From an uncultured virus (IMG/VR IMGVR_UViG_3300010885_058768) (taxonomy: Duplodnaviria > Heunggongvirae > Uroviricota > Caudoviricetes): 64,000 nt of DNA. The notes beneath the pieces are model-generated. The model did not search any database and was not told the origin of the DNA. It saw nothing but the letters and a program-made list of their open reading frames with translations. Positions 1 through 64,000 of the stretch are shown in pieces; the stretch's first letter is position 1; each line of letters opens with the position of its first letter. The position numbers were made by a program, and so were the translations under genes. The stretch covers positions 1 through 64,000 of IMG/VR virus record IMGVR_UViG_3300010885_058768. One strand, written 5' to 3'.

Positions 1-106
1 AAGTTATAAAAAGTTTCGCAAATGTGCAGCAAAGTAGAGCGAAACCTGTTATAATCGAATAGTAGCAAAAACCAAATACAAATGACAAACGACAAAAGGA
101 GTCAAC
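1..106 (+). promoter_or_regulatory. Repeated early-type promoter/leader, copy 1
   Basis: GCAAATGTGCAGC box, CCTGTTATAAT (extended -10), leader ACGACAAAAGGAG before ATG 107. Confidence 0.8.
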
Positions 107-343
107 ATGGCAACTGTAAAAAGCCTAATCGAACAACTTCAAGAAATTGAAGACCAGAACCAACCAATCATCTTTCAGTACTACATCGCTGAACACTTCA
201 TCGACCCGGAGACAAACGACAACCTGGAGCCAAAGCGCTTTGAAATAGTTGCGGAAAACGTCGAAAGAATCGATGGACTTTGGGAAGACATCTACGAAGA
301 AATTGCAACCAACGTAATGGCATTGGAGAGCGACAATGAGTAA
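107..343 (+). CDS. Hypothetical phage protein
   Basis: ORF with AAGGAG RBS directly after the repeated promoter. Confidence 0.8.
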   Translation: MATVKSLIEQLQEIEDQNQPIIFQYYIAEHFIDPETNDNLEPKRFEIVAENVERIDGLWEDIYEEIATNVMALESDNE

Positions 344-557
344 TCAAACCACAATCGAAATCACAACTCAACGCTGCATGTTTTGCGGAGACAACTCCGT
401 GATGACAGTTGATGCGGCAAGTTACGTGGCATGGAAAGATGGAGCATTGATTCAGGATGCTTTTCCAGAGTTCGACGCAGCAACAAGAGAAGTAATCAAA
501 ACTGGAACTCACGGCAAATGCTGGGAGCAAATGTTCGGTATTCCGGACACACTGTAG
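336..557 (+). CDS. Hypothetical protein with CxxC / HxxC (possible Zn binding)
   Basis: Overlaps previous stop; CMFCG and HGKCW motifs. Confidence 0.75.
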   Translation: MSNQTTIEITTQRCMFCGDNSVMTVDAASYVAWKDGALIQDAFPEFDAATREVIKTGTHGKCWEQMFGIPDTL

Positions 558-570
558 AGACGGAGAAACT

Positions 571-957
571 ATGAAAGAAAAAATCCTAGTTGAAGGCACA
601 GAAACAAACGCAGCTGCTTATCCAAACGCACTAAATGGTCCTTGGACAGCATCTATTCACCAGATACTTCACAACGACGACAGACTCTGGTACGTCATCG
701 AGTACACGAGTCCAAACTACGGTGAAGGCAAATACTCTTGCACTTATAAAGGCGGAGCGACCCTCGAGTTGATGAAGCAAGCTCTTGCCGACCAGATTAC
801 CAAGGTCTCAGAATCTGATGTCACGGAAGACACTCCACGCTTTGGTTCGTGCACCTACTGCGACCGCAAAGCGACTCCTGCTGGATACCAACTAAGTTCT
901 CTACTCCCTTGGGCTATTGAGGACGACAACTACGATGGTTGCCGAGGTTGGGACTAA
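571..957 (+). CDS. Hypothetical phage protein
   Basis: ORF with GGAG RBS; C-terminal CTYC and YDGCRGWD. Confidence 0.75.
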   Translation: MKEKILVEGTETNAAAYPNALNGPWTASIHQILHNDDRLWYVIEYTSPNYGEGKYSCTYKGGATLELMKQALADQITKVSESDVTEDTPRFGSCTYCDRKATPAGYQLSSLLPWAIEDDNYDGCRGWD

Positions 958-964
958 AAATAGT

Positions 965-1044
965 CGAAAAATCTTTGCTCAAATGCAGCTTTTGCTCTAA
1001 ATACCTGTTATAATCGTATTAGACAAAAAGACGGAGGATTCAAA
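965..1044 (+). promoter_or_regulatory. Repeated promoter, copy 2
   Basis: ATCTTTGCTCAAATGCAGCTTTT...CCTGTTATAAT, then GGAGG RBS. Confidence 0.8.
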
Positions 1045-1206
1045 ATGGCAAATACACACGCACATTCAATCGAAAACAAAAGCTACATCAAGGCGATGCG
1101 CGAGATTCGCAGAAGCAACGCGGCAGGATTACACGCCGACAAGCGAACACGGAGAGCACGCACTCGTTCAGCATCACTAACCCGCGCAATGCGCGATTAC
1201 AACTAG
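1045..1206 (+). CDS. Small basic protein, 53 aa (below ORF-track cutoff)
   Basis: MANTHAHSIENKSYIKAMREIRRSNAAGLHADKRTRRARTRS...; GGAGG RBS. Confidence 0.75.
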   Translation: MANTHAHSIENKSYIKAMREIRRSNAAGLHADKRTRRARTRSASLTRAMRDYN

Positions 1207-1214
1207 GAGAAAAA

Positions 1215-1592
1215 ATGACAGAAAACGAAAACACAAACGAACTGGTCTCGCTAGAACGCGAGCTAACCGAGACTGAGGCAAGAAGCCTAAGTCGTGAGCA
1301 GGTGGCAACTCGAAAGAAGCTGAAGTGGGAAAACTATCCTGCTGTCCACGGACACATCGTAAAGCACATCACCGAGCTCGAGCACTCTCCTGTAGAGTAC
1401 TACGAGTGGTTTTGGACAAAGGCACCAGAGTGTCCTAGTTGCGGTGGATTCATTCCAAACAATGAGAACCCTGGGGCTTACATGGGAGCAATCTCACGGA
1501 AAGATAACAAGACCGAAATCTGTTCTGCTTGCGGAACGATCGAGGCAATAGCAGACTTTTACGAAAGTCAGAAGGCAGGTAGCAATGAGTAG
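1215..1592 (+). CDS. Hypothetical Zn-finger-like protein
   Basis: CPSCGG...AISRKDNKTEICSACG. Confidence 0.75.
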   Translation: MTENENTNELVSLERELTETEARSLSREQVATRKKLKWENYPAVHGHIVKHITELEHSPVEYYEWFWTKAPECPSCGGFIPNNENPGAYMGAISRKDNKTEICSACGTIEAIADFYESQKAGSNE

Positions 1593-1956
1593 CGAAATCA
1601 AAGAAGAAATGACTCTTGACGCATTGATGAGCAAAGTTCTGGAGATTCTTCCGGATGCGATTCTCTCTGAAGAATCTGGAGAAATCGTGATTGCCACTGG
1701 GTTGCGGGAAAACTCTCCCGGTGACGTGCTGACTCCAGCAGATGTCATCGATGGAGATACGGTATCCTCAACTCACTACTTCACAGACGATGGAACCTAC
1801 GGCTCCGTCGATGGGATGGAAATCATGGACACCTCGGCTTGGACTTCAGAGGACTGGGAACGAATCGAGGAAGCCGGAGACTCTGCTCGCCTCGCTGAGG
1901 CAAGAGTAATCTCAAGTCTCAGAAAAAAGCAAAACGAAAAAGAAGGCGGTAACTAA
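1585..1956 (+). CDS. Hypothetical acidic protein
   Basis: ORF coupled to neighbours. Confidence 0.75.
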   Translation: MSSEIKEEMTLDALMSKVLEILPDAILSEESGEIVIATGLRENSPGDVLTPADVIDGDTVSSTHYFTDDGTYGSVDGMEIMDTSAWTSEDWERIEEAGDSARLAEARVISSLRKKQNEKEGGN

Positions 1957-2150
1957 TGTTCGATTACGATTCATGGAAAACCAGTGGGTACGGAGACGAT
2001 GAAGTTGCAATGACTGTCTCCTTTGAGTGCGACAAGTGCGAGCATCAAAACGATGACATGGAAGCTGTCGGCTCACGTCGAAGTGACGAAGTCTACGTTG
2101 AATGTGAAGAATGCGGTAAAGAAAACTGCGTTAGCGTCGGTGGAGACTAG
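1956..2150 (+). CDS. Small Zn-ribbon-like protein
   Basis: CDKC...CEEC; TAATG overlap. Confidence 0.7.
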   Translation: MFDYDSWKTSGYGDDEVAMTVSFECDKCEHQNDDMEAVGSRRSDEVYVECEECGKENCVSVGGD

Positions 2151-2253
2151 TTACAAAAAAGTTATAAAAAACTTTGCAAATGTGCAGCTTTTTGCTCCAG
2201 TTCCTGTTATAATCGAACTAGAAACAAAAAGACAAACGACAAAAGGAGCTCAA
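2150..2253 (+). promoter_or_regulatory. Repeated promoter, copy 3, with GTTAC-N6-GTTAT box
   Basis: GTTACAAAAAAGTTATAA, TTTGCAAATGTGCAGC, CCTGTTATAAT, ACGACAAAAGGAG. Confidence 0.85.
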
Positions 2254-2559
2254 ATGACCGAATTCGCGGAATGGCTAGAAAAGTCAAAGGTAGTAGCTGA
2301 AGCACGCAAAACCGAAATCTGGAGTACGGAGAACGGAGAACTTGTATGCGTAGACAGTAGCTGCATGGGAAACAGGATGTACACTGAAGTCACTTCAAGT
2401 AAGCGTAAGAAGACTACTCAAGATGGTGGATACTTACTTGACGCTCGCGAAATCGAGTACATGAGAAACTTCTTAATCAATGAAATCGGAGAAAAATCTC
2501 CAACCTGCACTTGCGGCAGGGTAGAAATCAAAGTCGCTGAAGCAATAAGCGTCAGCTAA
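2254..2559 (+). CDS. Hypothetical protein (start re-called at ATG 2254)
   Basis: AAGGAG RBS; the longer track ORF runs through the promoter. Confidence 0.75.
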   Translation: MTEFAEWLEKSKVVAEARKTEIWSTENGELVCVDSSCMGNRMYTEVTSSKRKKTTQDGGYLLDAREIEYMRNFLINEIGEKSPTCTCGRVEIKVAEAISVS

Positions 2560-2575
2560 ACAGAAAGAAGCAAAG

Positions 2576-2761
2576 ATGAAAATCTACTCACTAAAAATCA
2601 CACCTGCTAACGCAGACCACGCTTCACCTATTTACGAAGTTCATTCTTGGGAAAAGGTAGAAGAAATCATCAAATCGACAAAAGAACTCTACAACGGAGA
2701 ATTCACTTTTGAAGTCTTCGGTAGAGTAGAAGCTCGAGTAGCGGAAACGGAGACACTATGA
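2576..2761 (+). CDS. Hypothetical protein
   Basis: ORF in operon. Confidence 0.65.
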   Translation: MKIYSLKITPANADHASPIYEVHSWEKVEEIIKSTKELYNGEFTFEVFGRVEARVAETETL

Positions 2762-2979
2762 GTATGAAAATATACTGGGACGAAATGTCTGAAGCAGAAA
2801 TGAAAAAGTCTGGTGCCGAATACCACGCTTGCAACAACAAAGCCTGCGGACACACACCACTCATCTGGCAGCAAGCCGTTGGAGACGCAGTCTGCGAAGG
2901 TTGCGGTAAATGGCAAAATGAAGAAGAAGAAGAAGAAGAAGAAGAAGAAGAAGAAGAAGAAAGCGAGAAAAGCGAATGA
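2758..2979 (+). CDS. Small Cys-containing protein with poly-Glu tail
   Basis: ATGA overlaps; CNNKAC...CEGC; (GAA)14. Confidence 0.65.
   Translation: MSMKIYWDEMSEAEMKKSGAEYHACNNKACGHTPLIWQQAVGDAVCEGCGKWQNEEEEEEEEEEEEEESEKSE
2920..2961 (+). repeat. (GAA)14 microsatellite
   Basis: Pure trinucleotide run encoding 14 Glu. Confidence 0.95.
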
Positions 2980-3281
2980 GTGAAAACCAACCAACGCAAG
3001 AAGAAATCCTATTCAATCTAACGCAGGCTCTGCAGAACGCCAACGCACTGCTTGGACAACTAGAGCAAACTGACTTGGTGAAACTTCACCGCAGACGAAT
3101 CGGCAAACTTTGGTCTTTCTATCTGAAGAAGCGAGTCGCTGCAGCGCAAAAAATAACCTGGGGCGAATGGCTTTCTGACGAGGCGAACATGGCCAAGTTT
3201 AAGGCTTGGTTATTTAATGACGAAGTCGACGAAGAACTTATCTCTCTTAGCAACGGAGAAGAAGGCGAGAAAAACCAATGA
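2976..3281 (+). CDS. Hypothetical protein
   Basis: ATGA overlaps with neighbours. Confidence 0.7.
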   Translation: MSENQPTQEEILFNLTQALQNANALLGQLEQTDLVKLHRRRIGKLWSFYLKKRVAAAQKITWGEWLSDEANMAKFKAWLFNDEVDEELISLSNGEEGEKNQ

Positions 3282-3523
3282 GAACTATCGGTCGTTTCTT
3301 GATTGCGGTAGTCACCGCACCAATCGTACTAATCGCCTACGGACTTCTCTGGGTTCTTTTGATAGGACTCGGAGCAGAGGATAACGGAATGTTCTATTCG
3401 AACCTTCCATTCATTGCAGCCGGCTGGATTACAACGCTAACTGCGTTCCCGTGGCTGATGAGATTAACGGATTCCATCGACAGATGGATGGAAAACCAAG
3501 CACGAACACCATACAAAAAATAA
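3278..3523 (+). CDS. Small membrane protein
   Basis: Two hydrophobic segments. Confidence 0.7.
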   Translation: MRTIGRFLIAVVTAPIVLIAYGLLWVLLIGLGAEDNGMFYSNLPFIAAGWITTLTAFPWLMRLTDSIDRWMENQARTPYKK

Positions 3524-3535
3524 GGAGAGACAAAA

Positions 3536-3856
3536 ATGTCTGAAAAAACCAAAGCAGCACCAAAAACCCGTTTAGAGTCGCTTCCGCGCCTTCCAGAAGG
3601 CGTGCAGTTGCCGGAAGGGTATGTACCTGCCTACTACCGTAAACGCGCCAGTCTCGCGGTCCTAAGGGCCTTAGACGGCAGCGGATACAAGGTTCTTGAG
3701 GTACAAACCGGAATCATTCACGACGCAAAAACCACAAGAGAGACATCTCGCTTGATGGCACAAATTGGCCGCGACATTAGAGCGGTAAGAGAAGCATCTA
3801 AGCCCGCGAAGGTGACAGTTTCAACTGAAACCCTGGTAGAATCAAAGGAAGCCTAA
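3536..3856 (+). CDS. Hypothetical protein
   Basis: AAGGAG RBS. Confidence 0.75.
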   Translation: MSEKTKAAPKTRLESLPRLPEGVQLPEGYVPAYYRKRASLAVLRALDGSGYKVLEVQTGIIHDAKTTRETSRLMAQIGRDIRAVREASKPAKVTVSTETLVESKEA

Positions 3857-3932
3857 ACTTTAGGTCCAGGAGATAACCAAAACCCCTGAACACAATACGA
3901 CCGAGTACTAACTCACGGAAAGGTAGGTCGGA

Positions 3933-4499
3933 ATGAAAAAGAAGAAATGGTTATCGTTTGTGCTGACTGCGTTGTTCACGCTAGCTCTTGCTAGTGGAAG
4001 CGATGCGGCAGTAGGCACGGAGGTCCGAGCGTCGCAAGACGTAAAGGTAAAGTCTGTGCCTTCAAGTGAAACAACCCAAGCGAATTTCGCTTTCGTCCAG
4101 AAGCTAATAAAAGCATCGGAGAGAAAGAGAATCGCGCAAGTCGTGCGGAGGCTGAAGTACTATGTTGGTAAAACAAGATACGTATTTTCTGGTGACACTC
4201 CTCAAGGCTGGGACTGCTCGGGTCTCGTCCGCTGGACGTACGAGAAACTAGGAGTCACTCTAGAGCATTCTGCTACAAAGCAGAAGAACTCTGGAACCCT
4301 GGTAAAAAACCCTCTTCCCGGGGATATCGTGGCCTTCAGCTACGGTAGCGGAAGTAGTTTCTACCACTCGGGTATCTACATCGGAAATGGAAAAGTTCTT
4401 CATGCTCAACAGGCACGCGGAACATTCATCAGTTCGTTAGATAGCCCGCTCTTCGCAGGTAATAAGATTACCTTCACGCGAATCATAATAAACCAATAA
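3933..4499 (+). CDS. Secreted NlpC/P60 peptidoglycan endopeptidase
   Basis: Signal peptide; YVFSG..GWDCSGL, HSGIYIGNGKVLHA. Confidence 0.92.
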   Translation: MKKKKWLSFVLTALFTLALASGSDAAVGTEVRASQDVKVKSVPSSETTQANFAFVQKLIKASERKRIAQVVRRLKYYVGKTRYVFSGDTPQGWDCSGLVRWTYEKLGVTLEHSATKQKNSGTLVKNPLPGDIVAFSYGSGSSFYHSGIYIGNGKVLHAQQARGTFISSLDSPLFAGNKITFTRIIINQ

Positions 4500-4521
4500 T
4501 CCCGTTCAGGGGAATCTCCGG

Positions 4522-4556
4522 TCACCGTCGGCTTCTGTCGGCGGTGATCTTTTTCG
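4522..4556 (+). terminator. Intrinsic terminator
   Basis: TCACCGTCGGC-TTCT-GTCGGCGGTGA then TCTTTTT. Confidence 0.75.
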
Positions 4557-4604
4557 CCTTGAAGCGCAAAGTCACGCGGAAAGCACCCTTGCTAGAATCG
4601 CACT

Positions 4605-4865
4605 ATGAATCTGAAGGGAAATCAAATGAAAGACAAAATCTCACCTATCGTAGCGGATACATCAGGCTGGTACCGTAAAGCTCAGGACGCGGAATTGTAT
4701 TGCGGATGGTGCTTACCAGCGAGAGCAGCTCTAGCTCACCAAGCGCACCCTGAACGAAAGTGGATTGCCACGGAAACCGGCGACTTCCTAGTTCTCGTCG
4801 GAGACGTCTTGGACAAAGTCTCTGAGGCAGAAAAGAACCTGCATCGCAGCTGCGAAAACGGATAG
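4605..4865 (+). CDS. Hypothetical protein
   Basis: ORF; CGWC motif; start may be the downstream MKDK ATG. Confidence 0.6.
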   Translation: MNLKGNQMKDKISPIVADTSGWYRKAQDAELYCGWCLPARAALAHQAHPERKWIATETGDFLVLVGDVLDKVSEAEKNLHRSCENG

Positions 4866-4949
4866 TTCTAAAAAAGTTATAAAACTAGGTGTACTTTCTG
4901 CCAAGTACCTGTTATAATGATTATACGGTAATCATAACGACAGAAAGAG
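4865..4949 (+). promoter_or_regulatory. Repeated promoter, copy 4
   Basis: GTTCTAAAAAAGTTATAA ... CCTGTTATAAT ... ACGACAGAAAGAGG. Confidence 0.75.
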
Positions 4950-5162
4950 GTGAGTGCCATGGAAATACAAGTAGGAAAAATCTCGACTTGGTTAAGTCCA
5001 AACGGAGAAGTCTGTAGAGTAAAAGTAGTTTCTGTAGAAGACGGAAGACAAGGTAAAGTCTTTACGGGCTACAGAGTGAATGAGAAAGACGAGCCTTTGC
5101 AAAACGAAGCAGGCTTCTTTTATCCAACCTTCTCCGGAATGGCAGAATCTCTCGGAGGTTAA
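4950..5162 (+). CDS. Hypothetical protein
   Basis: ORF after promoter. Confidence 0.7.
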   Translation: MSAMEIQVGKISTWLSPNGEVCRVKVVSVEDGRQGKVFTGYRVNEKDEPLQNEAGFFYPTFSGMAESLGG

Positions 5163-5218
5163 CGGCAAATTGCAACTCGATGCGGTAAAATAATACAAAG
5201 AAACCAATCGAGGTAGAA

Positions 5219-5455
5219 ATGTCTGAAAACCCGCAAATCGGAAGCAGAGCGGTAGCAAGAAACTTAGTGATGCGTCTTCTACAGCAATACGAAAGACATC
5301 AGCTAAATCCGCTCGACCTCTCTTATCAAGAGCTAGCTCACATAAACTACGCAATAAAGCTTGCAGACCTGGGAAGAGATTCCGAGTCGCTGAATGACTT
5401 TGCGGAAGCAATAGAAAAACTCTTCACAATCTTCACTCCAAAGTTCGAAGACTAA
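5219..5455 (+). CDS. Hypothetical protein
   Basis: GAGGT RBS. Confidence 0.7.
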   Translation: MSENPQIGSRAVARNLVMRLLQQYERHQLNPLDLSYQELAHINYAIKLADLGRDSESLNDFAEAIEKLFTIFTPKFED

Positions 5456-5469
5456 AATAAGGAAAACAA

Positions 5470-5697
5470 ATGACGCAACACGGTTACGACAAAAGAAGCT
5501 TTGAATCTGGCCAGCGCGATGGCATTCGCCGAGGATACAACTCCGCTATCGACAAGATGCTGGCGGAAATAGACAAATGCACGGAGCTCGCTCGGGGAAA
5601 TAAGAAAGCCACAAAAGAAAACATAAACCCTCTGACGATTCTTTCGATGCTCCGAGACTTCTGCGTTGACTTGGACCAAAATCTTTACGAAGAGTAG
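5470..5697 (+). CDS. Hypothetical protein
   Basis: AAGGA RBS. Confidence 0.7.
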   Translation: MTQHGYDKRSFESGQRDGIRRGYNSAIDKMLAEIDKCTELARGNKKATKENINPLTILSMLRDFCVDLDQNLYEE

Positions 5698-5725
5698 ACT
5701 TTTGGGCTAAATGCCTGGTATAATA
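5698..5725 (+). promoter_or_regulatory. Promoter, shortened copy
   Basis: CTTTTGGGCTAAATGCCTGGTATAAT. Confidence 0.65.
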
Positions 5726-5768
5726 AACTTGCGATTCACAATTTACACCTCAAAAAAGGAATGATACA

Positions 5769-6047
5769 ATGAGAACTGACCAAAAGCTAGAAGTGTTAGC
5801 GGTTGATTGCCACAGAAACGGAATCGACGGCTTGCCATTCAAGGTCGCTATCGTTTACGATTCTTTTTACGGAGATAAGAAACTTGTAGTGATGTTTGAA
5901 GAAAAGAACGCTACCGCGGTGTTCAGTCTCGATAAACTAATTGCGGAAGCGGACATAAAAAGCATCTCTAACTCTTGGCGCGGAGACATTTACGACGAAG
6001 CTCTAAGAAAAGAGCTTTGGCCAAAAGAGAGTGAGAAAAATGCTTGA
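5769..6047 (+). CDS. Hypothetical protein
   Basis: ORF; HRNGI..PF, NSWRGD motifs. Confidence 0.7.
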   Translation: MRTDQKLEVLAVDCHRNGIDGLPFKVAIVYDSFYGDKKLVVMFEEKNATAVFSLDKLIAEADIKSISNSWRGDIYDEALRKELWPKESEKNA

Positions 6048-6249
6048 AATTCTAGGAATACTCATCATAGTAGTCGGCGTCGTTCTTTTAGTGTGCCTTG
6101 TCGCAGCAGGATTCTTGATTCTTATGGGAACTGTTGCCGGTTTAGACATCTACGACCACGATGAAATCGAAGAAAACGAACCGACTGCTCTTCTCGGAGT
6201 AGTTTCGCCAAAAAACCATTCAAATTCAAAAGGAGACATCAATGCTTAA
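6040..6249 (+). CDS. Small membrane protein
   Basis: N-terminal hydrophobic helix. Confidence 0.65.
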   Translation: MLEILGILIIVVGVVLLVCLVAAGFLILMGTVAGLDIYDHDEIEENEPTALLGVVSPKNHSNSKGDINA

Positions 6250-6415
6250 ACTACTTATCGCCCGCTTACGCGAGCTCGTTTGGCCAGCGGTCATTTCCGT
6301 GCTACTAATCGCGGTGTCCTTGGTCATCGTCGTAGTTTCTCCCGGGTTCTCAACTGGGGCAGGAGTCTTTGCCTTGGCTGGAATTGGGTTCGCAATCCTG
6401 GCTCAGAGGGCCTAA
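6242..6415 (+). CDS. Small two-TM membrane protein, 57 aa (not in ORF track)
   Basis: MLKLLIARLRELVWPAVISVLLIAVSLVIVVVSPGFSTGAGVFALAGIGFAILAQRA; AAGGAG RBS. Confidence 0.7.
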   Translation: MLKLLIARLRELVWPAVISVLLIAVSLVIVVVSPGFSTGAGVFALAGIGFAILAQRA

Positions 6416-6419
6416 AAAA

Positions 6420-6512
6420 TAGTTCAAAAATCTTTGCAAATGTGCAGCTTTCTGCTCTAAAACCTGTTATAATAAATAAGTAATAAAAAACGAGTTCCTT
6501 TAGGAGGAAATT
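6420..6512 (+). promoter_or_regulatory. Repeated promoter, copy 6
   Basis: ATCTTTGCAAATGTGCAGCTTT...CCTGTTATAAT; AGGAGG RBS. Confidence 0.85.
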
Positions 6513-7067
6513 ATGGCAGATACAATGATTCAAGCAACCGGACCTCAGGTCAACTTTGTGAAGGTTCTTTTGGCAGAACGAGTAATCGATGACGTAGACT
6601 GGGCAGAAGAGATTGCGGCAAAAATCGACGAAAACAAACTAAGCAAAAAAGATGCAAGTCAGGTAATTGACAAGTTGATAAACGCGAAGAGAATCCCGAA
6701 AGACCCTGTACTTCAGAGCGTTCTTTCTTCAATTCCAAAATCAAAGTACGCAATCCCGACTTCAGAACTTGACGTCTTCGTAGAAGAAAAAGTAAACGGA
6801 GACTTGTTGTTCGTCGAAGTCAAAGAGTACATGAACATACTTTACATGAGAAAACTTCTCGGTGCACCTGGCGGATTCACAAGAACCAAGCTTTCAGTTT
6901 CTGACGTGAAAGAAATCGTAAACATCATCGCTGCAGACCCTGTAAAGTACGCGAGAATCTTCGGTGAACACTACAGCTGCTGCGGTAAGTGTGGAGCAGA
7001 GTTGACAGACCCGATAAGCAGAAAACTGCAGTTCGGACCAACATGTCGAGCAGAGTTTGGACTGTAA
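6513..7067 (+). CDS. DUF6011-like Zn-finger protein with N-terminal helical module
   Basis: CGKCGAELTDPISRKLQFGPTC; N-terminal ATGPQVNFVKVLL...LSKKDASQVIDKL. Confidence 0.7.
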   Translation: MADTMIQATGPQVNFVKVLLAERVIDDVDWAEEIAAKIDENKLSKKDASQVIDKLINAKRIPKDPVLQSVLSSIPKSKYAIPTSELDVFVEEKVNGDLLFVEVKEYMNILYMRKLLGAPGGFTRTKLSVSDVKEIVNIIAADPVKYARIFGEHYSCCGKCGAELTDPISRKLQFGPTCRAEFGL

Positions 7068-7129
7068 AGTCCAAATTCTCGCTTCGGCGAAAGCAAAAAC
7101 CAAATGACAAAAAGAAAGCGAGGTAGCTC

Positions 7130-7570
7130 ATGTGGCTATTTACGGAAACCGGATTCATGAGTGCTGTGAGACATCGAACGTCTCCAGACAACCTAGTAGT
7201 TAGAGCAAGAGACAGACAGTCTCTACTCGAGCTTTCGGAGTTCTCTAAAGAAGAGATACAGTTTACTCCGTATGCCGACTATCCATACAGAGTCATCGTT
7301 CACGAGAAGCAACTAAGAACTTTTATGGACGACGCTCTTAAAAATCTGAAGTACGATAACTTCAAGAGTAGAGTTCAGAAGACTCGCGGACTACAGTTCG
7401 TCGATGCTCTGCAGGATGTCTGGGCAACAATGCACAAAGTCGAAGACTTAGAGTCTGCAAACCGCTGGGAAAAGTATCCGGTGGAAGAGACTCTTCCTGG
7501 ATTCGACGATTCACCAGACCCTTACGATTACGATTCATTTCCAGACTGGGAGCCGGATGAAAAGTCCTAA
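7130..7570 (+). CDS. Hypothetical phage protein
   Basis: MWLFTETGF, VRAR, DYPYR, YDNFK motifs. Confidence 0.75.
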   Translation: MWLFTETGFMSAVRHRTSPDNLVVRARDRQSLLELSEFSKEEIQFTPYADYPYRVIVHEKQLRTFMDDALKNLKYDNFKSRVQKTRGLQFVDALQDVWATMHKVEDLESANRWEKYPVEETLPGFDDSPDPYDYDSFPDWEPDEKS

Positions 7571-8138
7571 AGTAGCGGCTGCGTTGGTGCTTGCGTTTGC
7601 TTTTGTAAGCGCAGGTATTCAACCAACTGTTCCGCAAGAAATAAAAATCGTGCAACAAAAAGAAAAAGAAAAAGAAAAAGAAAAAGTCTCCCCGGTGGAG
7701 AAGTTTCGAAACGCAAAGAAGCTAAACGGAATCCAACTCGCGGCAATTTTAGCGCACGTTGGGTTTCGCGGGAACTCGCACAAAATCGCTTGGGCTCTTG
7801 CAATGAGAGAATCTCACGGGAACCCGTTATCACACAACCGCAACGCTGCTACGGCTGATGACTCGTATGGGCTCTTTCAAATAAACATGCGTGGATACCT
7901 GGGTAAGGCAAGAAGAGTGACTTACGGGCTCTCTAGGGACTCTAAACTGTTCGACCCGTTGACTAATGCGTGGGTAGCGTATCGGATGAGTAAAGGGGGC
8001 AGAGACTTTGGTCCCTGGGGCATAGGCCCGAACGCCTACAGAGCGAACCGGGGAATCGGAACCATCTCTAAGCATTTTGCGTCTTATCCTGGGTATCCAA
8101 AGACAAAAACGGTACACAGCGGTAAGAAATCCAAATAA
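7557..8138 (+). CDS. Secreted lysozyme-like / lytic transglycosylase (SLT-type)
   Basis: Signal peptide; AMRES, SYGLFQIN, LFDPLTNA. Confidence 0.85.
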   Translation: MKSPKVAAALVLAFAFVSAGIQPTVPQEIKIVQQKEKEKEKEKVSPVEKFRNAKKLNGIQLAAILAHVGFRGNSHKIAWALAMRESHGNPLSHNRNAATADDSYGLFQINMRGYLGKARRVTYGLSRDSKLFDPLTNAWVAYRMSKGGRDFGPWGIGPNAYRANRGIGTISKHFASYPGYPKTKTVHSGKKSK

Positions 8139-8168
8139 AATCTTACAAAATCAAGTTTTGGAGAAAAA

Positions 8169-8726
8169 ATGTCTGAAGAAATCGTAAACCCTGAAGAAAA
8201 CATCACCCCGGAAGACACTTCAGCCCCCGAAGAGAGCCAAGAGCCGGAAGTCCAGGTGGATACCCCGGAAATCCGTGAAGAGGCTGTCACCCCGGAAGAG
8301 AGGCCAGTTGCGACCCCGATTCCGGCTCCAATCCGGGTCTCCGTTCCGGAAAAACCAAAGCAGGAGAAGAAAATTGCAGTTCCTGTTGCGGTAAGTGCTG
8401 AAGAAATAGAAAAAGTAGTAGAGAAATCTACAAATTCGGTGATTGTTGGAACAGGCGACAAGGACGAAGTTAAGTTGTCGGCAATAGTCTACAAAAACTT
8501 TCAGTCAACTCGTTCTGTGAGCGTTTTCCACGTTCAAAGAAGACTTTACGAACTTGGATACCAGGATTCTGCTTCAGACAGAAGAGGCTTTTTCGGAGAC
8601 AACACAAAAAACGCACTCACCTACTTTCAAAGTGCAAATGGCTTAGAAGCAAGTGGACTTCCGAACGCTGAAACTCTAACTCTTCTCTTCACCGGAGACG
8701 AAAACGTTTCTCTAACTTTAGACTAA
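8169..8726 (+). CDS. Protein with C-terminal peptidoglycan-binding domain
   Basis: VQRRLYELGY...GFFGDNTKNALTYFQSANGL..SG; acidic, Pro-rich N-terminus. Confidence 0.8.
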   Translation: MSEEIVNPEENITPEDTSAPEESQEPEVQVDTPEIREEAVTPEERPVATPIPAPIRVSVPEKPKQEKKIAVPVAVSAEEIEKVVEKSTNSVIVGTGDKDEVKLSAIVYKNFQSTRSVSVFHVQRRLYELGYQDSASDRRGFFGDNTKNALTYFQSANGLEASGLPNAETLTLLFTGDENVSLTLD

Positions 8727-8840
8727 GAGATTCTTCTATCCCGATTATTATTATACCATACTTTTAGCTAAAAGTTTCTCTATTTATCAAACAGTTATAA
8801 AACTTACTGTTTTTAGTCTACGGTATACAATTGCATCATC

Positions 8841-9419
8841 ATGAATGCGATTACAAAACAAAATCACAAGCTTCCAACGACTGTAGCTTTCGTCTTCAAA
8901 GAAATCGCCACAACGCGAGAGCTAAGAGACAACTACATCTCTGTTCTTAGAGAAAATGAATGGACTTTACAGTCGATTGCAGATTGCTGCGAACTCACTA
9001 GGGAGAGAGTCAGACAGCTTGCTTCTCGGAAATCAGACCCCGGAGTAGTCTCCGAACTCATTCGCCTTGGGGCTGTGATTCCGACTCCACCGGAGAAACC
9101 TAAACGGGAAGTTGCCTTCAAGCCGGAAATAAAACCGGAGACCCTAGAGAAATTGCTAGAACTTCAGCCGCTTGCGCAACAAGTTCGCTCAAATAGCACG
9201 AAGTTCCGGGAAGAAGCTGAAGTCTACACGGCTCTTTTGTTTGACGCGTATAAAAACCAGGGAGTTTCTCTGTATCGGCTTGCAAAACTTCTCGGAGTTA
9301 CTCATGGGGCGATAAGATTTAGGCTGGCGAGATACGGATACATAAAACCTCAAGGCGGAAGCAGCAAAGTTTACGCTCTCGTAAAATCAGAAAACAGGGT
9401 GAAAATCTCAAATGGCTAA
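8841..9419 (+). CDS. Double helix-turn-helix DNA-binding protein
   Basis: WTLQSIADCCELTRERVRQL and VSLYRLAKLLGVTHGAIRFRL; abuts terminase. Confidence 0.8.
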   Translation: MNAITKQNHKLPTTVAFVFKEIATTRELRDNYISVLRENEWTLQSIADCCELTRERVRQLASRKSDPGVVSELIRLGAVIPTPPEKPKREVAFKPEIKPETLEKLLELQPLAQQVRSNSTKFREEAEVYTALLFDAYKNQGVSLYRLAKLLGVTHGAIRFRLARYGYIKPQGGSSKVYALVKSENRVKISNG

Positions 9420-10809
9420 AAGCATTATGGAACAGTTAGCTCTTTTGCCGGAAGCGGAGAGATTAGAGATTCTTGCGGGCATGGACCCTGATACTTTGCT
9501 GTGGGATTGGTCGGTATGGGGAAGACCAGAACAGCAAGCGCCTCAGGGTGAGTGGTCTATTTGGATGTATCTAGCCGGAAGAGGCGCGGGAAAAACGAGA
9601 GCTGCAGCGGAGTGGATTCGTGAAGAAGCAAAGTACACTACAACTGGGCAGAGAAGATTCGCCCTCGTTGCGAGAACTGCAGCAGACGTTAGAGATGTCA
9701 TCGTTGAAGGTGAGTCGGGAATCATTTCCGTTACTCCGCCTTCCGAACGCCCTCTTTACGAGCCTTCGAAACGTCGACTCACTTGGCCAAATGGAAATAC
9801 GGCAACTTGCTTCACAGCTGACGAACCTGATTCACTCCGTGGACCTCAGTTTACTCACGCTTGGGGAGATGAGGTTGCGGCATGGAGGCAAACTCCGGAC
9901 GCTGCCGGGATGACTGCTTTCGACAACTTGCGCGTTGGAACTCGTTTGGGCTCAAATCCAAAAATCATGATAACCACTACACCAAAAAGAGTGCCCTTGC
10001 TCTATCAGCTTTTAGAAGAAGAGAGAAAGACGGGAAGAGTCGTCGTAACTCGTGGGTCGACTTTGGATAACTCAGGGAACTTATCAAGCTCTTACATCGA
10101 TGCTATCACAGGAGTTTACGCTGGTACGAGACTCGCGGCTCAAGAGCTTTACGGTGAAATGTTAGATAACGTTGAAGGCGCTCTGTGGACTGAAGAAATG
10201 ATCGATAAAGGAAGAGAAACTGTCTTTCCAATTGGATCTCCATTGAGAGTAATCGGTGTCGACCCTTCGGTTGCCGAGAACCCTAGAGACGAATGCGGTA
10301 TCGTTGTCGTTGCTTCAACTGCAGAAAGAGATTTATATAAACGACACGCTTGGGTTTTAGAAGACGCAACGATTCTCGGCTCGCCAGAAACTTGGGCGAA
10401 TAAAGTAGTCGCCATGGCTCGTAAATGGGGATGTCCAGTCGTTGCTGAAGTGAATCAGGGAGGCGCATTAGTTAGAAACGCAATTAACGCAATCGACCCT
10501 AACATCAAAGTTTTCGAAGTTCACTCAAAGTACGGGAAAGCTCTTCGCGCAGAACCGGTGACTCTTGCTTACGAACAGAACAGAGTTCATCACGTAAACT
10601 ACTTACCCGAACTTGAATCTCAAATGTATTCTTGGATTCCGGGAGAAGGAAAGTCTCCAGACCGAGTCGATGCTTTAGTTCACGCGCTTACTGCTCTGCT
10701 AATTAAACCACCGCAAGGTTTCGTCGGTGGAAAGATTACCGCAAAGTCAGTTGCTCACAGAAAGTTCGATACGGGAAGAGGCGGCGGAGGAATCTTCAAA
10801 GTTCGCTAA
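9412..10809 (+). CDS. terL: Terminase large subunit
   Basis: Walker A AGRGAGKT, LRGPQF..AWGDE, TTTP, nuclease IGVDP, SPDRVDA. Confidence 0.95.
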   Translation: MAKSIMEQLALLPEAERLEILAGMDPDTLLWDWSVWGRPEQQAPQGEWSIWMYLAGRGAGKTRAAAEWIREEAKYTTTGQRRFALVARTAADVRDVIVEGESGIISVTPPSERPLYEPSKRRLTWPNGNTATCFTADEPDSLRGPQFTHAWGDEVAAWRQTPDAAGMTAFDNLRVGTRLGSNPKIMITTTPKRVPLLYQLLEEERKTGRVVVTRGSTLDNSGNLSSSYIDAITGVYAGTRLAAQELYGEMLDNVEGALWTEEMIDKGRETVFPIGSPLRVIGVDPSVAENPRDECGIVVVASTAERDLYKRHAWVLEDATILGSPETWANKVVAMARKWGCPVVAEVNQGGALVRNAINAIDPNIKVFEVHSKYGKALRAEPVTLAYEQNRVHHVNYLPELESQMYSWIPGEGKSPDRVDALVHALTALLIKPPQGFVGGKITAKSVAHRKFDTGRGGGGIFKVR

Positions 10810-10826
10810 GAGAGATTAAAGAAATC

Positions 10827-10852
10827 GCCCTCTTTCGAGGGCTTTTTCTTTT
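10827..10852. terminator. Terminator between convergent genes
   Basis: GCCCTC-TTTC-GAGGGC then T tract. Confidence 0.8.
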
Positions 10853-10863
10853 TTCTCTTTCGC

Positions 10864-11118
10864 TTACTTATTCGCAGCGATTGCGCATGGGTAAACTTTT
10901 ACGTCTCGAGACCAAATCCACGGGTCGTCGTAACCATTCTCTTCGCTCATGTCTTCGTTGAAGTTTTTCTCTGCGGTCGCTAAGTCAACTTCTTCGTAGT
11001 AGACATCGCTGAACTTTCTAGCTTTTTGCAAGTCGCTGCAACCAACTCTGTGGCAAACATCTGTTCCGTCGATTTCTCTGATAACTGCTACTGCTTTTGT
11101 GTTTTCGTTTACGTTCAT
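10864..11118 (-). CDS. Cassette 1 hypothetical protein (MNVNEN...)
   Basis: Leader GACAAAAGGAAAACAAATG; own promoter. Confidence 0.8.
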   Translation of the reverse strand: MNVNENTKAVAVIREIDGTDVCHRVGCSDLQKARKFSDVYYEEVDLATAEKNFNEDMSEENGYDDPWIWSRDVKVYPCAIAANK

Positions 11119-11230
11119 TTGTTTTCCTTTTGTCATTTTGTTTTTGTTTCTAAGATTATTATACCATACTTTTAGCTAAAATACTGCACATTTGCAAAGA
11201 TTTTTCTATTATTTATCATTTTGTTATAAA
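11119..11230 (-). promoter_or_regulatory. Cassette 1 promoter/leader
   Basis: Minus strand ATCTTTGCAAATGTGCAG...TGGTATAAT. Confidence 0.85.
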
Positions 11231-11367
11231 GCTGTTTTGCGGTAGATTTGCGGTAGTTTCTCTTCGTTCTCTTCAAGCTTTCTCTCAGCTTTTTCTCTTT
11301 TAGAGAAGCTTCTCTTCAAGCTCTCTGCTTCTCTCAGATTTCTCTTTTTCCTTCCTTCAGCTTGAAC

Positions 11368-11440
<73 letters not shown>

Positions 11441-11458
11441 ATTTCTAAGTTTTCGACT

Positions 11459-11752
11459 TTAGATTTCGGAGACTTTCTTTGCGAAGATTTCATACTCTTC
11501 TTTTGAAGTCAAGAATCTCTTTACGCATTCGTTTCCAAGTCTCTTCACTTTAGCGTCTGCTTGCTCTTCTGCGAACGGAACTAAAGAATCTGTTTTCCAA
11601 TTCCAACTAACTAACCAACCAGAATCTTCTGTCATCGCCTTTGCGCAATGTTCGCACCAAGTTTCAAAGTTGTTTTTGTAGTTTCTCTTCATGTTCATTT
11701 CGTACTGAGTGTGAGCTCCGAATCCATAACACTTGATTTCGTTTACGGTCAT
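11459..11752 (-). CDS. Cassette 2 hypothetical protein (MTVNEI...), CxxC
   Basis: Leader ACGACAAAAGGA; CEHCAK..GNEC. Confidence 0.8.
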   Translation of the reverse strand: MTVNEIKCYGFGAHTQYEMNMKRNYKNNFETWCEHCAKAMTEDSGWLVSWNWKTDSLVPFAEEQADAKVKRLGNECVKRFLTSKEEYEIFAKKVSEI

Positions 11753-11868
11753 TTGCTTTTTCCTTTTGTCGTTTTGTTTTTTGTTTCTAAGATTATTATA
11801 ACAGGAACTTAGCAAAATAAACACACTTTAGCAAAGATTTTTAGACAAGTTATCATTTTGTTATAAAG
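11753..11868 (-). promoter_or_regulatory. Cassette 2 promoter/leader
   Basis: Minus strand ATCTTTGCTAAAGTGTG...CCTGTTATAAT. Confidence 0.85.
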
Positions 11869-12055
11869 TTGATTCCGGCTTGAACTACGGTGAAAGTTCG
11901 CACTTCGATGAGAAGTTTTCTACTTTTTCTGAAGTCTTTCGATTTCAAAAAGTTCTAAGTTTTCTGCGAAAGCAAAAAGCTTGAAGAGAGTAGAGTTGAG
12001 ATTTCTCTTTTCTTAGATTTCTGAAGTCTTCAGATTTTTCTTCGTTGAGAGAGTT

Positions 12056-12087
12056 AAAAAGAATCGACCGCATTTCTGTGATCGATT
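12056..12087 (-). terminator. Cassette 3 terminator
   Basis: Plus strand AAAAAG-AATCGACCGCA-TTTC-TGTGATCGATT. Confidence 0.75.
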
Positions 12088-12102
12088 TCTTCTCGCTTTC
12101 GC

Positions 12103-12375
12103 TTATTCCCAAATGCTCGAGAAGTCAGTTCTCTCTTTTTTGTTCGTCAAGACGATTTCTTGTCGAGTGATTGGATTTTTAGCAATGATTCCGTACTTGT
12201 ATTTTGCATCTTCTCCAAAGACTTTGACGTTTGTTTCGATAACTTTGTACTTTGTTGAGAAGTAGAAGACTGTGTCTCCAACTTTCTTTTCTCCAAGTGA
12301 GAACATTGCTCTTGCCAACTTGTTTAATTCTGGATTGCTGTTGTAAAGTACGTTGTCTTTGATTACTTCGTTCAT
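12103..12375 (-). CDS. Cassette 3 hypothetical protein (MNEVIK...)
   Basis: Leader ACGACAAAAGGA. Confidence 0.8.
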   Translation of the reverse strand: MNEVIKDNVLYNSNPELNKLARAMFSLGEKKVGDTVFYFSTKYKVIETNVKVFGEDAKYKYGIIAKNPITRQEIVLTNKKERTDFSSIWE

Positions 12376-12490
12376 TCGCTTTTCCTTTTGTCGTTTATTT
12401 ATTTTTGGTACATAATCATTATAACATGAACTTAGCAAAAATACTGCACATTTAGCAAAGATTTTCTACTTGTTATCATTTTGTTATAAT
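12376..12490 (-). promoter_or_regulatory. Cassette 3 promoter/leader
   Basis: Minus strand ATCTTTGCTAAATGTGCAG...TGTTATAAT. Confidence 0.85.
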
Positions 12491-12529
12491 CACTATTCCG
12501 GCTTGAACTACGGTGAAAGTTTGCGGTAA

Positions 12530-13350
12530 AAGCTCACACTCTCTGAAGTTTCTGAAGTTTCTGAAGTTTCTGAAGTCTTCAGATTTCGCTTTCACTTTTG
12601 AGCTCTCTGTCGAAAGCAAAGTTGCGATTTTGAGTTCTCTGTCGAAAGCTGAGATTTTGTTTAGAGCTCTCAATCGAAAGCTGAGATTCATTTTTCTCTC
12701 TCTGTCGATTTCTTAGTTTCGATTTAGATCTCTTTATCAAAAGTAGAGATTCGATTTCTGAAGTCTTTAGAGTTCTTTAGATTTCTTTCGATTTCTTAGA
12801 AGTTTCTAAAGTCTTCAGATTTTCGATTTTGTTTTTAGATTTCTCTTTCGATTTCTGAAGTCTTTAGATTCTTTAGATTCTTTAGAAGATTTTCTAAGTT
12901 TTCTAAAGTTTTCTGAAGTTTCTAAAGTTCTCTGAAGTTTTTCTTTCGCTACTAAAGTTCTCTGAAGTTTCTAAAGTTCTCTAAAGTCTTTCGATTTCTT
13001 AGAAGTTTCTAAAGTCTTTCGATTTCTCTTTCGATTTCTGAAGTCTTTCGATTTCTGCTTTTCTCTTTTGACTTCTCTTTTGATTTCTGAAGTTTTTAGA
13101 TTTCTTCAAAGTCTCTGAAGTCTTTAGATTCGTTTAGTTGATTGCGGTAAATGATTGCGGTGAATTCGAACTCTCTTCAAAGTTTCTGAAGTCTTTCGAT
13201 TTCTGAAGTCTTCAGATTTTTGATTTTAGTTTTTCGATTTCTGAAGTCTTCAGATTTCTTTCGCAACTTTAGATTTCTTTAGATTTCTTTCGCAACTTTA
13301 GATTTCTTTCGCAACTTTAGATTTCTGTTTTTCTTTTTCTCTTTCTCTTT
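12530..13350. repeat. Degenerate tandem and palindromic repeat tract
   Basis: Units TCTGAAGTT, TCTAAAGT, TTTAGATTT, TTTCGATTT; palindrome TCTGAAGTCTTCAGA; CTTTCGCAACTTTAGATTT x3. Confidence 0.9.
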
Positions 13351-13356
13351 AGAGTT

Positions 13357-13387
13357 AAGAAAGAAGCGACCGTTTTTCAACGATCGC
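13357..13387 (-). terminator. Cassette 4 terminator
   Basis: Plus strand AAGAAAGAA-GCGACCGTT-TTTC-AACGATCGC. Confidence 0.75.
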
Positions 13388-13411
13388 AACTTTTGTTGAG
13401 TGATTTCTTAC

Positions 13412-13657
13412 TTACACAACGTAAGCAAGAACGTATCCACCATTCAATTTCTCTTGAACTTTTTCTTGAGCGATTGAAAGTGCACTTTGGTTTGAGTAAG
13501 CGTTTACAACTTTGTTCTGTCTCTGTGATTTCTCTGCCATTCCCCAAGACATTGAAACTTTATTATCAACAACGATTACTTCATAGATTTTCTTCTTGCC
13601 ATTTAGTCCACGGTTTCCGTCACTGACCTTTAGTAGACACCATTTCTTTTCGTTCAT
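13412..13657 (-). CDS. Cassette 4 stand-alone WGR-like domain protein
   Basis: KKIYEV..V...WGM...Q.K....A...A......K...GY pattern. Confidence 0.65.
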   Translation of the reverse strand: MNEKKWCLLKVSDGNRGLNGKKKIYEVIVVDNKVSMSWGMAEKSQRQNKVVNAYSNQSALSIAQEKVQEKLNGGYVLAYVV

Positions 13658-13778
13658 TTTTTTCCTTTTGTCGTTTTGTCGTTTATTTATTTTTGGTACA
13701 TAATCATTATACACTATTTTTAGCAAAATAGCTGCACTTTAGCAAAGATTTTTGCTAAGTTATCACTTTGTTATAAAG
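13658..13778 (-). promoter_or_regulatory. Cassette 4 promoter/leader
   Basis: Minus strand ATCTTTGCTAAAGTGCAGC...GTGTATAAT; leader ACGACAAAAGGA. Confidence 0.85.
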
Positions 13779-13959
13779 AGTTATTTTGCGGTGATTTGCG
13801 GTGATTTCTTGATTTTTCTCGTATTTTTGAACAAATGTTCAGGTCGCTAAGATTCATTATAATCAACTGTCTTTTGTTCTTGACTTTGATTTCTCTTTGT
13901 CATTTTGTGGAGCAATTCTGGGCGACATGACAAAAGGGCACAAAAAGCTACAATGAGCG

Positions 13960-14400
13960 CAAAGTCTCTTCTTTTCTCAATTTCTCACTTTCTTCGCACT
14001 CTCTCACTCTCACTCACTTTCGTCGACTTTCTCTTCTTTTCTCTCGCTCTCGCTTTCTCTCACTCTCTCACTCTCACTTTCTCTCGCTATTTTTCTCTCG
14101 CTCTCGCTCTCGCTCTCTTCTTCTCTCACTTTGGCTCACACAAAAGCTCACGCAAAAGCGAAAGACTTTTCGACTTCTCGCTCTCTTCTTCTCTCACTCT
14201 AAGCGCTTTCATGAGCTTCTTTTTTCTTTAGAGAGTCTCGGCTGTGTGGAGTGAGCGCAGTTATAAAAATGTTATCATTAGAGTTGTGTGGAGTGAGAGA
14301 AGTCGTGTGATTGTGTGGTGTGGAGTGTAATGAGAAAGTTATAATTGGTCGGTTTGGTGATTCGGGTCTCTGTTTGGGTCGGTTTGGTGATTCGGTGGAG
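13960..14400. repeat. CT-rich then GT-rich low-complexity tract with short direct repeats
   Basis: CTCTCA/CTCTCG iterations; TGTGGAGTG x3; GGTCGGTTTGGTGATTCGG at 14347 and 14377. Confidence 0.85.
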
Positions 14401-14539
14401 ACGTTTTCAAGAAGCTCACACACTAACCGCAACCCTCTCTTTCACCAAAGACACCTAACCTTACTGTACTGCTTCCTCTCCTCTGTACACAACCTCTCCG
14501 CCGTAGTCAGTTGTACACTCGCATGATACAGTATCTCGC

Positions 14540-15040
14540 ATGGAAGATAAGGCGAGAGTCGCGGCGCGAGGTCAGGCGCTCCCTCCCTCGGAGGCGAGCC
14601 TGCTCGCCGGTCTGCAACCGCGAGCCGTAAGGCAGCGCTGCGCGGACCTCTATAAGGCTGGGTGGACGCTTGACGCGATAGGCAACGCGCTCGTTCCGCC
14701 GCGTGGTCGCTCCACCGTTCGGTCGTGGGTCGCAAAGAGCACCTCAACACTCAAGGAGACACTTCCTCCTCTTCCTCTACCAACTGCCCGTCCGGCTCAT
14801 AAAAGTGCACCCACGACCCATCCAGGTATCCCCGAGGCCACGGTCTCCCGAATACGAGAACTGGCTCCGCTTGCCCGGCATTACCGTTCTAGAACGGCGT
14901 CCACCTCAACGGCGGCCCGCGCGAACACTGAGCTAACCGCTCTCTGTCTTAGTTTACACGCCAGCGGCGTGACCACCGCTGAACTAGCCCGTGCCGCGGG
15001 AGTGACGTACCGTGCAATGGCACGCCGTCTTGGAAGATAA
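14540..15040 (+). CDS. Double-HTH protein, paralogue of 8841..9419
   Basis: GWTLDAIG..., LAPLAR.YRS, GVTTAELARAAGVTYRAMARRL. Confidence 0.75.
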   Translation: MEDKARVAARGQALPPSEASLLAGLQPRAVRQRCADLYKAGWTLDAIGNALVPPRGRSTVRSWVAKSTSTLKETLPPLPLPTARPAHKSAPTTHPGIPEATVSRIRELAPLARHYRSRTASTSTAARANTELTALCLSLHASGVTTAELARAAGVTYRAMARRLGR

Positions 15041-15055
15041 AGGAGAAAATAAAGG

Positions 15056-15433
15056 GTGAGAATTCTACAGGACACCTTTCCAGCGCTGGTCTCAGTTGCT
15101 GGAAGTCCACCGCCCGCTGGGGAGACAATTCCTCCCGGCTCAAGAAAGTATCGCGCCAAGGTTGTTGACCGCGCGAGAGTTATCGTCACCGCGGACCGAG
15201 TTATCATTGCCGTTGACGGCACCAGCGACGAAGGTCCGCTTATCGTCTTTAGTCAGCCGTACTCTGCCGGGAACTTTGTCAAGGCAGGCAACGCGGATAA
15301 CGCGTCAACGGTTATCACCGACAACGGAGCGTACGTCTCCTTCTCGCGAGGACAGGACTGCGCCTGCGGCTCACGTCTTCGCGGCTGGAACCCGTTTAGA
15401 GCCATAAGCTCAAGCAGAGACCCACAGGTGTAG
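15056..15433 (+). CDS. Hypothetical phage protein
   Basis: ORF with RBS; CACGSRLRGWNP. Confidence 0.75.
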   Translation: MRILQDTFPALVSVAGSPPPAGETIPPGSRKYRAKVVDRARVIVTADRVIIAVDGTSDEGPLIVFSQPYSAGNFVKAGNADNASTVITDNGAYVSFSRGQDCACGSRLRGWNPFRAISSSRDPQV

Positions 15434-15434
15434 A

Positions 15435-15725
15435 GTGCAGGACCTAGTAGAACTAATAGTCTTAGCCCTCGCTGTTTTTCGCGTGACCCGGCTCGTCACC
15501 ACGGACTATATAACTGAGCCAATTCGAAACTTTATCTGGAAACGCTTCCCGCCGGAGTCCACGAAAACAGGTTATCTATTCACCTGCGACTGGTGCACGT
15601 CAATCTGGGTTTCGTCACTGTTTGCGATTCCTTATACGATAGTTCCAACGGAGACCGTGGCGGTTTCGCTCATACCAGCGTTGTCTGCAGTCGCCTCCAT
15701 AATAGCCGCGCGAGTTGATAGATGA
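15435..15725 (+). CDS. DUF1360-like membrane protein
   Basis: LAVFRVTRLVTTDYITEPIR...LFTCDWCTSIW. Confidence 0.8.
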   Translation: MQDLVELIVLALAVFRVTRLVTTDYITEPIRNFIWKRFPPESTKTGYLFTCDWCTSIWVSSLFAIPYTIVPTETVAVSLIPALSAVASIIAARVDR

Positions 15726-15764
15726 TGTCGACCGTTCCGCAATCTAAAGACGAGGAGTTAACCA

Positions 15765-17498
15765 TTGGGTGTATTTAGCCGAGAGCCACAGCCGCTTCGT
15801 GCAAGTGGCGCGACAGGCCGCATAGCTCCTCCGTCTATCCTGTCTACCACCTTTGGCAATGGATACCAAAGTCTTCCGTACTCAGCTCCTCGAGGTCTAA
15901 CTGCCGCTGCCGCGCAGATAAGACTAAACGATAAGGGAGAGGCCGAGCAGTTCAAGGCTCGTCGCGCAACCGCGGTATCCGCCTGGCAAAACGAGGCGTG
16001 GGAATACTACGACGCAATCGGTGAAATCAAGTACGCCTTTAATCTAGTTTCCTCCGTCGTAAGCCGCATTCGTCTATACGTGGCCGTTGTCGAAAACCCG
16101 GCCCAGACTCCAGTTGCAGTTAGAAGTGCCGCCAGCGTTGACGGTCGACTAGCCGGAGCCGCCGAGCGCGCGCTTGACCGTCTGAACTCAGCGTATGGAG
16201 GACAGGCAGGTCTTCTCAGAGACGCGGCACTAAACCTGTCCGTCACTGGAGAGTGCTATCTTGTTCAAATTCCAGAGCGCCTAGGTTCCGGTATCCCTGA
16301 GAGCTGGGACATCCGCTCAACCGACGAGCTCCTAATCGACTCAAGAGGAAACTACGCGATCGCGCCAAGACGCGACCTCACCGTAGCTACCGGAGGCGGA
16401 GATAAGAAGGGGATTATCCAGCTGCCGACCAACGCATTTGTTGGCAGAATCTGGCGTGCACATCCGCGCTACTCAGAGGAGGCCGACAGTTCTCTACGCG
16501 GTCTGCTAGACATGTGTGCCGAACTACTACTTCTAAACCGCACCTTCCGTGCAACGGCGCGTTCCCGTCTGAACGCTGGTGCGCTCTATCTCCCAGACGG
16601 CCTAAGCGTCGCGGCTGGACCAGACCCTAACTATCCTTACGATGACCCGGACGGTCTGACCGACGCTCCGACTCCTGAGGAGATGCAGGACGAGTTCGAG
16701 GACCAACTTGTTGACGCGATGACCACTCCTATTAGAGATGAAGATTCTGCCTCAGCGGTTGTTCCACTTATTATTCGTGGTCCTGCGGAACTTGGCGACA
16801 AGATTAAGCAGTTTAAATTTGAACGCTCATTTGACCCGGCGTTGGCAGAGCGCTCAGACCGCGTTCTTGAGAGAATCCTTCAGGGACTAGACGTTCCAAA
16901 GGACGTGGTCACTGGACTTGCCAACGTAAAGTATTCAAACGCGCTGCAGATTGATGAGGCACTTTACAAGGCACACATCGAACCGATGATGCTGCTTATC
17001 GCGGATGCCATTACCGTTGTCTATCTTCGTCCTTATCTTATTGCAAATGGATTTGACGCGGTTGACGTCAATAGACTGGTTATCTGGTATGACCCGTCTC
17101 TAGTCGCAACCCGCAACGACCGCGCGATGGACGCGGACGCAGGATTCGACCGCATGGCAGTTTCATTCGAAACATGGAGACGCGCGCACGGATTCTCAGA
17201 CGCAGACGCTCCAAGTCCAACTGAGCTTGGTCTACGTCTACTTGTCGAGAAGGGCGCGATTACTCCTGAGCTAAGCGAGGCCCTGCTGAACGCGGTCGCA
17301 CCTGACATCATGAAGGCTGCCCGTGATGCCTCACAGGCAACGAGCGTTGCGCCAATTCCAGACATGGTAAACCAGATGCTTAGCGGACAGGCTCCAGCAG
17401 CACCAGCAGCTCCAGCAGCAGAGCCAATCGCGCCAGCAGACGCAGCGCCGCCTCCACCCGAGGAAGCTCCACCAGGATTAGCAGAACCAATAGTATAG
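15765..17498 (+). CDS. Portal protein
   Basis: Size and position; WQNEAWEYYDAIGE, NLSVTGECYL, RIWRAHP pattern of actinophage portals. Confidence 0.8.
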   Translation: MGVFSREPQPLRASGATGRIAPPSILSTTFGNGYQSLPYSAPRGLTAAAAQIRLNDKGEAEQFKARRATAVSAWQNEAWEYYDAIGEIKYAFNLVSSVVSRIRLYVAVVENPAQTPVAVRSAASVDGRLAGAAERALDRLNSAYGGQAGLLRDAALNLSVTGECYLVQIPERLGSGIPESWDIRSTDELLIDSRGNYAIAPRRDLTVATGGGDKKGIIQLPTNAFVGRIWRAHPRYSEEADSSLRGLLDMCAELLLLNRTFRATARSRLNAGALYLPDGLSVAAGPDPNYPYDDPDGLTDAPTPEEMQDEFEDQLVDAMTTPIRDEDSASAVVPLIIRGPAELGDKIKQFKFERSFDPALAERSDRVLERILQGLDVPKDVVTGLANVKYSNALQIDEALYKAHIEPMMLLIADAITVVYLRPYLIANGFDAVDVNRLVIWYDPSLVATRNDRAMDADAGFDRMAVSFETWRRAHGFSDADAPSPTELGLRLLVEKGAITPELSEALLNAVAPDIMKAARDASQATSVAPIPDMVNQMLSGQAPAAPAAPAAEPIAPADAAPPPPEEAPPGLAEPIV

Positions 17499-17512
17499 GA
17501 AAAGGAACATAA

Positions 17513-19924
17513 ATGCTTGACATTCTCCCGGACGACCCGCTGGGTAGGGAAGAGCTTGCCGACGCGCTAGCCGAGACCTTATCTAACGTAGTTGTCTTTC
17601 AATACATGGCTCACGGTTTCCACTGGAACGTAAAGGGTCCGCACTTTGCTCAGTTCCACGAGTTCTTTGGAGAAATCTACGAGGACGCTCAAGGTTCAGA
17701 GGACGACCTAGCCGAAAACATTAGAAGAATCGGATACGACGCTCCGTCTGCGTTGCCACAGTTCATGGCACTATCAAACGTTCAATACGTTGAGTGTTCA
17801 AGTGACCCGCTAGAGATGAGCCAGGTTCTACTGGAGGCCAACTCAGTTGTAATCGACTCGCTAAATGGTACGTTCACAATCGCCAACGCGATAAATGAAC
17901 AAGGAGTTGCAAACCTAATCGCCGAGCGCATCGACATGCACAAGAAATGGCAGTGGCAGCTAATCTCTACGCTAGGTCTTGACGAAAAGTCAATGGGAAA
18001 ATCTAAGGCTGAATCTCCTTTAGAAGTATCGGACCACGATTACTCGTTGTTCGAAACGGACGTTCAGCCAGAAGAAGTTTTTGTTCCAACAACGGCTGCG
18101 GTTGGAAAAATAGTCTCAGAGGAGCAGGACCTAGCACAGGCTCTTCTTGACATCGCAAATAAGTATGGAAAGTTTAACGAAGACGATACCGGTATCTGGG
18201 CTGGGTACACTCCAGCGGCAGAAAACGAAGTTGCAGCCATTGGCGTCAAGTGCAGCAACTGCGTTCTTTATCGTGGCGGCTCAGAATGTGCAATCATCTC
18301 TGCTGAAGTAGAGCCTGAAGGCAAGTGCCGCTTTGCGGTAATTCCAGATGGCGTAGTTAGTTTAGACGAAAATCCTATAGAGAAGATGTTTTCTAAGCCA
18401 CCTTACCTAGCTCAGGACGAGCTAAAGCAAAAGGTAGAAGACCTAGACGACTACGAGGAAGAATACCTAAACATCTCTGATTTGATTCCAACTCAGACTC
18501 ATCTAGACCCAAGTAAGTTTAAGGACGCTCGCTCAATCACGAAGCCGGTAATCGTTTACGAAGACGCCGACGGATATAAGTTAGTTGACGGACATCATAG
18601 ATGCGCTTCTAAGGCCATCGCAGGTGAAACTAAGATTATGGCAAGGGTCTACAGAGGTTTAGTAGCGGCAGCTTCATTGTTTACCGCGATACCAATAAGT
18701 CCTGACGACATAGAGCTTTCAGCCGATGGCCCTTGCTGGGACGGCTATGAGCAAATCGGCATGAAGATGAAGAACGGCAAGAAGGTTCCTAACTGCGTTC
18801 CGATAAACGCCGCCGCGACTGAGTTCGCTGCAACTGAAGATTCCTGTCCACCTGCCACTAGAGACATCGTTCTAAACGTCACCAACAGACAGAACGCCAT
18901 CGACAACGTTGGCTACGGACCACTAAACCCACTCGAGCCAAACGACGAGTTCTGGCAGGAGAAGGCAGACCGCTGGAAGACAACCCCAGAAGAGTCAAAG
19001 AAAAGCATTTGCGGAAACTGTGTATTCTTCGTGAGAACACCGAGCATGCTTAATTGCATTGAAGGCGGACTTGCCGAGGGTGGCTCAGGAGAACAAAACG
19101 CCTGGGACGCAATCGACAAAGCAGAGCTAGGCTACTGCGAAGCGCTTGACTTCAAGTGCGCTGCGTCTAGAACATGCAACGCGTGGGCAGCTGGTGGACC
19201 AATCACCGAGGAAAAGAGCTCTACTGAGACGTCAGACGACACCGTCAGCTACTCACCTGCCGACGCTCGCAACGCAGTCTACGCGTCTGGTTCTAAGCCT
19301 GCGCCAAAGAAGGACCGCATAAAAGGTTCTAAGAAAAACGCCCCAGGCTCTGCTAAGAACAAGAAAAAGGTAATAACCTTTTCAAAGGAAGTAGAGGCCT
19401 CTCTTCGCAAGAAGGTCACAGACCACAACGCTAAAGCGAAGACCGAGGGTCGTCAGGCAACATTGCCAATGCTAAAGGCCGTTTACCGCCGAGGAGCCGG
19501 AGCGTACTCAAGTTCTCATAGACCAAACATCTCTCGCGCAGCCTGGGCAATGGCAAGAGTAAACGCTTTCCTACACCTGCTCAAGACAGGTAAGCCTGCT
19601 AGCGTGAAGTACACCCAAGACAACGATCTACTTCCAGCTAAGCATCCAAAAGCTCCAGGCGCGATTACCGCAAGTATTTTTAGCGAGCTTGCCGTTGAGC
19701 TTAAGGAAGAAAATGAATACGCGTCTCCAGAACATGCTATATTTGCACTAGCAGAGTTCTCGGGAATGGGTTACGAGATTATTCCTGCACTTCGCGCAAG
19801 CTGGGCAAGAGCTGTTAAAAACGACGAAACACCTTACAAACGAGCAATGAACCTTGCCACAAAGTTGTACAATAGTAATGACGCTGACCTGCTACCAGCA
19901 GATAAGAAAGGCACCTTAGAGTGA
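17513..19924 (+). CDS. Multidomain head-region protein: Dps/ferritin + Cys-rich modules + ParB/Srx-like domain
   Basis: AHGFHWNVKGPHFAQFHEFFGEIY (Dps); CSNC..C..C; LIPTQ...LVDGHHR; CGNC; VYRRGAGAY...WAMARVNAF. Confidence 0.8.
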   Translation: MLDILPDDPLGREELADALAETLSNVVVFQYMAHGFHWNVKGPHFAQFHEFFGEIYEDAQGSEDDLAENIRRIGYDAPSALPQFMALSNVQYVECSSDPLEMSQVLLEANSVVIDSLNGTFTIANAINEQGVANLIAERIDMHKKWQWQLISTLGLDEKSMGKSKAESPLEVSDHDYSLFETDVQPEEVFVPTTAAVGKIVSEEQDLAQALLDIANKYGKFNEDDTGIWAGYTPAAENEVAAIGVKCSNCVLYRGGSECAIISAEVEPEGKCRFAVIPDGVVSLDENPIEKMFSKPPYLAQDELKQKVEDLDDYEEEYLNISDLIPTQTHLDPSKFKDARSITKPVIVYEDADGYKLVDGHHRCASKAIAGETKIMARVYRGLVAAASLFTAIPISPDDIELSADGPCWDGYEQIGMKMKNGKKVPNCVPINAAATEFAATEDSCPPATRDIVLNVTNRQNAIDNVGYGPLNPLEPNDEFWQEKADRWKTTPEESKKSICGNCVFFVRTPSMLNCIEGGLAEGGSGEQNAWDAIDKAELGYCEALDFKCAASRTCNAWAAGGPITEEKSSTETSDDTVSYSPADARNAVYASGSKPAPKKDRIKGSKKNAPGSAKNKKKVITFSKEVEASLRKKVTDHNAKAKTEGRQATLPMLKAVYRRGAGAYSSSHRPNISRAAWAMARVNAFLHLLKTGKPASVKYTQDNDLLPAKHPKAPGAITASIFSELAVELKEENEYASPEHAIFALAEFSGMGYEIIPALRASWARAVKNDETPYKRAMNLATKLYNSNDADLLPADKKGTLE

Positions 19925-22900
19925 GCATCCAAAACATAGTCCTACCTCTGTCTCTTCGACTTCGCATTGCCGAAATCGTATCCGAAAAGAACAACTCGGT
20001 ACTTGCGGCTCGTCAGGTTCCGTTGACCGCTGCCTACGTGGTTGCCAGACGTGCAATCGCCCTGACGGCAAGCCTCGACCCTTCAGTTGAAGGCTACGTG
20101 GCAATCAAGGCAGTCACCGCCTTTACCACGCTTGCGATCGACGGTAGGACGTCCCTTACCGCAAGCAGCGGGTTAGACATCTACCGCGACGTGCTTCCAA
20201 TTGGTCACCCTGAGTTTTCAAACGCGGCCGTCTTGCCAATTAAGACGCTTAGAGCTGCCCGCGCAGAATGGCTAGCCGCAGACCCACGAATCGCCGACGA
20301 GTACCGTCCGCTAGTTGCCTCTGCGTTTGGAGCGACTCCTGGCTCGCTTGAACAGCGCCACGCCCGTGCGCGTTTAGACCGCGTCGACTCTCACAGCGTG
20401 CCGCTCGACATCGTACTTGCTCCACTAATTGCCGCTGCTAGAAAAATTGACATCGCAGCTCTAAAGGCTCGTGTTGCTGACCAGCTCCGCGACCCACACA
20501 CTGGACAGTGGATTGAGGAAGGCCACTTTGCGATGTTTGACCTAAAGGGTCCTAGCGGAAAGATTCGCAAGGTGTTCGGTCAACTTGTTGGTGGTAACGA
20601 CATGCTCGGCTACGGTGAGATTCACGTGACCGATGACCCAGACCTCGGCACCGGTGTAGTCAAGGTAAACAAGGCTAACATTACAGCTGTAGGCGGTATG
20701 CTTACAGACGAAAACCTAGAAAAAGCAGGCGTTGACCCACAGGGCAAGCAGAGAGTTTACCTAAACACTGATGCACAGAGTCTAAACGACCTAGCTAAGA
20801 CCATGGACGTCGCGCCTAGTGACTGGACCTGGGATGCAAACGAAGACAACTCAAACGGCAGCAAGGGAGCGTTTATCTCTGCCGACGGTTTCAAGGCCGT
20901 TCCTGTTGGCGAAGGCGGACAGAACGCCAAGACCTTCGACATCTTTGACGCAGATGACAAGCCGATTGAAACTCTGCAGGGTGAAGGTTGGGGAAACATC
21001 CAGGGCGGTCTACAAAAGATTCGCCAGGACATGGCAAAGAAGGTGGACGCAGGTAAGCCTGCAACCGAGAGCACCGGTACCGCGCAGATGATTCCTGCTG
21101 GAAAGCTCCAGGCTGGAGACAAGGTTGACGTGGCAGGCAAAGAGAACACCGTTGTCTCAGTTAGCAAGCCGTATAAATACAAGGTAAAGCCTACTGACCT
21201 AAAGCAGACCAAGTCTGGCTATAGAAACGTGGTAGACGTCACCCTTGAAGACGAGAACGGCGAGCGCGTCACTAAGCGCTGGAACCCTGCGACTGAAATC
21301 CAGGCTATTCGTCCAGAAGGCAAGGAAGAAGCTCCAGCAGTCGAAGGAGAAGTAGAACACGGTCTATCCGATACTTGGACCAGCGTAATGAACGGCGCGT
21401 TAGGCAAGCGCGAGCAGCAGCTGCGCGACCTTGAAAAGTCATTCCCGCCAGACGCCGCGGCAACCGCTGAAATGAACGAGTTAGCAGCGGCTAGAGCAAG
21501 AATCAAATCAGGAGTGGTCACCGAGGCAGACCTTGAAAAGGTCAAAGAACTTCTCAGTCAGGAGGACGGCGCCGATAGCCTGTTTACAAAGCCAGGTTCA
21601 ACGATATCCCAAATCGACAAGCTTCTAAAATACAAGTTTGGTAAAGACGGTGCTCCTAGGAGCATGAGCCAAGAGTCCGATGACGCCGGTAAAACTCCTA
21701 TCGAACCTGGCCAGAAGGTTAAGGGAGGCGTTTCTGACCTTCTCGACGACTACGATAAAGAATTACAGAAGAGCGGCTTCGACGTAGGAATGCGCGACGG
21801 CACCTGGACATCAGCAGATGGCCGTTTGGAACTCTCTTACGAGGATGACGCATGGAACGTCAAGTTCGATGGAGAACTAGCGGCTAAGGTCACCATATGG
21901 GAAGAAGACGAGAACGGTAAGTATTACGAACCCGACGACGACAGCATCTATGAGTCAATTTTCGACAGTCTTTATGGCGAACTAACAAAGGACTTTACCA
22001 AGGAAGACTACGTCGACGACATGGTCAGCAGCGGCCAAAGATCGATCCAAGAAATAAAGGACCTTGGAAAACTTCCTGACGAATCTGATGAAGACTTTGG
22101 TGCAAGAATCAAGAAACTAGAAGACGGCCTATCATCTTTAGAAAGCTACATACGCTCAGATGACTTTAAGTACCTTCCAGATTCAATGAGAACAGAAGCC
22201 TATGGCACCTACACTCCGGGTACCAAAGCCTCTCCTATGGAACAAAAGCTAAACTCGCTATTAGAGTCTGCAAGACACGCTGGTTATAAGTCTCGTGAAC
22301 TGTATTTGAAAGATCTCTTCGCTAAGAAGAAGGCCGAAATAGACGAAGCTAGTAAAGCTACAGGACCTTCACCTGATGCTGCCGCTGAAGGCAAGGTGAA
22401 GGCCAAGAACAAGGCCGAGGCAAAAGGCAAGATGGCCGAGCCTGCCACGGACGCGCAAAAAAACTACGTAAAGGCAATGCTGAAGAACCCAGCAGTTCCA
22501 GACGATGTTCGCTCTAGAATTCAGGCTGACCTCGATGAGCAAGGCGACGCGATAAACAAGAACGACATCGGTCTTCACATCGCTGAGCTAAAGAACTACC
22601 CGAGCAAGAGTCTGCCGACAGACAAGATGTATAACTCGATACAGCGTGAGCTCTACGCCCGCGGAGCCTCTCCTGAAGAAGTCGATAAGATTCTTGCTGA
22701 CCTGCCTAACATGGACAAGAAGCAGGCCTCAGACCTAATCGGTTCGCTGAAGGAGAAACCAGACCTTGCCGGCGAAGAGGCAACTAAAAACGGATTTGAA
22801 GAAACCACCAATGAGTCTGATAAGTACGATGGTCAGCGCCGCTGGACGAAGGTTGAAGCAGGTAAGCGAACTACAGTTCTGCTAAACGGTGATGGCTGGA

Positions 22901-25900
22901 GAGTTAATCACCAAAGCAACGTAGACCCAGCAACTGGAACCTGGAACGACTCGCAAATGCAGTCGATAGACCACGACTCAGAAAAGAGTTCCAGCGCCGA
23001 CGACGTGTTTAAGAACGCGGCTGACACCCACGAAACTCTCGGAGCCAAGGAAGAGCTTCCAATCGACGAGAGTGCTGTTGCCGCTGACGTAGCCGCAGAA
23101 GTTAAGGAGCTTAGCGACAAGCAAAAAGAGCCTGCCACCGATAAGCAGCGCGCGTTTGTTGATAGTCTTCTTGCCAACCCAAAGGTTCCAGCCGACGTAA
23201 AGAGTGACATCGAGTCTAAACTTGCCGCAAAGCCAGACATGAACAAGGCAGAGATTGGCGAGATTATTGGTGCCCTAAAGAAGCTCCCTGGCTCAGACGC
23301 ACCTACCAGTAAGATGCTCAACTCAGTAAAGCGCGAGCTCATCGCACGTGGCGTTCCAGTCAACGAGGCGAATGAGACTAGAGCTAACCTAGACGGCATG
23401 AGCAAGAGCGAGGTCTCAGACCTAATCAGCAAGCTAAAGAGTAAGGACGATGCCGCAGGAGCTCAAGCAGCGGCTAACGGCTTTGTTGAGGCCACCACTC
23501 CAGAGGACCAGGCAGGCGGAGTTCGCAGGTTCAACCTACTTGGAAGTGACGATGAGCTTCTAGCTGCACTTACGCTAGACGGCGAAGGCTTCACCGTGAA
23601 CCGCAAGGATGAGAACGGCGAGGACGACGAGTTGTTCCTTGGTCGCAACCTAGGTAGCTTTGAGAGAATCGCAAACGCGGCTAAGGCTGCGCAGGACCTA
23701 AAGAACACAGACGTCACTAAGACTCCTGGATTCGACAGTGAGTCAGACAGAGAAAAGAAGATTGCTACGGCTACGTACAACAGACCTGGAGACAGTGGCA
23801 CCTGGATGGAGGGCAAGACTCCAGATGGACAGCGCGGTTGGTCGTACTACGATGCCGATGGAAATGTTACTGAGGTAACTGAAAATCCCGATGGCTCATT
23901 TACTAGACGCAGCAGCGACGCCCCTGAGCCTGTCACCTTTGATAGCGTAGACGAGGCGTTCTCGCTTGACAGTAAGCCAAGCGACACTGGCAGTAAGATG
24001 TCAGACTTCCAGGACGACTTTGACGACATAATCGAGGCGGTTCAAGGACTAGACTTGTCAGGAGACGATGAGTCAAGCGACGACACTCCTGCGTCAGACC
24101 TAAAGAACTACGTGTCTAATCAAGTTACGCAAGCGGAAGAGCTCATCAAGAAAGGTGACCTTCTCTCCGCGCAGGCCTCGCTGGCCCTTGCCGCGGCTGA
24201 CGCAAACGATTCAGACGTCCCTGGAGCAGATGAGCTAGGAGACGCGCTGAACAACGCAGCTAAGTCGATAGCTGACATTAGAGAAGCGCAAAAGGCACTT
24301 GGCCAAGGTAGTGGCGGCGGAGATGAGCCTCCAAGCACTAACGCTCCTTCGTCTGCAGGCGACGACGACTTTGAAAACAACGTACGTGACGTCTCTGGCG
24401 ACATCATGAGCATAGGCGAGGAACTAGACAAGAACCTCAAGAGCTCTGCGATAAACGCCATAGAAGAGCGCGAGGTTGCAGACGGTAGAACTATTCTAAA
24501 GAACGCAGAAGACTCAATGGGTCAGGCGCAGGAGGCACTTGCCGCTGGAGACACTGAGACTGCAAGAAAGCTTATCGACCAGGCAGCTAGTCAACTAGCC
24601 GACGCGTCAGACGTCTTCGAAAACATCTTGGACCAGTCCGATGAAGGCAAGGCGGTAAGAAAGCTTGGAAAGAGTGCCGGTGACCTCGCTCTTAAGATAA
24701 GAGAAACTCTTCTTGATGGACAACCGCGAGGCGGAGGATCTGCCGGTGACAGAATCTTTGGCAAGGCTGGAATCTCCGATGACAGAATCATGCAGGCCAT
24801 GGAGGACGTTGACGACTGGGTGGCATCCGAGAAAGGCAACGAGGTTTCTGGATGGGATAACAAGGTAGGCAACCTAGACCAGATGATTTCTAGTTTCAAC
24901 GACGAGCCAGAGGCGCGCATGCAGAAGACCGCAGAGGCTCTGTACGAGCTAGGTCGTGAACTTGAAGACAATGGCTACAAGGATTCTGCGAACACCTTGT
25001 TCGACATGTCCAAGGCACTTTCAGACGAGTTCTACGGTGACTCTGACGAAGACGAAGACGAGACCTCCACTTCAGGCACTGCAGAGTACGCGCCGGCGAC
25101 AGACTGGACTCCTGCTGAGAACGGGTTTAACTTTACTGGCGGAGATGAGCCGGGAGAGGTCTCAGCAGCCTTAGCTAAAAAGAAGAAAAAGGTAGAAGAC
25201 CTTATCGCAGATGGCGACTACGGAGGCGCGCTAGACGAGCTCTTCGACGGAGCGGCGAGCATTCCAATGAGCCGCGCCATGGAAGACGACCTCTCTGGAT
25301 CGTACGACGGCATTCAAGATGGAGACGTCTTCTACCAAAACGCCGATACCATAGTCTATAAAACCAAGGATGGTCGCTGGAGAGTCTACTCTAAAGACGA
25401 GACGGACGGGTTTATCGACACCGGAGAGCCTGCCACTGACCAACTAGCCGACGAGCTTCTTAAGGAGATGATGGCGCCAAAGAGTGATTGGACACAGGCA
25501 AGATTCTATGACCCTCGCCTAAATGACTTGTTCCACGCCAACAACGCGCCTGGCCCGAGCGGAAACCCAGCTAACCACACGAGTACTCCTAACTACAAGA
25601 TTAGCTTCGACGGTCTTCGCATGCCAGACGACTGGGCAGGTGACCTTGGTCTTCCTGAAAAGGGCGAGGAAGAAGAACCTTACTCTGACGGTGAACTAAT
25701 CGACACCTGGCTAAAAAATAACGGTCTAGATGAGCTTGGCGTAAAGTGGGACCCAAGCTCAACAGAGACTACGTTTGGCGGAGCAAACGTCAACTTTGAG
25801 ATTCCTGAAGGTGCCAAGGACAAGTTTGGCGAGGCCTACTATGGAGAAGGTGCCACCTGGAAGGACCTCGAAGACGACGAGATTCCAGAGGCCATCGAAG

Positions 25901-28900
25901 GCGGAGAACCCTCTTCATCAATCTATTCAGACACCGAGAAAGCTGCGATGAATCGCAATATCGGCGACAGCGTAGTAGTAGTTGGTAAGAAGGGCAAGGA
26001 GAAGCCTGGAAAGATTATCGGCGTCGTACCTAGTTCTATCGGACAGTACATAGTAGAGCACGATGATGGAAGCACCTCTCTTCCTTGGTACTTTGACCTC
26101 AAGCCAGAAGGCGCAGAAACTCCTTCCGCTGACAAAAAGCCTACAGAGGCCAGATTCAACGGCAAGATTGGCGACAGCGTAGTAGTAGTTGGTAAGAAGG
26201 GCAAGGAGAAGCCTGGAAAGATTATCGGCTACGTACCTGGCTCAATCGGGCAGTACATCGTAGAACACGATGACGGAAGCTCCTCTCTTCCTTGGTACTT
26301 CGACATGAAGGCAGACGGCTTAGAAACTCCTTCCGCAGATGGAGAAGGTACTACAACCTCTCCAGCAGAAACTGAGAAACCTAAAAAGGGTAACCAGATT
26401 GGCGAACGTATCGTCGTGATTGGTAAGAAGGGCAAGGAGAAGCCTGGAAAGATTATCGGCTACGTACCTGGCTCAATCGGGCAGTACATCGTAGAACACG
26501 ACGATGGAACAACATCTCTTCCTTGGTCCTACGAAACTAAACCTGAAGGTGGAGAAACTAACCTAGGCTCAAGCGGCAGAAGCTCCGAGCAAGTGGCTAG
26601 AGACGCAGAAAACGCTAAGAAGACTGCGAACGAGCTTGCCGCGGAGTGGAACAGCAAACCTTTCCCTATCGCAGACCCAGACAGTCTTGCCAGTGAAGAG
26701 TCTCTCACTAAGATGAGAAACATACTGCTAGACGGCGCAACCAACTCTGATTACTTTGGTCCAGCGTTGAAGGCAATAGACGACCCAAATCTGTCAGGCA
26801 CCGAGAAACTACAAAGAATCGCTGACGCGCTAACTGAACGTGGAGTTGGCTCTGATGGAAAAGGCGTCGACCTCCCTAATGCAAACCCTGGACTTCCTCT
26901 AAACGGAGACTACTCTGGAAGAGAAAAGGCCTTGTGGGCTAAGTCAAACATAACAAGGGCGCTAAATCTAAATGGAATTTTCTCTACCAAGGAAAAAGAA
27001 GCAGGAAAAGATAAGCTAAGTCCTAGGCTACAAAAAATCGTTGACGCAGAGCTAAAGAAGCGCAGTGAAGGTGACGAGGGCAACGAAGGTACAGGTGGTG
27101 TCGACCCAAAAGTACCAAGCCCTAGTAAGCCAGGGGGAGGTGGCGCAGAGGCTAGTACCAGCGAAAACTCCTCGCCGGAGCTCACGTCAAAGGTAGAAGG
27201 AACAAACGCGCAGCTCACAAAGCGCTTTGCCTCTCGCGACGAACGAGACGCCTGGCTAAAAAGCATTCCTAAAGGAGCAGAGGCCGGAATTGCAATATCT
27301 ATATCCAGCCCGACTGACTTTGATTTTTACAACAAAAAGCGTGAACACTACGAAGTAAAAATCGACTTCGACACGCGCACCGAGGGGCTAGGCGTGCCTA
27401 AGGGGTTAGGCGCAGGTAGAAAGAAGGCTATCGAGTGGGCCGAAAAGGAAGGATTCGATCTCTCTGAGGGAGAGCACAGCAGCGAATCCCTGGTTCCAAA
27501 GGTTAACGTTGACGACAAGATTACAATGTCCAACATTAGATTTGATGACAAGATCGACCAAGCCGAAAAGATTGAGGCTAAACTAAAGCCTGGAGAAGAA
27601 AAGGACTCAGCGAGACTTAGAATTAAGTTGGCTAGAGACAAGATTTCTAAGGCAAGAAAGGCTCGCCTAGACGGAGACCTCGAGGAAAGCGAAAAGCTAA
27701 CTGAGGAGGCCTCGGCCGAGCTAACCGCGATGGCTGAGGACATAGAAAAATACATGGTTAGCCCAAAAAGCCAAGACGCTAAGTATGGATTAAAGAACAA
27801 AGAGATACGAGAAGACGCAGCAAAGCTAGCCAAAGCAGTCGAAGCAGTTACGGCAAAAAGTAGAATAGCCTTTGCTGAAGAAAAAGAGGCTAAGTCGACT
27901 GAGTCTTCTGCATCTAGCTCAAGTACCATAACAGGCGACAAGTACAAGAAACTTATCGACAACGCGTACGAAAAGTACGACCCGGGAGTAGCTCAGCACA
28001 GCTGGGACACAAAGGGAATTGGCGAGTCAATCATGTCTCACCTTACCGGGATAGCTGACGACATCAAGTCAGGCAAGGAACTAGACGCCAAGGACGCCGC
28101 AAAGAAGATGCGTCAGCTTGCCTCGATGTACAACGAACTTGCTGACGCAGCAACTGGCAGTGAGGGAGAAGATGGAGCTGAGTGGAGCACAGACGACTCC
28201 TCGATACAGGACCTTATCCAAGGTGCCCAAGAACTTGAGAAGCAGGCTGACCTGCTTGACCCTAAGGCGGTCGATAGCCCAAAAGCTGAAGCGCCTAGCG
28301 AACCTGACAGCGGTGAAACACAGGAGCCTATTTCAGTAGACAGTGTACTTACAGATGGAAGTTTAGCCAGCAAAATTACAAAGAACGCAGACATGGACGC
28401 AGCTGAGCTCGAGCAGCTGAGCACCAGAATAGCTAAAGAGTTAGAGAACAATCCTCAACTAGCCGCGGTGCTAAAGCTTAGTGGAGATAGTCCTATTCTT
28501 AGCGCCCTTGAAGAACTAAACTCCTCTAATGGAGAGTCTTCACAAGGTTTAGAAGGCGACCTCAACGTTCTAAGAGACACCCTAGACTCTACAATAGAAG
28601 ACAGCGAACTAATAGACTCGCTAACTAGGCTGCTAAAGAGCGTAGAAAAGAAAAACAACACCAAGAACCTAACTGGTTTTAAAAAGATTAGCGAGGCCAA
28701 GGGCTCTAACCCAGGTGGAATCTACGAGGACCCTAAGACAGGCGAGCGCTTCTACGTAAAGTTCCCTAAGTCAACACTTCATGGCGAAAACGAGGCACTT
28801 GCCTCAGCCATCTACGAAGAGCTAGGTGTACGCTCAGTCAAGGTCGAGCAGGGAGAACTTGATGGCAAGCCTGTCACCTACACCAGGATGATAGACGGCG

Positions 28901-31900
28901 CTAAGAGTGACCTAAAGGATAAGCTATCAGACAAGTTCTACATGAAGCAGCTGCAGGAAGGCTTTGCGGTTGACGCTCTTCTTGCCAACTGGGACGTGGC
29001 CGGCCTAGAGTACGACAACGTGGTATCTGACGCAGAGGGACTTCCTGTTCGCGTTGACCCAGGAGGCGCGCTTCTGTTCCGCGCTCAGGGAACTCCAAAG
29101 ACAGACGACCAGTTCAATGAAAACGTACCCGAGCTGGACACCTTTACCGACAAGAACAGCTCGCGTCCTGCCGCCAAGATATTTAGCTCGATGACTGCAA
29201 GTGAAAAGTTGGACTCCGCGGTAAAGCTTAGTGACCTAGACGATGACGTTATCGATAACTTGGTGAATGAACACATCTCAGATGAAGCCGCGGCAGATAA
29301 GCTAAAGAAGCTCCTCAAGGCCCGTAGGGACAACATCCTAAGCAAACTAGTATCATCTAAGGTATTCGAAGACGAGGCCTCTAAGCAAGGCGAGAGCAGC
29401 GAACCGGACGAGGAATTCCCGCCGTACGCCTATGGCGAAAAGAAGTCGCACTCTGAAGGTGACCGAGTTGACGTGCTGTGGGACCCTAAAAATGGCGTAG
29501 AAATGACAGGCGAGGTCGTGTCTGGTCCAACTGAAGACCAGATGTATAAGATTAGGCTCGATGACTCAAAGGTTAATGGCGACCAGGCTGGCAATGTAAT
29601 AACTGCTAACATAGTGTCTCTTCGTCCAGAGCAGGCAAAGCCAAACTTTGATGAAGACGAGAAACCTGCTGCAGCTCCTGAGGTGAAGACCTCTACAGGC
29701 GAGCTAAAGCCTGGAGACAAGGTTGTCTACAAGGACGGCTCAACTGGAACTATCGTCAAGGCGGACAAGAACCCTAAGTACGTTCACGTTGCGATGGACA
29801 GCAAGGGTGGAAAGCTTCAAATCAAGGCTCTAAGCAAGTTGACCAAGGTCGAGAGTGCGCCAGACGAAAAGGCAGCGCCTGCTCTATCTCCATCTGGTAA
29901 GAAAATCGTTCCTAAACCTACTGCCAAGACTGTGCCAACGAAAACTGAGCCAGAGCCAGCAGCGGATGCAGACGCCACCTCCACTGGATTCACTAACTTC
30001 AAGGACGCGAACGGCGTCACTTGGTCATCGTCCATAACGCAGAAGTCCAATGGCGACACTGTAATTAAGTGGGATGGCACTAACGGAGAAACGTTCCCGG
30101 TCTACCTAGAGTTAGATAGCTTTGCTGGTACTTGGAAGGTAATGAAAACTGACTGGGCAGGACATCCGTTTTTAGTAAAGGACACCTGGGACTCAGACAG
30201 CGCCGGGGCTCTTAACTTCGTGGCCAATGAAATTAAAGGCGGCCAGGGCGCGACAGACGACCTTGGAGATGAGCCGTCTATAGTTCCACTGAAGCCAGTT
30301 GGCAACGACATGCTTGCGTTCAACGACGGCAATGGAACAACCTATCCCGAGCTGCCTTCAGTAGTGCTGCTAAAGGACCCTGACTCTGCAGACTCTAACC
30401 CAAAGTATTGGATTCAAATTGAGCCTGCGGCAGACCAAAACTGGTCGCCATTTGAGGACCACATGAGCTCTCCCGCCACTCGTTCTCTTGCCGAGGCGAT
30501 TAGCATAGTCAACTCTCATCTAAAGAATAAGGGAGTTACTAAGGAAAACGTCGATAGTCAAGTTGGAGACAAGGAAGTTGTAAAGTGGGACGTGTACGGT
30601 CCTGGTCTAGTGACAAGCAACGTGGACACCAAGGCCTTAGCTGAAACCGGATTGATGTCTCCAGTCGACCCGACTAAGCCGATGTTTAGGGTTAAAGAGA
30701 CTCCTGAAGGGTCGCTGGACTTGGTAATAGTTCCGCCTGACACTAGCGGACTGGACTTAACTGCTATTACAGTTCCTGACTCTGAATCGCTTGACGTTGC
30801 CGTCTCGGAGGCTCTGGCTGCCGACTACAAGGAGACAAGCAACTATACGCCAAATGAAAAAGAGATTAACTGGATTCAGGCGCTTAGTGGAAACCACCTC
30901 AAGGACACGTCTAAGTGGGACGTAGATATGCTAAAGAATGCGTCATCAACTGGCACCGATGTAACTAAAAGTGGCAACGCTGGAGACGGCTACATCGTAG
31001 ACTCTAAGCAGAGGCCAATAGGTAAGGGAGAACTTGTAGTTCTGTCTGACGGTAGAACTGGAATATTAGCCCACGTAGGTCTTCCAGATGGAGAGATAAA
31101 GTACGACGCTCCTCAACCTACCGCGACAATTGTTTTTGCCGATGGAAGCACTGAAGCTGTAGACTCAGACAAGATTAGAGGTATTGGAAGATCTCTCTCG
31201 ATGGGTTACAACGCAGGCAGTGAGCTAACTAGAATTAAGAGACGCTATGAGCTGCAGAACATGGAGAAGACAGGAGTGGACCTTACTCCTGAGCAAAAGG
31301 CCGCGGCGGCTTCTAAACCGTTCTTTACTGGTCGAATCGTGAAAGACGCGAAGGGGGAGGAAGGCTTTATCGTCGAGGATAAGGGAGACGGCTACTTCAA
31401 GGTCCAATTTGGCGATGGCCACATCAAGTCAAGAGCCGGAAGTAAGCTCACCGCGACCGATAAACAGGTTAGGGACTACAACGGTCTAATGTACACAGCT
31501 ACCCACGTTAGAAAAGGATACGTCAAAGGCCTAATGAACTACGGGCAGACTGGCGGAGAGGGACTCGCAGTCCCGGTTCAACTTTCTGACCCGGGACAGA
31601 AGACCACTGCCGCTGGAGTTTCATACGGCAACGTGAAGGTTACCAAGAACGCGCTTGGAGCTCAACAGGTTGTTGTCGACAACCCGTTGCCTCCAACTGA
31701 GTCCGGCTTTACCAGCATCCCATCTCTCTCAACGGCCGTAGAGACAACGCTAAACCCTGACGACCCGCAGGCCGCTCTTAGAGGAGCCTCCGCAGCCTGG
31801 GACTCAGACTCAATTGAGGACCTAGACGTTAGATTCATGAGAGCAATCAACGAAAAGGGTGAGGACTCACTGTCCGCGAAGTTTAAGCTAACTGCCTGGG

Positions 31901-33096
31901 CTGGAGACGCGTTTATAAATGACCTAATGAAACGCGCGGCAGAAGGCGACCAGAGCGTGACTATCACTGACGCGCTGCGCGTTCCAAAGCAGGTGATTAA
32001 CTCCAACGGTGTTCTTTCATACGACCCATCTGAGCTTTCTGCAGCAGGCTTGACAGGAGCCGCGTATTCAAGCAGCGAAGGAACTACCGCCACGGTCACC
32101 TTAGACGATGGCACTAAGATTGTCTTTATGAGAGCTGATAACGCTACAAAGGCTAAGGGAGAAGGAGTCAACCTCTCGAGCGGCACCAACGTGATTGCCT
32201 TCCACAACAAGGTGCTGGTTCTCTTCCCAGAAGGAGCTAAGAACGACCCAGACGCAATCGCTAAGGTGCTGGCACAGGCTGGAGTCCGCGATTCCAGGCC
32301 GGCGACAGAAGCGGACGCTAAGACACTTATAGAAAACCGCCTAATCAGCATCTTTGCTGGAAAGACCAACCCGAAAACAAATCCAGGTGGCGCGACTAGA
32401 GCTACTCTCCTTGACGAGGTAAAGGCTAAGTTCGACATCGGACCGGAGGACGTGACCATGTCCACCGGCGGCGGCGGTAGAGTCGAGATGAGGCTGTCAG
32501 AAGAAAAGGCCAAGGCGCTTGCTAAAAAGACAAACATCGCTCACTTCAAGCACACGTGGCACAGTACCGGTCAAATAGCCCAAAACATGGGAGAAAGCGA
32601 CGAGGACTTTAGAGATAGAGTTGCAGACGCGGTAGCCGCTAAGCTGGCGACTCCTCAAGGCGGACTTCTTTCTACGACCACTCGCTGGACAGAGGGTATC
32701 CCGACGTCAGGAATGAGCAGCGCCTCTGACGTAAAAACAGGCGGTGGAGACTACGTGTTCTTGACCCCACAAGGCGCCTGGGCTGGCAAATCTGGAAGCT
32801 ATTACAACGGAGCGCCTACCATCTACTTCTCTCCAGAGAAGCTCTTCCGTAGACTTGACTTCTGGGCGAACGCGACTGACAAGTATGGCGCTAGGTCCGA
32901 GAGCAAGACAGCCATGACCGACATGGTTCCTGGCTCCTACGAGGCCATGTTCAAGCAAAGAGTTAGCTTTGACGACCTAGACTCTCTACAAGTAAGAACA
33001 GATGCGCATAGGGATGCACTTATAAAGGCGCTTAAAAAGCGTGGAGTCTACGACTTTGGCGGAGTGCCAATTGAGCAAATAATACAGGTAAGCTAA
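19921..33096 (+). CDS. Giant 4391-aa polyvalent, probably virion-associated protein
   Basis: Single 13-kb ORF between portal and protease; internal repeats, kinase-like and ART-like domains. Confidence 0.8.
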   Translation: MSIQNIVLPLSLRLRIAEIVSEKNNSVLAARQVPLTAAYVVARRAIALTASLDPSVEGYVAIKAVTAFTTLAIDGRTSLTASSGLDIYRDVLPIGHPEFSNAAVLPIKTLRAARAEWLAADPRIADEYRPLVASAFGATPGSLEQRHARARLDRVDSHSVPLDIVLAPLIAAARKIDIAALKARVADQLRDPHTGQWIEEGHFAMFDLKGPSGKIRKVFGQLVGGNDMLGYGEIHVTDDPDLGTGVVKVNKANITAVGGMLTDENLEKAGVDPQGKQRVYLNTDAQSLNDLAKTMDVAPSDWTWDANEDNSNGSKGAFISADGFKAVPVGEGGQNAKTFDIFDADDKPIETLQGEGWGNIQGGLQKIRQDMAKKVDAGKPATESTGTAQMIPAGKLQAGDKVDVAGKENTVVSVSKPYKYKVKPTDLKQTKSGYRNVVDVTLEDENGERVTKRWNPATEIQAIRPEGKEEAPAVEGEVEHGLSDTWTSVMNGALGKREQQLRDLEKSFPPDAAATAEMNELAAARARIKSGVVTEADLEKVKELLSQEDGADSLFTKPGSTISQIDKLLKYKFGKDGAPRSMSQESDDAGKTPIEPGQKVKGGVSDLLDDYDKELQKSGFDVGMRDGTWTSADGRLELSYEDDAWNVKFDGELAAKVTIWEEDENGKYYEPDDDSIYESIFDSLYGELTKDFTKEDYVDDMVSSGQRSIQEIKDLGKLPDESDEDFGARIKKLEDGLSSLESYIRSDDFKYLPDSMRTEAYGTYTPGTKASPMEQKLNSLLESARHAGYKSRELYLKDLFAKKKAEIDEASKATGPSPDAAAEGKVKAKNKAEAKGKMAEPATDAQKNYVKAMLKNPAVPDDVRSRIQADLDEQGDAINKNDIGLHIAELKNYPSKSLPTDKMYNSIQRELYARGASPEEVDKILADLPNMDKKQASDLIGSLKEKPDLAGEEATKNGFEETTNESDKYDGQRRWTKVEAGKRTTVLLNGDGWRVNHQSNVDPATGTWNDSQMQSIDHDSEKSSSADDVFKNAADTHETLGAKEELPIDESAVAADVAAEVKELSDKQKEPATDKQRAFVDSLLANPKVPADVKSDIESKLAAKPDMNKAEIGEIIGALKKLPGSDAPTSKMLNSVKRELIARGVPVNEANETRANLDGMSKSEVSDLISKLKSKDDAAGAQAAANGFVEATTPEDQAGGVRRFNLLGSDDELLAALTLDGEGFTVNRKDENGEDDELFLGRNLGSFERIANAAKAAQDLKNTDVTKTPGFDSESDREKKIATATYNRPGDSGTWMEGKTPDGQRGWSYYDADGNVTEVTENPDGSFTRRSSDAPEPVTFDSVDEAFSLDSKPSDTGSKMSDFQDDFDDIIEAVQGLDLSGDDESSDDTPASDLKNYVSNQVTQAEELIKKGDLLSAQASLALAAADANDSDVPGADELGDALNNAAKSIADIREAQKALGQGSGGGDEPPSTNAPSSAGDDDFENNVRDVSGDIMSIGEELDKNLKSSAINAIEEREVADGRTILKNAEDSMGQAQEALAAGDTETARKLIDQAASQLADASDVFENILDQSDEGKAVRKLGKSAGDLALKIRETLLDGQPRGGGSAGDRIFGKAGISDDRIMQAMEDVDDWVASEKGNEVSGWDNKVGNLDQMISSFNDEPEARMQKTAEALYELGRELEDNGYKDSANTLFDMSKALSDEFYGDSDEDEDETSTSGTAEYAPATDWTPAENGFNFTGGDEPGEVSAALAKKKKKVEDLIADGDYGGALDELFDGAASIPMSRAMEDDLSGSYDGIQDGDVFYQNADTIVYKTKDGRWRVYSKDETDGFIDTGEPATDQLADELLKEMMAPKSDWTQARFYDPRLNDLFHANNAPGPSGNPANHTSTPNYKISFDGLRMPDDWAGDLGLPEKGEEEEPYSDGELIDTWLKNNGLDELGVKWDPSSTETTFGGANVNFEIPEGAKDKFGEAYYGEGATWKDLEDDEIPEAIEGGEPSSSIYSDTEKAAMNRNIGDSVVVVGKKGKEKPGKIIGVVPSSIGQYIVEHDDGSTSLPWYFDLKPEGAETPSADKKPTEARFNGKIGDSVVVVGKKGKEKPGKIIGYVPGSIGQYIVEHDDGSSSLPWYFDMKADGLETPSADGEGTTTSPAETEKPKKGNQIGERIVVIGKKGKEKPGKIIGYVPGSIGQYIVEHDDGTTSLPWSYETKPEGGETNLGSSGRSSEQVARDAENAKKTANELAAEWNSKPFPIADPDSLASEESLTKMRNILLDGATNSDYFGPALKAIDDPNLSGTEKLQRIADALTERGVGSDGKGVDLPNANPGLPLNGDYSGREKALWAKSNITRALNLNGIFSTKEKEAGKDKLSPRLQKIVDAELKKRSEGDEGNEGTGGVDPKVPSPSKPGGGGAEASTSENSSPELTSKVEGTNAQLTKRFASRDERDAWLKSIPKGAEAGIAISISSPTDFDFYNKKREHYEVKIDFDTRTEGLGVPKGLGAGRKKAIEWAEKEGFDLSEGEHSSESLVPKVNVDDKITMSNIRFDDKIDQAEKIEAKLKPGEEKDSARLRIKLARDKISKARKARLDGDLEESEKLTEEASAELTAMAEDIEKYMVSPKSQDAKYGLKNKEIREDAAKLAKAVEAVTAKSRIAFAEEKEAKSTESSASSSSTITGDKYKKLIDNAYEKYDPGVAQHSWDTKGIGESIMSHLTGIADDIKSGKELDAKDAAKKMRQLASMYNELADAATGSEGEDGAEWSTDDSSIQDLIQGAQELEKQADLLDPKAVDSPKAEAPSEPDSGETQEPISVDSVLTDGSLASKITKNADMDAAELEQLSTRIAKELENNPQLAAVLKLSGDSPILSALEELNSSNGESSQGLEGDLNVLRDTLDSTIEDSELIDSLTRLLKSVEKKNNTKNLTGFKKISEAKGSNPGGIYEDPKTGERFYVKFPKSTLHGENEALASAIYEELGVRSVKVEQGELDGKPVTYTRMIDGAKSDLKDKLSDKFYMKQLQEGFAVDALLANWDVAGLEYDNVVSDAEGLPVRVDPGGALLFRAQGTPKTDDQFNENVPELDTFTDKNSSRPAAKIFSSMTASEKLDSAVKLSDLDDDVIDNLVNEHISDEAAADKLKKLLKARRDNILSKLVSSKVFEDEASKQGESSEPDEEFPPYAYGEKKSHSEGDRVDVLWDPKNGVEMTGEVVSGPTEDQMYKIRLDDSKVNGDQAGNVITANIVSLRPEQAKPNFDEDEKPAAAPEVKTSTGELKPGDKVVYKDGSTGTIVKADKNPKYVHVAMDSKGGKLQIKALSKLTKVESAPDEKAAPALSPSGKKIVPKPTAKTVPTKTEPEPAADADATSTGFTNFKDANGVTWSSSITQKSNGDTVIKWDGTNGETFPVYLELDSFAGTWKVMKTDWAGHPFLVKDTWDSDSAGALNFVANEIKGGQGATDDLGDEPSIVPLKPVGNDMLAFNDGNGTTYPELPSVVLLKDPDSADSNPKYWIQIEPAADQNWSPFEDHMSSPATRSLAEAISIVNSHLKNKGVTKENVDSQVGDKEVVKWDVYGPGLVTSNVDTKALAETGLMSPVDPTKPMFRVKETPEGSLDLVIVPPDTSGLDLTAITVPDSESLDVAVSEALAADYKETSNYTPNEKEINWIQALSGNHLKDTSKWDVDMLKNASSTGTDVTKSGNAGDGYIVDSKQRPIGKGELVVLSDGRTGILAHVGLPDGEIKYDAPQPTATIVFADGSTEAVDSDKIRGIGRSLSMGYNAGSELTRIKRRYELQNMEKTGVDLTPEQKAAAASKPFFTGRIVKDAKGEEGFIVEDKGDGYFKVQFGDGHIKSRAGSKLTATDKQVRDYNGLMYTATHVRKGYVKGLMNYGQTGGEGLAVPVQLSDPGQKTTAAGVSYGNVKVTKNALGAQQVVVDNPLPPTESGFTSIPSLSTAVETTLNPDDPQAALRGASAAWDSDSIEDLDVRFMRAINEKGEDSLSAKFKLTAWAGDAFINDLMKRAAEGDQSVTITDALRVPKQVINSNGVLSYDPSELSAAGLTGAAYSSSEGTTATVTLDDGTKIVFMRADNATKAKGEGVNLSSGTNVIAFHNKVLVLFPEGAKNDPDAIAKVLAQAGVRDSRPATEADAKTLIENRLISIFAGKTNPKTNPGGATRATLLDEVKAKFDIGPEDVTMSTGGGGRVEMRLSEEKAKALAKKTNIAHFKHTWHSTGQIAQNMGESDEDFRDRVADAVAAKLATPQGGLLSTTTRWTEGIPTSGMSSASDVKTGGGDYVFLTPQGAWAGKSGSYYNGAPTIYFSPEKLFRRLDFWANATDKYGARSESKTAMTDMVPGSYEAMFKQRVSFDDLDSLQVRTDAHRDALIKALKKRGVYDFGGVPIEQIIQVS
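25960..26545 (+). repeat. Three near-identical SH3/KOW-like repeats in the giant protein
   Basis: IG..VVVGKKGKEKPGKIIG.VP.SIGQYIVEHDDG..SLPW x3, with DNA-level identity. Confidence 0.9.
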
Positions 33097-33103
33097 GGTA
33101 GAG

Positions 33104-33766
33104 ATGATGCAAGGTAAGCCAATTTTTAGAAAAATAGACCGCGGTGGCGACAAAATCTACATGCAAGGACCGGCTGTCCTGCAGATAGGCAAGCCACGCC
33201 TAGACGAGATAACCGGCTACGTTCCCATTGTGTCCGTGCAGCTAAACTACGATAGGGTGTCAAAGGCCTACTCAGTGATGGCCTCGGGAGTCTACAGAGT
33301 TAGAGAGTACGAGCTAAAGTCTATAAATGACTTTAAGTTTATGCCTACTCTCAATAAGATAACATTTGAGTTTCAAGGTACAATGTATACTGTACGACCG
33401 TTCAAAGACGAGGACGGCCACTGGGCTTCAAGCACAGAAGGTCCAGTTCCTTCAGACATACTAGAGGACATCCTGGTCAACAGCTTTAAGGCGGAAATTG
33501 GAGAAGAGAATCTGTTCATGAACGAATCATTAACGGCTCTTACAGACGAGACAACTGGCGAGGTTGTCTACCTGTTGTACACCGGAGCAAAGAAGACCTT
33601 CACGCGTAAAGGCGGAGAATGGCTTGAGCTTCACGACCCTAAGGGCGAGCTACTTGATGGACTAAACCTCTTTGACGTGGTTCCGGCCTTTGTAAAGTTC
33701 TATGACGAGAAGAACGGAAAGGTCTCTGAAAAGGACATCAATAAATTTGAAATGGAAATGAGCTAG
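33104..33766 (+). CDS. Hypothetical head-region protein
   Basis: ORF in operon. Confidence 0.8.
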   Translation: MMQGKPIFRKIDRGGDKIYMQGPAVLQIGKPRLDEITGYVPIVSVQLNYDRVSKAYSVMASGVYRVREYELKSINDFKFMPTLNKITFEFQGTMYTVRPFKDEDGHWASSTEGPVPSDILEDILVNSFKAEIGEENLFMNESLTALTDETTGEVVYLLYTGAKKTFTRKGGEWLELHDPKGELLDGLNLFDVVPAFVKFYDEKNGKVSEKDINKFEMEMS

Positions 33767-33774
33767 GACACGCC

Positions 33775-36700
33775 ATGGCAAAAATAGCAGGGTACAATTC
33801 TTCTCTAGTTCTTTTGGTTGAAGGCGAGAACGCAGTCGTCGTTGACACCAGCAAAAACCTTGTGGTGGACTCTGGAACTAAGGAGGCTCTAGCCTCAAAG
33901 AAAAATTGGAAAAAGAGCAAGAGCTGCGAGGTTACTCCAGCGATGCTAGAGATAGCAGACGCAGCACTTTCGTCTCTAGACGTTTCGGTTATCACCGCGG
34001 CTGCTGGTAGACTGTACACTGTCCCTAGCTCAGTGCAGGCAGAGGCAAAGAAGGCGCTTGAGTGGCGCAAGGAGCACAAGCGCGGCGGAACTCCAGTCGG
34101 TCTAAGCACCGCGCGCACTCTTGCCAAAGGCGGTCAAATTGGACTTCAAAAGGTTCGTCACATCGCGAAGTACTTCCCTCGTCACGAGGTAGACAAAAAG
34201 GCTAAGGGCTACGAACGCGGTGAAGACGGATTCCCGTCTAATGGCCGCATTGCCTGGGCTCTCTGGGGTGGAGACGCCGGTTGGCGCTGGGCAAAAAACA
34301 TCGTTGAGCGTGAGAACAAGAAGGCTCTTACCTCTGATGGATACGCTCTTCCGGGATACTCAATAGACGACGACACCTACGCTATTAGCGAGCCTGGCTA
34401 CGGAGCAGATTTAAACGCATTTGGAGACGCGCACGCGTTAGACGATGGCGGTCCTGAGTTCATGGCTCGTGTTCGTATGGATGGCTCCGGCATGGACCGT
34501 CTATACAAGGTCGACGTCGATGGGCGTGTCTACTTCTGGGATGACGGAGGCTGGGACGACCTAGGCTCTATCGATGGAGACATTTACTTCTACGACAAGT
34601 CTCTTGATGACCCGTATGACGACTGTGATAAGTCTCACTTCATAATCGACCCTGACTCGGCGCTAATTATTTCTGCGCTTCTTCAACAGGACCCGTACAC
34701 CAACGTGTCGGTTGATGACATCGACTCACATGAGGCCTCTCTTGCTAGAAACGCCATCGCCGAAGAAGACTGGGGCATGGTTGACCGAGTTGCGCGGGCG
34801 AGCGACGAAGACCCTTACTATCCGATGATGGCAGCCGCGGCTATGCCGGTAGACAAAGAAGCAGAAAAAGAGGAAGCTCCTGCTCCTGCCGTAGACACTA
34901 AGGGAATCTTAGGAGAGCCACATAAGGAGGACAACGCTCCTGCCGCTAAAATCGACAGTGAACTTCCTGCTCTTACCGCAAAAGACCTTGGCCTAATTCT
35001 AAACGACTGGCCTGGTTGGGTTATGGACCAGAGAAAGACCACGACTGAGCAAGGACTAGTTGCACAGCGCACGACTACCTCCGATGACTACTCAGTCAGC
35101 GATTCAGTAGACACGGACAAATCCTATGAGCACCCTCTACTAAAGCCTTGGCTAGACAAAAAGGCCGCTGGCATCTCAACAAAGTCTACTGATAACCCGG
35201 CGCTACTGTCTGCCGCTGAGCCAGTCTCAGCTAAGCCTACAACAGTAAAGGACATAGAAGAGGCTGCCAAGGAGACAAAACCTGGCTCCGAGGTCACTCC
35301 TGGCAAAACAGACGTGCAACCTATGTACCTAGCATTTGTTTCTCCTGATGACCCTCACGCGGTGTTTGACCTTATTGCACTTGTTCCAGCGAGCTCAACC
35401 TCTAACCAGCCGATGACATACCGTCGTCAGGATAAGAAATGGGTGCGCTATCCAAGTGCTCTGCAGGACCTAAAGTCAGCTACTCCTCCGCCAGTCGTGC
35501 CTCTTGATAAGGAAGCACTGGACGCTACTCTAAAGCAGATTGACGGCATGTACGAAGCACTAAACGCGTCAGTGTTTTCAGTTGACCACCAGCTGATGGT
35601 GCTTTGGGGTCCAAGCGCTGTACGCATGGAAGACGCGCTGGTCGCCGCAGGTGGAGTAGACAAGAACCGCGGCAACGCGGAAAGACTCCGCAGGTACTGG
35701 TCTCACGGCAAGGGAGCAGCTAAGATTCGCTGGGGCACAAAGGGTGACTGGTCTCGCTGTGTTCGTCATCTGTCTAAGTTCCTTGGAGTTAGAGCTAAGG
35801 GATACTGCCAGTTGCGCCACAAGGAAGCAACCGGCATGTACACCGCTACTCACGCCAAACTCGACCGCGCAAAGCATAACTCAAATTCAGAGTTTATTAT
35901 GGAAGAGGTCTACGCTAAGAACACGGGAGTTCCGACTGCTGTGACTGAGCAGGACATGGCTAAGAAGTTAACCGAAATCATGGTTGAGCACGACGACGTG
36001 TACGACCACCACTGGAAGCCTGAGCCACAGATTGTCGATGACCTAAAGAGGCTAAATCTTCTAGACGACGAAGAGTTCGAAGCGATAGTTGCGGCTGGAG
36101 GTTTTGACAGAAACCGCGGAAACGCAGAAGAGCTTCGCCGTTATTGGACTGTAGGCAAGGGCGCTAAAAAGATTCGCTGGGGAACCGGTGGAGATTGGAC
36201 TAGATGTGTTAGGCAGCTGTCTAAGTACCTAGGCCCACGCGCTAAGGGATACTGTCAACTTCGTCACAAGGAAGTGACTGGTGAATACACCGGTGACCGA
36301 GCTCACATGGAAAAGTATGGCCATCTAAAGAAAAAGACCTGGCGCGACCGTCTAAAGCTATTTAGCATCGAGGAAAAGGTTATTGAACTTGCCGAGCGAG
36401 ACGCACTGGCAGCAGGCCTACGAGAGAGAATGGGTCTCACTGCTTCAGCGGTAGAGACAGGCGCGGGTTCGGCGTTTAGAATTCCATTGGCAATCCCAGA
36501 GGACGTCGAGTCTGGTGACGGCCGTCTATTCAAGAAGGACTCAATTACTGTTCGCGAGTTGCCTATCCCGCTTCTATGGCAGCTAAAGACAGGAGAGGGC
36601 CACAGTGGCTCTGTTGTAGTTGGTCGCGTCGACCGTCTTGAAAGAGTGGAAAACGGTATCGGAAATGCCTATGGTGTTTTTGATGACGGCAAGCATGGCA

Positions 36701-37803
36701 AAGAGGCTGAACGCCTTGTTCGTGCTGGCTTCCTTCGTGGAGTGTCAGCGGACATGGACCAGTTTGAGGCAAAACAAACTAAAAGCAAGAAAAAAGATGC
36801 TGCTGAGGACGACGACATCTCCGCTGAGAAAATCGTTATAAATAAGGCCCGTGTCATGGCCATTACAATAGTACCTAAGCCAGCATTTCAGGAATGCAAA
36901 ATTCTTATCGACTCCGATGAGCTAGAAAATCCCCAGGAGGAAATTATGATTCTAAACGATGGAATCTATGTCGACGATGTCGACGCAAGTGACGCAGCTG
37001 CACTGGTTGCCTGTGGAGCAGTTGCTGGATCGATTCCAGTAGTGCCACCGGCTAACTGGTTTGTAAACCCTAAGCTGTCTAAGCCGACTCCGCTAACTGT
37101 CGACGACAGTGGTAGAGTATTTGGTCACATTGCCGCTTGGCACGTTGACCACATCGGCTTGACCGCGGGTACTAAGCCACCGCGCAGCAGAAGCAACTAC
37201 GCGTACTTCCACTCAGGAGTTGTCCGTGCCGATAATGGCAAGGACGTGCCTGTTGGCCAGTTGACACTCGCTGGTGGACACGCATCTATCGAGGCAAGTG
37301 CCTACGACGCAGTCAAGCACTATGATGACACAGCATCTGCCGTTGCAGACGTGCACGCTGGAGAAGACGAGTTTGGAATCTGGGTTGCAGGAGCTCTACG
37401 TCCTAGCGCGCAGCCGGAGCAAATTCGTGCACTTCGTGCTTCCGCTCCTTCAGGTGACTGGAGACCAATCAAGGGCTCACTTGAGCTTGTTGCAGTGTGT
37501 CAGGTAAACGTTCCTGGATTCCCAATTGCACGAGCACGCGTTGCCTCAGGTCAGGTTATGGCCTTGGTTGCAGCTGGTGCAGCGGTTCTTGCTAAACTAA
37601 AGCAGGACCCAATGACAGAACTGGCCTCCAGAGTACGTGAACTCGAGCAGTTTACTGGCAAGGAGCTTGCAACCAACGCGGCCAGTGCCAAGGCAAGATT
37701 CGCGTCTATCGTTGACGAGATGCCAAGCAAGAAGCCTGTGACTGCAAGCGTGGACTCCATGAGAGCCAAGATTGCAGCCGCCCAGGAGGCCCTGGGAAAA
37801 TAG
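33775..37803 (+). CDS. Multidomain capsid maturation protease-like protein
   Basis: ESGDGR..PIPLLWQ..H.GSVVVGRVD..GVSAD..TIVPKPAF (HK97-type protease); GRVFGHIAAW and SGDWR domain; duplicated KIRWGT domain. Confidence 0.75.
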   Translation: MAKIAGYNSSLVLLVEGENAVVVDTSKNLVVDSGTKEALASKKNWKKSKSCEVTPAMLEIADAALSSLDVSVITAAAGRLYTVPSSVQAEAKKALEWRKEHKRGGTPVGLSTARTLAKGGQIGLQKVRHIAKYFPRHEVDKKAKGYERGEDGFPSNGRIAWALWGGDAGWRWAKNIVERENKKALTSDGYALPGYSIDDDTYAISEPGYGADLNAFGDAHALDDGGPEFMARVRMDGSGMDRLYKVDVDGRVYFWDDGGWDDLGSIDGDIYFYDKSLDDPYDDCDKSHFIIDPDSALIISALLQQDPYTNVSVDDIDSHEASLARNAIAEEDWGMVDRVARASDEDPYYPMMAAAAMPVDKEAEKEEAPAPAVDTKGILGEPHKEDNAPAAKIDSELPALTAKDLGLILNDWPGWVMDQRKTTTEQGLVAQRTTTSDDYSVSDSVDTDKSYEHPLLKPWLDKKAAGISTKSTDNPALLSAAEPVSAKPTTVKDIEEAAKETKPGSEVTPGKTDVQPMYLAFVSPDDPHAVFDLIALVPASSTSNQPMTYRRQDKKWVRYPSALQDLKSATPPPVVPLDKEALDATLKQIDGMYEALNASVFSVDHQLMVLWGPSAVRMEDALVAAGGVDKNRGNAERLRRYWSHGKGAAKIRWGTKGDWSRCVRHLSKFLGVRAKGYCQLRHKEATGMYTATHAKLDRAKHNSNSEFIMEEVYAKNTGVPTAVTEQDMAKKLTEIMVEHDDVYDHHWKPEPQIVDDLKRLNLLDDEEFEAIVAAGGFDRNRGNAEELRRYWTVGKGAKKIRWGTGGDWTRCVRQLSKYLGPRAKGYCQLRHKEVTGEYTGDRAHMEKYGHLKKKTWRDRLKLFSIEEKVIELAERDALAAGLRERMGLTASAVETGAGSAFRIPLAIPEDVESGDGRLFKKDSITVRELPIPLLWQLKTGEGHSGSVVVGRVDRLERVENGIGNAYGVFDDGKHGKEAERLVRAGFLRGVSADMDQFEAKQTKSKKKDAAEDDDISAEKIVINKARVMAITIVPKPAFQECKILIDSDELENPQEEIMILNDGIYVDDVDASDAAALVACGAVAGSIPVVPPANWFVNPKLSKPTPLTVDDSGRVFGHIAAWHVDHIGLTAGTKPPRSRSNYAYFHSGVVRADNGKDVPVGQLTLAGGHASIEASAYDAVKHYDDTASAVADVHAGEDEFGIWVAGALRPSAQPEQIRALRASAPSGDWRPIKGSLELVAVCQVNVPGFPIARARVASGQVMALVAAGAAVLAKLKQDPMTELASRVRELEQFTGKELATNAASAKARFASIVDEMPSKKPVTASVDSMRAKIAAAQEALGK

Positions 37804-38357
37804 TTGCGGTTGAGGCCAGCGCAGCTGGACTTATCAACCAAGAAGGCGATAAGTACAATGCAGACACTCAACCGCGGGACATCAAGGGAAAGTTTAGAAC
37901 AGTGCTAGCACGTCTAAAGCAAGACCTAGGTGTCGCCGGCCTTGACGCGGCTGTTAAAAAAATTGCCGAGGCAGAAAACATAAATAACGCCGGCAACTAC
38001 GTAGAGGCTGCGGCTCGTGCAAACGACGTCATAAGTCTCGTCGACCGTGTTCATAGTGGAGCCCTAACCGGTCCGTCACTAGAAAACATTAGAGAGTCAG
38101 CTGGTGCTCTTGGAGCTGCGATGGCCAACCTGCCATTGCCGTTTGGTCAAGAGAACCAAAAGCTGGCATTCAGCGATCTTCCTCCTTCACTGAAGAATCT
38201 TGTGAAAAGCATGATTCCAAGGGTAGAAGCGAGGATAGGAGATAAAGACGCGCGAAGTGCAATCAAGCCTTTGCAAGACTTTATGTCAGGCGGAGCACTG
38301 TACAGTCAGAGCCAATTATCGGCCGAGATGAACACTTTACTCCGGTTGCTTACTTAG
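37800..38357 (+). CDS. Probable -1 frameshift extension of the protease gene (track ORF 37902..38357)
   Basis: Frame is open from slippery GGGAAAA 37794-37800; contains QPRDIKGKF. Confidence 0.7.
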   Translation: MVAVEASAAGLINQEGDKYNADTQPRDIKGKFRTVLARLKQDLGVAGLDAAVKKIAEAENINNAGNYVEAAARANDVISLVDRVHSGALTGPSLENIRESAGALGAAMANLPLPFGQENQKLAFSDLPPSLKNLVKSMIPRVEARIGDKDARSAIKPLQDFMSGGALYSQSQLSAEMNTLLRLLT

Positions 38358-38476
38358 AAGCAATATACAATAATGTACTAGGTGGAGCGCCTACATGCAA
38401 ACGCGTGGAGTCCCTTTACCTTGAACTAACAAGTGGTAAGTGAAATACACTTACTCAACTGTCCTTAGGAGGAACA

Positions 38477-40522
38477 GTGGACCAGATTAAGTCACAGGTA
38501 GACAACCTGGCTGACCTTAGCGACGAGCAAGTCGCTGAGCTCCAGGCATCTATCATCAGTGAATTCGAATCGGTCGAGGGTCAGGAACCTACTCCACAGA
38601 CTGTTGACGCTATGACTTCGCTCGCAGACATGCTTGACACCGTCCGCGGTGAGACCAAGCGTCGCGAAGCAGCTACCCAGGAGCTTGCAACGCAAGCCGC
38701 CGAGGCTGCTATGCGTGTTAAGGGCGAGGAAGAGGCACCAGCTGACGCTGAGGCATCCCATGAGGAAGCACCAGAAGAAGTTGGAGAGACTCCTGAAGAG
38801 GAGAAGAAGGAAGACGAGATGACTGAAGAGTCAGCTGTGTATTCTGCCGAAGCCGCTCAAGAAGCATCAACAACTGCTGAAGCCGGAACCGACGAACCTG
38901 TCGCCGATGAAGAAGTACCCCCAACCGAAGAAACACCTAGTGCTCCTCAAGAAGAGCAGAAAGAGCAGGCCCCAGTGACCGCTTCAGCAGAAGAGAGCTT
39001 CCAGGCTCCAGCTGACCGCCAGCCTGTAGTCGAAGTTAAGGAAGCAAAAGTGGCAATCACCGCTGGCGCTGACATTCCTGGCTACACCGCCGGCAGCACC
39101 ATCGACAACCTAAGCGAAGTAGCTTCAGCTATGGAAAAGCGTATCCACTCGCTTCGCCGCGTTAACGGAGGAGACGGAGAGCAGCACATCGTTGCGTCCT
39201 TCACCACCGCGTACCCAGAGTCACGCACTCTAACAACCGACGCAGAGTCAAACTGGACCAAGATTCAGGCAGTCGCGGGACCTGAGGCACTTGTTGCTTC
39301 TGGTGGTCACGCTACTCCATTCGAGGTCAAGTACGACATCTTTGCAATCGGTTCTACCACCATTCGTCCTATTCGCGACTCTCTACCTCGCTTCCAGGCT
39401 GACCGTGGCGGTATCCGTTTCATCACTCCACCTAGCTTCGCTGGCGCAACATACGACAGCGCAGTTGGTATCTGGACAGCCGGTGTTGACCAATACGGAG
39501 CAAACGGACTAACTGCATTGTCACTTAGCGCGACTGCAATTTCTGGTAGCTCAGGTGCATACGTAATTGGTGTAACTAACAACACTATTCCAGTTGGCGC
39601 AAAGGTAACCTTTGGTACTATTGGAACTGCTACTACACTAAGTAACATCACAGCTAACGTGACTGCGTCAACAAGCACCACTATTACCATCGACACCACA
39701 ACTGCTATTTCAGGCACTCCGTCTTCCGGTACCGTGTCTCCTGTAACAGTGAAGGGCTCATACACTGCATCTGCAGCTTCTGAAAACACCGTTGCAACTG
39801 ACGCTGTAACACTACAGCTACAGTTCGGTAACTTGATGTCTCGTGCTTACCCAGAGTTGATTGCTCGTCACAACGAACTTGCTCTAGTACAGCACGCTCG
39901 TGAAGCTGAGGACAACCTGTTGGCTAAGATCAACGCGGGTTCTACTGCAGTCACCACGCAGACCAACCTTGGTTTTGCTCGTGACTTCCTAGTTCAGGTG
40001 CGTCGTGCAGCTATGGCTTACCGTTCACGTCACCGTATCGATCCTCAGACTCGTCTGAAGGCAATCCTTCCGGTGTGGGTTTACGAGGCAATGGCAGCTG
40101 ACCTAACCTTGGCAATGCCAGGCGACGGCACTCTAGCTGTGTCAAAGTCAGAGATCGATGGTTTCCTATCGGCTCTAAACGTTGACGTTGTCACTCACCT
40201 AGACGACAGCTCAAACAACGGTGTATTCGGTACCCAAAGCGCCGGTGTACTGCTCGAGTTCCCGGACACCTTCCGTTGGTTCTTGTTCGCTGAAGGAACA
40301 TTCTTGTTCCTAGACGGCGGAACTCTAGACCTAGGTATCATCCGTGACAGCTCTCTAGTTGGCACAAACGACTACAAGATGTTCATTGAAACATTCGAGA
40401 ACGTTGCAAAGGTTGGTATCGAGTCTCTAGCGATTACCTCAACCATCAACGTATCTGGTGCAGCTGCGGCTCTTGTAACTGCAACATCAACAACATCTGC
40501 TGCTACATCTAACGACCTGTAA
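38477..40522 (+). CDS. Major capsid protein with N-terminal scaffold-like region
   Basis: AGGAGG RBS; acidic coiled N-terminus; RPIRDSLPRFQADRGG, GTLDLGIIRDS..NDYKMFIETFE. Confidence 0.85.
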   Translation: MDQIKSQVDNLADLSDEQVAELQASIISEFESVEGQEPTPQTVDAMTSLADMLDTVRGETKRREAATQELATQAAEAAMRVKGEEEAPADAEASHEEAPEEVGETPEEEKKEDEMTEESAVYSAEAAQEASTTAEAGTDEPVADEEVPPTEETPSAPQEEQKEQAPVTASAEESFQAPADRQPVVEVKEAKVAITAGADIPGYTAGSTIDNLSEVASAMEKRIHSLRRVNGGDGEQHIVASFTTAYPESRTLTTDAESNWTKIQAVAGPEALVASGGHATPFEVKYDIFAIGSTTIRPIRDSLPRFQADRGGIRFITPPSFAGATYDSAVGIWTAGVDQYGANGLTALSLSATAISGSSGAYVIGVTNNTIPVGAKVTFGTIGTATTLSNITANVTASTSTTITIDTTTAISGTPSSGTVSPVTVKGSYTASAASENTVATDAVTLQLQFGNLMSRAYPELIARHNELALVQHAREAEDNLLAKINAGSTAVTTQTNLGFARDFLVQVRRAAMAYRSRHRIDPQTRLKAILPVWVYEAMAADLTLAMPGDGTLAVSKSEIDGFLSALNVDVVTHLDDSSNNGVFGTQSAGVLLEFPDTFRWFLFAEGTFLFLDGGTLDLGIIRDSSLVGTNDYKMFIETFENVAKVGIESLAITSTINVSGAAAALVTATSTTSAATSNDL

Positions 40523-40536
40523 AAAGCAACGTCTTT

Positions 40537-40570
40537 TTGCTGGGGTGGTCTTTTATGGCCACCCCAGCAA
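40537..40570. terminator. Strong hairpin after the capsid gene
   Basis: TTGCTGGGGTGGTC-TTTTAT-GGCCACCCCAGCAA. Confidence 0.65.
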
Positions 40571-40603
40571 TAAGAGTAAGATTTTAAATTAAGGATTTGA
40601 AAA

Positions 40604-41695
40604 ATGGCTTTTCCAAAGAATGGCGTAGTAGAGGCACCAAAGATTATGCCCTCCGCTTTTGGCCTACTTGCAGTAGTCAAGCCTGAGAATTCTGCAGACG
40701 AAGACATGTGGATTCGTGGGTTTTCGCAGGAATACGAAACTGAACTCTACGCAGCAAAAAACTGGGATGACACCGACACTACTAGTTCTGTAGTTGTAGC
40801 TGCAGGTGTCCCTAATTATTTCACTAAAATTGATCCCTTCTTTGTTGAAGTAGAAGAGCTTCGCTCAGGCTTAGGATTTCTAGGTCTTGACCGCATCGAA
40901 CGTCTAAAGCGTCAACTTGAGGGTGTCACTCAAGACGCTATGGAGCAAGAACTTTGGGACGGTGGTATTCGAATTAGTGAAAGCCACCCTAATCGCGCTT
41001 TAGTTTCTTCTGGAGTTACCGTTCTTGATGGTACGGGACTTTCATCAAAACGTGCTTTGGCAGTGCTAGAGCATGGCATTGGTGCGGCATCAGAATCTGG
41101 CGAGCAGGGAGTTATTCACGCAACTCGCGATGTAGTTGCTCTTTTTTCAGCCAACTCAAATATGCTTTTTCACGATAAAATTAGTGAACACTTGCAGACC
41201 TATGGTGGAACGCCTATAGTTGTCGGCAGTGGCTACAGTGGTAACGGTCCTCGTATTGCGGTTGCTACAGCAACTATTAGCGGTAGCACTACGCTAACTA
41301 TCAACACTTCAGGCGACCACTACCTACTTGCAGGTGACACTGTTCGCTACTCTGTAGTTGGAGCAAACATCAACCAGTCCTCTACTTCTACAGCAGTTGT
41401 CACTAAAGTCGACGCTGACACAGTAACAATTACTATTGCAAGTGCCACTAACCAAGGTCAAGAACCGGTTACTGGCTTTATTCAGCAGTTGGGAACCAAC
41501 TCTGCAAAATGGATTTACGGCACAGGAACTGTTCGCTCATACGTGGGCAAGGTCGATGTCGTAAACGACAACTTAGCTCAAGGCTATGACGTGTCGGGTA
41601 ACAAAAATGACATGCGTCTCAAAGCAATCCGCCCAGCGGCTGTTTACTTTGACACATCCATCCACCTAGCTGTTCGAGTCGATCTAACAGCCTAA
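40604..41695 (+). CDS. Minor capsid / second capsid-like protein
   Basis: Follows MCP; EQELWDG, GVIHA, T.GGTPIVVGSGY, WIYGTG.V. Confidence 0.6.
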   Translation: MAFPKNGVVEAPKIMPSAFGLLAVVKPENSADEDMWIRGFSQEYETELYAAKNWDDTDTTSSVVVAAGVPNYFTKIDPFFVEVEELRSGLGFLGLDRIERLKRQLEGVTQDAMEQELWDGGIRISESHPNRALVSSGVTVLDGTGLSSKRALAVLEHGIGAASESGEQGVIHATRDVVALFSANSNMLFHDKISEHLQTYGGTPIVVGSGYSGNGPRIAVATATISGSTTLTINTSGDHYLLAGDTVRYSVVGANINQSSTSTAVVTKVDADTVTITIASATNQGQEPVTGFIQQLGTNSAKWIYGTGTVRSYVGKVDVVNDNLAQGYDVSGNKNDMRLKAIRPAAVYFDTSIHLAVRVDLTA

Positions 41696-41717
41696 CAAGA
41701 AATAAGGAGAAAAGGCT

Positions 41718-43250
41718 ATGCCTACTCAAGATTACGCAGCCAGCATCCAGGGTGTGGCCATCCGTGTCACCCGTTTGGACGCCGCTGGTAAGCTACTAAA
41801 CGGACCAGGCGACAGCTACGTAACGTCAGCTTTCATGCGTGTTTCGTTCACTCCAGAATACGAAGAAGGCGACGAAATAACCGAGAAGTCGGCTAACGGC
41901 GCAGTTTGCGTGACCTATAAGTCTCCAGACACACTAAAGCGTATTACCATGGAACTTGCTATCTGTGAACCAGACCCAGAGCTAACTAACCTAGTTGCCG
42001 GTGGTCTGCTTCTTCGCAAGAACCTTGGAACAACACTCGCTGACGCAGCTACAAAGACCAGCTCAATTGGTTGGGCAGCTCCAGCTGTTGGAGACGACCC
42101 TGCTGGCTACGGTGTAGCTATTGAGGCATGGTCACTTGCAATCAAGGATGGAAAGAGGGCGACAAGCCTTCCTTTCTTCTACTGGGTATTCCCGTTCGTG
42201 AAGCTGCGCCAGTCTGGCGACCGCGTAATCGAAAACGGCATGCTTGCAAGCACCTTCGAAGGTTATGGTCTAGGAAACATCAACTTCAACTGGGGTCCTG
42301 ATGGCCGTTGGGAATTCCCAACCGCCGCGGAGCGTCCGTACTCATACGCGCGTTCAGATTGGGCGCCAACTGGTCTAAAGGGTTTCTACACCTGGAACTA
42401 CATCGGCGAAGGCTCTACTGAGCTCAACACTCCTGCCTACAACGCAGTTACCTCTCTAGACGGAATCTCAGCTGTAACAGCTACAGCTAAACTAAGCTCT
42501 AACGTGGTGACCTTGACTACTACCACACCTCACGGTTTCGTAAACGGTCAGACCGTTACAGTTGAGGGTGTTGACCGTTCGTTCGTAATCACTAAGAAGA
42601 AGCTAGACACTAACGTGGTTACACTTACCTTTGGAGCTAAGCACAACTTCATAGTTAACGACACCATCGTGGTTGCCGGAGTTGACAGCACCTTCAACGG
42701 CACCTACACCGTTGCAAGCGTGCCTGCCGGTGAAACTACTCTCACCTACGCGAAGACCGCGGACAACGTCACAGAGGTCAACGTCAGCGGCGGAACTGCT
42801 ACTCGTACTCTGTTCGATGGTTCATACGCCATCAGCGGTGTACCGAGCACGACTTCGTTCACCTACGCACGTACTCACGCGAACGTTGCTGGAATGCTCT
42901 TGGCCGCAGGCACAAGCGGAAGCGCCTTTACCACTGCTTCAGCTCACGGCTTAGCGGTTGGAGACAGAATCAACGTCACTGAAGCTGTCTCATCTGTTGC
43001 AGGTGCGTATAACGTAACTAACGCGCTTATCACAGCAGTCGGCAGCACGACAACCTTAACCATCGACACGACACCTTCGGGCACCTGGACATCGGGCGGA
43101 ACTGTAGCTCTTGTCGTACCTTCTGGTTCAGTTGTCTCAGTTCCATCGGTCAGCGGAGCTTCAAGCTACAACGTCCCTGGAAACGTCAACTTCAATGCTG
43201 ACCTAGCAGTTGACCGCGTAATCAGCTCAAACGAGGACCCAACCGCGTAA
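41718..43250 (+). CDS. Major tail (tube) protein with C-terminal decoration domains
   Basis: IRVTRLDAAG, EYEEGDEITEKSANGAVCV; position. Confidence 0.8.
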   Translation: MPTQDYAASIQGVAIRVTRLDAAGKLLNGPGDSYVTSAFMRVSFTPEYEEGDEITEKSANGAVCVTYKSPDTLKRITMELAICEPDPELTNLVAGGLLLRKNLGTTLADAATKTSSIGWAAPAVGDDPAGYGVAIEAWSLAIKDGKRATSLPFFYWVFPFVKLRQSGDRVIENGMLASTFEGYGLGNINFNWGPDGRWEFPTAAERPYSYARSDWAPTGLKGFYTWNYIGEGSTELNTPAYNAVTSLDGISAVTATAKLSSNVVTLTTTTPHGFVNGQTVTVEGVDRSFVITKKKLDTNVVTLTFGAKHNFIVNDTIVVAGVDSTFNGTYTVASVPAGETTLTYAKTADNVTEVNVSGGTATRTLFDGSYAISGVPSTTSFTYARTHANVAGMLLAAGTSGSAFTTASAHGLAVGDRINVTEAVSSVAGAYNVTNALITAVGSTTTLTIDTTPSGTWTSGGTVALVVPSGSVVSVPSVSGASSYNVPGNVNFNADLAVDRVISSNEDPTA

Positions 43251-43257
43251 GAGTATT

Positions 43258-43312
43258 AAGAAGGGCGGCGCGTCAAGAATAAATGCAATCTAGACGCGTC
43301 GCCTTCTTTCTT
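43258..43312 (+). terminator. Terminator hairpin
   Basis: AAGAAGGGCGGCGCGTC...GACGCGTCGCCTTCTTTCTT. Confidence 0.7.
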
Positions 43313-43328
43313 AGCTAAAGGAGACTAA

Positions 43329-44426
43329 ATGACAGCTCTATGGGTAACACCGGCCGAACTTGGTCAATACGCTAACACCGAGTTTGCTCAGGAAGCCTGC
43401 GAGGCCGCTTCGTACCTACTCTGGGGAATGTCCGGTAGAAAATACACCGGAGTAACCACCGTCACCGAGAAATACGTTTGCGCGAAGCGCGCGTATCGCA
43501 TCGGCGCGTCCTCTAAAAATTACTACGCCGCTCTTATCTCCGGCGAGGTATACAACATCCCAATCTCTGACTTCGACCAGTACGCCGAACTTGTCGCTGA
43601 CGGGCTATCTCCAGAGTCTAGAGTTAGACTACGCGGAAGACCGGTCACGCAGATACATGCGATTAGAACTCGAGACGGTAAAATCGTAGACCCGAGCGGG
43701 TACTACTTAGTAGACCACTCAACAATCCAAGCCTCCTCAGGCGTGCCGTGGACTCCGTGTAACATAGAGGTCACCTATTCGTACGGCAGCGAGGTTCCAG
43801 CCGCTGGAAAAATGGCCGCTCGCACGCTGGCACTAGAATTTGCAAAGCTCTGGGCAGGAGACGATGACTGCATGCTTCCACAGCGTATTACGTCTATCTC
43901 TCGTCAAGGAGTCTCCTACACGCTGCTCGACAGCCAGGACTTTATCGCAGAGCTACGGACAGGTCTTTACGCCATTGACTTGTTTTTAAAGACCGTAAAC
44001 CCCGATGGAGCTAAGTCCCGTGCAAGAGTCTTTTCTCCAGATGTTCCACGGGCGCGTAGGTACACTCCAAAGAGTCCTGTTCTTGCGGCTAGCTCTTTGC
44101 TTGACATCGTCATAATCAAGGACAACACGGCTAACTACTCTACGGTCGGCAAGGGACTAGACACGACTATCTTTGTCGACGAGCCAGGCTGGTCTCCAAA
44201 AGTTGTAGTGCACAACTGGAGTGGCACCAAGTCCGTGCAACTACCAGGCGCATTAGTCGGCGCGTCTGACGTATCTTTTTCAATCGACTATAAGAACGCG
44301 TTGTCTATTCTTGGAATGGTCGACCCGGGAACCTGGACGCTATACGCAACTAAGATTGTCGGCGGAGTCGAGAGTCTAGTAGAATTAGCTACAGGAAATC
44401 TAAAAATCCAGTTATACACCACCTAA
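43329..44426 (+). CDS. Head-to-tail adaptor
   Basis: ASYLLWGMSGRKY, LPQRITSISRQGVS, TGLYAIDLFLKTVNP. Confidence 0.75.
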   Translation: MTALWVTPAELGQYANTEFAQEACEAASYLLWGMSGRKYTGVTTVTEKYVCAKRAYRIGASSKNYYAALISGEVYNIPISDFDQYAELVADGLSPESRVRLRGRPVTQIHAIRTRDGKIVDPSGYYLVDHSTIQASSGVPWTPCNIEVTYSYGSEVPAAGKMAARTLALEFAKLWAGDDDCMLPQRITSISRQGVSYTLLDSQDFIAELRTGLYAIDLFLKTVNPDGAKSRARVFSPDVPRARRYTPKSPVLAASSLLDIVIIKDNTANYSTVGKGLDTTIFVDEPGWSPKVVVHNWSGTKSVQLPGALVGASDVSFSIDYKNALSILGMVDPGTWTLYATKIVGGVESLVELATGNLKIQLYTT

Positions 44427-44442
44427 CAAAGAAAGAGTAATC

Positions 44443-44679
44443 ATGACAGTATACCAAACTAACTTTACTGCTGACGACGTTATCTACGTTGAAAACGGAG
44501 TAGTTGTCGCTGTTGGCCAGCAGAAGGTAGAAGAGCCTAAGGTTGTAGAAGAGCCTAAGGTTGCAAAAAAGGCTGAGGTTGTTGAAGAGCCAGAGGTTGT
44601 AGAACCTGAGGTTGTTGAAGAGCCAGAGGTTGTAGAACCTGAGGTTGTTGAAGAGGCAGTGTCAGAAGACGCTGAATAG
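44443..44679 (+). CDS. Small acidic protein with EEPKVV/EPEVV repeats
   Basis: Tandem DNA repeats ~44525-44655. Confidence 0.7.
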   Translation: MTVYQTNFTADDVIYVENGVVVAVGQQKVEEPKVVEEPKVAKKAEVVEEPEVVEPEVVEEPEVVEPEVVEEAVSEDAE

Positions 44680-44681
44680 CA

Positions 44682-45188
44682 TTGAGCCTGCCTGTAAACT
44701 TAGCTGACGTTTCGGTAGACGCCTTACATCTAAAAAACATGATGGATGGCGTCATCGAGCGCGTCTGCTCTATCTACCAATCGTACAACGTCCCACTTCC
44801 AAATAAGAAATACTGGACGATGGGAACGCCGGTTATAGACTGTGAACAGGTAGTTGCCTCATTTAGCCAGTTGTATTTAGGCGCGCCGGGAGACCAGGCC
44901 TCAGAGCCACAGCGCTGTAACGTGCCAAGAACTGTCACAATGACCGTAAGTATCGCTAGATCGTTTCCTACGTCTGGTCAAAACGGACGACCTCCGTCTG
45001 CTGAGACTATAGAAAAGGCGTCATCTCTATCTGCGATAGACGCTTGGATTCTCATAGAATCTGTTCGTCTCTTTGACATGTGGGACGACAGCACCTTTGG
45101 CCCTGGAGTAATTGCAACTGTCGACGTGGCAGAGCCTACCGGTGGAATCCAGTTAGTAAATATGCAGCTAACTATGGCGGTTCCATAA
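44682..45188 (+). CDS. Tail terminator / neck-like protein
   Basis: Position and size. Confidence 0.55.
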   Translation: MSLPVNLADVSVDALHLKNMMDGVIERVCSIYQSYNVPLPNKKYWTMGTPVIDCEQVVASFSQLYLGAPGDQASEPQRCNVPRTVTMTVSIARSFPTSGQNGRPPSAETIEKASSLSAIDAWILIESVRLFDMWDDSTFGPGVIATVDVAEPTGGIQLVNMQLTMAVP

Positions 45189-45607
45189 TGGCTATTCAGG
45201 TAGAAAAAATAGGCAATTTCAAAAAGAATCAGCCGGCGTTCGACAACTTTTTCAACGAGCCTGCCGGGCAGACCGGAAGATTTATACACAAGAGAATCAC
45301 TAAAAAGATTCTTGTAGGCGCTAAGGGCAAGGTCGGCGTAAAGTCTGGAGCTCTTAGACAAAGCATTCGTCCAACACACATTAGAATTCCTGCCGGACAG
45401 TTTGTCATAATCGGCTCTGGGCTAGACTACGCGTACCTACATCACGAAGGAACACGGCCACATCTTATAGTGCCTAACCAGGCTAAAATGCTGCGTTTCG
45501 TTTCCCATGGAAGAATGGTGCACACGCGGATTGTACGCCACCCTGGAACAAGACCAAACCACTATCTAACACTTCCAATGCTAGAGGCTCTTTGGGGCAT
45601 AAGGTAA
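45188..45607 (+). CDS. HK97 gp10-like neck protein (start re-called at ATG 45188)
   Basis: VKSGALRQSI, YAYLHHEGTRPH, VRHPGTRPNHYL. Confidence 0.7.
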   Translation: MAIQVEKIGNFKKNQPAFDNFFNEPAGQTGRFIHKRITKKILVGAKGKVGVKSGALRQSIRPTHIRIPAGQFVIIGSGLDYAYLHHEGTRPHLIVPNQAKMLRFVSHGRMVHTRIVRHPGTRPNHYLTLPMLEALWGIR

Positions 45608-45705
45608 TAAGTCACCTTTGCTGTACGATGGTACAATCGTTTAGGGACAACACCCATATCCAAATACCGTAACACACACCCTATACAGCAGATTGGAAAA
45701 CGCTA

Positions 45706-46047
45706 ATGACAGCAAATAGATTCAAAGACTTTGGCTCTGGAGTATCAGACATCACAAAGGAACCTCTTGTATTTAAGCTCTATGGAGAAGAATACAGATG
45801 CATGCCTAACGTTCAAGGAAAAGTTATGCTAGAACTTGTGGCCGACTCTTCCTCTGAGGACCCAGCGGTCTCAGCAAGAACACTTGCAACATTTTTTAGC
45901 AAGGTACTTTTAAAGGAAGACCTTGAAAAGTTTAACGAGCTTCTCGACAGTCAGGACAAGATTGTCTCAGTTGAGACTCTAAGCGAAATCAGTGCTTGGC
46001 TTATTGAACAGTACACTTCACGCCCAAATCAGCAGCCAGAGGTTTAG
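45706..46047 (+). CDS. Tail assembly chaperone (G-like)
   Basis: Two ORFs before tape measure; slippery CCCAAAT at 46023. Confidence 0.8.
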   Translation: MTANRFKDFGSGVSDITKEPLVFKLYGEEYRCMPNVQGKVMLELVADSSSEDPAVSARTLATFFSKVLLKEDLEKFNELLDSQDKIVSVETLSEISAWLIEQYTSRPNQQPEV

Positions 46048-46454
46048 CAGGCTGGGCAATAGACCTCTGGCACATAGTTAACGGAAGAGCACTAGTGAAT
46101 GGCCTTAGATTAGCGGACATGGATGCCGCAGACATGCTAGATGTCATTCACTACTTCTTCGACCAGGACATAAACTACGCATCGGGCGAGCAGGCGGAGG
46201 CGCACTCTCAGGTGCGTTCCGCTATGTATAAGGATTTATACAACATAGAGTACAAGTATGGAGTTAGCAGTAAGAACTCCAACAAGTACAGTTCTACTAC
46301 ATACGTAGCTGACTTCGACCTAGAGGAAGAAGAGCTAAAGCCTGTAGACCCAGTGAAAAAAGCAAGAGAAGTAAAGCCATACGTTGCTCCTACTACGGTC
46401 GACGTAGATGGAAAGCGCCCCTTTGGCTCGATGCTAGACGCGCCATTAGCTTAG
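46023..46454 (+). CDS. Tail assembly chaperone -1 frameshift part (T-like)
   Basis: -1 frame open from 46023 into track ORF 46095..46454. Confidence 0.75.
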   Translation, partial: PKSAARGLAGWAIDLWHIVNGRALVNGLRLADMDAADMLDVIHYFFDQDINYASGEQAEAHSQVRSAMYKDLYNIEYKYGVSSKNSNKYSSTTYVADFDLEEEELKPVDPVKKAREVKPYVAPTTVDVDGKRPFGSMLDAPLA

Positions 46455-46472
46455 GTTAGGAGGTGAGATGTA

Positions 46473-49400
46473 GTGGCCGGTAACATAGTCGGTAGTGCTT
46501 ATGTGCACATTCATGCCATAACCAAAGGCATTGGTAGAGAAATTGAAGAAGGTCTAAATAAGACCAAGGTCAACACTACCGGCGCAGGCAACATCGGCAA
46601 GAAAATTGGCGACACAGTTTCTAAGAGCATCAGCGATGGAATGACTGGTGGACTAAACAGAGGAAGCGGACAGGCGCTCGCGGCGCTTCGTAAGACTCAA
46701 AATGAGGCTGCTAGAATGCAGCAAAAGTTTATTAGCAACGCTAAAAAGGGTCCTAAGTTTCTTGACGCTCTAATCGAGCCAGGCTCTGCGGTATTCCAGG
46801 AAGTTAAGCAGGCTAGAGAATCCTTCAATCAACTTACCAAGTCCGGTATGAAGATGACAGCTATCATTGGAACTGTAATCACGAGCGTGTCAGACCTAGT
46901 CATTGGACTTGGAGCTCTTATCTTTGGTGCCGCTGCAGCAGCTCCAGCCTTCGTGGCTCTTGCTGGAGTCTTTATTCAATTCAAACTTGGAATGCTTGCC
47001 ACCAAACTTGCCATGCAGGGAGTTATGGAGGCTACCGGAGCTCTCTGGAAATCGCAGACCGCGCTGAATGACTCCTTCCGGGCGGCACGTCTTGAATTTA
47101 GAAATCTAAAGTTCGAGGCAGAGGGTGCAGCCTACGCAGAAGAAGGAGCAGCTCTTGCACTGCAGCAGGCTAAAATCGCGTTGCAAAGAGTTCAGGACCT
47201 TCCGCCTAATACTCAGGCAAGACGCCAGGCTGAGCTTGCGTACAAGCAGGCAGACCTATCATATAGACAGGCTATCGACAAAACAAAGGAAGCCACTCGC
47301 GCGGTAGATAAGGGTATTACCGCTACTCAGGCTTACCAGCCATTTGCCTCGCTAACTAAGACACAGCTTGCGTTTACTAAGTTCCTCGTGACTCTCCGTC
47401 CAAAGATGCAGGAGCTTCGTGGAATAGCGGCTGACAGCTTTATTCCTGCACTGCGAGACGGAATCAGCACTCTTGTTAATCGCGACTTTGGAATGTTTAA
47501 GACAGGAATTGGAAATCTGTCGAAGGGAATGTCAGGACTAGTAAAAGGTCTATTTGGCGCCTTTGACGACCCTAAGTTTAAAAAGAGTCTAAGCCAGGTT
47601 TTCGCTGGAGCAGGAGATACCTTACCTAAACTAGGAAAAACCTTTGGAAACGTATTTAAGCTTATAATGACGTGGGTTTCCGCCGCGCAACCTCTTATCA
47701 AAACGTTTAGTACCTGGCTTGAAAAGACCACGGGAAATGCGTCTAAGCTATTCCAGTCTAAGAAGGACAGCGGAGAGCTTACTAAGTTCTTTGAAAACGC
47801 GGGAGTAGTCGCAGCTAAGCTCGGCGCTATCATTAAAAACGTATTTACGATGCTTAACAGCTTTACCAAGGCTAACGCCGGACCAGGCTCTGGCGGGCAA
47901 ATGCTTCTCGACTGGATAAAGGACGTATCCGGAAAGTTCGCCGAGTGGACAAAGTCCGCGCCAGGACAAAAGAGCCTGTTCTCCTACTTCAAGGATGGCG
48001 CCGCTAACTTCAAGCAGATGTCGCAGACAATCGGAAAGTTTATCAAGCCGCTATTCACGATGGCCGGTGACCCAGACATCAAGCAGATGTGGGCAACAAT
48101 TGGAGAGGCTGCTCCTAACTTTGAAAGTATTCTAAAGAAGACACGCGAGGCAGCTCCCGCGATGGGAAGACTAGTCAAGCAAATCATTCGAGTAATCGAC
48201 ACCTTCACAGACCCAGGGCAAATCAAGGCGTTCTTTGACACGTTCACTAAAGCGCTAAAGATGGTTGGAGACTTCTTCAATCAGCCGTGGGTCAAGAGCA
48301 TTATGACTTGGCTTGGTCCAATAACTGGTGTCCTGCTTGCGCTAGGAACAATCGGCTCAGTTGGACAAAAAGTCTTTATGGCCTTGGCCGGTCACATACA
48401 GGTGTTTGCCTCTCCAATGAAAAAGGCTATTGGGTACTTTACCGAACTAGATACTGGTATCATGAAGGTTGGAAGACACAGCAAGGCTCTTGACACTCTT
48501 GCCGCGCCTTCGGACGCGCGGTTTAGTAAGATAGCTCGTGCAGGTAGACGAACTGAGTACATGGCACCTACAAGCAGACGCGCCATCAAGGAAATCACTG
48601 GGCAGGGTCTAGCGATTGGCAAGGCAGACGCGATGGCTGGAATGCCGATGACGTCAGTTCGCGCAGGCAGCAGAAAAGAGCTTAAGGCGTTTAGCCAAGG
48701 ACAGAGTCTTGCTGCTGGCTCAGGTCCACTAACTTACGCTAAGGGAATTCCAGCTACAGACGCAGCCACTACTGGATTCCAAAGAATGGGTATCGCTGCT
48801 AAGACCGCGCTGCGTGACATTGGCAAGGGCTTTGGAGCTCTAGGCGGAATGCTAAAGAGAAACTGGGTAATCCTAGCCATTGCCGCCTTGGTCGTGGCAC
48901 TTGTTGCGTTGTACAACAAGTCTAAGGACTTCCGCGACCTTATGAACACCTACATGAACAGTGTAGGCAAGGTTCTTATGAAGACCTTCAAGAGCATCAT
49001 GATAGCTCTACAGCCGTTGATCGACGCGTTCATGGAGCTGTTTGATGCTTTGTTTGGTGGAGAAGGCGGAGGAGGCGGCTTAGTAGGCATGCTTCTGACT
49101 GCACTTAAGCCTGTTCTTGGAATAATTATTGGCGTTATAGCTACAGTGCTTCAAGCAGTGGCTCCACTGATCGTTCTACTGGTCAAGGTGCTAGTTCCAG
49201 TTCTAACCTTTATAGTTGACATCATCACCGCCTTGGTCAACGGAATAAACCTTGTCGTTGGCGGAATACTTTCTATCTTTGGAGTAAAAAACGACATGGG
49301 CTCTGTAGATTCAACTAGCAGTCCTGACCTGACCGACGTCACCGAGAAAAATAAAGTTGACTGGGCGCAAATAAACAAGGACCAAAAGGAAGCTGCCACT

Positions 49401-50312
49401 CGTCAAATGGAAGCCGCTAACCAACAGTTAGAGGCTGCCAAGGGAACTAAGGACAAGGGAGACGACAAACTAGCGGCAGCGTACGCAAACGCTGTAGAGA
49501 TGCAAAACGTTCAGAAATCAAGCGCGTTTGAGCAACTAATTTACTACTTTGAAAAGTCTAAGAGCGAGACCGACCCGACCAAGGTTCGCGCACAGCAGGC
49601 TAACATGATTGCTATAGCTAAAAAGATTCCTTTTGCTACGGCAGACATAAAGCGACTTAGTGGAGCTAAAAACACCGAGGAAGCTGCCTTTGCGGCGTAC
49701 AAGGCTGCACTGGCCAACTTTAAGAAAAACTCCACCGATGAAAACGCAAAAGTAGTCGCGCAAAAACGGCTTGTCACCCAAAACGCAAGATCCACCTATC
49801 AAGGACTTCGCAGTCAGCTTACCACTAAATACGCTAGATACTCTATAGACCCTGCTACCGGAAACATCATAGACAGAGACGCTGGCGGCGCGCCGGTTGA
49901 CACTGCTTCGACTCCTACCACGTCTTCTTCTTCACCAACTGGTACAAAAACTAGCACTGCTAAGACCACGACCACGACCACCGCGGTTCCTACCGCTGGT
50001 TCTGTTGACTGGACCGCCATAAACGCCCAGTTGACGACGCAGAACGGCACGCTAGTAAGCATAAAGGAAAACATCGAGGGTGGAAATAGGCTTCTTAAAA
50101 CTCTAGTCACTCTAGGCAAGGAAGACGCCATCAAGCAGACAACTCTAACCACGTTGTACGCTGCTGGATTTGGATTGACCCAGAGTGCATACCCGGTGAT
50201 TACGATTGGCGGAAAGAGAATGGGAATTTCTGAAACAAATGCTCTATCCCAGAATGTCCTAGGACTTTCTTACCAGGCCGTTTTAGACAGAACTGATGAG
50301 TACGGACGCTAA
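46473..50312 (+). CDS. Tape measure protein
   Basis: 1279 aa, helical Ala/Gly-rich with hydrophobic segments; VGSAYVHI N-terminus. Confidence 0.9.
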   Translation: MAGNIVGSAYVHIHAITKGIGREIEEGLNKTKVNTTGAGNIGKKIGDTVSKSISDGMTGGLNRGSGQALAALRKTQNEAARMQQKFISNAKKGPKFLDALIEPGSAVFQEVKQARESFNQLTKSGMKMTAIIGTVITSVSDLVIGLGALIFGAAAAAPAFVALAGVFIQFKLGMLATKLAMQGVMEATGALWKSQTALNDSFRAARLEFRNLKFEAEGAAYAEEGAALALQQAKIALQRVQDLPPNTQARRQAELAYKQADLSYRQAIDKTKEATRAVDKGITATQAYQPFASLTKTQLAFTKFLVTLRPKMQELRGIAADSFIPALRDGISTLVNRDFGMFKTGIGNLSKGMSGLVKGLFGAFDDPKFKKSLSQVFAGAGDTLPKLGKTFGNVFKLIMTWVSAAQPLIKTFSTWLEKTTGNASKLFQSKKDSGELTKFFENAGVVAAKLGAIIKNVFTMLNSFTKANAGPGSGGQMLLDWIKDVSGKFAEWTKSAPGQKSLFSYFKDGAANFKQMSQTIGKFIKPLFTMAGDPDIKQMWATIGEAAPNFESILKKTREAAPAMGRLVKQIIRVIDTFTDPGQIKAFFDTFTKALKMVGDFFNQPWVKSIMTWLGPITGVLLALGTIGSVGQKVFMALAGHIQVFASPMKKAIGYFTELDTGIMKVGRHSKALDTLAAPSDARFSKIARAGRRTEYMAPTSRRAIKEITGQGLAIGKADAMAGMPMTSVRAGSRKELKAFSQGQSLAAGSGPLTYAKGIPATDAATTGFQRMGIAAKTALRDIGKGFGALGGMLKRNWVILAIAALVVALVALYNKSKDFRDLMNTYMNSVGKVLMKTFKSIMIALQPLIDAFMELFDALFGGEGGGGGLVGMLLTALKPVLGIIIGVIATVLQAVAPLIVLLVKVLVPVLTFIVDIITALVNGINLVVGGILSIFGVKNDMGSVDSTSSPDLTDVTEKNKVDWAQINKDQKEAATRQMEAANQQLEAAKGTKDKGDDKLAAAYANAVEMQNVQKSSAFEQLIYYFEKSKSETDPTKVRAQQANMIAIAKKIPFATADIKRLSGAKNTEEAAFAAYKAALANFKKNSTDENAKVVAQKRLVTQNARSTYQGLRSQLTTKYARYSIDPATGNIIDRDAGGAPVDTASTPTTSSSSPTGTKTSTAKTTTTTTAVPTAGSVDWTAINAQLTTQNGTLVSIKENIEGGNRLLKTLVTLGKEDAIKQTTLTTLYAAGFGLTQSAYPVITIGGKRMGISETNALSQNVLGLSYQAVLDRTDEYGR

Positions 50313-51706
50313 TGCCAACTAACCTACTGACTAATTCAAGTTTCGACGTCGACGCTGCGGGGTGGACGGCGCTAAACTCTACTATAGCCCGCGTAACTAC
50401 TCCAGCTCCAAAGAGTGGCGCGGGCTGTCTAAGCGTGACCAAGCAGGCAGCAGCTAACACCGGCTTCGCGCTTACTAACAAGATAGCGCTTGCCTCGGCT
50501 CAAACTAACCCGGCCGACCCTACTCGAGTCTACGGCTTTACTGGAAATCTTTTGGTAAATCAGGTCGGGCACTCGTGCACGCTAAACATCTACATAAGAT
50601 GGTACGATGCGTCTAACACTCTAGTTGTCTCAACCACGCGCTCAGTCATAAACATCTACGCTGGCAGAGGCTGGGTGCCATTTGCTATGTACGCGACTGC
50701 TCCTGTCACGGCAACACAGGCCACGGTTGAGATTTCACAAGCAGACGCTCCATCAAACGGAGACATCTTCTACGCTGACGAGCTAAGTTTCTTCGCGCTA
50801 ACACAGAGTCAAAAGACCGAGATAGTTAACGAAGTAATCGCGCCGCTGCCAACGTCTATTCAAAACCGTCACCTTACTGGACCTCAGTTAAAGGCCGACA
50901 TCTCCTTTGCAGGGCTTACTTTAAATACGATAGACGCGAGCAACGTAGTGTGGGTCTGCACTGACATGGTTGGCTGGTGGGGAATGTCAGACATCGAACT
51001 ACCTGACATTCCGCGTGGTCTAGAAGACGGTTCCTTTGATTCGAATCCAAGAAGACTTGCTAGACAGATTAGCCTTACAGGCTCGTTCCTGCCACGTGAC
51101 GCGAGCTACGTGGATGACGCTAAGTCTAACTTATTTAGGGCGATAAACGCAGCCCACGGTGGAGCCTGGCTCATAGTCGACGAGCAGCCGACCAAGGCTG
51201 CGTACGTAAGACTTGCCGCTAAGCCAGTTCTTACAAACATGACAGCTCGTGGAAAGCATAACTTCGAGATTCCACTTAGAGCTCCAGACCCTATAAAGTA
51301 CAGCTGGAACTACGCCGATAAGCTTGGCTACGAGTCAGTCTCTAGCACAGCTCCAGCGACTGCTATTCCAATAAACAATCTTGGAAACATAGCCGTTGGC
51401 GCTGTCTTTACTATAACTGGTCCTGCGCCTATAGGCGCCTTCGTGACCTGCGTGTTTGACAACGACAGCGTGTCGACTACTGAAACAATTACCCTCGTCA
51501 AAGCGCTAACTGCGGGGCAAAACTTGGTTATAGATACCTATGCTAAGAGTATAACTCTAGATGGTGCTACCGCTGGAGCAAGAGCGTACGTGTCCACTAC
51601 CTTTGACTGGATAAAGCTACGACCTGGACAGAATAGTCTGCAGCTAACTAGCTCCGACAGCGGCGCTAGACTTGCGATTAAGTATCGCTCTGGCTGGACC
51701 GGATAA
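50312..51706 (+). CDS. Distal tail-like protein with N-terminal carbohydrate-binding-like module
   Basis: NLLTNSSFDVDAAGW; RQISLTG, LRAPDPIKY, LRPGQN. Confidence 0.75.
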   Translation: MPTNLLTNSSFDVDAAGWTALNSTIARVTTPAPKSGAGCLSVTKQAAANTGFALTNKIALASAQTNPADPTRVYGFTGNLLVNQVGHSCTLNIYIRWYDASNTLVVSTTRSVINIYAGRGWVPFAMYATAPVTATQATVEISQADAPSNGDIFYADELSFFALTQSQKTEIVNEVIAPLPTSIQNRHLTGPQLKADISFAGLTLNTIDASNVVWVCTDMVGWWGMSDIELPDIPRGLEDGSFDSNPRRLARQISLTGSFLPRDASYVDDAKSNLFRAINAAHGGAWLIVDEQPTKAAYVRLAAKPVLTNMTARGKHNFEIPLRAPDPIKYSWNYADKLGYESVSSTAPATAIPINNLGNIAVGAVFTITGPAPIGAFVTCVFDNDSVSTTETITLVKALTAGQNLVIDTYAKSITLDGATAGARAYVSTTFDWIKLRPGQNSLQLTSSDSGARLAIKYRSGWTG

Positions 51707-51747
51707 AATATAACTTGACCATGAAAGACGATTAGACGGAGATTTAC

Positions 51748-54700
51748 ATGAGCGTTGACACTCCAAAGTATCGATACCTTGTCGCCAATTTTATTACTGG
51801 TGAAGTTCTATTAGAGCTACAACTAACAAACGTATCGTTTGGTAGAAACCTAAAGTCTCCAGGACCGTTTTCTGGAACCATTCCAGTTCTGCCTGGAACA
51901 AACGTATCTGAGCTGTATAACGCGACTATGCCTGGTAAGACAGCGCTATACGTATTGCGAAATAACGCCGTTGTGTGGGGAGGGTTGCTTTGGACTCGAG
52001 AGTACAACATCTTTGAAAGAATAATTTCTCTAACTGGTTTGGAGTTTCCTAGCTATCTAAACCGAAGACTTATCTGGAAAACCTACTCATTTAGCTATAA
52101 TTCAAGAGTGATTAGAGACTACACAGACGCCAGCGGAAAGGCACGCGTAGTTGTTGACAAAAACGACTCGCATGGTTTCATGCCTGGTGACTCAATAAAT
52201 CTGCAGTACGACGGTGCGGCTATCTACTACAAGTACGACAATTTTAAGCTAAAGGTCTTAGCGGACCCTGTGCCAGTGAACGACGTAATTTATGAGTCAC
52301 AGGTTGTCGTGCCAAACGTTACGTCAACTAAGTACTCATACAACAAGGGGTATAAAAAGGTAGTTGCAGAGATAGTCCTAAACGACGACCCGACTCTTCT
52401 TGCCAATCAGTGGTTCACAGTTTCTAATGTCTCTGAGTTCTACAATGGCAGCTACAGATGTATAGCCAGTCCGGGAGACGGAGATGACGTACCATACTCG
52501 GTAATCTACGACATCGGGAAAAAAGACACTAAGATAGCCATAAATAAGATAGTCACCTCTAAAACCAGCGTGGCAGCTGACAGAACTGTGACGTTCTTTT
52601 TAGATACTAAGCACGTTCACTTCTTTACAACTGGCACAGCCGTAAACATAACTGGCTTCGCTGGAAGCTGCATCGCTGGAACTGCAAGTGAACTAAATCT
52701 GTACAACGGAGTCTACGTGGTCACAAGCGTGGACTACGTGGGAAACAAGTTTACCGCTAAGGCTCCGACCGGCGCGGTGAACAACAAGACCTATACTAAA
52801 TACAAGGTAGTAAATGGCAAGACGGTGACCAATCTTGCAGCCTCTAGCTCCTTTGGCGAGGTAGACATAGTCAAGCCAACAAGCAAAACGTTTACAACAG
52901 TCGTGGTGAGCCAGAGCGGCGGATTTGACAACTACGTGCTTACTCTAAACAACGTTACCGACCTCTACGTAGGGCAGTACGTGCAGCTCGCGGGAGTGCT
53001 GAACCAAGTTCCGCTCGGAGGAACTGGAACCTTTGACCTTGGAGACCTAAACGAGCAAGGGCTAATCGGCGACGCAGACGTGCTTCCGATAATCACAAAC
53101 GTAGACTCCGTAAATAGCAAGGTCACGGTAAAGAACCAAGGTCTGTCGTACTCTCCTACGTTAGGAACGTACAGCGGCGCTAACGTGACGGGGTCAGAGC
53201 TGACGCCATACATTCTAAGACCTACGTTAGTCGACCTAAACGTGCCAAAGAACGCTATCTCGTCTTTAGTCACTACGGCTACAACCTTCTGGGTGCAGTC
53301 AAGATACAAGATAACTGCGTGCAAGATCGACAAGACTGGAACTGTAACTGCTACGCTAGATACTGCAAATCACAGTCTTATTCAGGGAGCAGGCTTTTAC
53401 GTCTACGGGCTAACAGGTAGCACCACGACTCAAAAGAACTACGCCGGCTACGTAAATAACAACGGATGGGATAGCACCGACTCCGTAAAGGCCGTAGGAT
53501 ACACGGTCCTGGACATAGGAAAAAATTCTCAAAAGAACGTCATAAAGTTCAAGGTTGCCGGAGACCAGAACGATAAAATAACCACCGCCGTCGCGCTGCC
53601 TGCTCAAACGACTGCGTATCTAGAGGTCTTTCCAAACACGGTGCAAACAAGTAAGTTCTGGGGTTCACCAGATGGCTCGCTTAGCGCTACCGTTTTGGTT
53701 GGCGTAAATAGCTACGAGTACGTAAGAGAGTTGCTGCGCAACGTGCTCGAGGACTTTCAGTCTTATCGCTTTGCGAACAACCAGATTGAGCCTGGAGTCA
53801 CTCTGACCCAGACCGGCATCGTTGGCTATGATACCACTACTGCAAGCGGAGGTCGCGTAAAGGTTGTGCTCACCTTAGACGCTCCAAGTAAGCTTATAGT
53901 TGGAGAAAAGTTTAGAGTACTCAACGTTGGAACTGCGGAAGGTAATTTAGTTAGCGGGTTCTACACGGTGTCAGAGGTAAGCAACGATCTAGAGACCGAG
54001 GTATACACGGTATCCTACTACGTAGCCGCAAGCGAGGTTAGCTCGCCAGATGCGACGTACGAACTGGCTGAGACGCGCTTGTTCCCTAGGTACAAGAAAA
54101 TCTCTTGGGATGGAAAACTAAAAAAGACACAGTGCACTATACGAGTGTATAACCCAGACGCCGTGACTGACCTAATCTCAGACCTCTACACCAACATTTC
54201 TCTGAACATTGGAGACTACATAACCGCTAAAAGTATAGACCTGCCTAACAGTGGCTCTCTCCTATACGACACAAACGCGGCAAAGATAACACGCCTAGTC
54301 TGGAAGAATAGTGGCGCAATTTCTAGCAAGTACGTAGAAGTGACCTATAACTCGCCAGCTCAAAGCGTGAAAGGAAAGCAGCCAGAGGGCGTGCAGGCTG
54401 AAACAAGTAAGAGCATTCAATTTGACTACCTAAAATACGCAGTCAGCGGTGGAGTTGCGACCGTGACGTTGTACGTTCCTGGAAACTATAACCTGACCGA
54501 CAACACCATAGGACTTAGAGAAGGTGACGTAGTTAACCTGAGTGTCACGACTGAAAAGGGCAAGACAAACTCTAACTCAGCGTATGACACCACTAAAAAG
54601 AAACGCGCTATAGTTATTTCAACAACTGATTCGATGAGAAGTAAGTCAGTGGACAATCCAGACAAAAAGAGCACTGACAAAAAAATTACAAGAACCGAGG

Positions 54701-56592
54701 TAGTGCTACAGTACGAAGAAGTTCTTGCCACTAGACAGTCTACTAAGAACGCCTTTATAAAGCAAAGTGGAAAGATTACGTTCTACCTAAAGCGAATCGA
54801 CGACTACGCCAAGGTTTCCGCGGGGCACGTCGCTCAACTCATAAAGCCATACGCGATTAGGTCCAAGTCATTTGGAGAATTCCCTAACTCAGCGGACATG
54901 GGCGGACTAAACTTTTCAATTGAAAAACAGATACAGAGCGTCGCGCTATCGAGTGACGGTATCGCTACGATAACGACAGCAACTCCTCATAATTTCAACA
55001 GAGCATCAGTAGTCAACAACATTACGGGTATAGAGCAGTCTGGCACGACTACAACTATCTACTTTGACAGACGCCACAACATCTCTCCTACCGACACTGT
55101 AAAGATTTCTAACCTACAAATTCCTCTAAACCCGACTATACAAAATGAATACAACGCAACGTACATAGTCACCGAGGTAAATGGAACTGCAAACTACGAC
55201 GCCGGTCCATGGTTTGTAAAGTTTATACATGGAACAAGCAGAACTCTTTCACAGAGAACCGCGAGTGGTATCTTGTATAGCGGAAGCTCGCAGATAATTG
55301 TACGAATAATCTCTAGTGATAAGACTTTGTCTATTTTTAATGGAGACTACATAATCTATAGCGAGCCGACCTCGACAAGTTTCACCTACCAACTTTCTAG
55401 AAGATGCGCGGTGCTACAGAATACTGAGATTATTAGCGTTGCTGGAAACGTGTCCAGGTTGAGATTTACTACTGACGCGACATATAACTACGCAGTCGGG
55501 CAAAACGTCAAATTGACTGGTGCGTCTGGAAGTCCATACAATGCGATAAATGGAGTCTCTCTTGAGGTGAAGGCTGTTGATACCTCTAGAAACACCTTTG
55601 ACGTAGACTTTAATAACGCGACTATCGCGGCCTTCGGCGAAAGCTCGGTACTTGACTTTGGCAGCAACGTTTTTGTGAGCTACCCGCAAATGACTACTAC
55701 AAACATTAGTGCTGTCACGACTACGCTTGCGACTGCCACTCTAGATGGAGGAATAGTTTCTGGCACGGACTTTATCAAAGGCTCAGACTATCAAAACGTG
55801 GCTAAGCACCTTGACACATACTCAAATTCAATAAATGGATTTGAATACCGAATAGACGCGAACTACAACGCGACTACTAATAAGTTTGAAAAAACGTTTG
55901 TGTTTATTCCAATAAACTTCTACGACCCAAAGCCGGGCGAGGTCTCTGACCCAAGCAGATTTGGCGCCGACCAGCTGCAGTTTGAGTACCCTGGAAACAT
56001 AATCAACGTCTCTCTTGCGGAATCTGCTGAGGAAGGCAACACGAGGTTCTTCGTCGTTGGCGACACGCAGACAGGCGACGCAGAAACAAACCCGTACAGC
56101 TCAGCGGCTTCTTCGACTGACCTTCTTGGAGCCGGGTGGCCGCTGCTAGAGGGAACTGAAAAGGCGGAATGGCCTATCCTTGCCAACGCCTTCACCGGTA
56201 AAACTCCAGGCAACGTTGACCGCTGGAGTAATAACGATATAGAGGCTGACCTATACAAAACAGCTAGGCGCTATCTAACTCAAAGTAGACCACCAACTGG
56301 GCAATTCAGCGTCGTGGTAAACGGAAACTTTGAGCCGCAGGTTGGTACCTACGCTCCAGGAGACTGGTGCCAGGTTAACATCGACAATCCATTCCTAAAA
56401 CAAAGACTGCAGAGCGGGCTGGAGCCAAGAAACACTACCTTTGTTAGAAAGATAGATGGGTACACGGTAGAGGTGCCAAACTCTCCGGCTGAACCAGAGA
56501 GAGTCACTTTAAATCTAAAGACCGAGTGGATGGTCGACCGGTTCCCGGCGCAAATTGCAGCTGACGATGAATACATTCAGGGGTCTTACTAA
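51748..56592 (+). CDS. Large minor tail / baseplate hub protein with inserted beta domains
   Basis: VVWGGLLWTR N-terminus, FEYPGNI and YAPGDWC C-terminus. Confidence 0.75.
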   Translation: MSVDTPKYRYLVANFITGEVLLELQLTNVSFGRNLKSPGPFSGTIPVLPGTNVSELYNATMPGKTALYVLRNNAVVWGGLLWTREYNIFERIISLTGLEFPSYLNRRLIWKTYSFSYNSRVIRDYTDASGKARVVVDKNDSHGFMPGDSINLQYDGAAIYYKYDNFKLKVLADPVPVNDVIYESQVVVPNVTSTKYSYNKGYKKVVAEIVLNDDPTLLANQWFTVSNVSEFYNGSYRCIASPGDGDDVPYSVIYDIGKKDTKIAINKIVTSKTSVAADRTVTFFLDTKHVHFFTTGTAVNITGFAGSCIAGTASELNLYNGVYVVTSVDYVGNKFTAKAPTGAVNNKTYTKYKVVNGKTVTNLAASSSFGEVDIVKPTSKTFTTVVVSQSGGFDNYVLTLNNVTDLYVGQYVQLAGVLNQVPLGGTGTFDLGDLNEQGLIGDADVLPIITNVDSVNSKVTVKNQGLSYSPTLGTYSGANVTGSELTPYILRPTLVDLNVPKNAISSLVTTATTFWVQSRYKITACKIDKTGTVTATLDTANHSLIQGAGFYVYGLTGSTTTQKNYAGYVNNNGWDSTDSVKAVGYTVLDIGKNSQKNVIKFKVAGDQNDKITTAVALPAQTTAYLEVFPNTVQTSKFWGSPDGSLSATVLVGVNSYEYVRELLRNVLEDFQSYRFANNQIEPGVTLTQTGIVGYDTTTASGGRVKVVLTLDAPSKLIVGEKFRVLNVGTAEGNLVSGFYTVSEVSNDLETEVYTVSYYVAASEVSSPDATYELAETRLFPRYKKISWDGKLKKTQCTIRVYNPDAVTDLISDLYTNISLNIGDYITAKSIDLPNSGSLLYDTNAAKITRLVWKNSGAISSKYVEVTYNSPAQSVKGKQPEGVQAETSKSIQFDYLKYAVSGGVATVTLYVPGNYNLTDNTIGLREGDVVNLSVTTEKGKTNSNSAYDTTKKKRAIVISTTDSMRSKSVDNPDKKSTDKKITRTEVVLQYEEVLATRQSTKNAFIKQSGKITFYLKRIDDYAKVSAGHVAQLIKPYAIRSKSFGEFPNSADMGGLNFSIEKQIQSVALSSDGIATITTATPHNFNRASVVNNITGIEQSGTTTTIYFDRRHNISPTDTVKISNLQIPLNPTIQNEYNATYIVTEVNGTANYDAGPWFVKFIHGTSRTLSQRTASGILYSGSSQIIVRIISSDKTLSIFNGDYIIYSEPTSTSFTYQLSRRCAVLQNTEIISVAGNVSRLRFTTDATYNYAVGQNVKLTGASGSPYNAINGVSLEVKAVDTSRNTFDVDFNNATIAAFGESSVLDFGSNVFVSYPQMTTTNISAVTTTLATATLDGGIVSGTDFIKGSDYQNVAKHLDTYSNSINGFEYRIDANYNATTNKFEKTFVFIPINFYDPKPGEVSDPSRFGADQLQFEYPGNIINVSLAESAEEGNTRFFVVGDTQTGDAETNPYSSAASSTDLLGAGWPLLEGTEKAEWPILANAFTGKTPGNVDRWSNNDIEADLYKTARRYLTQSRPPTGQFSVVVNGNFEPQVGTYAPGDWCQVNIDNPFLKQRLQSGLEPRNTTFVRKIDGYTVEVPNSPAEPERVTLNLKTEWMVDRFPAQIAADDEYIQGSY

Positions 56593-59500
56593 TGGGTAGT
56601 TATAACGAAGATAGAAAAAGAAACGTAGCTGCGTACATTCTTGACATGCAGAACAGGCTTTCACAGGTTGAAAGAAACAGGACCAGGACGACTGGACTTG
56701 CCGCCAACGCGGTGTCGGCGACAAACCTAACGGGAGAAGTTGTTTTATCTGACAACACCATAAGAAGCGCTAACTACGTCGAGGGATACTCCGGCTGGAG
56801 TATCGACGGAGATGGAAACTCTGAGTTTGCAAACGTGTTTGTTCGTGGAAACATCAACGCAAACTCTGGAACAATTGGAAACTGGACCATCAGCAATGAG
56901 ATAGTCACGCGTAGATTTAATAAAAAGGTAGCCACTATAACCGCGGTCACCTGGAGCGATGGAGTTATCAAGTTCACCGCTGCCAATACATTCAACGCCG
57001 GCGAGTACGTCACGATAAGCGGTATAGACCCAGATGACTATAACTTTTACGACATCGAAATCGATTCAGCTACGTCGACCTACTTTACTGTGCTTAGTGA
57101 CGCCGCAGCAGACTACGTTAGTGGCGGAACTGCTGAGTTGGTATACGCTGGAACATACGTAGAAAACCTAGACATTGGACTTGATGACGAGACTACGTCG
57201 AGTGGAAGCTACGTTGGGCTCTACACGTCGCCAAATCTAAGAACCGCTGGTCTCTATTTGCGAGACTACTCAAAGAGAGAATTTGACTACGGCTACTTCT
57301 CAAACGCGGGTGTCTCCTATGTCTCAGCTGAGGACATTAACTTATTAGAAAATCCGACCTTTGAATACAAGGATTCTCTAAACGCGATAAACTACAGCGC
57401 GGCCTCCTGGACCGCTGGAACCGGACTAACTCTTTTGGCAGGTGGAAAGGACTTTACCGCTGGAACTCCGCTGTATGCAGCCTCGCCAAAATACGGAGCA
57501 CAGGTCACGTGGACGACTGCAGTTTCAACGTACTTTACTGGAAAACTTCACTACACGGCTGGCAAGTCCTATGCCGTGTTTAAGAATAGAAGAAACCTGT
57601 ACCTCGGACTAAAAGTCTTCCCGCTATACACTCCGGTCGAAAAAACCGTCACCGCGGTTGAAGGAGTACGAGTAAGTGGAACTGTCACCGGCGCAACTTC
57701 AACAGCGACAACGGTGACCTATACTGGAACAAGCCTACAGTTCGAGCTTGGCCAAAGGTTGACCGTCACAGGTTTTGGAAACGCAAGATGCAACGTCTCT
57801 AATGCAATAGTCTCGGCAAAGAGTGGAACTACCTCGGTGACGGTGCTATCAAATGGCGATAGCGGCATTACTTCTACCGCGTCTACCGCGGACAACGCAG
57901 TCACTGGACTTCTTAAGATTACCGCTGCCTCGCATGGATTTACTGCGGGGCAGGTAGTGTTCCTTGACTTTGATGCTGGGTACCTTGAGCCAGAGTTCGG
58001 TGAAGTAGTCAATATGTATTCCCCGCACACCATAGCCAATGGAACGAGTGGCTACACCTTCGTGGTAAGCACCTTTGGATTAGCCGCTGGGTCTTTCCAC
58101 GTACCTGCTGATTTTTCTGACATAGAGGTCTCGGCCATGAGCGTAATTCCACATGGCTCTAGAGCGACTAAGGCGTTTAGCGTTTACGAGGCAGCCTTTG
58201 ACCTATCTAGCATTCGTCTAAGGTACGACAATGGCAGCACTACGAATCTTTCTAGCGTACTTGCAGCCACGACGGCGGCCGAGTGGAGCGCCGGGACAAA
58301 CAAGTATCTAATCAGCAACGCCAATTCATACATGCTCGGTAGACTTGACACCGCGGTAAAGATTCCGCCGATGACGCAAGCCAACGAGATAGTTATAAGT
58401 GGAGAGAAAGTCGAGGCAGCTTACCTGGCTGCCGACCCTACTGCCTATGGCTTAGACAAGGATATATTTATAGACCTTCCTGGCTGGCTCTATCCGCACG
58501 ATGGAAACGGCGTTGTGTCGAATACGCCTACTAAGATTGCAAGCATTGGATACATACTTGACGAAGTCTATTTCTCTTCATCTAACTCGTTCTTCTACGG
58601 AAGCGGCGGAGGCTCGTACCGCTGGTACGCGACTACTGACACGACTCCCAGCTACGACCCGGCACAGGCCTCGGTTGAGGGAACGAAGACCTGGCTAAAC
58701 ATCGACCTAGGCAACCAGTCAGCGTCGCTCGACTACTTTGACTACATCAAGTTTAAGCCACAGGTGTTCACCAAGGCTCTCAAGGAAAGACCTTCGATTG
58801 GCGTCTTTGACGCAGTCGTTCCATACATTAAAACAAACGACCCGGCTCCAGAGATTACCACTGTTAGCTCTGGACAGTACGAGTACATTATTGCAAGTGA
58901 TTACAGAAACGTAAGCTCTCATCTAAAAACGACTACCGGAGAGCGGTCTTCTGCGTTTGAGATTTCTGCACTGTATCGGGACATCTCGGCGAGCTCTGGA
59001 AGTGAGACTGGTCGCAAGGGAGCGCTTGTCGGCGGAGTCTACGACGGCCTATCTAACTCGACAACCTTGTACCTATCTAGCGACTCTCTGCAGTGGAGTT
59101 CTAACTACATAAGTCCAACTAATCCAAACTACGCGCAAGTGAGATTTGCTGACAAGGCGTACTTTAACATTCCGGTGCGAATAGCAAGCAACATGTCTCT
59201 CAGTGGAACCTTCTATGGTGCTGGAAGCATCGTCACCTCAAGTGGAAACATTAGAACCACCTCTGGCAACGTCTACACTACAAGCGGAAACATCTACACC
59301 ACAAGCGGCAACATTTACTCTACGTCTGGAAACATCTACACCACGAGCGGCAGCATCACCGCAAGCACGTCACTGAACGGACAAACTCTAAGACTTAGCT
59401 CGACTGACAACATCTCGCTAGGAAGCAACACTCACGCATTCCAAATCGGCGATAGCACTTCAACTAACCTTCGTTTAGACACCAACGAGGTGCAGGCGCA

Positions 59501-60167
59501 GGGATACACGTCTCCTAACCGGACTACAGCTGACCTATACTTAAATAAGCTTGGTGGAGACGTTTTCATTGGAAACACTGGAACAAGCAACCTAACCGCA
59601 AATGGAACTATCACTAGCGGTGGAATAGTCTACAGCGGTTCTAACTTATACACCAACGGCATAACTACAACCACGTCGTGGTTCTCAAACGCCACAGACT
59701 TTACGGCTTTGGTTAACGGCGTAATTCACTCAAGTAACACTGGTGGAGAAGCTCTGCGTCTGTCTAGAAAGAGCAGCACCGGCGCTGTAGTTAACTTCTA
59801 CTACGGTAGCGCGACCGTAGCGGGTCACATCGACGTTACCGGCACGTCGTCGGTTAGCTACATCACTAGCTCTGACTATCGACTAAAAGAAAATGTAGTC
59901 GCAATCAGAGACGCGGCGTCTAGACTTAAGAATCTAAATCCTGTGCGCTTTAACTTCAAGGATGAACCTGGACGAACCGTTGACGGTTTTCTTGCACATG
60001 AAGTTGCTGCGTACGTTCCGGAGGCGATTAGCGGTGAAAAGGACGCTGTAGACGAAGATGGAAACCCTATTTACCAAGGTATCGATCAATCTAAGATGGT
60101 TCCACTACTAACCGCGGCTTTGCAGGAGGCTATCGCAAGAATCGAAGTTTTGGAAGGAAGAGCATAA
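56592..60167 (+). CDS. Tail fibre with C-terminal intramolecular chaperone (peptidase S74-like)
   Basis: GWSIDGDGNSEF..VRG; TTSGNIY repeats; SDYRLKEN..GFLAHEV..VPLLTAALQE. Confidence 0.85.
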   Translation: MGSYNEDRKRNVAAYILDMQNRLSQVERNRTRTTGLAANAVSATNLTGEVVLSDNTIRSANYVEGYSGWSIDGDGNSEFANVFVRGNINANSGTIGNWTISNEIVTRRFNKKVATITAVTWSDGVIKFTAANTFNAGEYVTISGIDPDDYNFYDIEIDSATSTYFTVLSDAAADYVSGGTAELVYAGTYVENLDIGLDDETTSSGSYVGLYTSPNLRTAGLYLRDYSKREFDYGYFSNAGVSYVSAEDINLLENPTFEYKDSLNAINYSAASWTAGTGLTLLAGGKDFTAGTPLYAASPKYGAQVTWTTAVSTYFTGKLHYTAGKSYAVFKNRRNLYLGLKVFPLYTPVEKTVTAVEGVRVSGTVTGATSTATTVTYTGTSLQFELGQRLTVTGFGNARCNVSNAIVSAKSGTTSVTVLSNGDSGITSTASTADNAVTGLLKITAASHGFTAGQVVFLDFDAGYLEPEFGEVVNMYSPHTIANGTSGYTFVVSTFGLAAGSFHVPADFSDIEVSAMSVIPHGSRATKAFSVYEAAFDLSSIRLRYDNGSTTNLSSVLAATTAAEWSAGTNKYLISNANSYMLGRLDTAVKIPPMTQANEIVISGEKVEAAYLAADPTAYGLDKDIFIDLPGWLYPHDGNGVVSNTPTKIASIGYILDEVYFSSSNSFFYGSGGGSYRWYATTDTTPSYDPAQASVEGTKTWLNIDLGNQSASLDYFDYIKFKPQVFTKALKERPSIGVFDAVVPYIKTNDPAPEITTVSSGQYEYIIASDYRNVSSHLKTTTGERSSAFEISALYRDISASSGSETGRKGALVGGVYDGLSNSTTLYLSSDSLQWSSNYISPTNPNYAQVRFADKAYFNIPVRIASNMSLSGTFYGAGSIVTSSGNIRTTSGNVYTTSGNIYTTSGNIYSTSGNIYTTSGSITASTSLNGQTLRLSSTDNISLGSNTHAFQIGDSTSTNLRLDTNEVQAQGYTSPNRTTADLYLNKLGGDVFIGNTGTSNLTANGTITSGGIVYSGSNLYTNGITTTTSWFSNATDFTALVNGVIHSSNTGGEALRLSRKSSTGAVVNFYYGSATVAGHIDVTGTSSVSYITSSDYRLKENVVAIRDAASRLKNLNPVRFNFKDEPGRTVDGFLAHEVAAYVPEAISGEKDAVDEDGNPIYQGIDQSKMVPLLTAALQEAIARIEVLEGRA

Positions 60168-60295
60168 TGTACATGATTCTAAAGGTGTTGAACGATGAAG
60201 TTGAGGAATTTGCGGTGTATGACCGAATCTCAAGAACCGAGGTGGCTAGGTACGCGACTTATGGCGAGGCACTAGAAGACCTCTTATCAAGATAA
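60167..60295 (+). CDS. Small hypothetical protein, 42 aa
   Basis: TAATG overlap with the fibre stop. Confidence 0.5.
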   Translation: MYMILKVLNDEVEEFAVYDRISRTEVARYATYGEALEDLLSR

Positions 60296-60360
60296 CTAAG
60301 ACTAAACCATATAGGATAGATAGGTAATACCCCACAGGACAAGGATAAGGAAAAGACAAG

Positions 60361-60558
60361 ATGGCTCAAGACAACCAAGCCGACCAAGGCGAATTTTTAG
60401 GTAACGTTCTAGTGCTAACTAGAAATCAACTAGCGTCTGCTATGAACGCATGCACTGAACTAGAGGCTGCATTGACTATAGAAAGAAAGCGCAATGAAGA
60501 GCTAGCTGCTCGAGTCGCTGAACTAGAGTCTCAGACTAAGGCAGCTACGGATAAATAA
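60361..60558 (+). CDS. Small coiled-coil protein
   Basis: AAGGA RBS. Confidence 0.7.
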   Translation: MAQDNQADQGEFLGNVLVLTRNQLASAMNACTELEAALTIERKRNEELAARVAELESQTKAATDK

Positions 60559-61028
60559 TGATTAACGTAAAAGATGGCGCCAGAACTCTTCAATTTGATG
60601 GAGAGCTTTTAGGTACGTCTTCTTCATACAGGAGAGGCTCTGTCCGCTGGATTGAGTTTGAGCTGTATAGAACCAAGAGCGGTTCGTATGTTTTGTCTCG
60701 TGTTGGAGTTTCACTGGTCTTCCATGGAGCGGCGTGTCCTCTAGTAAAGAGATACAGTCTTACTGAGGCGCCGGTTGAAGACCTAACTGAACGCTCTCTT
60801 CCTTGCGAGCAGTGCAACCCTACTGATGACGTAGATTTAGTGTTCCCCGAAAAGAGTAGAAGCTGGGCGCAGGTTAGCGAAGAGCCGCAGGCTGTTCTAG
60901 ACGCGCTTTACAAGTACGATGACGGTGGAGCAAGGTACCTAACAAACGTGGCGCAAAGGCTATTAGAAGATTCAGCCGAAAAAGACTCCAAAATAGATGA
61001 AGTCTACAGGATAGAACTTATCCCATAG
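60558..61028 (+). CDS. Hypothetical phage protein
   Basis: RWIEFELYRT, CEQC. Confidence 0.75.
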   Translation: MINVKDGARTLQFDGELLGTSSSYRRGSVRWIEFELYRTKSGSYVLSRVGVSLVFHGAACPLVKRYSLTEAPVEDLTERSLPCEQCNPTDDVDLVFPEKSRSWAQVSEEPQAVLDALYKYDDGGARYLTNVAQRLLEDSAEKDSKIDEVYRIELIP

Positions 61029-61040
61029 CCTGTTATAATT
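61028..61040 (+). promoter_or_regulatory. Extended -10 promoter for the nucleotide-metabolism operon
   Basis: CCTGTTATAAT, same core as the early promoters. Confidence 0.65.
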
Positions 61041-61064
61041 GAACAAAGACGCAAAGGACAAAAG

Positions 61065-62075
61065 ATGTTTATAGTAATCGAAGGCACAGACGCCTCAGGT
61101 AAGAGTTCACTTACTCAGGCTGTCGAAGAAGAAATCGCAAGCAGGCTCCAATCAAGGCTGCCTATCAACTCATTCCATAAGGGTAAACCTGAGGAAGAGA
61201 CTCGTCGTTGGGTTTTGCGTGATTACGTTCTGTCAATAGAAGATAAGTCATTCGTAGACAAGGCGACACTCGCTGACCGCTGGCACTGGGGAGAAATAAC
61301 CTACGCTCCGCTAAAACGTCCACACACTAACAAGGACGGATACGGCCTTCTTGGAGAGGCTGGGTGGCGCTGGGTGGAACTTTTTATGGCTTCCCGTGGT
61401 ATCCAACAGTTCTGGCTTTACCAGCCTCTAAGTGTCATAGAGGGCCGTCTAAAGGCGCGTGGTGATGACTATGTCTTGCCTGATGAGCTACCTTTTATTC
61501 TAGAACAATACGGCAAGGCAGCCGAGCAAATCATTGGCCTAAAGAAACTTCAACCTGCTCCAGACAGCCTAGATGAGATTCCAAATCTCGCTAAGGAAAT
61601 TGTTGACCTAGCGCTTGTCAAGGCTGAGTCCGTTAGAGCTCTAAGAGACTTTGGTCCGTACATCGGAGTTCCTAAGCCTAAGGTTCTGCTAGTCGGCGAT
61701 AGGCACAATGCCACTAAGCGCTATGGGCACGAGACTAACCTTCCATTTATGCCTGTTGATGGGAACTCAGGCGAGTATCTTCTCACTGCTCTTCCGGCAG
61801 ATGAGTGGAAGAACATCGGACTTATAAACATAAACGACCATCCGGAGATGTTCCGTTCTCTTTGGGAAGCGCTAGGCTGTCCGCCGATAGTAGCGCTTGG
61901 TCGCCTGGCCGAGCGAGGCCTAGTTAAACAAGGATTCATAGATTCTCAATACAACGTTGCTCCGCATCCGCAGCGGGTGCGCAGATTTGCAAACTCTAGA
62001 AAACAAGAATACGGCGAGGCGATACTTAGATTAGCCGACACTACAGATAAGGAAGACAAATGGATACTGCGATAA
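61065..62075 (+). CDS. dNMP (thymidylate-type) kinase fused to a UDG-superfamily-like domain
   Basis: IVIEGTDASGKS, DRW; C-terminal VLLVGD..PF..SG.YL..IVALGRLA..PHP. Confidence 0.75.
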   Translation: MFIVIEGTDASGKSSLTQAVEEEIASRLQSRLPINSFHKGKPEEETRRWVLRDYVLSIEDKSFVDKATLADRWHWGEITYAPLKRPHTNKDGYGLLGEAGWRWVELFMASRGIQQFWLYQPLSVIEGRLKARGDDYVLPDELPFILEQYGKAAEQIIGLKKLQPAPDSLDEIPNLAKEIVDLALVKAESVRALRDFGPYIGVPKPKVLLVGDRHNATKRYGHETNLPFMPVDGNSGEYLLTALPADEWKNIGLININDHPEMFRSLWEALGCPPIVALGRLAERGLVKQGFIDSQYNVAPHPQRVRRFANSRKQEYGEAILRLADTTDKEDKWILR

Positions 62076-62914
62076 TCAACATCAAAGACGGAGTCAATGG
62101 CTACGTTGACCTAGTGCAACATGTTTTAAAACACGGTAAGGAAGTGGCTCCACGTGGGCAGAAGACCAGAGAAATTGAAGACGCCATCATTAGAATCGAT
62201 GATGTCTACAACACTTTGCCTTTAGGAATCAACCGTGGAACCGTTCCTGGAATCGGTGCTGTAGAGGCTTGTCAGCTACTTGGAGGAAGCAGCATCCCGG
62301 AGCTAGTGATAGCCGTTGGTCCACAGTTCAAAAACTTTGCCGAGGATAACGGAATCTTTCACGGTGCGTATGGACTTAGAACCAATGGGCAATACGACGT
62401 TATTATCGAAAGACTCAAGGCAGACCCTGATACTCGCCAGGCCGTAGTCACAATCTGGAATCCAGAGTACGACCTGCAGCCAAGCAAGAGAGACTATCCT
62501 TGCACGGTTTTACATCAATTTAGAATTCGTGACAATAAACTAAACATGAGCGTCTACATGCGTTCCAATGACGTTTGGCTTGGTGCCGCCTACGACTTCT
62601 TCCAGTTTACCCGTGTTCAGTTGGCTATTGCTTCAGTGCTAGGAATCGAACCTGGAACTTATAACCACCACGTCGGCTCGCTTCACATCTATGAGCAGCA
62701 CTACGAGGCTGCAGACAGTCTCAAGTATAGTGATAAGATTATTGATGTGCCGTTTATAACTGGAGCAACATGGGCAGAGGTTAGCGACTCAGCAAATGAC
62801 GCTTTGTTTGCCGCCATGGATGTTAAGCCACTAGATAGCATAAGCCAAGACGCACGCTGGTACGCCGAGGCAATGAAAAACGCAATCAAGCGCAACGCTG
62901 AGAAGAGTGAGTAA
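62060..62914 (+). CDS. Thymidylate synthase homologue, dCMP-type specificity residue
   Basis: DTRQAV, PCT, MRSNDVWLGAAYD, GSLHIY. Confidence 0.88.
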   Translation: MDTAIINIKDGVNGYVDLVQHVLKHGKEVAPRGQKTREIEDAIIRIDDVYNTLPLGINRGTVPGIGAVEACQLLGGSSIPELVIAVGPQFKNFAEDNGIFHGAYGLRTNGQYDVIIERLKADPDTRQAVVTIWNPEYDLQPSKRDYPCTVLHQFRIRDNKLNMSVYMRSNDVWLGAAYDFFQFTRVQLAIASVLGIEPGTYNHHVGSLHIYEQHYEAADSLKYSDKIIDVPFITGATWAEVSDSANDALFAAMDVKPLDSISQDARWYAEAMKNAIKRNAEKSE

Positions 62915-63154
62915 ATGCCAGAAGACGGCGAGCAGTACATAGACCTAGGCATTAGCCACCTACGTATTGTCGCCGTTCAACTTCACGTGGTCTACAAAGA
63001 ACTACGCGAGGCCGGATTCGATAAAAGTGAAAGCTTATATCTAATCTCGCAGCTGCTTGTTGTGTCTACTCCTGAAGTAGACAGTGGACCTTATAGATAC
63101 GACAACTACAACGACAATGAGAGAGACGATGACGATGATGGTGCAGGAGCCTAG
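62915..63154 (+). CDS. Small hypothetical protein
   Basis: ORF between TS homologue and deaminase. Confidence 0.65.
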   Translation: MPEDGEQYIDLGISHLRIVAVQLHVVYKELREAGFDKSESLYLISQLLVVSTPEVDSGPYRYDNYNDNERDDDDDGAGA

Positions 63155-63611
63155 GCCGTCCTGGGACGAAGTTTGGATGGACGTTGCTAGAACTATTAGC
63201 AAACGTTCAAGATGCTCTAGAGCGCACGTAGGCGCAGTAGTAGTTTCGGCTGAACAGCGAATAAGCGCGACTGGCTACAACGGCCCGGCTGCGAATCTAA
63301 AAGTACAAGGCGACTGCATAAATTGGTGCGACAGAGCTAAGGGTCTTACTCCACTTGACAATACCTATGATTCTTGTCCGTCTATTCATGCTGAGGCCAA
63401 CGCTCTTTTATACGTAGACCGCTCGAGAATTGAAGGCGGAACTATCTACGTTACTGGTGCTCCGTGTATGCAGTGCGCCAAACTTATCAGCAACTCTGGA
63501 CTGCGTAGAGTCGTCTCCATTGTTAGGCAGATAGATGTGCACAGAAAGCCAGAACGCGTGATAGACTATTTACGTAGCTGCGGAATAGAAGTATCTACCA
63601 TTGAGGAGTGA
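63135..63611 (+). CDS. dCMP deaminase
   Basis: RPSWDE, TGYNG, HAEANA, PCMQC; exact start uncertain. Confidence 0.92.
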   Translation: MMVQEPRPSWDEVWMDVARTISKRSRCSRAHVGAVVVSAEQRISATGYNGPAANLKVQGDCINWCDRAKGLTPLDNTYDSCPSIHAEANALLYVDRSRIEGGTIYVTGAPCMQCAKLISNSGLRRVVSIVRQIDVHRKPERVIDYLRSCGIEVSTIEE

Positions 63612-63614
63612 CAA

Positions 63615-64000
63615 ATGACACGTGGATTAGAAGAAGTAAAGTTAGACCTAGTTGATAGCGTTGAAAAGGCAGGACAGTTTCTAACCTGGCTTGGAGAACG
63701 CAGGCCACACAACGCTATAGCCATTGACACTGAAACAGGAGAGCTTCCTGGTCGCCCGCGCTCAGATGCGCTTTCTCCTTGGCACGGCAGACTTCGTTTA
63801 GTGCAGGTTGGGGATGCGATGCACGGCTGGGCGATTCCTTGGGACGAATGGGCTGGAGTCTTCTACCAAGCAATGAACAAATACGATGGTCAAATCGTGT
63901 GTCACAACATCGCCTTTGAAGCTAAGTTCTTTGAGATTCAGTCTAAGTGGAGTATGCCTTGGCAAAAGGCGCACGACACTATGATTATGGCTCAAATTAT
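63615..64000 (+). CDS. Family A DNA polymerase, N-terminal 3'-5' exonuclease (runs off window)
   Basis: IAIDTETG, RLVQVG, HNIAFE, HDTMIMA; GAGGAG RBS. Confidence 0.8.
   Translation, partial: MTRGLEEVKLDLVDSVEKAGQFLTWLGERRPHNAIAIDTETGELPGRPRSDALSPWHGRLRLVQVGDAMHGWAIPWDEWAGVFYQAMNKYDGQIVCHNIAFEAKFFEIQSKWSMPWQKAHDTMIMAQI

Follow-up and report, generated by a model that had tools for sequence, protein, structure and literature searches.

In the genome of an uncultured actinobacterial phage from fresh water, CC and GG dinucleotides are almost missing from about 1.5 kb of non-coding DNA. The most likely reason for this gap is the way in which the repeat arrays found there are made and copied, rather than escape from a nuclease. 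The window, i.e. the whole stretch of DNA that was analysed, covers 64,000 nt of a record with a full length of 77,288 nt, and the remaining 73 kb do not show the depletion. The arrays are non-coding and lie between four small early-type gene cassettes, in the interval between the terminase gene and the HTH/portal operon. Whether their closed repeat grammar, confined between four tandem units, accounts for the missing CC and GG steps is in our estimate an evenly balanced question. The features of the interval and its borders are as follows (for CC and GG, observed against expected counts).

8841-9419: HTH gene, paralogue of the HTH gene at 14540-15040
9412-10809, plus strand: terminase large subunit gene (PHROG terminase families, E 7e-24 to 4e-21), delimits the variable interval on the left
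10827-10842, unstranded: two-way hairpin terminator common to the terminase gene and cassette 1, a terminator-like site on both strands
10864-11118, minus strand: cassette 1 small ORF, start at MNVNEN, set by the conserved ribosome-binding site
11119-11258, minus strand: cassette 1 upstream module with a TTGCGGTAG pair (11238, 11249), an inverted-repeat element, TATAAT and a ribosome-binding site
11259-11419, unstranded: spacer S1, CT-rich array, (CT)16.5 at 11374-11406, CC 3 against 16.2
11420-11440, minus strand: cassette 2 hairpin terminator, RNA fold -13.6 kcal/mol, z -2.2, U-rich tail
11459-11752, minus strand: cassette 2 small ORF, 97 aa (ORF list and alignment A1)
11753-11892, minus strand: cassette 2 upstream module, ACTACGGTGAAAG motif at 11886 (alignment A1)
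11895-12060, unstranded: spacer S2, TCTRAAG-type units, palindrome sites at 11928 and 12020, CC 0 against 3.2, GG 0 against 6.2
12060-12085, minus strand: cassette 3 hairpin terminator, RNA fold -15.3 kcal/mol, z -3.3, missed by the terminator pattern scan
12103-12375, minus strand: cassette 3 small ORF, 90 aa (ORF list and alignment A1)
12376-12530, minus strand: cassette 3 upstream module, ACTACGGTGAAAG and TTGCGGTAA motifs at 12509 and 12522 (alignment A1)
12526-13365, unstranded: spacer S3, long array, CC 0 against 22.0, GG 2 against 20.7
13366-13387, minus strand: cassette 4 hairpin terminator, RNA fold -17.2 kcal/mol, z -5.4
13412-13657, minus strand: cassette 4 small ORF, 81 aa, weak WGR match
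13658-13808, minus strand: cassette 4 upstream module, TTGCGGTGA pair (13787, 13797) (alignment A1)
13950-14240, unstranded: spacer S4b, C-rich array of CTCTCRCT units, CC 0 against 34.4
14241-14420, unstranded: S5, G/T-rich region with reverse complements of S4b units and a plus-strand TTATAAT, CC 0 against 1.4, GG 15 against 22.8, a probable divergent promoter region for the HTH/portal operon
14540-15040, plus strand: conserved HTH protein gene (weak HTH_23 and HTH_38 matches), delimits the variable interval on the right, also found after the interval in relatives

The units follow a common order on the minus strand: each begins with its array and the oriented T(G/A)CGGT motifs, continues with a conserved promoter/operator of about 110 nt and a ribosome-binding site, and ends with the small ORF and its hairpin terminator. 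Their four upstream modules have a mean column identity of 74% in alignment A1, in which TATAAT and AAAGGAAAA-ATG are conserved (as AAAGGAAAA-N-ATG upstream of the cassette ORFs), and three hairpins (-13.6 to -17.2 kcal/mol) carry U-rich tails. Inside S3, an internal pair of TTGCGGT motifs (13143-13162) is followed by neither a promoter nor a gene. For the cassette ORFs, Pfam and PHROG yield no family apart from sub-threshold or weak matches of ORF 4 (WGR at 17.6 bits with a cut-off of 22; phrog_16731 at E 5e-4), a homologue of which, 55% identical, sits in compact, array-free clusters of other phages. ORF 3 has weak small-barrel look-alikes in the Atlas (TM 0.42-0.47; feature hits below 0.9) and is held in IMG/VR only by a near-identical record, and ORF 2 has no Atlas match. 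A coding reading of the arrays themselves (ORFs 12476-12691 on the minus strand, 12513-12716 and 13905-14231 on the plus strand) was rejected: the products are of low complexity, belong to no family, and no ribosome-binding site was seen by eye. There are no tRNA genes in the 64,000-nt window, and an Rfam scan of 10500-15000 gave a single sub-threshold match (nqrA-II, 24.4 bits with a gathering score of 55), which we take as chance.

The first-pass annotation had described spacers devoid of CC at 11895-12060, 12530-13365 and in the C-rich stretch 13950-14240, and dinucleotide positions bear this out. It was equally right that GG is confined, within these three intervals, to GCGGT motifs (13146, 13159) and one TTGG (14133), one more GCGGT motif placing a GG at 12525, immediately ahead of the second interval, and that both steps are plentiful in the rest of the window (2699 CC, 3394 GG). 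When the spacers are pooled (11259-11419, 11895-12060, 12526-13365 and 13809-14240; 1599 nt in total), 3 CC are observed against 69.3 expected and 9 GG against 34.2, six of the nine GG falling in 13809-13949, a non-repetitive part. CG and GC are normal (51 and 47, with 48.7 expected for each). The longest CC-free runs of the 77,288-nt record measure 872 nt (12499-13370) and 763 nt (13665-14427), followed within the region by runs of 193 nt (11876-12068) and 186 nt (11165-11350); outside the region the longest is 233 nt. Likewise, GG-free runs reach 621 nt (12526-13146), 330 nt (13160-13489), 284 nt (11890-12173) and 196 nt (13938-14133), as against 140 nt at most outside 10.8-14.6 kb. Outside the block the observed-to-expected ratio (O/E) is 0.75 for CC and 0.86 for GG, and the near-identical record, of 121 kb, has no comparable depletion elsewhere in it.

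This depletion is local and strong, and unit copying alone does not explain it (see the collapsed tests below), hence some constraint acts on the spacers. To this extent the original interpretation stands; the two causes that it offered, CC-context mutagenesis and the avoidance of a nuclease, PAM or modifying enzyme that recognises CC/GG, are not supported. Avoidance by the arrays of a host or competitor nuclease, a CRISPR PAM or a CC/GG-modifying enzyme would agree with a strong local deficit on both strands, and avoidance of the restriction type does exist in this genome, in which GATC occurs 35 times with 227 expected (O/E 0.15). However, it is made very unlikely by the thousands of CC and GG in the rest of the window, by genome-wide ratios of 1.09 for CCGG and 0.75 for GGCC, by the presence of CC and GG in the genes, promoters and terminators of the cassettes that separate the spacers, and by GG-rich arrays at the same position in relatives.

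Still less probable, in our judgement the least so of all readings, is erasure of CC and GG by localised mutagenesis in CC context, be it by a deaminase, UV or oxidation. The region is AT-rich (the block has 34% GC, the region 0.34-0.37 as against 0.43-0.55 in the remaining DNA), CT and AG are enriched in the spacers (O/E 1.54 and 2.35), and the phage encodes a pyrimidine-dimer glycosylase, which suggests UV exposure. Yet TC (1.70) and GA (2.24) match this enrichment, whereas UV and TC-type deaminases would remove TC, and AC, CA, GT and TG are not enriched, whereas GG oxidation predicts that they would be; the dinucleotide pattern thus rules against both UV and oxidation. Retention of CC and GG in the cassette ORFs speaks against any such process, and ordered, repeated palindromic units are not a product of hypermutation.

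Differences between strains give no sign of mutational erasure either. The window was compared in S3 with a contig of run X5; 40 of the 51 differences are listed, 23 of them in S3, and the comparison depends on contigs of a single run that were assembled from k-mers, a procedure that can mis-join repeats. Among the listed S3 differences, 12 are losses of C or G (6 C>T, 5 G>A, 1 C>A) and 11 are gains (5 T>C, 3 A>C, 3 A>G), so that the spectrum has no one-directional bias. About 48% of the T in S3 have a C as a neighbour. None of the eight C gains makes a CC (chance 0.028), and 16 of the 23 differences recreate a 9-mer present elsewhere in S3, with 2.8 expected. The strain differences thus mostly swap existing unit variants. 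The length of S3 is conserved, with two 1-nt indels in 876 nt at a divergence of about 3%, similar to that of the flanks.

The depletion could have been a mere echo of a few units copied many times, but it persists when repeat units are collapsed. Among unique 6-nt contexts of the spacers, 3 of 139 hold CC (28.9 expected) and 8 of 124 hold GG (18.1 expected). In a Lempel-Ziv parse of the arrays (167 factors in 1461 nt), only 2 of 44 newly introduced C adjoin a C and 1 of 31 newly introduced G adjoins a G, where 16.7 and 8.2 are expected, respectively. T-to-C variants of 11-nt contexts are found for 16 of 233 T positions away from C and for none of the 240 that adjoin a C. Because the depletion outlasts collapsing, founder-unit inheritance cannot explain all of it, and a closed vocabulary cannot be told apart from a direct constraint on CC/GG steps.

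This vocabulary is very small. Throughout the array units C always stands single among T and G always single among A. A 15-nt near-palindrome, TCTRAAGTCTTYAGA, has 14 plus-strand sites, 8 exact and 6 with one mismatch, all within 11928-13254, whereas 0.06 are expected in 64 kb; 12 of the 14 lie in S3 and the others at 11928 and 12020 in S2. Its layout is TCTRAAG-T-CTTYAGA with fixed inner spacing. S3 contains 36 half-sites (TCTRAAG or CTTYAGA) in both orientations, mostly spaced 8-10 nt apart, in addition to TTTCGA units. S4b holds 13 of the 15 genome copies of CTCTCRCT, and the base following a C there is T 65 times, A 19 times, G 16 times and never C. Long-range helical phasing of S3 stays within the range of shuffles (power of 0.8 for a peak at 9.75 nt, against shuffle maxima of 0.7 on average and 1.8 at most), and TTT shows no helical periodicity in S3 and S4b in excess of shuffles. 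The exact palindrome is held by 79 stretches in IMG/VR, but four copies occur only in the near-identical record.

Such an architecture is not readily obtained from neutral, functionless low-complexity DNA made by slippage, in which the missing CC and GG would be a founder effect of few seed motifs. This explanation, to which we give a low probability, draws on the optional nature of the arrays, present in 12 of 40 distinct intervals of relatives, on a vocabulary that varies between lineages, and on a rough estimate by which the absence of CC is just modestly unlikely if the arrays are counted as about ten motif families. Nevertheless, the collapsed tests are still significant, 14 near-palindromic sites with fixed inner spacing are unlike direct-repeat slippage, and the 840-nt array is of stable length in strains that differ by about 3%. 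Useless DNA of 1.5 kb is, moreover, rarely retained in phage genomes, which likewise counts against neutrality.

According to the closed-grammar account, the 34% GC block of four units would be an insertion into a variable hot spot that lies between the terminase gene and the HTH/portal operon, with arrays written in a tiny vocabulary of TCTRAAG and its complement (the two often joined in the near-palindrome), TTTCGA, and degenerate (CT)n (CTCTCRCT). Change within an array would consist mainly of the replacement of one existing unit variant by another, through slippage or gene conversion between units, selection on binding sites, or both. With unit-for-unit replacement new CC or GG steps would not accumulate, and their absence would be a property of the grammar itself. 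In favour of this account are the common anatomy of the four units, the restricted set of array units, the enrichment of TC, CT, AG and GA beside normal CG and GC, the pattern of variation within the array and between strains, the conserved array length and the lineage-specific vocabularies. The arrays are probably protein-binding arrays: their palindromic units could be operators of a dimeric DNA-binding protein that may coat the DNA between strong promoters and thereby insulate or time them. Some observations sit less comfortably with the closed grammar: no binding protein is identified among the cassette ORFs, which match no family, the two HTH proteins encoded at 8841-9419 and 14540-15040 show no link to the units, helical phasing is no greater than in shuffles, and 28 of the 40 related intervals have no array.

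The terminase large subunit has 450 relatives in IMG/VR. Among the distinct terminase-to-HTH intervals of relatives, the 12 with an array and the 28 without show that arrays are dispensable for the family. The same hot spot carries other vocabularies in relatives, namely AGCTC, GATCATT, GGGCWRRG, CAGGCT, CACGCA and GTGTTTGAT, and most of these arrays are CC-poor on the terminase strand. The depletion is not shared by all relatives: CC is low in most arrays, but L058 (31 observed, 31 expected) and L250 (6 observed, 5 expected) show no CC depletion, and there are GGG-rich arrays (GG 159 against 139 expected in L017, 53 against 37 in L022), so GG is not generally excluded. Family-wide avoidance of CC is a tendency, not a rule.

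These comparisons bear on a further explanation, namely that CC/GG steps are selected against directly, whatever the units, owing to a physical need of a DNA-coating or wrapping protein or to a directional process that reads one strand. The Lempel-Ziv counts of new C and new G fit this explanation. So do nine hand-delimited arrays of relatives, in which, after collapsing and summing of rows, new C adjoins C 26 times against 57.6 expected (G 52 against 53.1, A 38 against 53.8, T 73 against 82.7), with a background CC O/E of 0.63-1.09 outside arrays. With automatic borders, however, the effect in 14 other array families, a set that retains L054, a collagen-like coding array, is weaker and less specific (C 53 against 82.3, G 82 against 101.3); several array families are mutually related and hence not independent, and both the undepleted L058 and L250 and the GGG-rich arrays oppose it. 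We regard direct selection as unlikely, albeit the strongest of the alternatives. A somewhat more doubtful version places the rule on the DNA itself: no two adjacent G:C pairs of the same orientation, with CG and GC free. Most relatives' arrays are poor in CC in the sense of the terminase gene but tolerate GGG, which would point to a directional, CC-sensitive process on one strand. Candidates are a single-strand nuclease or deaminase that the DNA encounters while being packaged, ejected or replicated, or, alternatively, the demands of a protein coating the arrays. Such a directional process would be new, if true.

Arrays were recovered in contigs from four runs of four studies and in two IMG/VR records, and are therefore not an assembly artefact of one sample. 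Among 50,697 phage records, blastn in distant mode found no match to 11000-14500 and megablast none to 14500-24500, and no RNA data set is listed as containing the sequence. A limited literature search found no published account of these arrays, and the words 'repeat' and 'intergenic' are absent from PMC10611076, a paper that mentions DSL-LC01. Should the arrays serve a phage regulator as operator fields, they would represent a so far undescribed organisation of early-type cassettes in a large and abundant family of uncultured freshwater actinophages; they would also mark a hot spot of cassette exchange, and the CC/GG gap would be a signature by which such arrays can be found, rather than evidence of an arms race. 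If, on the other hand, the CC/GG rule is direct, one-stranded and family-wide, it would indicate that phage DNA is under a strand-specific pressure not described so far.

Several known systems resemble the locus in part. As in restriction-site avoidance, a short word is strongly under-represented, and GATC is an ordinary case of this in the same genome; here, however, the word is a dinucleotide and only about 1.5 kb of non-coding DNA is affected. APOBEC3G-type hypermutation acts in CC context, and the loss of CC/GG, gain of CT/AG and shift towards AT are similar, but the enrichment extends equally to TC/GA, gains and losses between strains balance, and the sequence forms ordered repeats. Microsatellites, with tandem units of 1-6 nt, are represented by (CT)16.5 at 11374-11406, of which S4b is a degenerate form, whereas the 9-10 nt units of S2 and S3 fall outside this range; unlike in microsatellites, C never precedes C in S4b and array length is stable between strains. 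The (CT)16.5 tract also qualifies as an uninterrupted homopyrimidine mirror repeat of the H-DNA type, while the pyrimidine-rich strand of S4b has 74 purines in 291 nt, and blocks of purines take turns with blocks of pyrimidines in S2 and S3. In large lytic phages, modules of early or host-takeover genes, the terminal-repeat module of SPO1 among them, consist of tandem small ORFs with their own promoter and terminator. The present locus likewise has four tandem small ORFs, each with a predicted strong sigma-70-like promoter and a terminator, but it has long repeat arrays between the units and lies between the terminase and portal genes, not in a known terminal repeat. A comparison class for the arrays themselves comprises origin iterons of plasmids and phages, operator arrays and ParR-type centromere repeats. 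Unlike iterons, the arrays (up to 840 nt) combine several unrelated vocabularies per locus, are positioned after terminators and have helical phasing within the shuffle range, and Pfam and PHROG searches found no cognate binding protein, replication or partition gene adjacent to them. They share with iteron and operator arrays a clustering of sites far beyond expectation, and the dense non-coding half-sites, direct and inverted, 8-10 nt apart, beside promoters.

The window is the initial 64 kb of a 77,288-nt IMG/VR virus record, next to which a near-identical 121-kb record exists (G001; 90% complete according to CheckV). Genes for a terminase, a portal, a major head protein and a tape measure mark it as a tailed phage, and further phage genes encode WhiB, PolA, a pyrimidine-dimer glycosylase, a dCMP deaminase and a thymidylate-synthase-like protein. 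Judged by the portal protein, its closest relatives with a name are DSL-LC01, a metagenome-assembled Actinomycetia phage (76% identity), and the Microbacterium phages Pumpernickel and A3Wally; IMG/VR contains 450 relatives of the terminase, and the runs containing the stretch are annotated as freshwater metagenome or as metagenome. Genes of nucleotide metabolism (kinase-like, thymidylate-synthase family, dCMP deaminase) cluster at 61065-63611, and the pyrimidine-dimer DNA glycosylase and WhiB regulator at 73736-74275 and 74759-75268 of the record. One open reading frame, 4391 aa long (19921-33096), follows the portal region, and an 803-aa protein after the portal has an N-terminal ferritin-like domain (E 4.6e-17). 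Collagen-like repeats, plus-strand runs of ACCTTG-type triplets, occupy both ends of the 121-kb record (1-3525 and 118700-121045; L180, L182). The region of interest is organized as follows:

8841-9419: HTH paralogue, just 5' of the terminase gene
9412-10809, plus strand: terminase gene
10864-14240: block of four minus-strand cassette units
11259-11419: spacer S1
11895-12060: spacer S2
12526-13365: spacer S3 (840 nt)
13950-14240: spacer S4b
14241-14420: region S5, G/T-rich
14540-15040, plus strand: HTH paralogue, after the variable interval

A tblastn search with one HTH paralogue recovers both; the upstream copy matches Sigma70_r4 (E 1.5e-6), and each of the two is a candidate small terminase or regulator.

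The cassette block has a GC content of 0.34-0.37 vs 0.43-0.55 in its surroundings. Each unit contains one ORF of 81-97 aa without a match to any known family, one or two oriented T(G/A)CGGT(A/G) motifs (nine in the 3.6-kb block, all on the plus strand, vs 22 in the remaining 73.7 kb) and, upstream, a conserved module (about 110 nt; four copies at 74% column identity) that carries inverted repeats, TATAAT and AAAGGAAAA-ATG. Units 2-4 are each closed by a hairpin (-13.6 to -17.2 kcal/mol) followed by a U-rich tail, and unit 1 shares a two-way hairpin (10827-10842) with the terminase gene. The spacers without CC and GG separate a terminator from the T(G/A)CGGT motif that comes next. Inside S3 there is a further TTGCGGT pair, followed by neither a promoter nor a gene, probably the remnant of a cassette whose gene was lost. 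Partial copies of the cassette promoter elements occur at 2163-2193 (minus), 6413-6447 (minus) and 8747-8773 (plus) of the window and at 73667-73692 (minus) of the record, in orientations that mostly suit plus-strand genes; the AT-rich block therefore employs the phage's own promoter type.

The first-pass annotation had reported that CC and GG are almost absent from 11895-12060, 12530-13365 and 13950-14240, and had considered this a local feature. Both observations are accurate: GG is confined there to 13146 and 13159, both in GCGGT motifs, and to 14133 (TTGG), with the GG of another GCGGT at 12525 immediately outside. No CC-free runs of the record are longer than two in this region, 872 nt (12499-13370) and 763 nt (13665-14427) vs at most 233 nt elsewhere, and the longest GG-free runs (621, 330, 284 and 196 nt) lie here as well. 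In the five spacer stretches pooled (1599 nt) CC occurs 3 times vs 69.3 expected and GG 9 times vs 34.2, while CG (51/48.7) and GC (47/48.7) are as expected. Loss of significance once repeat units are collapsed had been named beforehand as a refutation; the depletion survives this collapsing, because all three collapsed counts keep it. When distinct 6-nt contexts are counted once, a C is followed by another C in 3 of 139 (28.9 expected) and a G by another G in 8 of 124 (18.1 expected). A Lempel-Ziv parse, in which each copied stretch is one event (167 factors in 1461 nt), leaves 2 of 44 newly introduced Cs adjoining a C (16.7 expected) and 1 of 31 newly introduced Gs adjoining a G (8.2 expected). 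T-to-C variants of 11-nt contexts were present at 16 of 233 Ts without a C neighbour and at 0 of 240 beside a C. If only some ten motif families are taken as independent, the significance becomes, by rough estimate, modest.

The CC/GG-free stretches are repeat arrays of a closed unit vocabulary, in which short pyrimidine and purine blocks alternate and C and G are always single (spacer dinucleotide ratios: TC 1.70, CT 1.54, AG 2.35, GA 2.24, CC 0.04, GG 0.26). S2 and S3 are built from the half-site TCTRAAG, its complement CTTYAGA and TTTCGA units. S3 contains 36 half-sites in both orientations, spaced mostly by 8, 9 or 10 nt, and head-to-head pairs yield the 15-nt near-palindrome TCTRAAG-T-CTTYAGA (8 exact sites and 6 with one mismatch, all within 11928-13254; 0.06 expected in the window). 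S1 contains (CT)16.5, and S4b, where 13 of the 15 CTCTCRCT copies in the record lie, is a degenerate version of it, with T following C 65 times, A 19, G 16 and C 0. By eye, the units of S5 are reverse-complementary to those of S4b.

The block is covered by contigs from four runs belonging to four studies; three of them match the window exactly over the covered part, and the fourth (X5) is a variant differing by about 2-3%. Its 879-nt contig across 12386-13261 carries 26 substitutions and two 1-nt indels. Strain differences were counted among the 40 that were listed out of 51, 23 of the listed ones falling in S3, from contigs that are k-mer assembled and in which repeats may be mis-threaded. 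Eight of the 23 create a C, none of them a CC (chance 0.028), and three create a G, one of them a GG. Sixteen yield a 9-mer already present elsewhere in S3 (2.8 expected for random same-type changes), for example by swaps of TCTGAAG to TCTAAAG or of TTTCGAT to TTTTGAT or TTTAGAT; thus the array varies inside its closed vocabulary with its length kept, mostly by exchange among existing unit variants. Alternatively, a direct constraint against CC and GG steps in array DNA may operate, which would be more novel than a closed vocabulary. Contigs of two other runs (X2, X3) bridge 14014-14176 in S4b with 29 other letters in between, which reflects either a variant with a shorter array or a repeat that collapsed during assembly.

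Two mechanisms proposed beforehand are not supported. Avoidance of a nuclease, PAM or modifying enzyme is at odds with the rest of the genome, which offers such an enzyme thousands of CC and GG sites; neither CCGG (1.09) nor GGCC (0.75) is avoided outside the block, unlike GATC (35 vs 227 expected, O/E 0.15). ATAT (0.27) and TTAA (0.49) are rare there as well, and inside the block GATC occurs at 11436, 12080, 12727 and 13382, three of the four within terminator hairpins. Against context-specific mutagenesis speak the equal enrichment of TC and GA with CT and AG, the balanced strain spectrum in S3, the retention of CC and GG in the cassette ORFs and the order of the spacers in palindromic units.

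Among 40 distinct intervals, the stretch between terminase and HTH genes (10810-14539 in the window) is a variable insertion hot spot whose length ranges from 42 nt to 3.9 kb and whose cassettes may lie on one strand or the other; in Pumpernickel the two genes are adjacent. Low-complexity arrays are present in 12 of the 40, and in a wider set at 36 of 154 loci, in 15 families. Their vocabularies differ: CACGCA in DSL-LC01, AGCTC and GATCATT in loci L028/L032, GGGCWRRG in L017, CAGGCT in L022, GTGTTTGAT and GGGTCTGGG in L072/L066. The arrays are often accompanied by T(G/A)CGGT-like motifs. Most of them are poor in CC on the terminase strand (DSL-LC01 19/91, L017 2/17, L022 0/18, L028 0/11 and 2/25, L032 0/31; background O/E outside arrays 0.63-1.09). 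Nine hand-delimited arrays, Lempel-Ziv collapsed, give summed values of 26 vs 57.6 expected for C, 52/53.1 for G, 38/53.8 for A and 73/82.7 for T; with automatic borders in 14 other array families the contrast shrinks (C 53/82.3, G 82/101.3), and the L058 and L250 arrays have none. Low terminase-strand CC is an unexplained tendency. Absence of the depletion from homologous regions had been named beforehand as evidence against it, and GG is not avoided in several relatives' arrays (L017 159/139, L022 53/37); by that standard the CC/GG rule is therefore not conserved. By eye, ACCG(C/T)AT lies inside the 17-nt spacer of minus-strand cassette promoters in L017 (11200-11300) and L022 (11780-11860, 12660-12720), between TTGACA/TTGACT and TAGTGT/TAGTCT/TAATGT boxes, and the conserved T(G/A)CGGT motif may therefore belong to the promoter or an overlapping operator. 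L022 also has six tandem copies of a 15-nt unit, TTAGGGCTTATGCGG, containing TGCGG (12840-12930). Exact matches to TWAGGTWAGSCTWACCTWA, the DtxR/IdeR-type iron-box consensus, stand 5' of the HTH/portal operon in L028 (11316-11334, 11401-11419), L032 (13382-13400) and L253 (9382-9400); the window has none, even allowing 3 mismatches.

The near-palindromic units are putative operators for a dimeric DNA-binding protein, in which case the arrays would coat the DNA that separates strong promoters. A protein of this kind was not identified, and because this defining partner was not found, the arrays were not placed in any defined family. The row of cassettes is presumably akin to the early or host-takeover modules known from large lytic phages. 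By analogy, the arrays may work like iteron or operator fields and partly resemble degenerate microsatellites.
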